A stretch of DNA of 32,000 nt from Sphingobacterium thalpophilum (GTDB lineage: Bacteria > Bacteroidota > Bacteroidia > Sphingobacteriales > Sphingobacteriaceae). Below the pieces are notes generated by a model. The model worked only from the letters and a program-made list of their open reading frames with translations, did no database searches and was not told where the DNA came from. Position numbers and translations under genes: made by a program. Shown piece by piece: positions 1 through 32,000 of the stretch. Numbering within the stretch: the first letter of the stretch is position 1; every line of letters starts with the position of its first letter. Location: the NCBI GenBank assembly GCA_943371425.1, contig CALRUR010000001.1, forward strand, positions 44,689-76,688. The letters are read 5' to 3'.

Positions 1-3000
1 TTAAAGAAGTTGTAGAACCCGTTAAGGTAATACCCGTAAAGTTTTGAGATGTGATGTTGTTATTTAAATTAATTACGTTGTTTGTAATTTTATTATAATT
101 TGAATTAGAACCTAAATGTATACCCCAACCAAAATTAGTGGCAGAGCTTACTGGTGTAATTATAAAACTATCAATAGTTACATAATCTGCACCATCAATA
201 TAAAAACCATAACGAATTGCAGAGTTGGTAGAATTAAAGTTTAACGCAACACCGTGGCCTTTAAATACAACGGTATTAATGGCACTTGTTCCAACTAAAT
301 CGTTAATTTTTATTTGCTCATTATACGGACCAGCATTTTTGTTTACATCAATAATTACAGGACCACAAACACCACGAGTATTTAAATCGTTTGCAGCATC
401 TGTTATACTTGGATACTTAGCTCCTACACCACCAACGGTATAGGTACCGCTCATGGCTGCTTTGTAATTAATGTTTAATAATGTATCGTTAGAAGTTCTA
501 TTATCTGCTACTGCGTTTGGTAAACTTGTCCATGCATTAATAGTATATGCGGTATCTAAACCAATTGTTCTGGTACCTACTATTACCATGGTATCTGCAC
601 CAGATCCAAGGGTTCCTGTATAAGAATGTGGAGTTTGTAAAACACCATTTATGCTCCAATTTATTTGTGCAGATGTTAAATCGTTAGCCCCGTAGTTTTT
701 CAATCTAAAACCTACTGGTACCAAACCAAAACATGAACCGTTAACTAAGGTCGAACCATTTAATCCGGCATCATTTAAAATTGGAGTAAACTCGTAAGCA
801 CCAGGGTCTGGGTTGGTAGCATTTCTTGTTACTCCATTAATATCATCGGTAACAGCAGCAAGTGGTGTACCCATGTTATTTACATCAAATGAATTTGGAG
901 TTAAATCTCCATTACTTGCATCGGCAAATAATGATCTTGCACTGATAGAATTTTGATCCCACATATTTGTGTTCGCAGTTTTCCAATCGGCTAAAGTTAC
1001 AAATGGGGTGGCTACAAAATAACCAACGTTACGTTGACCTGTTTTACCTACGGTGGTATCTACAAAAATATTGTTGTAATTAAACATCGCTGTTACATCA
1101 GCTGTATTAATCCATACCCCATGTTTATTACCATTTCCACCTTTTGTAATAGAAACATTGTTGTTTAAGTATCGCACTCCTGTTGCTGCACCTGTAGAAT
1201 ACAATCCACCAACATTACCTGCGGTAGCATTTGGGTTATCTATGTGTACGGTATTATTTAAATACTGAATACTATCGCTATTATTAGTATGTAAACCGTA
1301 GTGTATACCATTACTTTTAATGTTGTAAACTATATTGTTTTTAATGATTACTTCTTTACCTGCACGTGCATCATTCGCAGTAACATTTATACCAAAAAAT
1401 GTTGCAGTAGAACTTGGTACTTGGGTATAAGCATCGTGAATTTTATTTTTTGAAATACTTACCGCCTGACTGTTGCCAGTGATGTACATTCCATAACTTG
1501 TTACAAATAAAGTTCTATTTGGTTTAGAAATATCGTTAGCAAGAATTTGTGTACTATCTGTTGCTGTACTATAAATACCATATAAATTTGGATCGTAAAT
1601 AATATTATTTTGAAGTATATTACCTTTCATTAACTGCTGCGAACCTGTAGTACCAGCGAGTGCTATACCCGCATTTCCACCTTTAATAATATTATTTTCG
1701 ATGGTATTATAACTAGCAGAAGTTGCTTGCAAATAACTTGCGCTGCTTGCCGAAAAACTTATGCCAGAGAAATCTGCAGAGGTTGAATTTGCATCTAAAT
1801 TAATTCTACAATTTTTAATAGTATTGTTATTTGCATTGTTACCAATTACTACTGCGAGGCAATAGATAGAACCATCTTCATAATTAATTGTAAAATTATC
1901 GAAGGTGGTGTAATCGGTTCCATTTAAAAACAAAATATGTTTGTTGTTTACTTTTGCCGAATTAATAGTATCAGAAATTACGGCACCGTTACCGTTGAAA
2001 ATAATTTTATTAACAGCGCTAGTACCAACTATATTTTTTAATTCTAGTTGAGCAATGTACGGCCCGCTAGCAGCATCTACATTAAACGTAACAGGTGCAC
2101 AAACACCTCTCGCATTTAAATCATTTACTGCTGTAAGCATATCCGGATAATCTGCTCCAACACCACCAATTGTATAAACACCCGCTAAAGCCGGTCCGTT
2201 CATTTTCACATTTACCGTATCATTCGCCGGGAATTTATCGACAGCAGCATTTAAGCTACTTGTCCATGCTTTAATATTTATTGGCACAGCTGCCGGAAAA
2301 GTTTTACTGCCAATGGCAATTACACGACTAGCATTTTCTGGAATATTGCCAGTATAATTAAAGGGTGTTTGTGCCACACCGTTAAATTCCCAATCAACAA
2401 TTAAACTGGTAATGGCATTTGTACCTAAATTATTTACACGTATGCGTATAGAATCTGTAGAACCTGTACAAGCACCACTTGGACTTACTAATTCTACGGA
2501 TGTATTTAAATTATGTTTATAATCAATTCTTAATTGAGGGTGGTTAGCATTTGACGATGTAAGAGTGGCTGCGGGAGTACTACCAGCAGTTGAAGATGCA
2601 TATCTTGTAGATCCAGTTGCATAATCGGGCACACCTGTTTGTGTATCATAAATCCAAGTGATAGCAGTTGAAGCTGCTGTTTGGGTATACTCTACATAGA
2701 CGGCAAGATTATTACCATTGGCTCCATTAAAAATATAGGCGTTTGTAAATGGAAAAGTTTTAAAACCACTGGTGTTTCCTAAAATAGTATTCGGACTACC
2801 ATCAAATACTAAAGTAGCGTTGGAAATTTCTGTTGCCCATGTTAAGGTTCCTGGCCAAGTAGTAAGAGAAGTATTTTTAATATACATCTTAAAATTGGAA
2901 GTACCTGCAGGTGCTGTAGTAACTGCTTTCCTAAAGGCTAAGGCTAAAATTCTATCACCATCTGTAATGTTCGAAAACAAGGTGGAAGGATAAATATAAG

Positions 3001-3226
3001 CCGTGCGGTTATACCTAGCCGCAGTTGTACCACAATTCATTGGTCCCCAAGTTACAGAAGCTGTACTGGTTGCGCTTGGCCCAATTGTTATACTTTGAGC
3101 AAATAACTGAGAGCTAAGTAACAGTCCTAAAAATAAGACATACACGCCTCTGTAATTAATAACAGGAATTGAAAGGCTTAAGGCATAAAAAATGCCTTTT
3201 AAGCGAGAGCTTAAAGTGTTTTTCAT
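1..3226 (-). CDS. Large secreted/cell-surface protein with parallel beta-helix (PbH1-like) repeats and Ig/CARDB-like modules. It is 3'-partial: the C-terminus lies beyond the window start.
   Basis: Not in the ORF track. Manual reverse-complement translation from ATG (cat at 3224-3226) gives MKNTLSSRLKGIFYALSLSIPVINYRGVYVLFLGLLLSSQLFAQ|SITIGPSATS..., which contains a signal-peptide-like h-region. The frame is open where I checked it: 3226 down to about 3000, and positions 2-60 (..NITSQNFTGITLTGSTTSL). Frame arithmetic is consistent, with codon tops at 3226-3k reaching 4. No minus-strand ORF of 60 aa or more is listed in 1..3508, as expected if one stop-less ORF fills the region. Repeated N-rich turns (NTIENNIIKGGNAGIAL, IIKNNIVYNIKSNGIHYG, RYLNNNVSITKGGNG) are typical of right-handed beta-helices. 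Confidence 0.75.
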   Translation of the reverse strand, partial: MKNTLSSRLKGIFYALSLSIPVINYRGVYVLFLGLLLSSQLFAQSITIGPSATSTASVTWGPMNCGTTAARYNRTAYIYPSTLFSNITDGDRILALAFRKAVTTAPAGTSNFKMYIKNTSLTTWPGTLTWATEISNATLVFDGSPNTILGNTSGFKTFPFTNAYIFNGANGNNLAVYVEYTQTAASTAITWIYDTQTGVPDYATGSTRYASSTAGSTPAATLTSSNANHPQLRIDYKHNLNTSVELVSPSGACTGSTDSIRIRVNNLGTNAITSLIVDWEFNGVAQTPFNYTGNIPENASRVIAIGSKTFPAAVPINIKAWTSSLNAAVDKFPANDTVNVKMNGPALAGVYTIGGVGADYPDMLTAVNDLNARGVCAPVTFNVDAASGPYIAQLELKNIVGTSAVNKIIFNGNGAVISDTINSAKVNNKHILFLNGTDYTTFDNFTINYEDGSIYCLAVVIGNNANNNTIKNCRINLDANSTSADFSGISFSASSASYLQATSASYNTIENNIIKGGNAGIALAGTTGSQQLMKGNILQNNIIYDPNLYGIYSTATDSTQILANDISKPNRTLFVTSYGMYITGNSQAVSISKNKIHDAYTQVPSSTATFFGINVTANDARAGKEVIIKNNIVYNIKSNGIHYGLHTNNSDSIQYLNNTVHIDNPNATAGNVGGLYSTGAATGVRYLNNNVSITKGGNGNKHGVWINTADVTAMFNYNNIFVDTTVGKTGQRNVGYFVATPFVTLADWKTANTNMWDQNSISARSLFADASNGDLTPNSFDVNNMGTPLAAVTDDINGVTRNATNPDPGAYEFTPILNDAGLNGSTLVNGSCFGLVPVGFRLKNYGANDLTSAQINWSINGVLQTPHSYTGTLGSGADTMVIVGTRTIGLDTAYTINAWTSLPNAVADNRTSNDTLLNINYKAAMSGTYTVGGVGAKYPSITDAANDLNTRGVCGPVIIDVNKNAGPYNEQIKINDLVGTSAINTVVFKGHGVALNFNSTNSAIRYGFYIDGADYVTIDSFIITPVSSATNFGWGIHLGSNSNYNKITNNVINLNNNITSQNFTGITLTGSTTSL

Positions 3227-3515
3227 AATTTTAAAAAATTTAAAAATACTAGTATGGTAGTTGTAAATACTAATATCGCATATACTAGACAATTATAATA
3301 CCAAATACCCTTATTAATCTAGAAAAATTATCTTTAAATGCTTCTCAGAAATTTGAACTAATTATAAATTCATTCTATTTACCAAGAATTTTATATGAAA
3401 AAGCTTGAATATGTTTGAACAGATTTTTAAAAAAATTATTAAAAGAGATTAAGGTAACTTTTATGTTACATAGAAAATAAAGTATTAAATTATTCACAAT
3501 TCGTACCTTTAAACC

Positions 3516-4508
3516 ATGAAAAAAATAAGAGTAGCCATTAATGGTTTTGGAAGAATAGGAAGAGTTTTTTTAAGAAATGCATTATCAAATCCTGCCATAG
3601 AAATAGTAGCCATTAATGATTTAACTGATAATATAACTTTAGCACATTTATTTAAGTATGACTCAATACACAGAAGCTTTGCTGGAACGATAGCAGTAGC
3701 GGAAGATGGCTTAATTATTAATGGAAGACTCATTAAAAGCTTTGCAGAAAAAGACCCCAGTAATTTACCTTGGGCAGCGTTAAAAATTGATGTGGTAATA
3801 GAATCGACGGGCAAATTTTTAAGTAAAGAAAAAGCAAATTTGCATCTTAATGCCGGTGCCAAAAAAGTTATCCTTTCTGCCCCGCCAACAGATAAAGACA
3901 TCCCTACTATCGTACTAGGCGTAAACAATTCTATTTTAAAAGATAATTATCAGTTAATTTCAAACGCTTCTTGTACTACCAATAATGTGGCACCCATGGT
4001 AAAAGTGTTAGACGAGCTGGGTATAATAGAAGATGGATATATAACTACTGTACACTCGTATACTGGCGATCAGAATTTACACGACGCACCGCATAGAGAT
4101 TTGCGTAGAGCGAGAGCTGCCGCAGTATCAATGATTCCTACTAGTACAGGTGCTGCCAAAGCCATCACCAGTATTTTCCCACACCTCGAAAACAAACTTG
4201 GAGGTGCAGGAATTAGAGTACCAGTGCCTAATGGTTCGCTTACCGATTTTACTTGTTTGTTAAAAAAAGAATTAAGTGTTGCAGAAATTAATGCGGCTTT
4301 TAAACATGCTTCCGAGAATGAGTTAAAAGGTATACTTGAATATACCGAAGATCCAATTGTTTCAATTGATATACAAGAGAACCCACATTCGTGTGTGTTT
4401 GATGCTCAGTTAACATCTGTAGTGGGTAGGTTAGTAAAAGTAGTAGGTTGGTATGATAATGAATGGGGTTATTCTAATCGTTTAGCAGAGCTTTGTGTGC
4501 TTATTTAA
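3516..4508 (+). CDS. gap: Type I glyceraldehyde-3-phosphate dehydrogenase
   Basis: 330 aa. N-terminal NAD-binding motif INGFGRIGR, catalytic SNASCTTN motif and C-terminal WYDNEWGYSNR are hallmark GAPDH signatures. Confidence 0.97.
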   Translation: MKKIRVAINGFGRIGRVFLRNALSNPAIEIVAINDLTDNITLAHLFKYDSIHRSFAGTIAVAEDGLIINGRLIKSFAEKDPSNLPWAALKIDVVIESTGKFLSKEKANLHLNAGAKKVILSAPPTDKDIPTIVLGVNNSILKDNYQLISNASCTTNNVAPMVKVLDELGIIEDGYITTVHSYTGDQNLHDAPHRDLRRARAAAVSMIPTSTGAAKAITSIFPHLENKLGGAGIRVPVPNGSLTDFTCLLKKELSVAEINAAFKHASENELKGILEYTEDPIVSIDIQENPHSCVFDAQLTSVVGRLVKVVGWYDNEWGYSNRLAELCVLI

Positions 4509-5151
4509 TTAAGCGTTCGTTTAATGCTTTTGCAACTGCTTCTGCTTTACTCGCAACATGTAGTTTACCATATATATTACTGATGTGAGTTCTCACCGTA
4601 TCATAACTAATCATTAATTTATCGGTAATGGAATGATAAGAATTTCCTTCGGTTAGTAATTTTAGAATTTCTAATTCTCGTTTTGTTAAATGATAGTCTT
4701 CTTTATTTTCGGCGACAGGTAATTTAATTTCTTCAGAGAATTTTTTGAGAATTTTTCTGGCAATACTAGGTGTCATGGGAGCCCCGCCTTTAATTAATTC
4801 TTTTAAAGCATTCATAATATTTTTAGGGCTAGCACTTTTTAATAAGTAGCCTTGCGCACCTGCACAAATAGATCTAAAAATTTTATCGTCGTCTTCAAAA
4901 ACAGTAAACATTAAAATGGGTATCGATTTATCGTGTGCTCTAATTAAACTAACAGCTTCAATCCCATCCACTGGCGGAATTTCAATGTCCATAATTACCA
5001 AATCTGCTTCGGCATCTATAATATTTTGCACAACATTCTGATAATCTGGAAATGAATTTACAACCCGAAAATCATCGTACCCATTTATCATTAATTCTAA
5101 TGAAGTTCGAATTTTATGGTTATCGTCGAACAATACAACTTTGTGTGGCAT
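4501..5151 (-). CDS. Response regulator, NarL/FixJ (LuxR-type HTH) family
   Basis: 216 aa. The receiver domain has DLVIMDIEIPPVDG (phospho-acceptor Asp) and a conserved K in LLKSASP. The C-terminal HTH reads LTKRELEILKLLTEGNSYHSITDKLMISYDTVRTHISNIYGKLHV. The start sits 1 nt after the stop of the upstream kinase gene. Confidence 0.93.
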   Translation of the reverse strand: MPHKVVLFDDNHKIRTSLELMINGYDDFRVVNSFPDYQNVVQNIIDAEADLVIMDIEIPPVDGIEAVSLIRAHDKSIPILMFTVFEDDDKIFRSICAGAQGYLLKSASPKNIMNALKELIKGGAPMTPSIARKILKKFSEEIKLPVAENKEDYHLTKRELEILKLLTEGNSYHSITDKLMISYDTVRTHISNIYGKLHVASKAEAVAKALNERLIK

Positions 5152-5152
5152 A

Positions 5153-5866
5153 TTATTTATTTAGTGTATTAAGTGGAATTTTTAACATAATTTCTGTGCC
5201 TTCATTTAAGTTAGAGTTTAACAGTAACACCCCTCCTATTTCAGACGTACGTACTTTCATATTCAGTAATCCATTTCCCATTTTTATAGTGTCCTTATTA
5301 AACCCTAGTCCATCATCTTTTATTTTAATAAGTAAATGTTCATGGGTATTCCCTAGCTCAACCGAAATTGAGGTAGCTTTTGCATATTTAACCGCATTGT
5401 TTATGGCTTCTTTACAAATTAAATAAATATCTCTCCGTTTTAATAAATCTATCTTTTGTATATTCTTGGTTGTGTTTGAAAATAAAATTTCTATTTGATT
5501 AGATGCACACATCTGTTTTGCATAATCTTCAATTTTAACAAATAAATTTTCTAGGGAATCGTTTGCAGGGTTTACCATCCATACGATATCCGACATGCTT
5601 TCTACGGTTTGCCTCGCACTCTCGCCCATTTGAGTAAGTATTTGCAAGGCTTCTTGGTTTTTGTTATGTTCTATTCTTTGTTGCACGGCTTGTGCATAAA
5701 AAGAAATACTGCTAAGAGTAGCCCCTACATCGTCGTGCAAATCTCGTGCAATATTATTTCTAATTTTGCTGAGTTTTTTATGTTTGTTTGACTGAATATT
5801 ATTACTTCTGAAAAACAAAACACCTCCTATTACCATAAGAATGGAGCAAACAATAATAATTATCAT
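5153..5866 (-). CDS. Minimal sensor histidine kinase (HisKA_3 + HATPase_c) with a single N-terminal TM helix
   Basis: 237 aa. TM helix MIIIIVCSILMVIGGVLFF, H-box ARDLHDDVGATLSSI (HisKA_3 type), N-box EAINNAVKYA, G-boxes DDGLGF and GNGLLNM. It has essentially no extracytoplasmic domain. Confidence 0.9.
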   Translation of the reverse strand: MIIIIVCSILMVIGGVLFFRSNNIQSNKHKKLSKIRNNIARDLHDDVGATLSSISFYAQAVQQRIEHNKNQEALQILTQMGESARQTVESMSDIVWMVNPANDSLENLFVKIEDYAKQMCASNQIEILFSNTTKNIQKIDLLKRRDIYLICKEAINNAVKYAKATSISVELGNTHEHLLIKIKDDGLGFNKDTIKMGNGLLNMKVRTSEIGGVLLLNSNLNEGTEIMLKIPLNTLNK

Positions 5867-5951
5867 TAAATTGTGATGTTAAATTAATTAGCCCCTTAGG
5901 GAGATAATATTGACTAATTTAAACATTAAATTTGAATTGAATAATAGCAAA

Positions 5952-6533
5952 ATGAGATTCGAGAAAATTAGAGTGTATATAGAAAAACGTTTATTAGAAG
6001 AATTATCTGCTGAATATACTTACCATAGTTACATACATACCCAAGATGTATTAAAGGCAGCATTACTATATGCTGAATTAGAAGAATTGGCAGAAAAAGA
6101 TATTGAGTTATTAAAAGTCGCGGTATTGTTTCATGATTCGGGTTTTTTAATAAACCATAAAGAACATGAAATGCTAAGTTGCGAATTAGCTCGCTCTGTA
6201 CTCCCTCATTTTGATTATTCCGAAGATGAAATAAAAATTATATGTGGAATGGTTATGGCTACCAAAATTCCGCAAAACCCAAGAAGTAAACTAGAACAAA
6301 TTATTTGTGATGCCGATTTAGATTATTTAGGCAGAACAGATTTTTGGGAAATAGGGGCCTTACTATTTAAAGAATTAAGCTATTTAACCATTGTAAAAAA
6401 TGAAATAGAATGGAATAAAATTCAATTGAACTTTTTAGAAAATCATTCTTATTTTACTCAACATGCTATCGATTTACGCCACTCCACCAAACAAAAACAT
6501 CTGCAACAAGTAAAATTAAAAATCGATGAATAA
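5952..6533 (+). CDS. HD-domain metal-dependent phosphohydrolase
   Basis: Motifs H..HTQDV, LFHDSGF (HD dyad) and CDADLDYLG. The track ORF begins at a TTG (5910). The first ATG (5952, MRFEKIRVYIEK) is the more plausible start. Confidence 0.85.
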   Translation: MRFEKIRVYIEKRLLEELSAEYTYHSYIHTQDVLKAALLYAELEELAEKDIELLKVAVLFHDSGFLINHKEHEMLSCELARSVLPHFDYSEDEIKIICGMVMATKIPQNPRSKLEQIICDADLDYLGRTDFWEIGALLFKELSYLTIVKNEIEWNKIQLNFLENHSYFTQHAIDLRHSTKQKHLQQVKLKIDE

Positions 6534-7350
6534 AAATAGTAATTTATTGGTGCCCATAGATTTTAGTCCGGTAACAGAAAAAGCGCTGGAACATGCATGT
6601 ATATTAGCAAAGAACAATTCTGAACACATCCAACTGTTACATGTTATTAAAAATGAGGAGGAGCATATAGCCCAGGAAATTTTACGTAAACTTTCTCAAC
6701 TTGCCGAAAAATATAATTTGCAATACGGCATAAAAATTTTTCCGAACGTAGAAAGAGGAAATATTTTTAATACGATTAGTGATTTTTCGTTGGCTCAAAA
6801 ATCAAAACTTATAGTAATGGGCACACATGGGGTAAAAGGTATACAACACATTACTGGAGCCTTTGCGGTGCGAGTAATTTTAAGCAGTAAAGTTCCGGTA
6901 ATTATTACCCAACTCGAATCTGCATTACCCAAACAATATTCCAAAGTATTAATTCCCATTAATGAATCGGAAGCCATTAAACAGAAGTTATTAAAGGTTG
7001 TAGAATTTGCAAAAATGACGAATGCAAGTATTACTTTGTTCGAGAAAATTTCTACCGATGAAATTGAACAAAATAAAATTAGCTTGAATACTAATTTTTT
7101 CATGAAACATTTAGCTCAACACCAAGTGGAGGTGAATGTAACACGCATGCAAATGCAAAAAAACGATTTCAGCAAAGCATACATAGAGGCAGCCATTGGG
7201 TTGCAAGCAAATTTAATTGTAATTTTAACTACACCCGAAAAAGGGATTAAAGATTTAGTACTTGGCCCTTTAGAGCAACAAGTAATAAACAATACAGCGA
7301 AAATCCCTGTGATGTGTATAAATACCTTACAAACTATTTATTCAGAATAG
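6526..7350 (+). CDS. Tandem-domain universal stress protein (UspA family)
   Basis: 274 aa with two Usp-like halves (LLVPIDFS...[11 protein letters not shown] and VLIPINES...). The start overlaps the HD gene stop by 8 nt (ATGAATAA), suggesting co-translation. Confidence 0.9.
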
Positions 7351-8527
7351 CGGCAACACCGGGTAGTACTTTTCCTTCCATGTATTCTAACAATGCCCCA
7401 CCACCTGTAGACACATAAGAAACATCGTCTGATAAATTAAACTTTGCTACTGCAGCAGCAGAATCGCCACCACCAATTAAAGAGAAGGCACCGTTTTTTG
7501 TAGCTTCTACAACAGCCAATGCTATTTCTTTGGTACCCTTTTCAAAGCTACTCATTTCAAAAACACCCATCGGGCCATTCCACAAAATAGTTTTCGAATT
7601 GGCAATTATTTCTTTAAAAGTGCTGATTGATTTCGGACCAATATCTAAACCCATCCATCCATCGGGTATGGTATCATTATTGGCTATCGATTGTTTAGCA
7701 TCGTTGTTAAATGCATCGGCAATAATAGAATCTGTTGGAAGCGCAAGATTTACTCCTTTCGCTTTTGCTTTTTCTATTAAACTTAATGCCAATTCTAATT
7801 TATCTTGTTCAACCAAAGAGGAACCAATGTTGCCTCCCATTGCCTTTGCAAAAGTGTAGGCCATGCCGCCACCAATAATAATATTGTTTACGGTGTCTAA
7901 TAATTTTTCAATCAATAAAATTTTATCCGAAACTTTTGCACCACCCATAATGGCGGTGAAAGGTCTATCAGCATTATTCATTACTTTCTCGGCATTTGTT
8001 AATTCATTTGCCATCACATAACCAAACACTTTAGCGGTAGGGAAATAATTGGCTACAATGGTTGTAGAAGCGTGTGCTCTGTGTGCAGTGCCAAAAGCAT
8101 CGTTCACATATACATCACCATGTTTTGCTAATTTTGCAGCAAATCCATCGTCGCCTTTTTCTTCTTCTTTATAAAATCGCAGATTTTCTAATAACAAAAT
8201 TTCGCCTGCTTTTAAATTAGCAGATTTAGAAAATGCATCATCCGAAATACAATCATCTGCAAATAATACAGGAGCATGAGTAAGTTCAGCTAAATGCTTT
8301 ACAATATGTTTTAATGAATACTTTTCTACAGGCCCTTCTTTTGGTCGGCCGAGGTGCGACATTAATACTACCGAACCACCATCTGTTAAAATCTTTTTGA
8401 TGGTAGGCAGTGCAGCACGCATACGTGTATCGTCTGTAATTTCAAAAGCAGCATTTAAGGGTACATTAAAATCAACACGAATTAAGGCGCGTTTACCTTG
8501 GAAGTTTATGGTATCAATTGTATTCAT
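7334..8527 (-). CDS. pgk: Phosphoglycerate kinase
   Basis: 397 aa. Contains [34 protein letters not shown] and [12 protein letters not shown], the classic PGK motifs. Confidence 0.97.
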
Positions 8528-8582
8528 TTCTGTAATTTTATTTGAGGCAAAAATAACACATTATCTCAAACTCAAAGCACAT

Positions 8583-8632
8583 TAGCACACTATCTTACTA
8601 GCATACTAACTAACTAGCATACTAGCACACTA
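8583..8632 (+). repeat. TAGCACAC/TAGCATAC word repeat immediately 3' of the motB-like gene (overlaps its stop)
   Basis: tagcacac ta tcttac tagcatac taac taac tagcatac tagcacac taa. Confidence 0.75.
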
Positions 8633-9316
8633 ATAATGTATCCTCAACACCACTCTCCTATTTACAGATTGGTTTGCTGGTATGGGTTCTCCTTTGGGGT
8701 TTCTATTTGGAACAACTGGTTGAGTATCGGCATAGCCTGAAGCTTTTAACCTCCCCGGCGACATTCCTCTATCAATTAAATACCTTACCACATTAGAGGC
8801 TCTTGCTACAGATAACTCCCAGTTAGAGGGGTATTGTAAATTACTAATCGGATTATCGTCGGTATGCCCTTCAACGTCAATTTGGAAATCTGCTTTCTTG
8901 CGTTTATTTACCGCATCAATTACATCAAAAATTTTATCTACAATTTCTTTCCCCTCTGGTAATAACATGGCATCGCCACTGTTGTAAAAGGAGTTGCTTA
9001 AGAAACGCATGTTTATGGCATTGTCTTTATTCTCAATTTCTAAACTATTGCTTTTTACTTCTTGCATCAACATAGAATCTAGCTGATACTTTATTTCGCT
9101 TAGTGGAGTTGACACTTTTTTGCTTTTTACTTTGGAGCTGTAGCTGGCTTTTATTTGATCCCACACATTTTGATCGATGTTAGCCGAGGAAAAAAGTAAA
9201 ATAAAAAAACATAACAAAAGAGTAATTAAATCGGCATACGTAATAAGCCAAAGCTCTTGCTCGGGTTCTCCAAGCAAGGTTTTCTTTACTTTCCTTTTAT
9301 TATCCTCAACACTCAT
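8630..9316 (-). CDS. MotB-like stator B subunit (single TM with conserved Asp, C-terminal OmpA-like peptidoglycan-binding domain)
   Basis: 228 aa. The TM region WLITYADLITLLLCFFILLF carries the Asp equivalent to the proton-carrying MotB Asp. The OmpA-like domain reads VEGHTDDNPI...SNWELSVARASNVVRYL...ASGYADTQP...NRRVVLRI. Confidence 0.9.
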   Translation of the reverse strand: MSVEDNKRKVKKTLLGEPEQELWLITYADLITLLLCFFILLFSSANIDQNVWDQIKASYSSKVKSKKVSTPLSEIKYQLDSMLMQEVKSNSLEIENKDNAINMRFLSNSFYNSGDAMLLPEGKEIVDKIFDVIDAVNKRKKADFQIDVEGHTDDNPISNLQYPSNWELSVARASNVVRYLIDRGMSPGRLKASGYADTQPVVPNRNPKGEPIPANQSVNRRVVLRIHY

Positions 9317-9321
9317 TTTAT

Positions 9322-10143
9322 TTATTTTGTGCTTTTGGTTTGTGTATCTGTATCGCGGCTTACAAACGACATTAATTGATCGCGAATTACCAATGCAGGT
9401 TTATTTTCTTTTATCAATAACATACCTTCTAAAATAATGATCTCTCTGCGTTGTGTATGTAAGGCATTAAATTTTATTTTTTTTGATAAGGGGATGAAAA
9501 ATAAGTTTGCAGAAGCCACTCCGTATAAAGTACCAATTAAACCGGTAGATATACCAGGGCCAATATTAGATGGATCGCTTAAATTATTTAACATCACAAT
9601 CATCCCCAACACCGTTCCCACCATACCAAAGGCTGGTGCGGCATTTGCCATGGCATGAAAAACATCTGATAATTGCAATGACTGTGCATAATCTTTTTCA
9701 ATACTCGTTTCGCCCATGTTTCTAATATCGTGCGATGAATAGTTAGTATTGTATAAATCGAAAAGCATTTTCACAAAAGGATCTTTTTCTGATTGCGAGA
9801 TACTATTTATAAATTCTTTTTTATCTTTTTTTAATCGCTCCGACCAGTTCACCACCATATCCACATCTTCGTTAATAGATAATGCTTTGTGTTTTGTTTG
9901 ACTAAATAATTGACCGAAATTTTTGAATGCAGCAAAAACTACATTTACCGGGTACATTACAAACATTGAGGCTAATACTCCTCCAAACACAATAAAAAAT
10001 CCGGCGAAATGAATGAACGGATTTTTTATAAAGTTAGGTAAATAATGTTCTATACGAATGGCTCCTGCTGTATCCATAATTCCGACAACCATGAAAACAC
10101 TGCATATGAGAAAGCCTATGAAGGATCCAATTGAAAATTTCAT
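9322..10143 (-). CDS. MotA-like stator A subunit (MotA/TolQ/ExbB proton-channel family, 4-TM MotA architecture)
   Basis: 273 aa. Two N-terminal TM helices, a roughly 100-aa charged cytoplasmic loop, then APAFGMVGTVLGMI and GLIGTLYGVASANLFFIPLSKKI (both conserved channel prolines present). The MotA-type C-terminal tail reads IILEGMLLIKENKPALVIRDQL. Confidence 0.9.
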   Translation of the reverse strand: MKFSIGSFIGFLICSVFMVVGIMDTAGAIRIEHYLPNFIKNPFIHFAGFFIVFGGVLASMFVMYPVNVVFAAFKNFGQLFSQTKHKALSINEDVDMVVNWSERLKKDKKEFINSISQSEKDPFVKMLFDLYNTNYSSHDIRNMGETSIEKDYAQSLQLSDVFHAMANAAPAFGMVGTVLGMIVMLNNLSDPSNIGPGISTGLIGTLYGVASANLFFIPLSKKIKFNALHTQRREIIILEGMLLIKENKPALVIRDQLMSFVSRDTDTQTKSTK

Positions 10144-10144
10144 A

Positions 10145-10708
10145 TTATTTTTTTGAAGTAATATCTTTTAATTCTTTTGCTGAGGGCACTCTAATTTCTG
10201 GGTCGAGTTTAGCAGCTTGTATCCATAATGCTTTCGCTTTTTCCTCATCACCCATCACATACAAAATGCTTCCTTTTAATGAAAGTGCTTCTGCCGTTTC
10301 AATTATTTTGAGTGATTCTTCCACATAATCTAATGCCGAACTGTAATCATCAACATATAAAAACTCTTGCGCTCTACGGTAATTTTTGAGCGCAACATTA
10401 ATAGCATCTTGAGCTTCTTTACTTACATTTAAAGTACCATCAATTAAATCTTTTTTAGATTTCGGATCGGTATTCATAGACAATACAAACTCTTCATTGC
10501 CTTTACCAACTGCATATTCTATTGAGGATGCATTGTTTTTATATTTTACATTCACAGGGTCTTTTAGAGAATACGCTCTTCTGGCGTTTTCTGCAATTCG
10601 TTGCTGCTCTGCCAAATCTTGTACGGTATATCGAGTATCGCAGGCTTGTACAGCAAACACACATAAAAGCAATAATATACTACGGCCTATAGATGAAACT
10701 AATCCCAT
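10145..10708 (-). CDS. Lipoprotein with C-terminal TPR-like repeats
   Basis: The track ORF runs to 10735. The internal Met (10708) gives MGLVSSIGRSILLLLCVFAVQAC, a lipobox-like signal with Cys. TPR-like helices follow: AQEFLYVDDYSSALDYVEESLKI..ALSLKGSILYVMGDEEKAKALWIQAAKLDPE. The stop lies 1 nt before the motA-like start. Confidence 0.7.
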   Translation of the reverse strand: MGLVSSIGRSILLLLCVFAVQACDTRYTVQDLAEQQRIAENARRAYSLKDPVNVKYKNNASSIEYAVGKGNEEFVLSMNTDPKSKKDLIDGTLNVSKEAQDAINVALKNYRRAQEFLYVDDYSSALDYVEESLKIIETAEALSLKGSILYVMGDEEKAKALWIQAAKLDPEIRVPSAKELKDITSKK

Positions 10709-11747
10709 ATCCAAATTGTTGTAATTGTAAAACACTGTTTTCTTTTGTAAACTGATTAATCAACATAAAATACCTAAAGTCTACTTCTAAACTTAAGTTT
10801 TGTGATGCATTAAATATTATACCTTGACGAGCGTATGGTGTAATTGAATTTGCTATGTACACATTCATAGATTGGAAAGCTTCTAACCAATATTTTCGGG
10901 GCTGATCGTTTTTCTTTAAAAAAGCAATGGTATAAAACAAGCCTCCATGTGGCAGTACACTGGTAAACTTTGCAATGCCCGTATCTGTTCCTGATGTTAA
11001 CAAATTTAAGAAAGACATACCTGCATTTATTCCATAAAAACCAGATTGATTTTTATTCATTGATTGACGCCAATTAACAGATAAATCTGCACAAGTTGCC
11101 GTAAATTTTTTCCCATTAGATATATCGATATTATCTATTAAATAAGATTGTGTATTATAAAAAGCAACCCCTGCTGTAGCAGAGAATTGAGCTTTACGTG
11201 GGTTGTATAATTGAGGATTTGAATTAATAATAGTACTGTAAATTAATTCTTTTGATCGAGATTTTACTAATTGTAAATTAACTTGATAACCTGTAATATG
11301 ATCATACGTTAATTGCACATACATTAATGCTTGTAAAGAATACTTATCAATTACAGCATCCATCTTTTCTTCATCAAGTATTAATCTTTCAAGAGTGTTC
11401 TGTCTGGTAATTGTTAAGTTAGAATCTGTACCGTTTACAATGGTTAATGGTTTTTGTTTAAACTCTGGTGCTGCTACTATGGTAAAACCACTTACTGCAA
11501 ACACCCCTTCAATTCTGCTTTTAATTTGAATCGCTTCTGTTTCGTTAATAATATAATCTGGATAATCAAAAGATACCAATGCAACTCGTTTGTACAACAA
11601 ATCATTTAAACGAACTTTGTCGGCAATTTCATCCATCAACTCAACTAACTCTAGTTGCTTACGGATGATAGGATTATTTTTATCTACTTGTGCTTTTAGA
11701 TTTAATACTCCAATGGTTAATATAATAAACAATACTATCTTTTTCAT
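10680..11747 (-). CDS. Secreted protein: periplasmic alpha/beta domain followed by a probable outer-membrane beta-barrel
   Basis: 355 aa. Signal peptide MKKIVLFIILTIGVLNLKAQ. The N-terminal segment RVALVSFDYPDYIINETEAIQIKSRIEGVFAVSGFTIVAAPEF resembles the TolB-N/CsgG/FlgO-type motif. The C-terminal half has alternating hydrophobic strands and an aromatic-rich end (GYGISFIYRP), as in OM barrels. The function is inference only. Confidence 0.55.
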   Translation of the reverse strand: MKKIVLFIILTIGVLNLKAQVDKNNPIIRKQLELVELMDEIADKVRLNDLLYKRVALVSFDYPDYIINETEAIQIKSRIEGVFAVSGFTIVAAPEFKQKPLTIVNGTDSNLTITRQNTLERLILDEEKMDAVIDKYSLQALMYVQLTYDHITGYQVNLQLVKSRSKELIYSTIINSNPQLYNPRKAQFSATAGVAFYNTQSYLIDNIDISNGKKFTATCADLSVNWRQSMNKNQSGFYGINAGMSFLNLLTSGTDTGIAKFTSVLPHGGLFYTIAFLKKNDQPRKYWLEAFQSMNVYIANSITPYARQGIIFNASQNLSLEVDFRYFMLINQFTKENSVLQLQQFGYGISFIYRP

Positions 11748-13597
11748 TAAGCAACAAGTTTTAAAGTTCTACGAATAGAATCGATGATAATTTTACGTGA
11801 ATGATCTCTTTCATCAGGGCTTACCGGATTTCCGCTTTCGAGTTCAGATTTAATAAGCGACTGCTCACGTGGTGCGCGTTGTGATATTACTTTGTTTTGT
11901 ACATGTGTGCTTAAGCCTGTTAATGCTTGCACAAGTGTATTGGTATCTATGTCTCTCAATGCCGTTTCTAACTGAAGATCCGTTAGGTACACCACATTTT
12001 TAAACCCTACAAACTGTTGTTTAATATTATTTGCTAACTCTAAATCTTGTGATGCTATAGAACTAATTAATTGATCTTGATCTTCGTCTTGCATTTGATC
12101 TAAAATGTCTAAAATAGATTGTAATCCGTCAAAGGCTACATTCTTCATACCCTTCACATCTATTGCTTTCTTAGAGAAATACGTTGCCACCTCTCTATAG
12201 ATAGAAGATGAAATGAAATCAATTTTACTCATCTTCATTAATATAGAGGAGCGTCTGTTTATTTCTATCATTCCCAAAACATTCTTGGTTCTCTTGCTCT
12301 CTAATTGGGCTAAAAGTATCGCCGATAAATTATCGTCCTCTTCTTTTAACATATGTATAATTTGCGAATCAGTAATTTGATTTAAGAACTCAAATAAATC
12401 TTCATTCCTATCTGGCTCCGCGTTTAAGGATAATAGCTCTTTACTAAAATCTCTTGCTTCTTGATATTTATCGTTATGAGATTTTAATTGATGATTAGAT
12501 ACTGCTTGATTTAATTCGCTGTATGCATTTTCTGCCATAAACGGACGTAAAAAATTCAACAGCTTTGGGTTCACTGCACTCAGTGCATTGGCTGCTCTTG
12601 CTCTTCCTTCTTCTGGGTTGGTAAGCATCCAAGCCTCTATCATTCCGGCAACTTCTTTAGGGTTACTAATTACACTTGTAATAACATGTTGGCGATTAAA
12701 TTCGTAATTAATAATGTCTTCTGTTTGGTAAGAGGATGCTCCATCTGGACCATTCCCGTTAGGATATATAACACTTAGCTCTTGGCCATTTGCATTTTGT
12801 CCGTTCAATAATTTTGGGTCTTCTTCTTTATTTTTCTTCTCTGGATCTTTGCTTTTGCGATATAATAAATACGTAACAAAAACTATTATAATTAAACATA
12901 GAATTAGTAATACTACAAATACATATAACAAAGTATTATCGGTTTCTGCCTTTAATGGCTCTGGCTTTTCATCTCTTTGAATGGGCTCCTGTGGCCTTTG
13001 CTCTGGCAAATAATTGGGTTGTTGCACTGGGCGTGTATTTGCACCAGCTCCTCCTGCAAATAAATCTTCTTTATCTTTCGGGAATACCGATCGCTTAATT
13101 TTTACTACATCACCCTTTGTTTCGTCAATTGGAATAATAGAACGAACTAATGAATTTATAAAATCGATGTCGGTATTTGCATAGGTAGTATCTACAATTA
13201 TGCTGATGTATAAATAGTCAACTTCTTCTATGCTGTAGGTATAATTTTTAGAGGTATCTGTTTCTGTATCTTGGTAACCTTTTGGTAATACTGGCATGCC
13301 CGGTAAACGTTGCAAGGTTTTTTTCTTTCTAGTTGCAGCAACTGGTTTTATTACCTCCACATTTCCTTTCAACATGTTTATGTCTACCAAAAAAGTACTT
13401 GGCGAAAAGAATTTAGTTAACTCTTGCCTAATTACAATTTCAAAATTGTTGGCTTCGTTTAAAGGTTCGGCTCCTTGTCCGCTTTTGGGTTGGTATAAAA
13501 ACGACTGCGCTTTACTCGTATATTCAATTGTGTTGAATAACAAGAGCAATAGCAAAAACAGAAACTTATACATTGGGTTAGTTTTTATGCTCAGCAT
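11747..13597 (-). CDS. Membrane-anchored FliF/YscJ-like (periplasmic ring-building motif) + FliG-like (cytoplasmic N/M/C domains) fusion protein
   Basis: 616 aa. Signal peptide (M)YKFLFLLLLLLFNTIEYTSKAQ, with an alternative ATG at 13573. Periplasmic residues ~52-172 have an alpha-beta-beta-alpha-beta pattern (EIVIRQELTKFF / FLVDINM / YLYISIIVD / DIDFINSLVRSII / VVKIKRS). A P/Q-rich linker is followed by a TM helix at residues 223-246 (LLYVFVVLLILCLIIIVFVTYLLY, then RKSKDPEKKNK, positive-inside). Cytoplasmic residues ~305-613 carry FliG-like motifs: ITDSQIIHMLKEEDDNLSAILLAQLESKRTKNVLGMI, DQLISSIASQDLELANNIKQQFVGFKNVVYLTDLQLETALRDIDTNTLVQALTGLS, and ISQRAPREQSLIKSELESGNPVSPDE. The CDS itself is near certain. 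The domain assignment rests on motifs only. Confidence 0.6.
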   Translation of the reverse strand: MLSIKTNPMYKFLFLLLLLLFNTIEYTSKAQSFLYQPKSGQGAEPLNEANNFEIVIRQELTKFFSPSTFLVDINMLKGNVEVIKPVAATRKKKTLQRLPGMPVLPKGYQDTETDTSKNYTYSIEEVDYLYISIIVDTTYANTDIDFINSLVRSIIPIDETKGDVVKIKRSVFPKDKEDLFAGGAGANTRPVQQPNYLPEQRPQEPIQRDEKPEPLKAETDNTLLYVFVVLLILCLIIIVFVTYLLYRKSKDPEKKNKEEDPKLLNGQNANGQELSVIYPNGNGPDGASSYQTEDIINYEFNRQHVITSVISNPKEVAGMIEAWMLTNPEEGRARAANALSAVNPKLLNFLRPFMAENAYSELNQAVSNHQLKSHNDKYQEARDFSKELLSLNAEPDRNEDLFEFLNQITDSQIIHMLKEEDDNLSAILLAQLESKRTKNVLGMIEINRRSSILMKMSKIDFISSSIYREVATYFSKKAIDVKGMKNVAFDGLQSILDILDQMQDEDQDQLISSIASQDLELANNIKQQFVGFKNVVYLTDLQLETALRDIDTNTLVQALTGLSTHVQNKVISQRAPREQSLIKSELESGNPVSPDERDHSRKIIIDSIRRTLKLVA

Positions 13598-13849
13598 AAG
13601 TAAGAATTGGGTTTATGACTATAGTCGTTTTCTAAAAATATGTATATTTTAATAAAAAACAAACATTAATAATTGCTAGATAGCACAAATAATACCAAAA
13701 TACTTCCTAATTATAATATTATCAGCCTCTATATTCAACAAAAACCAATTAAAATATTGCTTTTCAGGTAAATACACATACATTTTAATTGAGAAAAAAA
13801 TGTAACATCTATTTATTCGGGCAAAATTTGGTAGATTTTATTCCAAAAA

Positions 13850-14254
13850 TTATTCATTTCCTTCCCAAGATGATTGCATATCGTCTATCTCACGTCGATC
13901 TTTTTTGGTAGGCCTACCTGTTCCTCTATCGCGTTTTAATACGGGTACCGTAAACACCGAAAACAAACGTGGGGTATCGTTTACAGGGCTTAAATCTTCG
14001 TAATATTTTTGTGCAGTGGGAGCATCCACCCTTTTATCTAAAATATCAATAACCTTTACAATTTTCTTTTGCTGATCTTTTTGTATGTGGATTATATCGC
14101 CCTGTTTTACTACATAAGAGGCTTTAATACTCTGGCTTTCTAGCTTTACTCTCCCAGCTTTGCAGGCATCACTTGCCAATGACCTGGTTTTAAAAATGCG
14201 TATTGCCCATAAATATTTATCTATTCGCGTTTTATCCTTGTTCTCGTCGGCCAT
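13850..14254 (-). CDS. S4-domain RNA-binding protein (Hsp15/HslR-like)
   Basis: 134 aa. The S4 motif RIDKYLWAIRIFKTRSLASDACKAGRVKLESQSIKASYVVKQGDII is followed by a basic C-terminal tail. Confidence 0.85.
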   Translation of the reverse strand: MADENKDKTRIDKYLWAIRIFKTRSLASDACKAGRVKLESQSIKASYVVKQGDIIHIQKDQQKKIVKVIDILDKRVDAPTAQKYYEDLSPVNDTPRLFSVFTVPVLKRDRGTGRPTKKDRREIDDMQSSWEGNE

Positions 14255-14325
14255 AACACAATATTTAATAATTAATGTTGATAGATTTATAATAGATTTC
14301 GTAAAATCGTATAAATTTACAGCAT

Positions 14326-15144
14326 ATGATTAATAAAGATAAAGAATTAATAGAAAAAGCTTGGGAAGACAGAAATATGCTGACTTACCCAGATGTGATA
14401 CAAGCAATTGAGTTTGTAATAGAAAAACTTGATAAGGGCGAATTAAGAGTTGCAGAGCCAGTAATGAACAGGTGGCACGTAAACGAATGGGTAAAGAAAG
14501 CAGTGTTATTATATTTTCCCATATCGGTAATGCAAGAAATAAAAGTTGGGCCTTTTGTTTTTCATGATAAAATGAAATTAAAAACCAATTACAAAGCAGC
14601 TGGAGTAAGAGTGGTACCACATGCTGTTGCAAGATACGGTGCGTTTTTAGCAAAAGGAGTTATTATGATGCCATCATACGTAAACATTGGTGCGTATGTT
14701 GACGAAGGAACCATGGTAGACACTTGGGCAACCGTTGGTTCTTGTGCTCAAATTGGTAAGAATGTACATTTAAGTGGTGGTGTTGGTATTGGCGGAGTAT
14801 TAGAACCTTTACAAGCGGCTCCAGTAGTAATTGAAGATGGTTGTTTTGTAGGTTCTCGTTGTATTGTAGTTGAAGGTGTACGTGTAGAAAAGGAAGCTGT
14901 ACTTGGTGCAAATGTTGTATTAACAGCATCTACCAAAATAATAGATGTAACAGGCGAAGAACCTGTAGAATATAAAGGTGTAGTACCATCGCGCTCGGTA
15001 GTAATACCAGGTTCTTACACTAAAAAGTTCCCAGCCGGAGAATTTCAAGTACCTTGCGCATTAATAATCGGTAAAAGAAAAGAATCTACCGATTTAAAAA
15101 CCTCTCTTAATGAAACGTTGAGAGAATATAATGTGGCAGTTTAA
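14326..15144 (+). CDS. dapD: 2,3,4,5-tetrahydropyridine-2,6-dicarboxylate N-succinyltransferase
   Basis: 272 aa. It has a left-handed beta-helix hexapeptide run (GAYVDEGTMVDTWATVGSCAQIGKNVHLSGGVGIGGVLEPLQAAPVVIEDGCFVGSRCIVVEGVRV) and the DapD-type N-terminal domain. Confidence 0.92.
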   Translation: MINKDKELIEKAWEDRNMLTYPDVIQAIEFVIEKLDKGELRVAEPVMNRWHVNEWVKKAVLLYFPISVMQEIKVGPFVFHDKMKLKTNYKAAGVRVVPHAVARYGAFLAKGVIMMPSYVNIGAYVDEGTMVDTWATVGSCAQIGKNVHLSGGVGIGGVLEPLQAAPVVIEDGCFVGSRCIVVEGVRVEKEAVLGANVVLTASTKIIDVTGEEPVEYKGVVPSRSVVIPGSYTKKFPAGEFQVPCALIIGKRKESTDLKTSLNETLREYNVAV

Positions 15145-15147
15145 ATA

Positions 15148-15227
15148 AATTATGAATTATGAATTATAAATTATGAATGGGGCAACCAAGAACATAATTC
15201 ATAATTCATAATTCATAATTCATAATT
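15148..15227. terminator. Heptamer-built hairpin: (AATTATG)n arm, 13-nt loop, (CATAATT)5 arm, between dapD and the GT gene
   Basis: The left arm aattatgaattatgaattataaattatgaatg (15148-15179) is complementary to 5 tandem cataatt units (15193-15227) with 1 mismatch. A T-rich run follows. Confidence 0.7.
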
Positions 15228-15236
15228 ATTTTATAA

Positions 15237-16379
15237 ATGAAAATCGGTTTCGATGCAAAGCGTGCATTTACAAATTTTACAGGACTGGGTAATTACAGCA
15301 GGTCTACTGTAAAAATATTAGCCGATTTTTTTTCAACGAACTCTTATTACTTATATAATCCTAGGGTACCAGATGAGCATCAAATAAAATTTTTAGATCT
15401 ACCTCATCATTCAGAAGTACATATTAAAATTCCGAAATCATTTTTTTATGAACTATTTCCTTCGCTTTGGCGAAGAATAGGTATTACCAAAGATTTAGTT
15501 AAGGATAAACTAGATATTTTTCATGGATTAAGTCATGAGTTACCACTTGGCATTGAGAAAACAACTATACCAAGTGTAGTAACCATACACGACCTTATTT
15601 TCTTACGCTTTCCGCAGTATTACAAAGCTACAGATCGTAAAATATATGCAAGCAAATTTAAACATGCTTGCGAAGTGGCCGATTTAATTATTGCCATTTC
15701 AGAACAAACCAAAAAAGACATCATCCATTTTTTTAATATTGATGAAAAAAAAATACGTGTAGTTTACCAATCGTGTGCAAGTATTTTTCATCAACAAGTT
15801 AATGATATGATGTTGATGACAGTGAGAGTTAAATATCAGTTACCAGAACGTTTTTTATTAAATGTGGGCACTATAGAAAAACGTAAAAATGCAATGCTTA
15901 TAATTAAAGCATTAAAAAACACTAACGAAAATATTCCACTGGTAATTATTGGCCGAGAAACCTCTTATGTTGATGAGCTGAAAGAGTATCTTAAAATACA
16001 TCATTTAGAACATAGAGTAATTTTTTTACATAAAATCACCTTTGATGAGCTTCCTATTATTTACAATTTGGCTACCATGTTTATTTACCCATCGAGGTTT
16101 GAGGGATTTGGGATACCTATTATAGAAGCATTACAATGTGGCACGCCGGTAATTGCCGCTAGAGGATCTTGTTTAGAAGAAGCAGGCGGACATGCGTGTA
16201 TATACGTAGACCCCGACGATGATGTAGCCATGAGCAATGCTATAAATTTATTATTAAAAGAGCAAAAAGATGGAGCTCGAATGGTGGAAGGGAAAAAATA
16301 TGTAGAGAAATTTCATCAAGAAAAAATAGCAAACGATTTGATGAAGGTTTATGAAGAATTAAATGCATTGAAAAAATAA
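15237..16379 (+). CDS. Glycosyltransferase, GT4 (GT-B fold, family 1 Pfam) type
   Basis: 380 aa. The C-terminal motif YPSRFEGFGIPIIEALQCGTPVIAARGSCLEEAGG is the EX7E-type GT4 signature. Confidence 0.9.
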   Translation: MKIGFDAKRAFTNFTGLGNYSRSTVKILADFFSTNSYYLYNPRVPDEHQIKFLDLPHHSEVHIKIPKSFFYELFPSLWRRIGITKDLVKDKLDIFHGLSHELPLGIEKTTIPSVVTIHDLIFLRFPQYYKATDRKIYASKFKHACEVADLIIAISEQTKKDIIHFFNIDEKKIRVVYQSCASIFHQQVNDMMLMTVRVKYQLPERFLLNVGTIEKRKNAMLIIKALKNTNENIPLVIIGRETSYVDELKEYLKIHHLEHRVIFLHKITFDELPIIYNLATMFIYPSRFEGFGIPIIEALQCGTPVIAARGSCLEEAGGHACIYVDPDDDVAMSNAINLLLKEQKDGARMVEGKKYVEKFHQEKIANDLMKVYEELNALKK

Positions 16380-16879
16380 TGGACATCCAACACGTTTCAG
16401 AATTATTAAAAAACAAAAACTACATTGGTATAGATGTAGAGAATCGGTTTTACATTTTGTTCGACGCAAAAAATGAAACGCTCATAAAAAAATACGAATC
16501 GTACAAAAAAGCATTTGAATTAGTTCTAGAATCGAGCAACCGTTTAGAAAGTTACGTGCAAGAACTAAATCCACTTGCGTATGATATTGTTGAGTTTTCT
16601 GAAAAGCCTATTATATTAATGCTTCCAGGCGCTAAAAACATTGCTGAACTTGCCATGCAAGAACATCAAGCTATAAATATAAGAGTAGTTAGAGAAGGCA
16701 GCTTACAACAAATAATACGCAAATACAGGTTACCATTACTACTGTGTTTATTGAACGATGAAGAGCGCGCAGAGGTAGATACCGAATCAATAATAACCTT
16801 ACAAATGCAAGATGCTTTTATGGATGCGAGTATAATAAAATTAGAAGCAAACGGCCGAGTAGAAATTATAAAAAAGTAA
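16379..16879 (+). CDS. Divergent YrdC/Sua5-fold protein with degenerate catalytic motifs
   Basis: 166 aa. The start overlaps the GT stop (TAATG at 16377-16381). Its layout resembles YrdC-family proteins: ..PLAYDIVEFSEKPIILMLPGAKNIAELAMQEHQAINIRVVREGSLQQIIRKY.., ending IIKLEANGRVEIIKK. The usual K-x-R and S-T-S-A-N positions instead read YKKAF and CLLND. The comparison is from memory of the family consensus. Confidence 0.5.
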   Translation: MDIQHVSELLKNKNYIGIDVENRFYILFDAKNETLIKKYESYKKAFELVLESSNRLESYVQELNPLAYDIVEFSEKPIILMLPGAKNIAELAMQEHQAINIRVVREGSLQQIIRKYRLPLLLCLLNDEERAEVDTESIITLQMQDAFMDASIIKLEANGRVEIIKK

Positions 16880-16881
16880 AG

Positions 16882-18111
16882 TCAAGCATTTTTCTTTTCG
16901 TTTAAATTGATGAGGTAATAATACCAAACCACTCCAAATGCATAGAGCGCCGCTGTAATTAAAAACACGTTGGCATACATCATACCCGAATTGCGGAGCA
17001 CTCTAAAAATGATAGCACTTAAGAACCAACTACCCGACCATATTGAAGCAGTAAGTGCCGAAATTATTTCTTGATTTTTTGGACCCACATAATTCATCAC
17101 CAATTCTGACGCAGCAGGAGCAGCCATGTTCATTAGGGGCTGACGAAGCAGGAAGAAAAACACCGCTGCAAAATAAGCCCAACCTGCAGTGCTGTAAAAC
17201 TCTGTACAGGCTAATAATGCTAAAGAAACTACTGCAATGGTTTGGGTTCTGGTAATGGCCACTTTATATCCGTATTTATTTTTGATATGAGGAACCAAGA
17301 GCGCTGCAAATGCTACGGTTACCGACGAAAATGCATTGATAATAGAGAACCGTTCGGCACTCATGTTAAACACTTTGTAAAAAAATAAATTGATGAAGGG
17401 AATGGTGAGGCCTGCACCAATGGCCAATATTAAAGAGGGTGTCATGGCCATCGCAATTACTTTCCAATCGAAGCCGCTTAAATCTTTTCTGCTTCCTTCC
17501 ACTTTTGGTAATACTTCTGCCCTACCCATTTTCCAAACAAAAAATACACTTAAAATAGAGAGTGCAGAAATTAATAAAAGCGATTCGTACTCGTGAAATA
17601 AATCTGGATTAAAATAATTTAATAAAAAAATTAAAGTGCCAGAACTAATCATGGCAAAACTATAGGTGGAGTAGCTTAAAGAGATGGCAGCACTTTGGTT
17701 TTCTAGAGAAGTATTACGTATAATAAATGGCAAGGCCAACACTTGCATACATGCATAAGAAATACCCCACATGGCTAAGCAAACATGCACTAACATTGGC
17801 ATTTCATATTCAACAGAAAATAAAATACCGAGGCTAAATAAAGAAACACCTACGGATGCGAAATAAAAGAAAGGACGAATTTTGCGACCTTTAATGTATA
17901 AGCCCAGTGGGAATGCCAATAACATTACACTTAAAAAACGCCACGAAATAAAATCTGCAATTTCCGGATCGGAGTATCCTTTTTTAGAAAGATAAATATT
18001 CAACACCATCATCATTGCTGCGTTAACCATTTGTATAAAAAACTCGGCGGCGATCATTAGCACTACCGATTTTTCTATCTTCCAATATGGCTTGAGCATT
18101 TTATTGAACAT
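16882..18111 (-). CDS. MFS transporter (12-TM)
   Basis: 409 aa, hydrophobic throughout with about 12 predicted helices. It has an MFS-like loop motif between TM2 and TM3 (GLYIKGRKIRP). Confidence 0.85.
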   Translation of the reverse strand: MFNKMLKPYWKIEKSVVLMIAAEFFIQMVNAAMMMVLNIYLSKKGYSDPEIADFISWRFLSVMLLAFPLGLYIKGRKIRPFFYFASVGVSLFSLGILFSVEYEMPMLVHVCLAMWGISYACMQVLALPFIIRNTSLENQSAAISLSYSTYSFAMISSGTLIFLLNYFNPDLFHEYESLLLISALSILSVFFVWKMGRAEVLPKVEGSRKDLSGFDWKVIAMAMTPSLILAIGAGLTIPFINLFFYKVFNMSAERFSIINAFSSVTVAFAALLVPHIKNKYGYKVAITRTQTIAVVSLALLACTEFYSTAGWAYFAAVFFFLLRQPLMNMAAPAASELVMNYVGPKNQEIISALTASIWSGSWFLSAIIFRVLRNSGMMYANVFLITAALYAFGVVWYYYLINLNEKKNA

Positions 18112-18997
18112 CGTGTATTTTATCTTCTATGTATTTTTGTATATGATGTAAATCTTTGTAATTAAACCAAACTATTTCTTCGTCGCGGCGAAACCAAGTG
18201 AACTGCCTTTTGGCATATCGCCTCGTATTTCTTTTTATTAATTCGATTGCTGTATCACGCGAATGTTTCCCCTCAAAATAATCGAACCACTCTGTATATC
18301 CAACGGTTTGCAAGGCATATTCGTTTTTAGAAGGGTATAACTTTTTCGCTTCTTCTTCTAATCCTGCATGTACCATTTCATCTACTCGAGTGTTAATGCG
18401 ATGGTATAACAATTCACGATCGTCTGTTAAGCCAATTTTAATAATGTTAAAATCTCGCGCTTTTTTATTTCCTGTTCTGAGTTCCGAATATTTTTTACCT
18501 GTTAACAAAATAATTTCCAAGGCACGCATTAAACGTTGCGGATTCTGAACATCAACTTCTGCATAATACTCTGGGTCTAGGGCTTTCAGTTTATCTTGCA
18601 AACTTTCTAAAGATTCTTTCGCTAAATTATTTCGCAACTCATCGTCGCGCAGCTCCACAGGATCAAGCCCTTCGCACAATGCTTGTATATATAAACCCGA
18701 GCCTCCTACAGCAATTACTGTTTGGTATTTTTTAAACAATTCTGATAAAGTTTCTAAAGCCAAACGTTCGAAAGTGCCTGCATCTACTACCTCTTTAAAT
18801 GAATGTGAATTAATGAGGTGGTGTTTTACACTTGCCAATTCTTCATCACTAGGCTTTGCCGTTCCTATTTCCAACTCTTTGTAAAACTGACGAGAATCTG
18901 TTGATAAAATTTCCGTTTGGTAATGTTTCGCAAGTTCAATTGCCATGGAGGTTTTTCCAACTGCGGTAGGACCGACGATGAGGAGCAGGGTTTTCAT
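18101..18997 (-). CDS. miaA: tRNA dimethylallyltransferase
   Basis: 298 aa. P-loop GPTAVGKTSMAIELA, DSRQFYKELEIGTAKP and GGSGLY are the MiaA signatures. Confidence 0.96.
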   Translation of the reverse strand: MKTLLLIVGPTAVGKTSMAIELAKHYQTEILSTDSRQFYKELEIGTAKPSDEELASVKHHLINSHSFKEVVDAGTFERLALETLSELFKKYQTVIAVGGSGLYIQALCEGLDPVELRDDELRNNLAKESLESLQDKLKALDPEYYAEVDVQNPQRLMRALEIILLTGKKYSELRTGNKKARDFNIIKIGLTDDRELLYHRINTRVDEMVHAGLEEEAKKLYPSKNEYALQTVGYTEWFDYFEGKHSRDTAIELIKRNTRRYAKRQFTWFRRDEEIVWFNYKDLHHIQKYIEDKIHDVQ

Positions 18998-19020
18998 TAA
19001 ATGGTGTAAATAAAATTAAA

Positions 19021-19080
19021 AATTATGAATTATGAATTATGAATTATGAATGAACGCGCTTTCATTCATAATTCATAATT
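19021..19080. terminator. Heptamer-built hairpin of the same AATTATG/CATAATT family, downstream of the 197-aa gene and upstream of miaA
   Basis: aattatgaattatgaattatgaattatgaatgaa, then loop cgcgc(t), then ttcattcataattcataatt. The left arm is longer (34 nt) than the right arm (20 nt). Confidence 0.7.
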
Positions 19081-19086
19081 TAAATA

Positions 19087-19680
19087 CTATATTTCCTCGT
19101 CGAACTCTGTTCCAAACTCATCCTTCTCTGCTTCCTCCCCTTCTTCTTCTTCAGCTGCGCCATCGTCGAAGCCCATTTCATCGCGGTCTTCTTCATCTTC
19201 GGCATATTCTAACACATTTAAGAAATCGAGGTCTCCGTTTTCTTCGGTAGCCGAAATAATTGGAACGTTGCCAAATTGCTTTGGTGCTTCGCCAATGGTT
19301 TTAACACATAAAGGGTAGGCTACTTTTGCATCTTCGTTAATTACAATTTTAATCAACTCAATATGGAAGGTCCAAGGTTTTTCGAAATTGAATACGTAGT
19401 ATATTTTTTGATGTGGATCTACAATAAAGTTTTTTAAAACCGATGCATCCATCAAACTTACTTTTTCATTTTTAAGGTCTTTTTCAAACTGAGTAATTTC
19501 TTTGCCTTTATGCCAATAATCGTTACTCATGTAAAAAGATGCCGAAGCATTTCCATCAAAGCCAATGGATTGGTGAATTGTTTTATGGAAATCGGCGAAT
19601 GTTTGGTTCGATTTTATTTCAATATCTCTACTGATATCGTCGTAATCTTCAAAACTAACACGGAATTTATAAACAGCCAT
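19087..19680 (-). CDS. Hypothetical protein with MM3350/pRiA4b-ORF3-like N-terminal domain and strongly acidic C-terminal tail
   Basis: 197 aa. YKFRVSFEDYDDISRDIEIKSNQTFADFHKTIHQSIGFDGNASASFYMSND resembles the MM3350-like domain pattern. The tail reads DEEDRDEMGFDDGAAEEEEGEEAEKDEFGTEFDEEI. Confidence 0.5.
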   Translation of the reverse strand: MAVYKFRVSFEDYDDISRDIEIKSNQTFADFHKTIHQSIGFDGNASASFYMSNDYWHKGKEITQFEKDLKNEKVSLMDASVLKNFIVDPHQKIYYVFNFEKPWTFHIELIKIVINEDAKVAYPLCVKTIGEAPKQFGNVPIISATEENGDLDFLNVLEYAEDEEDRDEMGFDDGAAEEEEGEEAEKDEFGTEFDEEI

Positions 19681-19731
19681 AGTGTATTCTAATCTTTATA
19701 CAAAATAAAGAAATCTTATGATTAATAATGA

Positions 19732-21141
19732 TTATTTTTTTCTTTTTAGTCCTAATTCTTCACCCTTTGCAAACATAAATTCAAGCGCTTGAGTCCTGTC
19801 ATTAGGTATTTCGCCCTCTAAAATGGCCTCTCTAATGGCATTTTTTATTATCCCAACTTCTCTGCCCGCCCCTAATCCAAAATATTCCATTATATCGTTT
19901 CCATCTACCGGTGGTTGCCAATTTCTTAATTGGTCTTTCTCCTCCACCTCTATTAATTTCTGTTTTACAAGTTCAAAGTTATTCTTGTACTTTTTTACTT
20001 TGTATTCGTTTTTCGTAGTGATGTCGGCATTACACAATAGCATTAGGCTTTCTATATCCTCTCCTGCTTCAAACAATAATCGCCTTACAGCCGAATCGGT
20101 TACGGTACTCTGTGCCAATACAATGGGGCGTAAATGCAATTGCACCAATTTCTGCACGAGTTTCATTTTCTCATTTTGTGGCAATCGTAAATCTCTAAAT
20201 ATTTTAGGAACCATGCGTGCACCTTTGTCCTCATGCCCATGGAAAGTCCAGCCAATGCCTTCCTCAAATCTTTTCGTTGCAGGTTTCGCTATATCATGTA
20301 ATATTGCTGCCCAGCGCAACCATAAATCGTCGGTGGTTTCGCAAATATTATCGAGCACCTGCAGGGTATGGTAAAAATTATCTTTATGCGACTTCCCTTT
20401 TATGGTATCTACCCCATGTAATTGGGCCATTAATGGGAATATTAATTTTAACAAACCAGAATCGAACAAAAGTTCAAAACCAATGGAAGGTTTATTCGCT
20501 AATATTATTTTATTGAGTTCATCGGTAATGCGCTCTTTAGATACAATTTCTATACGGTTTGCATTTTTTCTGATGGCTTCAAAGGATTCATCATCAATTT
20601 TAAAATTTAATTGAGTGGCAAATCGAATGGCACGCATCATCCTCAAAGGATCGTCGGAATAGGTAATATCAGGATTTAAAGGGGTGCGAATTTTCTTTAA
20701 TTTCAAATCGCCTTGCCCATCAAAAGGATCTATTAAATGTCCGAAATCAAGGGCATTTAAACTGATGGCCATGGCATTAATGGTAAAATCTCGTCGGTTC
20801 TGGTCGTCTTGTAAAGTGCCATCTTCTACAATGGGTTTACGAGAATCGCTGCGGTACGATTCTTTGCGGGCCCCAACAAACTCAATGTCCCAATCTTGAA
20901 ACACCAATTGAGCGGTGCCAAAATTCTTGAAAACATTTACACGTGTGCCTTTTCCAATTTTCTTCGCCACTAATTCGGCAAAGTCTATTCCGTTGCCAAT
21001 AATTAAGAAATCCACATCCTTAGAAGCCCTGTTCAAGAGCAAATCGCGCACATAACCGCCAATAACATAGGCAGGTGTTTTGCTCTCCTTTGCTACTTCA
21101 GAAATGATCTTAAAAATTGGATTGCTAAATAAATGCTTCAT
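19732..21141 (-). CDS. CCA-adding tRNA nucleotidyltransferase / poly(A) polymerase-family protein with HD domain
   Basis: Head-domain motifs GGYVRDLLL and DVDF, RRDFTINAM, and the HD region ILHDIAKP. The track ORF starts at 21264, but its first 41 codons are read through a word-repeat element. ATG at 21139-21141 (MKHLFSNPIFKII) is the likely start. Confidence 0.9.
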   Translation of the reverse strand: MKHLFSNPIFKIISEVAKESKTPAYVIGGYVRDLLLNRASKDVDFLIIGNGIDFAELVAKKIGKGTRVNVFKNFGTAQLVFQDWDIEFVGARKESYRSDSRKPIVEDGTLQDDQNRRDFTINAMAISLNALDFGHLIDPFDGQGDLKLKKIRTPLNPDITYSDDPLRMMRAIRFATQLNFKIDDESFEAIRKNANRIEIVSKERITDELNKIILANKPSIGFELLFDSGLLKLIFPLMAQLHGVDTIKGKSHKDNFYHTLQVLDNICETTDDLWLRWAAILHDIAKPATKRFEEGIGWTFHGHEDKGARMVPKIFRDLRLPQNEKMKLVQKLVQLHLRPIVLAQSTVTDSAVRRLLFEAGEDIESLMLLCNADITTKNEYKVKKYKNNFELVKQKLIEVEEKDQLRNWQPPVDGNDIMEYFGLGAGREVGIIKNAIREAILEGEIPNDRTQALEFMFAKGEELGLKRKK

Positions 21142-21162
21142 TTTGCTGCGAAGATACATATT

Positions 21163-21218
21163 TTCGAAATGTAGAAGTATCGAAATGAAGAAGAGTAGAA
21201 ATGTAGAAGAGTAGAATT
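21163..21218. repeat. GTAGAA/TCGAAA word repeat upstream of the four-helix-bundle gene
   Basis: ttcgaaatgtagaagtatcgaaatgaagaagagtagaaatgtagaagagtagaa. The reverse complement of 21163-21187 matches 21741-21765 at 23 of 25 positions. Confidence 0.75.
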
Positions 21219-21284
21219 TTGAAAAAACATGCATAAATGCAGTTTTATTTTTTAAAAAAGGCATTTATACTTGCATTAAAAAAG

Positions 21285-21602
21285 ATGAAAAATGAAATTT
21301 TAATGTCAAAAAGCTTCGAATTAGCTTCGGCTATTATTGATATCTGCAAGGAAATAAATAAAACAGAATGGAAGGTAATATCTCATCAATTATTAAAATG
21401 CGGTACTTCTGTAGGCGCAAACATAAGAGAGTCTGTTTATGCTGAAAGTAAAAATGATTTTATTCATAAGTTAAGTATTTCTAGAAAAGAAGCCTCAGAA
21501 TGTAAATACTGGCTGGATTTAATTTTACACAAAAATATTTATGAGGTTGATTCTAAAGTGCTCGATATCTTAAATCATATTCAAAAAGTGATCACTATAT
21601 AA
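21285..21602 (+). CDS. Four-helix-bundle protein (23S rRNA intervening-sequence protein family)
   Basis: SFELASAIIDICKEINK...ISHQLLKCGTSVGANIRESVYAESKNDFIHKLSISRKEASECKYWLDLI matches the family pattern (..QL.R...SI.aNIAEg......DF...L.IA.gS..E....L). The likely start is ATG 21285 (MKNEIL) rather than 21237. Confidence 0.85.
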   Translation: MKNEILMSKSFELASAIIDICKEINKTEWKVISHQLLKCGTSVGANIRESVYAESKNDFIHKLSISRKEASECKYWLDLILHKNIYEVDSKVLDILNHIQKVITI

Positions 21603-21612
21603 ATCAATGCCA

Positions 21613-21780
21613 GTAGAAAGAGGTAGAATGGTCGAAGTTTCGAAAGGTCGTAGGGTAGAAAGGTCGAAACTTAGAAAGATAGAAGTGTAAACTATTCGAC
21701 CATTCTACATTTCGACCATTCTACATTTCGATATTTCTACCTTTCGATATTTCTACATTTCGAAACTTCGACATTTCTAC
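21613..21780. repeat. ~170-bp imperfect palindrome built of GTAGAA/TCGAA(A/C) words downstream of the four-helix-bundle gene
   Basis: The left half carries gtagaa/gtcgaa words (21613-21686), e.g. gtagaatggtcgaa at 21623-21636. The right half carries the complementary words ttcgaccattctac (twice), ttcgatatttctac (twice) and ttcgacatttctac (21695-21780). Confidence 0.8.
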
Positions 21781-21793
21781 TTACCTTTGATAC

Positions 21794-22174
21794 ATGAGGA
21801 AACTCTTCACTTACATCGTCATCAGTTTATACCTTTTGGGAAGCACAGAGGCTTACCAGTTGCTGAAGATTGGGTATTTAGTGGAGCATTACTTCGAACA
21901 TAAAGATGCCAACAACTTAGGTTTGCTTGAGTTTATTGATGTTCACTATATACAACCGAGTGTGGTAGATGCAGATTATGCAGAAGACATGAAGCTTCCT
22001 TTTAAATCGCATAAAGAATGCCAAGCGCAAATTACCCATTTCGCAAAATTACCCATCAACGATTTCTTTACAGATGTACCCTACATCGAAACCAATACAA
22101 AAATTGCTGAATACAACTCACCATTTACTGGTACTCAGTACCTCGAGGAAATTTTCCAACCGCCAAGAGCTTGA
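21794..22174 (+). CDS. Small exported/membrane-anchored His-rich protein upstream of the RND pump
   Basis: 126 aa. N-terminal hydrophobic segment MRKLFTYIVISLYLLGSTEA. His/acidic motifs: EHYFEHKD, DVHY, DADYAEDMKLPFKSHKECQAQITH. Same strand as the RND gene and 123 nt upstream of it. Confidence 0.6.
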   Translation: MRKLFTYIVISLYLLGSTEAYQLLKIGYLVEHYFEHKDANNLGLLEFIDVHYIQPSVVDADYAEDMKLPFKSHKECQAQITHFAKLPINDFFTDVPYIETNTKIAEYNSPFTGTQYLEEIFQPPRA

Positions 22175-22263
22175 AATTGCCTAGCTAATTGCTAAACGAT
22201 AATACGACTTTACGAATTAAGTTCATACAATTTAGCAAAATTATTTCTCGCTAGGTAAAACCG

Positions 22264-22294
22264 ATAATTCATAATTCATAATTCATAATTCAAC
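22264..22294 (+). repeat. Four tandem ATAATTC/CATAATT heptamers ending 3 nt before the RND start codon (no local inverted partner)
   Basis: ataattcataattcataattcataattcaac, then att ATG (22298). Confidence 0.8.
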
Positions 22295-22297
22295 ATT

Positions 22298-25200
22298 ATG
22301 TTAAATGCTATCATTTCATTTTCTGTACGTCAGAAACTGATCATCGCGTTATTTACCTTTAGCCTTGTGCTTTGGGGTATATACGAAGCCACGCGTTTGC
22401 CTATTGATGCGGTTCCGGATATTACCGACAATCAGGCTCAAATTATTACCATTAGTCCGGCATTGGGTGCGCCCGATGTAGAACGTCTCATAACCTTTCC
22501 TATAGAACAAGCGAATAGCAATATTCCAGGCATCAAAAAAATTAGAAGTTTTTCTCGCTTTGGTTTATCGCTCGTAACCATTGTTTTTGAAGATGAGGTG
22601 GATATTTATTGGGCGCGACAACAAATTGCGGAGCGATTATTAAAAGTACAAAACGATTTACCAAAAGGTGTTGGCAACCCAGAGTTGGCTCCGGTGACTA
22701 CGGGCCTCGGCGAAATATACCAATACGTAGTGCGCGCAGAGAAAGGCTACGAAGAAAAGTATTCGATTTCCGATTTACGAACCATACAAGATTGGATCAT
22801 CCGCCGTCAGCTCTTAGGAGTAAAAGGTGTTGCAGATGTATCGAGTTTTGGAGGTGCTTTAAAACAATATGAAGTAAGCATTAACCCAGCGCAATTGCAA
22901 GCAAATGGCATAAGCATTAACGAAGTGTTTGAAGCCTTAAACAGCAACAACTCTAATACCGGTGGTGCTTATATAGAACGAGGCGATGGAATTTTATACA
23001 TACGCTCGGAAGGTTTATTAAAAACATTTGCCGACATAGAAAACATAGTTGTAAAAACGAATAGCTCCGGAACGCCTCTACGTATTAGAGATGTAGCCAA
23101 AGTTCAATTTGCAGAAGCAGTGCGTTACGGTGCCATGTGTTATAACGCAGATGGTGAAGTAGCCGGTGCCATTGTAATGATGTTGAAAGGAGCAAACTCC
23201 TCTGAAGTTATAGATAATGTAAAAACCAGAATCGAGGAAATTCGAAAAACATTACCCGAAGGAATTGTGCTCGAAGCATTTCTAGACCGCAGTAAAATGG
23301 TGAACAATGCCATTGGTACGGTGGAGAAAAATTTAATGGAAGGTGCCCTCATCGTTATTTTTGTGCTCGTTTTATTCCTCGGTAATTTACGCGCTGGATT
23401 AATTGTTGCATCGGTAATTCCACTATCTATGTTGTTCGCCATTATAATGATGAACTTATTTGGAGTGAGTGGAAATTTAATGAGTTTGGGTGCCATTGAT
23501 TTTGGATTAATTGTGGATGGTGCGGTTATTATTGTGGAAGCCATTATGCATCAGCTCAGCCATTCTAAAAGGTTTGTAAATATTACGAAACTGAGTCAAT
23601 CAGAAATGAACGAAGAGGTAAACAGTTCGGCTTCTAAAATGATGAACTCTGCGGTATTCGGTCAGATTATAATTTTAGTGGTGTATTTGCCCATCTTTTC
23701 TTTACAAGGCATAGAAGGTAAAATGTTTTCGCCAATGGCTGCTACGGTTGCCTTTGCGCTTGTTGGAGCATTTTTATTATCGCTCACCTATGTACCCATG
23801 ATGAGTTCTTTATTCATCTCTAAAAAAATAAAACACGAGCCAAATATTTCTGATAGAGTAATGATTGCCTTAGAAAAGAAATATCAACACGCTTTAGAAT
23901 TTGTACTCAACCATAAACGTAAAAGTTTAGCACTCGTATTCGCTATTTTCTTATTTTCTATTTTCTTACTATCGAACATGGGTGGCGAGTTTATTCCCGA
24001 ACTAGAAGAAGGAGATTTTGCAGTAGATACCAGAGTACTCACAGGAAGTAATTTAAACACTACTATAGAAGGCACACAAGCCACTGCAAAAATATTGTTA
24101 GAGAAATTTCCGGAAGTAGAAAAGGTAGTAACTAAAATTGGTAGTGGCGAAATTCCTACCGACCCCATGCCTATTGAAGCGAGTGACATGATGGTAATTT
24201 TGAAAGATAAATCGGAATGGACTTCGGCAGAAACCTATGATGAACTCGCAGAAAAAATGAGTGAAGAATTAGCTGCAGTTCCCGGCTTAACAGTAGGCTT
24301 TCAGTACCCAGTGCAAATGAGGTTTAATGAACTAATGACAGGTGCACGACAAGATGTGGTGTGTAAAATTTTTGGCGAAGATTTAGACACCTTGGCATTG
24401 TATGCACATAAACTAGGAGAAATTATAAAAACAGTGGATGGCGCGAAAGACTTGTATGTAGAGGCGATTGGCGGCATGCCACAAATTGTTATTCAATACA
24501 AAAGAGAAGCATTGGCACAATACGGTATTAGTGTTGATGAAATAAATAGTACCGTAAATGCTGCATATGCAGGTGCAGTAAGTGGTAAAATTTACGAAGG
24601 CGAAAAACAATTTGATTTGGTAGTACGCATGGATAAAAATTTCAAAAATGATATGGAAAGTTTAGAGAATTTGTTGGTGAGCAGAACAAATGGTTCCTCT
24701 GTTCCTTTAAGTTTACTTGCCGATATTTCTATTATTGATGGACCCAACCAAATACAAAGAGAAGATGCCAAACGAAGAATTATTATTGGCTTTAACGTAA
24801 GAGGTAAAGATGTGCAAACCATAGTTACCGAATTAAAAGCAAAGGTGGATAAACAAATAAAACTTCCGCCGGGATATTATACCGTTTACGGAGGATCTTT
24901 CGAAAATTTAGTAGCTGCAACCAATCGTTTAGCAGTGGCAGTTCCTCTCTCTTTATTATTAATTTTATTGATGTTGTATTTTGCATTTGGATCTGTAAAA
25001 CAAAGTATCTTAATATTTAGTGCTATTCCGCTCTCTGCCATTGGTGGTATATTCGCCTTAAGTTTACGTGGCTTACCTTTTAGTATTTCTGCAGGCATTG
25101 GTTTTATTGCACTCTTTGGGGTAGCTGTATTAAACGGAATTGTATTGATTGCAGAATTTAACCGATTGAGAAAAGAAGGTTGGCATGATGCAAGGCAAAT

Positions 25201-26641
25201 TGTAATACACGGAACAAAAATTAGGTTACGCCCTGTGTTAATGACCGCAGCTGTTGCCTCTATGGGATTTATACCAATGGCTTTGAGTAATGGCGCAGGA
25301 GCAGAAGTACAAAGACCCTTGGCTACCGTGGTAATTGGAGGTTTGTTAACTGCAACTTTACTAACTTTATTTATACTTCCAGTATTATACAAAATGTTCA
25401 GCAATTTTAAATCGAATAAAAAATCGACTGTTACTGTTGTTTCAGTACTAATTTTGATGTTAATTGGCAACAATGTGTTCGCACAAAATTCTATTACATG
25501 GAACGAAGCACGAACTCGTTTATTGGAACAAAACTTAGTTATAAAAGCTACTGAAAATTACTCTTCGACTGTTCAAAAGAGCAAAGGTTTAGGATTCGAA
25601 ATTCCGAAAACAGAATTGAGTGTGCAGAGCGGGCAATACAATAGCGGCGACCAAGACAGAGCTTACAGCATTATGCAGAGTTTCCATTTCCCTACGTACT
25701 ATGTAAATAATGCTAAGTATACAAATGCTCAGAAAGAGGTAGTAAAAGCAGAGCAAGAGTTAAAGAAACAAGAGCTCTTAGCCGATTTACATTTTCAATT
25801 TTATTGCATTCAATTATTTTCTGAAAAAGAAAAATACTTAGCTGACCTTCAATCTCAACTAAAAAATTTAGAGAACAGCATTACACTACTTTTTGAAAAA
25901 GGGCAAATAAATAGGATGGAGAAATCGATGTTAGACAATGCCCTCATCAATATACAAAAAGAAAAAAGTTTGAACACGGCAATATTAAATGCACATGTGC
26001 AAAAATTGAATTGGCTGCTATCTGCAAATAATCAATACACAAATGTAGATGCAAATTCTTTTTATGAAGTTAAAGAAATCTATGCTGTTGATAAGACCTC
26101 GTACTTTATACAACGCTTAATGGCAGAAAATGAAATGCAAAAAAATGCTTGGAAAACAGAACGCGCGCGTTTATTACCCGATGTACGCCTCGGCTATACA
26201 AACCAAAGCCTTACGGGCATTGTGTACGATGGTAGAATTACCAGCACTAGCGACCGCTTTCAGTTTATAAATGCCGGCATTAGCATCCCTATTTTTTATC
26301 AATCTCAATATGCTAAAAATAAAATAGCCAAAGCAAATTGGGAAAAAAGTATTGCGCAATTAGATTTCGAGAAAGACAAACTCAATTTAGAAAAACAACG
26401 ATTGATATCTATTTACAGAGAAGAACAACAACTTTTATTGAAATATAAAAACAGTATTTTACCAGACATGCAATTGGCCATAAATTCTTCTGTACAACAG
26501 CTAGAAAAAGGAAGCATCAGTTATTCAGAATGGGCAATGTATATTAACCAAGTTATTAGTACCTATGATGTGTACCAGGGTTTGTATATGCAGAGTTTGC
26601 AGGACTATACGGAATTGTTAATTGTGAATTGTGAATTGTAA
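22298..26641 (+). CDS. CusA/CzcA-family heavy-metal RND permease fused in frame to a TolC/CzcC-like outer-membrane factor
   Basis: 1447 aa. Residues 1-1032 form a full 12-TM RND (LPIDAVPDITDNQAQIIT, GAIDFGLIVDGAVIIVE, the CzcA-type start and TM4 motifs). Residues 1033-1447 start with a signal-peptide-like MFSNFKSNKKSTVTVVSVLILMLIGNNVFAQ|N. These are followed by coiled-coil/beta-barrel OMF repeats. No stop codon separates the two parts. Confidence 0.92.
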   Translation: MLNAIISFSVRQKLIIALFTFSLVLWGIYEATRLPIDAVPDITDNQAQIITISPALGAPDVERLITFPIEQANSNIPGIKKIRSFSRFGLSLVTIVFEDEVDIYWARQQIAERLLKVQNDLPKGVGNPELAPVTTGLGEIYQYVVRAEKGYEEKYSISDLRTIQDWIIRRQLLGVKGVADVSSFGGALKQYEVSINPAQLQANGISINEVFEALNSNNSNTGGAYIERGDGILYIRSEGLLKTFADIENIVVKTNSSGTPLRIRDVAKVQFAEAVRYGAMCYNADGEVAGAIVMMLKGANSSEVIDNVKTRIEEIRKTLPEGIVLEAFLDRSKMVNNAIGTVEKNLMEGALIVIFVLVLFLGNLRAGLIVASVIPLSMLFAIIMMNLFGVSGNLMSLGAIDFGLIVDGAVIIVEAIMHQLSHSKRFVNITKLSQSEMNEEVNSSASKMMNSAVFGQIIILVVYLPIFSLQGIEGKMFSPMAATVAFALVGAFLLSLTYVPMMSSLFISKKIKHEPNISDRVMIALEKKYQHALEFVLNHKRKSLALVFAIFLFSIFLLSNMGGEFIPELEEGDFAVDTRVLTGSNLNTTIEGTQATAKILLEKFPEVEKVVTKIGSGEIPTDPMPIEASDMMVILKDKSEWTSAETYDELAEKMSEELAAVPGLTVGFQYPVQMRFNELMTGARQDVVCKIFGEDLDTLALYAHKLGEIIKTVDGAKDLYVEAIGGMPQIVIQYKREALAQYGISVDEINSTVNAAYAGAVSGKIYEGEKQFDLVVRMDKNFKNDMESLENLLVSRTNGSSVPLSLLADISIIDGPNQIQREDAKRRIIIGFNVRGKDVQTIVTELKAKVDKQIKLPPGYYTVYGGSFENLVAATNRLAVAVPLSLLLILLMLYFAFGSVKQSILIFSAIPLSAIGGIFALSLRGLPFSISAGIGFIALFGVAVLNGIVLIAEFNRLRKEGWHDARQIVIHGTKIRLRPVLMTAAVASMGFIPMALSNGAGAEVQRPLATVVIGGLLTATLLTLFILPVLYKMFSNFKSNKKSTVTVVSVLILMLIGNNVFAQNSITWNEARTRLLEQNLVIKATENYSSTVQKSKGLGFEIPKTELSVQSGQYNSGDQDRAYSIMQSFHFPTYYVNNAKYTNAQKEVVKAEQELKKQELLADLHFQFYCIQLFSEKEKYLADLQSQLKNLENSITLLFEKGQINRMEKSMLDNALINIQKEKSLNTAILNAHVQKLNWLLSANNQYTNVDANSFYEVKEIYAVDKTSYFIQRLMAENEMQKNAWKTERARLLPDVRLGYTNQSLTGIVYDGRITSTSDRFQFINAGISIPIFYQSQYAKNKIAKANWEKSIAQLDFEKDKLNLEKQRLISIYREEQQLLLKYKNSILPDMQLAINSSVQQLEKGSISYSEWAMYINQVISTYDVYQGLYMQSLQDYTELLIVNCEL

Positions 26642-26686
26642 AACAGTACGCTGTATGTTGTACAGTGTACATTGTAAAACATACAG
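26612..26686 (+). terminator. (AATTGTG)n tract encoding the last residues and stop of the RND-OMF gene, followed by a TGTACAG/ACATACAG word hairpin
   Basis: gaattgttaattgtgaattgtgaattgtaa (26612-26641) encodes ELLIVNCEL*. The stem is ctgtatgtt (26651-26659) paired with aacatacag (26678-26686). Confidence 0.6.
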
Positions 26687-26707
26687 TATACGTAATAAAC
26701 TAAAAAG

Positions 26708-27847
26708 ATGCAAAAGAAAATTATTTTTACATTATTAGCAAGCACGTTACTTATGGCTTGTAATGATAAAAAAGCTACAGAACAGGAAAAGGTAGTAGAA
26801 GAAAATACAGTAGAAGAAATTGTGTTGACAAAAGCACAATTAAAAAACATTGAATTGGATTATGTAGCTATTGAACAAAAAGGAATTGGTGCCATAATTA
26901 AAGCCAATGGTAGTATTGATGTACCGCCAGAGAGCATGGTTAGCATATCGGCGCCAATGGGTGGCTATTTAAAATATACACGATTATTGCCAGGACTAAA
27001 AGTAAAAAAAGGCGAAGTATTGGCAATTGTAGAAGATCAGCAGTTTGTAGAAATCGGTAGAGAGTATTTAACTACCAAAAACAAAGTAGAACTGAATAAA
27101 ATTGATTTTCAGAAACAAAAAGAATTGTATGCACAAAAAGCTATTTCGGAAAAAGCTTATTTAGAAGCAAAGAGTGGCTTAGAAATTCTCGAGATTAACT
27201 TACAATCCTTATCAGAAAAATTAAAATTGATAGGCATAGATGCAAACAAATTGAGTGTCGACAAAATATCGTCGAAGGTAAACATCCTTTCTCCTATTAA
27301 CGGCTATGTATCGAAGGTAAATGTAAATGTTGGCAAATACTTATCGCCAAACGATATATTATTTGAATTAATAAATCCAGACGACATTCATTTAAACATT
27401 CAAATATTTCAGCGCGACATTCCGAATTTAGCCATCGGACAAAAAGTAATTACCTACACCAACGAACATCCAGAAGTAAAATACAAAGCCGACATTATTT
27501 TAATTGGTCGCGGGCTCAATGAAAACAAGGCAGTTGACGTGCATTGCCATTTCGAAAAACCAGACCACGATTTAATACCGGGAATGTTTATGAATGTTGA
27601 AATAGAATCGAGCATTAAAAAAACATGGGTAGTAAAAGAGAGTTCTGTTTTACAGTTCGAAAATGCGAACTACTTAGTAATTGCAAAAAACGATTCGACT
27701 TTTGAATTGTTTACAGTTAAAACAGGAATCAAAGAAAAAGAAGATATAGAGATATTAGATGCTACAGAAGAATTAAAGAATGCAAAGATTGTAGGGAATG
27801 GAGCGTATAAGATTTTGATGGCGATGAAGAATAAGAGTGAAGAGTAG
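26708..27847 (+). CDS. Efflux RND periplasmic adaptor (CzcB/HlyD family) lipoprotein
   Basis: 379 aa. Lipobox LLASTLLMAC. It shows lipoyl/barrel-sandwich motifs (ISAPMGGYLKY...KKGEVLAIVED ... ILSPINGYVSKVNVNVGKYLSP) and a coiled-coil hairpin. Confidence 0.9.
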   Translation: MQKKIIFTLLASTLLMACNDKKATEQEKVVEENTVEEIVLTKAQLKNIELDYVAIEQKGIGAIIKANGSIDVPPESMVSISAPMGGYLKYTRLLPGLKVKKGEVLAIVEDQQFVEIGREYLTTKNKVELNKIDFQKQKELYAQKAISEKAYLEAKSGLEILEINLQSLSEKLKLIGIDANKLSVDKISSKVNILSPINGYVSKVNVNVGKYLSPNDILFELINPDDIHLNIQIFQRDIPNLAIGQKVITYTNEHPEVKYKADIILIGRGLNENKAVDVHCHFEKPDHDLIPGMFMNVEIESSIKKTWVVKESSVLQFENANYLVIAKNDSTFELFTVKTGIKEKEDIEILDATEELKNAKIVGNGAYKILMAMKNKSEE

Positions 27848-27858
27848 ATCGTTTGCTC

Positions 27859-27886
27859 GTGTGATAGTATGCTAGTGTGCTAGTGA
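27859..27886 (-). repeat. Inverse-orientation copy of the TAGCACAC/TAGCATAC word repeat, 3' of the RND adaptor gene
   Basis: gtgtgatagtatgctagtgtgctagtga is the reverse complement of tcactagcacactagcatactatcacac. Confidence 0.75.
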
Positions 27887-27930
27887 GGAAGATTGTTAAA
27901 AATATTTATTTATTTTTTTTCTTTTTCTTC

Positions 27931-28055
27931 ATCCTTTGAATTTTGAAATACAAAAGCAAGTTATTGAGTTCTATAGTAGAAATAGAATGCAACGGATTTT
28001 ACCTCGTGAATTCTATTCTTTTTATAGCACCTTTGTATTTCAAAATTTAAAGGAT
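27931..28055. repeat. ~125-bp nested imperfect palindrome between convergent genes
   Basis: The outer arms are atcctttgaattttgaaatacaaaag (27931-27956) and ctttgtatttcaaaatttaaaggat (28031-28055), about 25 nt with 1 mismatch. The inner arms are gttctatagtagaaatagaat (27969-27989) and attctattctttttatagcac (28010-28030). Confidence 0.75.
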
Positions 28056-28106
28056 TGAGGTATAGTTTATCTTCGTAGCTAAGCATTAAATAGGTAAGTG
28101 CATCGC

Positions 28107-28145
28107 TTCATTCACAATTCACAATTCATAATTCATAATTCAACC
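28107..28145 (+). repeat. Tandem CACAATT/CATAATT heptamers overlapping the stop codon of the T9SS gene 28133..29626
   Basis: ttcattcacaattcacaattcataattcataattcaacc. It ends in the same cataattcaac string as 22284-22294. Confidence 0.8.
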
Positions 28146-29626
28146 ACCATTTTCCCAAAGGCCTGGCTCCCATCCTCCAACATTACTTGTACAATGTAAG
28201 CACCCGTAGGCAAAGCCGAAACATCTATATTTATTGAATTGTATGTGCCTTCGAGCAAGAGCTTGCCAGTATAATCGGCTATGCGATAAGAAATAATTTT
28301 AGCACTATGCTCAAACTGAATTTTATCTTTTGCAGGGTTGGGATAAATTTTAATTTCTTCTTTGCTAAAGGGAATATTATTAATGCCAACTAATTGACAA
28401 CCGGGTGTAAGACAACCGAAGGTATCGACTTTGAGGAGCCAGGCGTCTTGGCTAGCATTGCTACCATTAGGGTTAAAACTATATCCAGCCATAATGAATC
28501 CATCACTACTTTTTTGTATATTATAAAAATTATGAGGTCTTATTGAATTCACATTAAATAATCTCTCGGATAAACTATCACCATAACTATTAACAATTAT
28601 AAGCCAACCTTGTTGATTAATTAAATTGTTATTAAATGTAAAACCACATGCATATATATTACCATTTTTAACTACAATACCATTAACAGTGCAATCTTTA
28701 GGGCCACCAAAAGATTTCTTCCAATTTAAATCTCCATTTGTATCTACACATATAATTTGAGCTTTTAGATTACCTAGACCATCTGCCCTAGTATTGTAAG
28801 AACCAGCTATGTATAATTTATTGGTATTTTTATCAAAAACAATTGATTCCCCTCCTTCTCTTGGAAAGGTTGAGTACGTTTTTTTCCAAATAAGATTTCC
28901 GTTAATATTTACCTTTATAAGAAATGTTTTATTTGTAGAATTTTGTGAAGTATAGCCAATAAGGAAATAATCTTGATTCGGTAGTTGAACAACACCATAA
29001 CCAGATTCAAAGCTTGTTGAGGTATTCGAATATGTTTTATGCCATCTCACATTACCTAACGAATCCAATTTCATCATTACAAAATCACAATTTACACCAG
29101 ATTGGATTTGATTGCAAGATTGTCCTACAACCATATAACCTGAATCCAACGTTGGAATCATTTGGGTTGAATAATCATTTCCCTTGAACACATCGTAATA
29201 TCTTGTGCTTATAGTATCTCCAAGTTCATTGAGGTTCCAAATACCAAAATATCCACCTTTTTGTTCATTTTCATAGGCTACTAAATCAATTACAGTACCT
29301 ACTAATATATACCCTTTATTGGTTTTTGTAAATGTATTAAATCCAATACTATAATTTTTCTTTTTATAAATTTTCGTCCAAACTGTATCCCCATTTTGAT
29401 TTGTCTTTACAATTAAAATTGATGTAACAGCAAAACCTAAGGTATCAATATTGGAAAAATCAGTTGATGAAGTGACTGTAAAATATCCTGAGTCGCCTAA
29501 CACTAGAACATCTGCACATAAATCTTGAAACCCTACAATTCCAATATTTTTAGAAAAACGAATCTGGGAAGAAGCTATGCTTGCTGTGAAGCAGAAAAAT
29601 AATGCTAATAGCCAGATTCGTTTCAT
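28133..29626 (-). CDS. T9SS-sorted secreted protein with beta-propeller-like repeats (SBBP-like)
   Basis: 497 aa. Signal peptide MKRIWLLALFFCFTASIASSQ. A ~50-aa repeat with the G(D/N)xxWxKxY pattern recurs: NGDTVWTKIY, LGNVRWHKTY, NGNLIWKKTY, NGDLNWKKSF. The C-terminal sorting domain reads IKIYPNPAKDKIQFEH...LPTGAYIVQVMLEDGSQAFGKMVVEL. Confidence 0.85.
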   Translation of the reverse strand: MKRIWLLALFFCFTASIASSQIRFSKNIGIVGFQDLCADVLVLGDSGYFTVTSSTDFSNIDTLGFAVTSILIVKTNQNGDTVWTKIYKKKNYSIGFNTFTKTNKGYILVGTVIDLVAYENEQKGGYFGIWNLNELGDTISTRYYDVFKGNDYSTQMIPTLDSGYMVVGQSCNQIQSGVNCDFVMMKLDSLGNVRWHKTYSNTSTSFESGYGVVQLPNQDYFLIGYTSQNSTNKTFLIKVNINGNLIWKKTYSTFPREGGESIVFDKNTNKLYIAGSYNTRADGLGNLKAQIICVDTNGDLNWKKSFGGPKDCTVNGIVVKNGNIYACGFTFNNNLINQQGWLIIVNSYGDSLSERLFNVNSIRPHNFYNIQKSSDGFIMAGYSFNPNGSNASQDAWLLKVDTFGCLTPGCQLVGINNIPFSKEEIKIYPNPAKDKIQFEHSAKIISYRIADYTGKLLLEGTYNSINIDVSALPTGAYIVQVMLEDGSQAFGKMVVEL

Positions 29627-29659
29627 TGATGATATTTTATTCTAAGATAATGATTTTTT

Positions 29660-29818
29660 AACCTCACCCTAAATCCCTCTCCAAAGGAGAAGGACCACAG
29701 AGTCAAAACTTTGAAGCTCTATCACGTTTTTACAATTATAAAAAGTAAGTTTTTCAGATTTATTAAAATACCTGATGCACTTAGCCCCTCTCCTTTGGAG
29801 AGGGGTTGGGGTGAGGTT
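29660..29818. repeat. GC-rich 34-nt inverted repeats (each with an internal ctctcc-aaa-ggagag mini-hairpin) flanking ~90 bp of AT-rich spacer
   Basis: The left arm is aacctcaccctaaatccctctccaaaggagaagg (29660-29693). The right arm is cccctctcctttggagaggggttggggtgaggtt (29785-29818). The arms are complementary apart from 1 indel and a few mismatches. The right arm overlaps the stop codon of the gene at 29817. Confidence 0.8.
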
Positions 29819-31304
29819 ACTCAATCACCAACTTCCCAAACGCTTGAGATTTATTTTCCAATAACACCTGAACGATATAGACACCATTTGGTAAACTCTC
29901 TACCTCAATTCCTCTCTCTGTATAGTTACCCGCTAATAAAAGTTTACCTGCGTAATCAGCAATTCGGTACGATAAAATTTTACCGCTGTGTTTAAATTGA
30001 ATTTTATCTTTTGCAGGGTTGGGATAAATTTTAATTTCTTCTCTGCTGAAAGGAACATTATCTAATCCTACTAATTGACAACCTGGGGTAAGGCAACCAA
30101 AGGTGTCGACTTTTAAAAGCCAGGCATCTTGTGAATTAATAGAATCATTAAGATTAATTCCATACCCCGACATTAAAAAACCATCATTAGTAGTATTGAT
30201 ATTATAAATTTGCTCGGGCCAAATTGAATTAGGATTATATAATCTTTGAAACAAGCTATCACCATTAACATTTATTGAAAATAGCCAACCTTGTCCTCGA
30301 TCTAAAGAATCATAATTACTATTGTTTCCAACAAGCTTTATTTTATAATTATAATAAATAACATTAGTAAATCCACAGTTACGCTTTCCTCCAAAAGATT
30401 TATTCCATATTTTATTGCCAGACGTATCAATCAACATAACACAACCTTTTGAAGTACCTGTTCCATCTGCATTTGTTGCATAGGATCCTGCTAGAATTAT
30501 TTTATTGTCGATTTGCTGTATAGCTAGCCCAGCTTGACGTGGAAATTCATTATACGTTTTTTTCCATAGTAAATTACCTAAACTATCTGTCTTTACAAGG
30601 AACCATTTCATAATTCCATTAAGAGTAGTCTGACCGAATAGATAAAATGTTCCATCAGCAAGTTGAATTAATGAATTAGGATTTTCAAAACTTGTATTGC
30701 TTTGTTTATAAATTTGATGCCATTGCTTAATTCCTAAACTATCTAATTTCATTAAAAAGTAATTACACTTTCTACCTGATTGAACTTGGTTACAAGTTTG
30801 TCCGAAAATTGCAAATCCATTATCTATCGTTTTGATAATTTTAATTACATATTCATTCCCAAATTGTATATCATAGTTTTGTGTTGATATAGTATCCCCA
30901 ACTTTATCTATTTTCCAAAGTTTTATATAAGATCCAAAATCATTTTCACTATACTTCTTTAAGTCGAATTCCATTCCTGCAAATAAAAACCCCCAACTCG
31001 CATTCATTATGCTGGCTCCATCTATATTATACCTTGGTTTACTATAAGTTTTAGTTGAAATTGTGTCACCATATAAATTTGTTCGAATAGCATATAAATA
31101 TGTCTTAGCAAAATTTAGAGTATCAATTTCAGATAATCCAATACATCTGCTAATTGTAAAAAAACCTGTATCTCCAAGTACAACTACATCGGAAATTAAG
31201 TTTGCTGTATGATTGTAATCGTAAAATTTAGAAAAACGTATCTGCCCATTTACTGTGATAAATGGGGTAGAAAATAAAAATAAAATTAGGCAGATTCGCT
31301 TCAT
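29817..31304 (-). CDS. T9SS-sorted secreted protein, tandem paralog of 28133..29626
   Basis: 495 aa with the same architecture. It shares WLLKVDTFGCLTPGCQLVG, and its CTD reads IKIYPNPAKDKIQFKH...LPNGVYIVQVLLENKSQAFGKLVIE. Confidence 0.85.
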   Translation of the reverse strand: MKRICLILFLFSTPFITVNGQIRFSKFYDYNHTANLISDVVVLGDTGFFTISRCIGLSEIDTLNFAKTYLYAIRTNLYGDTISTKTYSKPRYNIDGASIMNASWGFLFAGMEFDLKKYSENDFGSYIKLWKIDKVGDTISTQNYDIQFGNEYVIKIIKTIDNGFAIFGQTCNQVQSGRKCNYFLMKLDSLGIKQWHQIYKQSNTSFENPNSLIQLADGTFYLFGQTTLNGIMKWFLVKTDSLGNLLWKKTYNEFPRQAGLAIQQIDNKIILAGSYATNADGTGTSKGCVMLIDTSGNKIWNKSFGGKRNCGFTNVIYYNYKIKLVGNNSNYDSLDRGQGWLFSINVNGDSLFQRLYNPNSIWPEQIYNINTTNDGFLMSGYGINLNDSINSQDAWLLKVDTFGCLTPGCQLVGLDNVPFSREEIKIYPNPAKDKIQFKHSGKILSYRIADYAGKLLLAGNYTERGIEVESLPNGVYIVQVLLENKSQAFGKLVIE

Positions 31305-31306
31305 AA

Positions 31307-31999
31307 TTATTCTAAGATAATCAATCTTTTGTTGAGTTGGTATGATTGAGCTCCATTAAGTAAACGAATAGTGTATACCCCAGGCAAAAGAATCCCCTTT
31401 TCTATAGTTAAATCACCATTTTCTTCAATGTTTACTTCTTTAATAATCTTACCATGCATATCAATAATATTTATCAGTCCACTTGCTGATGAACTTAATT
31501 TTATTAAGAAATTTCCATTACTTGGATTGGGCATTAAAATAAGTTCAGGTTTAATTTTTTGATTTAATCCTTTATTCTCTTCTAAATGTTCATTAAAATA
31601 TTCTTCAACTTCATTAGTTAATGCTTTAGTTGTTTTAGTGTTATTATGTACTACCATGTTTGACTCCTCCCATCGTTCAGCTTCTCGGACGTACTGATAG
31701 CCAAAAAATATTTCTAAAATCTTTTTTGAAGCATTTGATATTGGTGTAACACCATCTGCCAAAGTTGCAATATCTCCTGTCAATCCAATATCTCCTACAC
31801 TGTCTATAGGTAGAGATTCGTTATTTATATCCAGTGCCAATTGCATAAAATCTTTATACTCACCAATAGGCAAATTATCAATAATATCTTGAGGATTAAC
31901 ATTCATATTCGCTCCATATTCAATATACATTGGTAGTTTTAGTTCTTCCCATTCAGATGATGTTTCTGCTTCAATCATTTGTCTTAATTCTTCTATCAT
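31307..31999 (-). CDS. T9SS-sorted secreted protein, probably 5'-partial (N-terminus beyond window end)
   Basis: C-terminal sorting domain LILMPNPSNGNFLIKL...LPGVYTIRLLNGAQSYQLNKRLIILE. The Met at the window edge (MIEELRQMIEAE) is acidic and not a signal peptide, so the true start is probably outside the window. Confidence 0.75.
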   Translation of the reverse strand: MIEELRQMIEAETSSEWEELKLPMYIEYGANMNVNPQDIIDNLPIGEYKDFMQLALDINNESLPIDSVGDIGLTGDIATLADGVTPISNASKKILEIFFGYQYVREAERWEESNMVVHNNTKTTKALTNEVEEYFNEHLEENKGLNQKIKPELILMPNPSNGNFLIKLSSSASGLINIIDMHGKIIKEVNIEENGDLTIEKGILLPGVYTIRLLNGAQSYQLNKRLIILE

Positions 32000-32000
32000 A

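Follow-up and report, generated by a model that had tools for sequence, protein, structure and literature searches.

The window, 32,000 nt of Sphingobacterium thalpophilum DNA (assembly GCA_943371425.1, contig CALRUR010000001.1, forward-strand positions 44,689-76,688), contains a five-gene operon on the minus strand (8630-13597). In order of transcription, its ORFs are gene 1 (11747-13597, 616 aa), gene 2 (10680-11747, 355 aa), gene 3 (10145-10735 and 196 aa from GTG, or 10145-10708 and 187 aa from ATG), gene 4 (9322-10143, 273 aa) and gene 5 (8630-9316, 228 aa). The ORF listing reproduces the tight packing and all four junctions described in the first-pass annotation: genes 1 and 2 meet at TAATG, with base 11747 common to stop and start; gene 3, if it begins at its ATG, shares 29 nt with gene 2 (10680-10708), and this start (10708) matches the 188-aa gene call of the ortholog in locus L024; one nucleotide (10144) lies between genes 3 and 4, and five (9317-9321) between genes 4 and 5. 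The sole sizeable gap, 252 nt upstream of the operon (13598..13849, minus strand), is presumably its promoter region; a sigma-70 scan, which does not cover Bacteroidota promoters, gave no sites above those of shuffled sequences there. As described earlier, the operon is surrounded by pgk, an S4-domain gene and dapD, three genes for T9SS-CTD cargo are found at 28-32 kb, and the 32-kb window has no detectable flagellar genes other than the operon's own.

Gene 1 appears to be a natural fusion of the C-terminal half of FliF (RBM3/collar, transmembrane (TM) helix and tail) with a full FliG, and we propose that its product is a rotor subunit. The cytoplasmic FliG-like region, comprising the N, M and C domains, occupies aa 289-615 (11753..12733, minus strand), as delimited by profile, fold and alignment. 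FliG_C (PF01706) is matched at 1e-16 (61.6 bits, cut-off 23.3) and is found in all 67 diverse family members; FliG_M is matched at 6.6e-8 (33.1 bits, cut-off 25), and FliG_N falls just below its cut-off (3.2e-4, 21.7 against 25) and matches 55 of the 67 members. In a phmmer search of PDB, aa 336-611 align with residues 42-315 of Salmonella FliG, while the family profile matches full-length FliG (3hjl) at 3e-36 over residues 13-323 and also aligns to the FliG_N structure 5tdy_B. The 616-aa protein nonetheless differs from free cytoplasmic FliG of about 330 aa: it carries a signal peptide, periplasmic domain and TM helix, and scores 85.9 bits with the NCBIfam FliG equivalog TIGR00207, the cut-off of which is 226.7. 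Homologs of gene 1 are annotated at JGI as 'flagellar motor switch protein FliG'. The putative torque helix, aa 574-588 (11834-11878, minus strand), includes R577, equivalent to R281 of FliG and at least 90% conserved across the family, and E585, equivalent to D289. The EHPQR motif, with which FliG binds FliM, has been lost from 11/11 aligned sequences (the window protein and 10 diverse members), with Glu alone kept (EEDDN...K).

The N-terminal part of the protein is FliF-like. It starts with a hydrophobic segment (helix 8-28) that resembles a cleaved signal peptide (aa 1-31, 13505..13597, minus strand); the boundary between ...TSKAQ and SF was called by eye, and the AQ-type cleavage context is kept in homologs. 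An RBM3/collar-like periplasmic domain follows at aa 43-172 (13082..13471, minus strand), recognized by AlphaFold2 secondary structure, Foldseek and Pfam; its predicted fold is α-β-β-α-β with a long β-hairpin. Foldseek aligns this domain with 8ftf_A, 6sd1_A and 8zdt_A (E about 1e-3, probability 1.0, 153-166 columns, TM-score 0.42-0.45), and in the whole-protein model (pLDDT 81) the top matches are full-length FliG (305-325 columns), followed by FliF RBM3. YscJ_FliF_C (PF08345) matches aa 117-172 just below its cut-off (3.9e-4, 21.3 bits against 23.8) and is found in 23 of the 67 family members, with the best E-value of 7e-8. The FliF-like match of the window's own protein is modest both in sequence and in fold, and the earlier FliF/FliG-like call is borne out by significant FliG matches in the protein itself and by FliF matches in the family. 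Weak FliF matches of the family profile are co-linear, running from the end of RBM3 through TM2 and the C-tail to FliG_N. PF01514, which covers RBM1 and RBM2, has no match in gene 1, and the periplasmic part, of about 190 aa, holds one RBM only. There is likewise one TM helix (aa 222-249, 12851..12934, minus strand, helical in the AlphaFold2 model), not the two of FliF, and a hydropathy peak is seen at its position in 126 of 129 full-length representatives. The tip of the β-hairpin is a disordered loop with the motif LPGMPVLP (aa 98-105, 13283..13306, minus strand), whose P99 and G100 show no variation across the 67 diverse members and whose P102 has a conservation of at least 90%; the pattern [LIVMF]PG[LIVMFA]P is present in 109 of the 129 full-length representatives. 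A periplasmic partner may dock at this conserved loop.

Genes 4 and 5 encode a stator. Gene 4 (9322..10143, minus strand) is a flagellar-type MotA, similar to PomA and MotP, with a long cytoplasmic domain between TM2 and TM3. It matches MotA_ExbB (PF01618) at 1e-20 and the flagellar MotA/MotP/PomA models of NCBIfam at 1e-39 to 1e-18, as opposed to 2e-4 for TolQ and 0.05 (0.047) for ExbB, although no equivalog cut-off is reached (best score 135.8 against 237). Its sequence matches in PDB are flagellar MotA and PomA only, with no ExbB or TolQ chains. Gene 5 (8630..9316, minus strand) is a MotB with a TM Asp (D29, equivalent to D32 of E. coli MotB), a plug and an OmpA-type peptidoglycan-binding domain; it matches MotB_plug at 8e-16 (57.8, cut-off 24), OmpA at 1e-16 (61.5, cut-off 27.2) and the MotD, MotB and MotS models of NCBIfam at 1e-44 to 1e-32. 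PADLOC gives no ZorA match for gene 4, only generic MotB-like ZorB matches, and no other defence genes. Sequence comparison thus identifies the pair as MotA/MotB of the flagellar type, and as neither Tol, Exb nor Zor, in line with the first-pass annotation, whose claims of two channel prolines (equivalents of P173 and P222), a long loop, a TM Asp and an OmpA-like anchor are all confirmed by alignment and Pfam.

The canonical rotor-stator charge pairs, FliG R281-MotA E98 and FliG D289-MotA R90, were scored in eight non-independent loci with adjacent MotAB. At least one pair is kept in 8/8 of them and the pair residues co-vary, with the reservation that the MotA loop alignment is uncertain. The same reservation applies to the residues of gene 4, where K106 is the R90 equivalent and N113 stands at the E98 position, so that in the window lineage one of the two pairs is intact and E98 is replaced by N. 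Both torque-helix charges are missing in L017, which also has no adjacent MotAB and is the sole such homolog among those examined.

The two remaining genes encode envelope proteins. Gene 2 (10680..11747, minus strand) has no sequence match in Pfam, NCBIfam or PDB. Its AlphaFold2 model (pLDDT 74) consists of a signal peptide, a TolB-N/LpoB-like α/β domain (aa ~26-175) and an eight-stranded outer-membrane β-barrel (aa ~187-353), with Foldseek matches to TolB, LpoB-C, NspA, OmpA-TM, OmpW and Ail; the fold guessed earlier from the letters was the same. Homologs occupy the same operon slot and share an aromatic C-terminal residue, and from the model we predict that gene 2 encodes an outer-membrane barrel joined to a TolB-N/LpoB-like domain in the periplasm. 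Gene 3 (10145..10708, minus strand) is, as annotated, a TPR protein (TPR_2, 3.5e-7), with a lipobox-like ...VQAC indicative of a lipoprotein. A homolog is found beside the fusion gene in 11/11 contexts examined, with the lipobox Cys in most.

The gene 1 family is broad and of multi-phylum scale (GC 32-69%), and the fusion architecture recurs in no fewer than 126 of the 150 best clusters (50% identity). All related loci long enough to show it have the five genes in an identical order, both among the closer relatives (L001-L010 and L024, 63-94% identity) and in distant ones (L011, L013, L018, L020 and L021, 23-34% identity, contig GC about 32-65%), and therefore the arrangement is far beyond chance. 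The conservation suggested in the first-pass annotation is upheld, but not the restriction to a lineage. The ratio dN/dS is 0.026-0.061 for all five genes and 0.015-0.065 for pgk and dapD; the operon is under strong purifying selection, equal to that on the flanking housekeeping genes. In 12 close relatives, flanks of about 10 kb hold no fli, flg or flh genes. In one distant lineage, L021, genuine fliR and flhB, both above their equivalog cut-offs, are found 1.1 kb from the module. The lack of flagellar genes nearby is thus a trait of the host, seen in the window and in the flanks of close relatives, and not of the family, and in some lineages a link to flagella may exist, judging from this gene context.

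On balance, the operon probably encodes a self-contained, ion-driven, switchless rotor-stator machine, derived from the flagellar motor core and working without a flagellum. The gene 1 protein would be exported with its N-terminus out and anchored via one TM helix, and its RBM3/collar-like domain would assemble into a ring like that of RBM3 in the MS-ring; the FliG domains, being covalently attached, would then be arranged as a ring beneath the membrane. MotA5B2-type units made of genes 4 and 5 would be tethered to peptidoglycan by MotB, H+ or Na+ would flow past the conserved MotB Asp and MotA prolines, and the ring would turn as the cytoplasmic domain of MotA pushes the torque helix of FliG_C via the charge pairs that are kept. 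With EHPQR gone there would be no switch complex, hence rotation would be unidirectional and outside chemotactic control. Genes 2 and 3 would form the periplasmic and outer-membrane part, either as a scaffold or bushing, or as the load that carries work to the outer membrane. Against this, a ring with neither rod nor export gate inside has no obvious mechanical output. The first-pass annotation had also proposed a self-contained ion-driven machine, which the domains, stator type and synteny support: of the four refuting conditions it named, the three that were checked (profile matches, stator affiliation and gene order in relatives) did not go against it. This analysis shows what the domains are, how broad the family is, its synteny, the purifying selection on it and the conservation of its residues; we infer that a ring forms, that the mechanism is rotary, and what genes 2 and 3 do. 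Full-text searches of the literature found no descriptions of the five-gene system. The operon suggests to us that the flagellar-type rotary engine has a second use besides the flagellum.

A machine without a ring seems rather unlikely to us. MotAB would then drive one or a few copies of the FliG-like protein in the role of TolA or TonB, with no large spinning rotor, and energy would cross the periplasm to the barrel and the TPR lipoprotein, to be used in tethering the outer membrane, in envelope homeostasis or in transport. The gene set parallels Tol-Pal (TolQRA-TolB-Pal-CpoB), which is also a trans-envelope set: both have an ion-driven 5:2 motor in the inner membrane, a transducer anchored there, a fold of the TolB-N kind, OmpA-like elements (here the barrel), a TPR protein (CpoB in Tol-Pal) and housekeeping neighbours. 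A single RBM, a short periplasmic part, and strong purifying selection in a housekeeping neighbourhood, as in envelope-maintenance systems, suit this reading. However, the motor here is MotAB-type and not TolQR/ExbBD (TolQ 2e-4, flagellar models 1e-39), a FliF/FliG-like partner replaces TolA, and neither a TolB β-propeller nor Pal is present. The RBM3/collar module is known for ring formation, and FliG domains mediate ring packing; the periplasmic domain of gene 1 is specifically RBM3/collar-like and all three FliG domains are retained, both of which argue against a machine without a ring.

The likeness to the flagellar motor core extends to homologous TM, FliG N/M/C and torque-helix Arg, to a probably homologous RBM3/collar, and to a MotA5B2-type stator with plug, Asp, prolines and peptidoglycan anchor; the same torque-generation mechanism is expected. 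That the operon belongs to a real flagellum encoded elsewhere, as a variant or extra MS/C-ring and stator set or as an extra stator locus, is nevertheless improbable, even with the JGI labels and with fliR and flhB adjoining the L021 module. RBM1 and RBM2, on which the export gate is seated in FliF, are absent, with a signal peptide replacing TM1; FliF and FliG are one polypeptide; EHPQR and the FliM/FliN switch are missing and the FliG equivalog score is low; genes for the T3SS export gate, rod, hook, filament and LP-ring are not nearby in the window and its close relatives' ~10-kb flanks; and the conserved partners are a non-flagellar outer-membrane barrel protein and TPR lipoprotein. The host, moreover, is one of the Bacteroidota, with T9SS cargo, and this phylum generally has no genes for the filament, the C-ring or the MS/P/L-ring (bioRxiv 10.1101/2024.12.05.626484). 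Scattered flagellar genes often persist in non-motile bacteria (same source), as would be expected if the operon were a decaying, functionless relic of a lost flagellum, but such decay is hardly credible: dN/dS of 0.03-0.06 in all five genes, the same as in the housekeeping neighbours, effectively refutes it, the ORFs are unbroken and have junctions of the translational-coupling type, gene order is kept down to 23% identity, and the fusion architecture and non-flagellar partners are conserved.

A covalent 1:1 link of FliF to FliG is also found in engineered or spontaneous fusions in Salmonella and Vibrio (PMC6079021, PMC11481574; PDB 8z4d). These assemble rings, a point in favour of a gene 1 ring; they are laboratory constructs with full-length FliF in a complete flagellum, whereas gene 1 is natural, truncated and widely conserved. 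GldLM/PorLM, of the T9SS and gliding, is likewise a non-flagellar ion-driven motor of Bacteroidota whose work crosses the periplasm to the outer membrane, but has no sequence relation to the operon: the GldL and GldM families are not matched, and here stator and rotor are flagellar-type. With the poor TolQ and ExbB scores and no ZorA match, this agrees with the earlier statement that the operon is distinct from GldLM/PorLM, ExbBD-TonB, TolQR and Zorya. Reuse of MotAB-family motors outside the flagellum is known from Zorya (ZorAB-ZorCD) and Agl-Glt; the operon differs from the former in having no ZorC/D, and from both in its FliG and RBM ring protein, which neither of them has. AglRQS is TolQR-type.

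Five closely packed minus-strand open reading frames make up the operon at 8630-13597, and the ORF listing places them at the coordinates claimed in the first-pass annotation. In transcription order, they are gene 1 (11747-13597, 616 aa), which encodes a FliF/FliG-like fusion; gene 2 (10680-11747, 355 aa), for a predicted outer-membrane barrel protein; gene 3 (10145-10735, 196 aa from a GTG start, or 187 aa from an ATG at 10708), for a TPR lipoprotein; and genes 4 (9322-10143, 273 aa) and 5 (8630-9316, 228 aa), for MotA and MotB. The reported junctions were recovered as well: a stop and a start sharing one base between genes 1 and 2 (TAATG at 11745-11749), a 1-nt spacer between genes 3 and 4, a 5-nt gap between genes 4 and 5, and, provided that gene 3 starts at the ATG, a 29-nt overlap of genes 2 and 3. 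The ATG start is consistent with the 188-aa gene call in an 88%-identical ortholog (L024, on a 3.2-Mb contig). Apart from the 252 nt that precede gene 1, the operon has no sizeable non-coding stretch; a scan for sigma-70 promoters and terminators, which does not cover Bacteroidota promoters, returned sites no more than shuffled sequences did. The operon is flanked on one side by gapdh, genes for a LuxR-type response regulator and a HisKA_3 kinase, usp and pgk, and on the other by an S4-domain gene, dapD and a GT4 glycosyltransferase gene. The 32-kb window contains no flagellar genes, as had been noted before, and no tRNA or Rfam family was found in it.

Gene 1 matches Pfam FliG_C (1e-16) and FliG_M (6.6e-8) over the curated cut-offs, and FliG_N (3.2e-4) and YscJ_FliF_C (3.9e-4, aa 117-172) just under them. 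The NCBIfam FliG equivalog aligns with aa 399-610 (3e-24) at 85.9 bits, far under its cut-off of 226.7, so that gene 1 encodes a FliG homolog, not an ordinary FliG ortholog; in a phmmer comparison with PDB sequences, aa 336-611 correspond to residues 42-315 of Salmonella FliG. The AlphaFold2 model, built on an alignment of 67 diverse homologs (mean pLDDT 81), starts with an N-terminal hydrophobic helix and an AQ-type cleavage context, followed by a periplasmic α-β-β-α-β domain (aa 43-172) with two strands of ~17 residues and a disordered loop (aa 86-118), a single TM helix (222-249), a disordered linker, and an all-helical cytoplasmic region (289-615). When this model is compared with PDB by Foldseek, full-length FliG comes first (8wiw, 3hjl; E 7e-9, 305-325 aligned columns), and next comes the RBM3/β-collar block of the FliF MS-ring (8ftf, 6sd1, 8zdt and others; E ~1e-3, probability 1.0, ~155-165 columns).

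The family profile matches residues 13-323 of full-length Aquifex FliG (3e-36) and the isolated FliG_N domain 5tdy_B (6e-4). Its match to FliF is weak and co-linear, the RBM3 end falling at profile positions 108-170 and FliF 453-560 (TM2 and C-terminal tail) at positions 207-316. Among the 67 aligned family members, Pfam detects FliG_C in all, FliG_M in 65, FliG_N in 55 and YscJ_FliF_C in 23 (best E-value 7e-8). Because of the Pfam, AlphaFold2, Foldseek and profile results taken together, gene 1 is best seen as an in-frame fusion that joins FliF's C-terminal half (RBM3/collar, TM2 and tail) to a complete FliG, with a signal peptide in place of FliF TM1, RBM1 and RBM2. For the protein in the window, the FliF-like assignment draws on a sub-threshold Pfam hit and a moderate Foldseek match, and is strengthened by the family-level matches. 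Gene 1 differs from FliG in equivalog score, EHPQR motif and membrane-anchored architecture, and from FliF in having no RBM1, RBM2 or second TM helix. Two apparently FliG-only representatives do not testify to a split form: P0116 is a contig-end fragment, and P0078, with its non-Met start, looks like another.

The stator genes are of flagellar type. Gene 4 has a MotA_ExbB domain (1e-20), and the NCBIfam models that score best on it are flagellar without exception (PRK09109 1e-39, MotP 7e-35, PomA 7e-29, MotA 3e-27), versus 2e-4 for TolQ and 0.05 for ExbB; at E <0.01, only flagellar MotA/PomA chains are matched among PDB sequences. Equivalents of E. coli P173 and P222 are preserved. Gene 5 combines a plug (8e-16) with an OmpA-type peptidoglycan-binding domain (1e-16), and D29 in its TM helix is the equivalent of D32. 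Judged by a recent stator classification (PMC12505986), genes 4 and 5 are assigned, from model scores, not from a tree, to a flagellar-clade, PomA-like stator and not to the generic Tol/Exb type; on these scores, a Tol/Exb-type motor is rejected.

Interface positions were read from alignment to E. coli FliG and MotA, in which the loop alignment is uncertain. The equivalent of FliG R281 is R577, conserved in at least 90% of the family; that of D289 is E585 in the window and mostly acidic elsewhere; D288, R297 and K264 are not conserved. On the MotA side, R90 corresponds to K106 and E98 to N113 in the window. We compared charge pairs across eight loci with adjacent MotAB, a small sample of loci that are not independent. 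An acidic residue at the D289 position is accompanied by K or R at the R90 position in 4 of 5 loci, and A or S by Q in 3 of 3, all three of which keep the other pair (R with D). From this R90/D289 pattern, together with the R-D pair in the remaining three, at least one canonical charge pair is present in 8/8 of these loci. In L017, which has no adjacent MotAB, both FliG torque-helix charges are lost. Charge pairs are redundant in flagellar motors (PMC6079164). The pattern is suggestive evidence, short of decisive. The FliM-contacting EHPQR motif of FliG is reduced to its Glu in every member aligned, which is consistent with the absence of a switch complex.

Gene 2 has no match in Pfam, NCBIfam or PDB sequences. 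Its AlphaFold2 model (pLDDT 74) consists of an N-terminal α/β domain and a C-terminal 8-stranded barrel. Foldseek relates the α/β domain to LpoB (its C-terminal domain) and to TolB (10-12% identity, best E 5e-6), where we attribute the match to the N-terminal domain; the barrel matches NspA, the OmpA TM domain, OmpW and Ail. Outer-membrane barrels end in an aromatic residue, and so do the gene 2 homologs, equal in size, that occupy this operon position in distant loci. Gene 3 contains a TPR_2 repeat and a lipobox-like cysteine, and its homolog adjoins the fusion gene in all 11 contexts examined.

When gene 1 served as query in a full HMMER scan of 1.84 billion cluster representatives, 2442 matches reached E <=1e-3, including 86 at <=1e-30. 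In the best 150 of these 2442, 129 are at least 520 aa long; 126 of the 129 contain an internal TM helix followed by ~300 aa or more, and a [LIVMF]PG[LIVMFA]P motif occurs in the periplasmic part of 109. This motif, LPGMPVLP in the window, lies in a loop at a β-hairpin tip, with P99 and G100 invariant in the 67-sequence alignment, and the loop is a plausible candidate docking site. Close relatives (63-94% identity) come from freshwater MAGs labelled Sphingobacteriales, and every contig that is long enough has the five genes in the same order, between S4/dapD and pgk. The same five-gene order is found in distant loci (L011, L013, L018, L020 and L021; 23-34% identity, GC 33-65%); L022 and L019 have the fusion gene, the TPR gene and MotAB, and L014 and L017 have the TPR gene alone beside the fusion gene. 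GC content (32-69%) and gene neighbours hint that the distant members belong to several phyla. No match was found in plasmids by tblastn. For the window versus L001 or L003, dN/dS of the five genes is 0.026-0.061, a level like that of pgk and dapD (0.015-0.065), and the operon is therefore not a decaying relic.

Beyond the observed domain identities, conservation, synteny, selection and residue patterns, the best-supported reading of the operon is a stand-alone rotor-stator machine, for which we infer that a ring forms, that it rotates and what genes 2 and 3 contribute. The gene 1 product would form an inner-membrane ring via its RBM3-like domain, and the covalently attached FliG domains a cytoplasmic ring; peptidoglycan-anchored MotA5B2 units would use ion flow to drive rotation by acting on the FliG_C torque helix, much as in the flagellar motor core. 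With no switch, rotation would be unidirectional. In the periplasm and outer membrane, the products of genes 2 and 3 would serve as scaffold, bushing or load. Laboratory fusions of FliF and FliG form rings (PMC6079021, PMC11481574), so that the natural fusion is mechanistically credible. A new, widely distributed ion-driven rotary machine of this kind, in which a free-standing FliF/FliG ring is turned by MotAB and acts on the envelope via the outer-membrane barrel and TPR lipoprotein, independently of type III secretion and of a filament, is a proposal to which we give slightly less than an even chance.

The operon belongs to none of the Zorya, Tol/Ton, GldLM and Agl-Glt systems. A defence role, as Zorya or otherwise, is rejected on the missing ZorA match (none found in a PADLOC search), the housekeeping neighbourhood and the conserved synteny. 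The main rival, a Tol-like force transducer that does not form a ring, draws on the resemblance of the gene set to Tol-Pal, and we consider it rather unlikely. An accessory role in flagella appears more improbable still. It is favoured by L021 (GC 39%; 157-2019 and 8192-9700), where fliR and flhB, both over the NCBIfam flagellar equivalog cut-offs, are found 1.1 kb upstream of the five-gene module and a response-regulator diguanylate cyclase follows closely after it; the module can thus co-exist with a flagellum in that lineage. However, the FliM site is lost, RBM1/2 are missing and the partners are non-flagellar, which argues for a separate device even in L021. Neither c-di-GMP genes (PilZ in L013, GGDEF in L021) nor polysaccharide genes (L013, L018) show a link that is consistent from one locus to the next.

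To our knowledge, FliG is the only partner of flagellar MotAB stators, and we know of no FliG-MotAB pair outside flagella. Searches of openly accessible full texts turned up no account of a membrane-anchored FliG in nature or of a FliG-MotAB operon in non-flagellated bacteria; the nearest are engineered FliF-FliG fusions and a general remark that non-motile genomes contain rotor proteins. Neither gene 1 nor gene 2 is covered by a model in NCBIfam (June 2026). The operon places a known device, the flagellar-type torque generator, in a new and apparently flagellum-less setting, and there is a substantial chance that the module is new in its own right as a rotary machine. A conserved FliG-MotAB operon under purifying selection in a non-flagellated phylum would give the flagellar torque generator a second biological use, lengthen the short list of ion-driven rotary machines by one, and offer a minimal five-gene, switchless system for studies of torque generation. 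It also bears on how a secretion apparatus gained rotation in flagellar evolution: if the module is a sister lineage, not an offshoot, of the flagellar motor, we would have in it a surviving example of the rotor-stator unit that was joined to a secretion system at the origin of flagellar rotation. The finding accounts for part of the rotor-protein signal that large surveys pick up in non-motile genomes, and it corrects the label "flagellar motor switch protein FliG", which automatic annotation gives to the gene 1 family and which could lead motility predictions from genomes astray.

Several neighbouring features were recorded. A response regulator/kinase pair (window 4501-5866) lies 2.7 kb downstream of motB; it is similar to an insertion in L008 (5344-7763) that sits immediately upstream of the fusion gene and comprises, besides a LuxR-type response regulator and a HisKA_3 kinase, a small ORF and a multi-TM protein. 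L006 and L009, with a similar ~2.7-kb gap, probably have the same insertion, and the pair is a possible dedicated regulator. In L013 (GC 65%), a PilZ protein and several CarboxypepD_reg/PEGA-type envelope proteins (3409-7907) precede the module and an EpsL-like outer-membrane barrel (BBP2_2, 13406-14539) follows it; none of these neighbours was seen in other loci. In L017 (8048-13746), the family member is 777 aa long and may be a derived, stator-less form; its neighbours are the TPR gene, a 422-aa protein without family match and a Sel1-repeat protein whose match (1e-12) is MotX-like. In L024, the stretch 3-5 kb downstream of motB (18231-21854) contains genes for a PorP/SprF-family protein and a LytTR response regulator, and an 11,416-aa protein that may be a SprB-like T9SS adhesin begins there. 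Elsewhere in the window, three consecutive ~500-aa proteins with T9SS C-terminal sorting domains (Por_Secre_tail; 28133-31999, minus strand) are apparently a tandem paralog array of T9SS cargo, and an ORF of more than 1097 aa that runs off the left end (2-3292, minus strand) has a right-handed β-helix region and probably encodes a large secreted or surface protein. A PRiA4_ORF3-like (plasmid pRiA4b ORF-3) protein (19087-19680, minus strand) is encoded between a CCA-adding/poly(A) polymerase-like gene and miaA, a position kept in L024. The AcrB/RND permease at 22298-26641 (plus strand) is 1447 aa long, as in L024, and its last ~413 aa (25400-26641) form a C-terminal extension without Pfam match.

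Follow-up and report, generated by a model that had tools for sequence, protein, structure and literature searches.

Fusions of FliF and FliG have been made in the laboratory and are also found in nature. Full-length and deletion fusions have been engineered in Salmonella (Francis 1992; Thomas 2001; reviewed in PMC7355467; rings in PMC6079021). These fusions form rings and support rotation, thus a FliF-FliG architecture is mechanically viable. A natural fusion has a precedent in the Chlamydiaceae: the protein described by Bergeron (2016; PMC4768692) has about 330 amino acids and contains two RBMs, both TM helices and a FliG middle-domain-like region only. It was proposed to act with the injectisome, and a dedicated MotAB operon was not described (PMC4768692).

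Here we report another natural FliF-FliG fusion, termed FliFG, found in a stretch of 32,000 nucleotides from Sphingobacterium thalpophilum (the window; Table 1). The window also carries T9SS cargo genes. The initial annotation had described a reading frame for a FliF-like/FliG-like single chain and interpreted it as a rotor; the minus-strand reading frame and the single chain are confirmed, and the interpretation is supported with the qualifications given below. The 616 amino acid protein consists of a truncated FliF fused head-to-tail with a complete FliG, and its gene heads a five-gene operon. Our literature search found no published work on this family. FliFG scores 85.9 against the TIGR00207 equivalog cutoff of 226.7, and the MotA and MotB proteins of the window likewise stay under their NCBIfam equivalog cutoffs; therefore none of the three is an orthologue of its canonical flagellar counterpart. 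The location of FliFG in an operon with a MotA/MotB stator conserved in several phyla suggests an undescribed motor made from flagellar parts but without a flagellum. We consider a MotAB-driven FliF-FliG ring acting on an outer-membrane partner the best reading of the data, and a moderately probable one.

Table 1. Features of the fliFG operon (positions in the window)
Feature	Position	Strand	Basis
FliF-FliG fusion (FliFG) gene	11747..13597	-	ORF encoding 616 aa
Signal peptide, residues 1-30	13508..13597	-	K-rich n-region, FLFLLLLLLF h-region, SKA/Q; from sequence, cleavage inferred
FliF RBM3/beta-collar-like ring-building domain, residues 44-173	13079..13468	-	AF2, Foldseek, family profile
LPGMP motif, residues 98-102	13292..13306	-	loop between strands 69-85 and 119-136 (AF2)
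Single TM helix, FliF TM2 equivalent, residues 221-249	12851..12937	-	hydropathy, AF2 helix, FliF alignment
FliF C-terminal tail with FliG-binding helix, residues 291-326	12620..12727	-	family profile alignment to FliF
FliG N-terminal domain, residues ~327-400	12398..12619	-	Salmonella FliG alignment, family profile
FliG middle domain, residues ~401-500	12098..12397	-	Pfam FliG_M
FliG C-terminal domain, residues 513-610	11768..12061	-	Pfam FliG_C, PDB, family profile
Torque-helix equivalent, residues 572-587	11837..11884	-	gapless HMMER alignment to T. maritima FliG
355-aa secreted protein, no known family	10680..11747	-	signal peptide; start overlaps FliFG stop (ATGA)
TPR lipoprotein, 187 aa from ATG 10708	10145..10708	-	Pfam TPR_2 3.5e-7, lipobox Cys
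MotA-type stator A subunit, 273 aa	9322..10143	-	Pfam MotA_ExbB 1.1e-20
MotB-type stator B subunit, 228 aa	8630..9316	-	plug, TM Asp29 (YAD), OmpA-like peptidoglycan-binding domain

FliFG consists, in this order, of a signal peptide, a periplasmic domain, one TM helix, the C-terminal FliG-binding helix of FliF and a full FliG. A hydrophobic N-terminal segment is present in most family members. The signal peptide annotated before stands, but its cleavage site (TSKAQ/SF) is probably off by one residue: since Q31 is conserved (76% of 135 family members) and the Bacteroidota follow a 'Q-rule', signal peptidase probably cleaves between A30 and Q31 rather than between Q31 and S32.

The AF2 model of the periplasmic domain (mb62f62aaa9d3, core pLDDT 95–98) has the alpha-beta-beta-alpha-beta topology that had been read from the sequence, with helices at residues 44–61 and 141–154, strands at 69–85, 119–136 and 164–170, and two of the strands 17 residues long. 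When the model was compared with the PDB using Foldseek, the best 18 matches were all FliF MS-ring or RBM3-collar structures (E 3.8e-7 to 1e-4), among them 6sd1_A, the 'RBM3/collar region', whereas SctJ, PrgK and EscJ matched more weakly (2.3e-3 to 1.6e-2). The predicted fold thus supports an RBM specifically of the FliF RBM3/beta-collar type, nearer to FliF than to the SctJ/PrgK/EscJ proteins. No motif of the family is better conserved than LPGMP (P99 in 99%, G100 in 97%), and its loop may form a tip that binds a partner.

A D-x-RGD...F(P) motif in front of TM2 is common to FliFG and FliF. The TM segment has its hydropathy maximum at residues 223–241; sequence, hydropathy and AF2 agree with the helix placed earlier at 223–246 and followed by a positive-inside RKSKDPEKKNK, supporting a single TM helix in the mature protein. 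Searched against the PDB, the family profile matches residues 404–559 of the FliG-binding FliF from Salmonella (E=3.6e-9). Its stretch 'ignPkevakvledWik' aligns to the extreme C-terminus of FliF, up to residue 560 (the end) in Salmonella and 580 in Vibrio, and corresponds to the pattern of the FliG-binding helix, NPxxVAxxIxxWM (N312 P313 ... W323 M324 in FliFG; 78% of the family keep W323 and 76% keep P313). Because the profile reaches this last helix, FliFG can be described as a FliF without RBM1 and RBM2 whose end is joined to the start of FliG; the FliF share is RBM3/beta-collar, TM2 and the C-terminal helix.

The FliG-like nature of the C-terminal half, already proposed in the initial annotation, is far beyond chance. 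Pfam FliG_C (1e-16, 61.6 bits against a cutoff of 23.3) and FliG_M (6.6e-8, 33.1 bits against 25) are both above their cutoffs, the single sequence matches T. maritima FliG (1lkv) at 4.6e-17 with phmmer against the PDB, and the family profile matches FliG in the PDB at 2.4e-49. For the N-terminal domain, Pfam FliG_N stays below its cutoff with the single sequence (21.7 against 25) and falls in another part of the protein, at residues 425–515, and the family profile matches FliG_N 5tdy_B at 8.3e-5. In the phmmer search residues 42–315 of Salmonella FliG align to residues 336–611 of FliFG, and the profile follows full-length A. aeolicus FliG colinearly over residues 12–326. The alignments thus support a cytoplasmic part in which the N, M and C domains of FliG succeed one another colinearly. 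F402-x-F404 in the middle domain is nearly invariant across the family, and an FVGF hinge in the C-terminal domain is the counterpart of MFXF. The FliM-binding EHPQ motif is lost, with E420-D-D-N in its place. Because of this loss, and because FliM and FliN are not encoded nearby, the earlier term minimal MS-ring/C-ring analogue overstates the case for a C-ring; it would be a FliG ring only.

Located within the C-terminal domain is the torque helix, for which the by-eye register based on SQRA proved to be three residues off. In the gapless HMMER alignment R577 (of APRE), not R574 (of SQR), lies opposite the arginine of T. maritima and E. coli; R577 equals E. coli R281, S584 equals D288 and E585 equals D289. 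The conserved arginine is R577 and not the SQR arginine named before, and the acidic residue that is kept is E585. Two of the five classical charged residues of FliG are present in FliFG (R281 and D289 equivalents), while K264, D288 and R297 are not. Among 134 family members, 112 have R and 17 have K at position 577 (basic in 96%); an acidic residue is found at position 585 in 52% and at position 584 in 24%, and R at position 574 in only 40%. Family-wide, only the arginine is strongly kept. The loss of most charged residues counts against a motor, as does the lack of RBM1/2, export gate and rod, which leaves no evident candidate for what would fill the ring or be driven by it.

The stator genes noted earlier next to fliFG are well supported. 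MotA matches the NCBIfam models for flagellar motor protein, MotP and PomA at 1e-39 to 1e-29, compared with 2e-4 for TolQ and 0.05 for ExbB, and MotA/PomA structures in the PDB at 9e-26 to 5e-14. Its cytoplasmic loop carries KKDKK (K105–K109); the acidic partner equivalent to PomA E96/E97 has no reproducible position, HMMER and MAFFT differing by three residues, and this also counts against the motor reading. MotB contains MotB_plug (8.2e-16) and OmpA (1e-16) domains and matches MotD/MotB/MotS at 4e-44 to 8e-32. The data support a MotAB pair that is of the flagellar type and co-operonic with FliFG, here and in distant relatives.

Two further partners complete the operon. The TPR lipoprotein is present in every operon examined, and in 6/6 orthologues a Cys follows the hydrophobic segment (VQAC, FSSC, LSAC, LMGC, IYGC); its mechanically called ORF begins at GTG 10735. 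The 355 amino acid protein gave no match in Pfam, NCBIfam or the PDB, even with a 6-sequence profile; its orthologues lie in the corresponding operon of Fibrobacterales, Elusimicrobiota and other groups. In 6/6 orthologues the C-terminal half is richer in aromatics and Gly, and it shows alternating hydrophobicity and a terminal YYF/YLF/VRF/IYRP. Judged by these sequence features, the protein probably has a periplasmic N-domain and a C-terminal outer-membrane beta-barrel.

From these parts, a stand-alone, ion-driven envelope motor could be assembled that retains the flagellar rotor-stator core without export gate, rod, hook, filament or switch (FliM/FliN). Like FliF RBM3, the RBM3-like domain would oligomerise into a ring at the periplasmic side of the inner membrane, and a ring of FliG domains would therefore form on the cytoplasmic side. 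MotA5B2-type stator units from the same operon would be held to peptidoglycan via the OmpA domain of MotB. Ions would pass the channel at Asp29 of MotB and the stator would push, presumably through charge pairing, on the FliG_C torque helix (R577/E585), thereby turning or loading the ring. The collar, with its nearly invariant LPG(L/M)P tip, might couple this movement to the TPR lipoprotein and the 355 amino acid probable outer-membrane protein.

It might also be possible, although we regard this as rather unlikely, that FliFG serves as scaffold or adaptor in the membrane, recruiting and un-plugging MotAB without continuous rotation and transmitting a Tol/Ton-like pull or conformational signal to the TPR lipoprotein and outer-membrane partner, for instance in envelope maintenance, secretion or surface-protein movement. 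The ion-channel pair, TPR lipoprotein, OmpA-like domain and probable outer-membrane protein recall Tol-Pal with CpoB, and the absence of a rod or axle gene, the mostly lost torque-helix charges and the missing switch-binding motif would fit. However, MotA and the plug of MotB are both of the flagellar kind, the cytoplasmic FliG_C domain keeps its key basic residue almost throughout the family, and the periplasmic domain is of the ring-forming RBM3 type. Furthermore, 5:2 motors are thought to be rotary in all known systems (PMC9389320), thus some rotary step is still likely.

The motor reading gains weight from the distribution of the family. A representative search with FliFG gave 2179 matches at E<=1e-3, including 99 with E<1e-30; of the best 150 of the 2179, about 130 are 560–760 amino acids long, nearly all with the same layout of hydrophobic N-terminus and internal TM helix. 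The five-gene set recurs in Fibrobacterales, one Elusimicrobiota MAG and other clades. In Fibrobacterales, Elusimicrobiota and Bacteroidales MAGs, FliFG is found again together with a TPR protein, MotA and MotB, and its identity there is only ~20–27%; homology of the partner genes was confirmed by HMMs. The gene order is permuted in one locus, and in a Bacteroidales MAG the variable fifth component is replaced. FliFG is under purifying selection, with a dN/dS of ~0.03 in each half. Scattered flagellar genes do persist in non-flagellated lineages (PMC12199754, PMC9927559), so that a decaying, functionless remnant of an ancestral flagellar cluster might be considered; however, intact reading frames, nearly invariant family-specific motifs and a multi-gene module kept across phyla at 20–30% protein identity make this extremely improbable, and the selection and synteny data effectively refute it.

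The genes flanking the operon are housekeeping genes that differ from lineage to lineage, and flagellar export, rod, hook and FliM/N genes were not found in the operon neighbourhoods. This absence refers to the neighbourhoods, and FliFG might belong to a real flagellum encoded elsewhere, as its accessory or alternative rotor. Some relatives of Fibrobacteres, some Elusimicrobiota and some Bacteroidota-related lineages are flagellated, and IMG labels FliFG 'flagellar motor switch protein FliG'. We nevertheless consider this improbable: the fusion has neither RBM1 nor RBM2, the domains with which FliF holds the export gate, nor the FliM-binding motif, and the operon is self-contained, with its own MotAB and two non-flagellar partners, and lies among housekeeping genes in all lineages seen. 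In addition, the Sphingobacteriales, to which the window belongs, have no known flagellated members, and the window carries T9SS cargo genes instead.

The proposed envelope motor can be compared with several known systems. With flagellar FliF and FliG of Salmonella, Vibrio and T. maritima it shares the RBM3/beta-collar fold, RGD...F before TM2, TM2 itself, the NPxxVAxxIxxWM helix, the FliG domains in canonical order and spacing, the torque-helix arginine with one acidic residue, and a co-encoded MotA/MotB with plug, Asp and peptidoglycan-binding domain. It differs in being one polypeptide instead of two, in the missing RBMs, in an N-terminal hydrophobic segment that resembles a cleavable signal peptide and not TM1, in the FliG residues not kept (K264, D288, R297, EHPQ), and in a neighbourhood that has a TPR lipoprotein and a protein of no known family instead of FliM/FliN, export apparatus, rod, hook and filament genes.

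As in the fusion of the Chlamydiaceae, a shortened FliF is naturally joined to FliG-like sequence, and the organisms are not considered to be flagellated. Compared with the published description of that protein, however, FliFG is longer (~600 amino acids), contains only one RBM3-like domain, carries a complete FliG in which the torque-generating C domain is present, and is encoded together with a stator of its own. The engineered Salmonella fusions are likewise covalent, but keep all three RBMs and work in a complete flagellum with FliM/FliN, whereas FliFG is natural, reduced and found in another gene context.

GldLM/PorLM (T9SS), TolQR-TolA, ExbBD-TonB, AglRQS and ZorAB also use an inner-membrane, ion-driven MotAB-like unit for an envelope process in non-flagellated bacteria, and these non-flagellar 5:2 motors have outer-membrane and TPR/OmpA-type partners as well; ZorA, ZorC and ZorD were searched for without a match. 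These motors deliver their output through a periplasmic part, either of the B-type subunit or of a TonB/TolA-like protein, and none of them uses a cytoplasmic rotor like FliG or a ring like FliF. The MotA described here is far nearer to flagellar stator models than to TolQ/ExbB.

The C-terminal half of FliFG, the 616-aa product of the first gene of the operon, is homologous to FliG. The initial annotation had read FliG-like M and C regions here by eye, and this was borne out in Pfam: FliG_C (PF01706) covers residues 513-610 with 61.6 bits against a cutoff of 23.3 (E=1e-16) and FliG_M (PF14841) residues 411-481 with 33.1 bits against a cutoff of 25 (6.6e-8), both above the gathering thresholds. 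With the single sequence, FliG_N reached 21.7 bits, below its cutoff of 25, and was placed by Pfam at residues 425-515. A single-sequence phmmer search of the PDB matched FliG of T. maritima at 4.6e-17 and aligned residues 336-611 colinearly, and over almost equal length, with residues 42-315 of Salmonella FliG. The profile of 134 full-length family members matched FliG in the PDB at 2.4e-49, covering residues 12-326 of the full-length A. aeolicus protein, and separately matched the FliG_N fragment 5tdy_B at 8.3e-5. Since the profile extends to residue 12 of A. aeolicus FliG and also finds the FliG_N fragment, all three FliG domains are probably present. The NCBIfam equivalog model TIGR00207 was not reached (85.9 bits, trusted cutoff 226.7), thus FliFG is a FliG homologue and not an equivalog. 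MgtE_N, which had been named as another possible identity of the helical region, was rejected: at 18.2 bits it missed its own cutoff and fell well short of the FliG models.

The N-terminus of FliFG looks like a cleavable signal peptide, because the hydrophobic segment is short and a conserved Ala-Gln pair comes next: SKA is followed by Gln31, a residue that 76% of the family members keep. In Bacteroidota, Gln is commonly left at +1 after cleavage by signal peptidase I. A strong transmembrane segment at residues 223-241 is followed by RKSKDPEKKNK, which places the FliG part in the cytoplasm, as required, and agrees with the single-helix topology read initially.

Between these two segments lies a FliF domain. 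With the single sequence, YscJ_FliF_C (PF08345) scored 21.3 bits against a cutoff of 23.8 in Pfam, and it is recorded for several relatives (proteins P0004, P0012, P0013, P0026 and P0131). A full-length AlphaFold2 model from a shallow alignment of 13 sequences had a pLDDT of 48, too low for a fold search; residues 28-300 were therefore modelled from a diverse family alignment of 36 sequences without templates. The core of this model (helix 44-61, strand 69-85, strand 119-136, helix 141-154, strand 164-170) has a pLDDT of 95-98, and the transmembrane helix spans residues 221-249. In a Foldseek search of the PDB the top 18 matches were all FliF MS-ring structures (E 3.8e-7 to 1e-4, probability 1.0), including the 'RBM3/collar region' 6sd1_A and the Vibrio S-ring, with PrgK, EscJ and SpoIIIAG ranking after FliF (2e-3 to 6e-2). 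Judged by the predicted model, the periplasmic domain carries the fold of RBM3 and the beta-collar, the third ring-building motif of FliF; the ring-building fold that had been suspected in this region was thus recovered, and with a closer assignment.

The similarity continues through the membrane to the end of FliF. The family profile matches Salmonella FliF from residue 404 to 559 (E=3.6e-9), and sub-profiles show a motif common to FliF and the family before TM2, D-x-RGD-x-(L/V)-x-V...F, which in FliFG reads K161 G162 D163 ... F172 P173. The family consensus 'ignPkevakvledWik' aligns to 'ndPrvvalvirqWMsndhe' of Salmonella FliF, ending at its last residue, 560, and likewise to 'nePelaaqvvknWMndnG' of Vibrio FliF, ending at 580. 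Within this FliF-type C-terminal helix, W323 is retained by 78% of family members. RBM1 and RBM2 are absent: there is one periplasmic domain of ~130 residues, PF01514 gave no match and the alignment to FliF begins at ~382-404. In FliF, which forms an MS ring of ~33-34 subunits, RBM1 and RBM2 (YscJ_FliF, the SctJ-homology region) house the export gate. The shared motif before TM2, the FliF C-terminus and the RBM3 fold thus identify FliFG as a FliF without RBM1 and RBM2, whose natural C-terminus is joined to a natural FliG N-terminus. Exactly this architecture would result if neighbouring fliF and fliG genes were read through and an N-terminal part was deleted. In flagella it is the FliF C-terminal helix with its conserved Trp that binds FliG_N (PMC4768692; PMC7355467).

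The torque helix of FliG_C had been aligned by eye on the sequence SQRA, pairing R574 with the key Arg of enteric FliG. HMMER aligns the region to T. maritima FliG without gaps, anchored on NPV/GPV; this rules out the SQRA register and places R577, in the sequence APRE, opposite E. coli R281, with S584 at D288 and E585 at D289. An Arg and one acidic residue are therefore kept, as had been expected, but they are R577 and E585, and the Arg of SQR is not the conserved one. Among the 134 family members position 577 is basic in 129 (Arg in 112, or 84%, Lys in 17), whereas R574 is Arg in just 40%; acidic residues occupy position 585 in 52% of members and position 584 in 24%. T560 and S593 stand opposite E. 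coli K264 and R297, so that these charges are not kept. What characterises the family is therefore this key Arg, set in a P-x-R-E motif, and not the classical pattern of five charges. From this alignment, FliFG appears to keep the equivalent of the functionally dominant R281 and to have lost those of K264, D288 and R297. The FliM-binding motif EHPQ(R) reads E-D-D-N in FliFG, with Glu alone conserved across the family, and the hinge is F-V-G-F in place of MFXF. Genes for FliM or FliN were found neither in the window nor in any module operon examined.

The last two genes of the operon encode a stator of the flagellar type. MotA contains MotA_ExbB (PF01618, 1.1e-20) and matches flagellar stator models (PRK09109 at 1e-39, with MotP and PomA down to 7e-29, and MotA) far better than TolQ (2e-4) or ExbB (0.05); solved MotA/PomA structures in the PDB are matched at 9e-26 to 5e-14. 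MotB has the plug (PF13677, 8.2e-16), the OmpA-like peptidoglycan-binding domain (PF00691, 1e-16) and, in Y27-A28-D29, the channel Asp D29. The best NCBIfam equivalog scores lie under their cutoffs for both proteins (MotA 135.8 against 237, MotB 151.1 against 283). In flagellar motors, charges of the MotA cytoplasmic loop pair with FliG (R90/E98 in E. coli; R88, K89, E96 and E97 in PomA). The loop of the window MotA contains K105-K106-D107-K108-K109, in which D107 does not vary across six operons. Relative to PomA R88/K89, the placements of this KKDKK by HMMER and by MAFFT differ by three residues, and the loop shows no clear equivalent of the acidic pair E96/E97. A pairing of these charges with R577/E585 would be plausible. 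The Zorya defence system (ZorABCD) was considered for these genes and rejected, as PADLOC gave generic ZorB (=MotB) matches only, no ZorA for MotA and no ZorC or ZorD, and nothing for the other three module proteins. It is also unlikely that FliFG is an accessory to a true flagellum: it lacks the export-gate platform of RBM1 and RBM2, its FliM-binding motif is lost and the module brings a private stator.

Positions of the module genes and neighbouring features in the window, and organisation of the module at related loci (L-numbers)
Feature	Locus	Position	Strand	Remark
FliFG gene, 616 aa	window	13597..11747	-	first of five tightly packed genes
355-aa gene	window	11747..10680	-	its ATG overlaps the FliFG stop
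TPR gene	window	10735 or 10708..10145	-	
motA	window	10143..9322	-	
motB	window	9316..8630	-	
HisKA_3 kinase and LuxR-type regulator	window	4501-5866	-	
long open frame, >1097 aa	window	1-3291	-	open from ~3291 to the window start
AcrB-family RND pump gene, 1447 aa	window	22298-27847	+	
three Por_Secre_tail genes	window	28133-31999	-	497 aa, 495 aa, >=230 aa
module	L009, L011 (close relatives of window)			same five genes
module	L013 (Fibrobacterales MAG)			five genes, window order
module	L014 (1.36-Mb contig)			five genes, window order
module	L015 (metagenome contig)			five genes, window order
module	L016 (Elusimicrobiota MAG)			five genes, window order
module	L019 (298-kb contig)			five genes, window order
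module	L020 (distant clade)	6224-11436		permuted order: 352 aa, TPR, FliFG, MotA, MotB
module	L022 (Bacteroidales MAG)	4961-11883		~1000-aa Ig-like/TPR protein upstream replaces 355-aa gene; FliFG-TPR-MotA-MotB kept
module	L021 (3.3-Mb contig)			FliFG, three short genes (229, 86, 175 aa; 175-aa with weak TPR match), MotA, MotB
module	L017 ('Pseudomonadota' MAG)			212-aa gene with weak OMP beta-barrel matches after FliFG
module	L018 (Bacteroidota MAG)	4903-10432		~1000-aa protein precedes FliFG in place of 355-aa gene

The two remaining genes of the operon encode the TPR protein and the 355-aa protein. In 6/6 orthologues examined, the hydrophobic segment of the TPR protein is followed by a lipobox-like Cys. 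In the window the start of this protein is probably the ATG at 10708; the mechanical gene call begins at the GTG at 10735, and the orthologues start at a Met matching the ATG (MGLVSS...). With either start the reading frame shares 29-56 nt (10680-10735) with the end of the 355-aa gene, suggesting that the two genes are translationally coupled. For the 355-aa protein, which begins with a signal peptide, no relatives turned up in Pfam, NCBIfam or the PDB with the single sequence, nor in the PDB with a six-sequence profile. Its C-terminal half is enriched in aromatic residues and Gly, with alternating hydrophobicity, and the orthologues end in YYF, YLF, VRF or IYRP, depending on the lineage. Outer-membrane beta-barrels typically show such features, and we infer that this half is a putative one.

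The operon is flanked by housekeeping genes, namely pgk, gapdh, a two-component system, dapD, an S4/Hsp15-like gene, a glycosyltransferase gene and miaA, in a window with 30-40% G+C in which no tRNA, rRNA or other Rfam element was found. The histidine kinase of the two-component system (237 aa) is apparently without a sensor or transmembrane region; the pair is located ~3 kb downstream of motB, past pgk, and no association with the module was seen in other lineages. Positions 1-3500 are nearly devoid of listed ORFs because the long minus-strand frame continues past the window edge; an rRNA or other RNA feature at this place was rejected, as there were no Rfam or tRNA matches. The match of the RND pump to ACR_tran is limited to residues 5-1034, leaving a C-terminal extension of ~410 aa, and the gene for a HlyD-type membrane-fusion protein comes after it. 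Each of the three consecutive genes near the end of the window carries a C-terminal Por_Secre_tail type IX sorting domain. This marks the organism as a member of the Bacteroidota with a T9SS, which coexists with the FliFG/MotAB module.

FliFG belongs to a widespread family. Among 1.84 billion cluster representatives, the profile search found 2179 matches at E<=1e-3, 99 of them at E<1e-30. About 130 of the best 150 of these 2179 matches are 560-760 aa long, and nearly all of those ~130 have an N-terminal hydrophobic segment, ~200 residues, a transmembrane helix and ~350 residues of FliG. Nearly invariant across the family are LPG(L/M)P at 98-102, D136, F146, G162-D163, F172-P173 and F402/F404. 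By their source names, members come from Fibrobacterales, Bacteroidota, Bacteroidales, Elusimicrobiota, a 'Pseudomonadota' MAG and Tara Oceans data. They are currently annotated as 'FliG C-terminal domain-containing protein', 'flagellar motor switch protein FliG' or hypothetical only, and such FliG labels can make non-flagellated genomes appear to carry rotor remnants.

The partner genes travel with FliFG. At L013, L014, L015, L016 and L019 the window order is found with FliFG proteins only ~23-27% identical to the window protein, and HMMs derived from six operons confirmed that the partner genes are homologous. The genes around the operon change from each lineage to the next, and the unit is therefore a module of FliFG, TPR protein, MotA and MotB together with a variable component, which is probably an outer-membrane one. 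The ~1000-aa proteins of L022 and L018 combine Ig-like/CarboxypepD_reg-like domains with a C-terminal TPR, and that of L018, the one searched with the TPR-lipoprotein HMM, matches it at 3.9e-25. In the cluster of P0142 and P0188, the gene call gives a single product of 754 aa in which FliFG is followed by a lipoprotein-like signal (MKRHYLIILFVLPFFWTSC) and a TPR domain; either the call reads through into the next gene or FliFG and TPR are truly fused here. The closest relatives, with 92-94% identity, are on contigs of uncultured freshwater Sphingobacteriales MAGs. In comparison with orthologues of 92-94% identity, dN/dS is ~0.03 overall and 0.01-0.02 for each structured half. This selection and the conserved synteny exclude that FliFG is a pseudogene or a flagellar relic.

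The homology, architecture and gene linkage of the module are observed; how it would work we infer from the established behaviour of the flagellar parts. MS-ring assembly is driven by RBM3 of FliF, and FliG_C is the surface pushed by MotA. In Salmonella, FliF covalently fused to FliG assembles and rotates (PMC4768692, PMC7355467, PMC6079021), and 5:2 stator units are rotary (PMC9389320, PMC12704724). In the most economical model the fusion subunits would form a ring driven by MotAB, and the conserved periplasmic tip of the collar would make contact with both the TPR lipoprotein and the partner in the outer membrane. The main rival explanation holds that the same parts work as a non-rotating force transducer of the Tol/Ton type. 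A more far-reaching reading is a tentative proposal, which we regard as a real possibility but would not yet back over its alternatives taken together: the five genes might encode a free-standing rotary nanomachine, in which a FliF(RBM3)-FliG ring spun by MotAB is coupled through its collar to an outer-membrane/TPR complex, without type III export gate, rod, hook and filament, in non-flagellated bacteria of the FCB group and Elusimicrobiota. If so, it would be a hitherto unknown exaptation of the flagellar motor core that serves a new function in the envelope, such as surface motility, secretion or work on the outer membrane, or, alternatively, a surviving model of a rotor-stator module able to exist without the flagellar secretion system.

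We rate the module as flagellar rotor and stator parts in a new, self-contained combination. To our knowledge, torque generation between FliG and MotA is known only inside flagella, and every other 5:2 motor we know of (Tol, Ton, Gld/Por, Agl, Zor) delivers its output via the periplasmic side. A flagellar-type stator acting on a FliG rotor on a minimal FliF ring, without secretion or axial parts, would make the motor core a separable functional module, which bears on the long-standing question of how rotor-stator and type III export systems came together in the origin of the flagellum. As a single protein without a FliM/FliN switch, FliFG would offer a naturally minimal rotor for reconstitution. 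The module also points to an energy-dependent envelope function in abundant uncultured Bacteroidota, Fibrobacterota and Elusimicrobiota of freshwater, marine and gut habitats. Our full-text literature search found no paper describing the FliFG family, and the Fibrobacter proteomics papers contained generic MotA/TolQ/ExbB proteins only. The closest precedent is the FliF-FliG fusion of Chlamydiaceae inferred by Bergeron, a protein of about 330 aa with two RBMs, two transmembrane segments and only a FliG_M-like tail (PMC4768692). By this published description it is roughly half the size of FliFG and has no dedicated stator, whereas FliFG, with 616 aa, is set apart by its one RBM and a full FliG.
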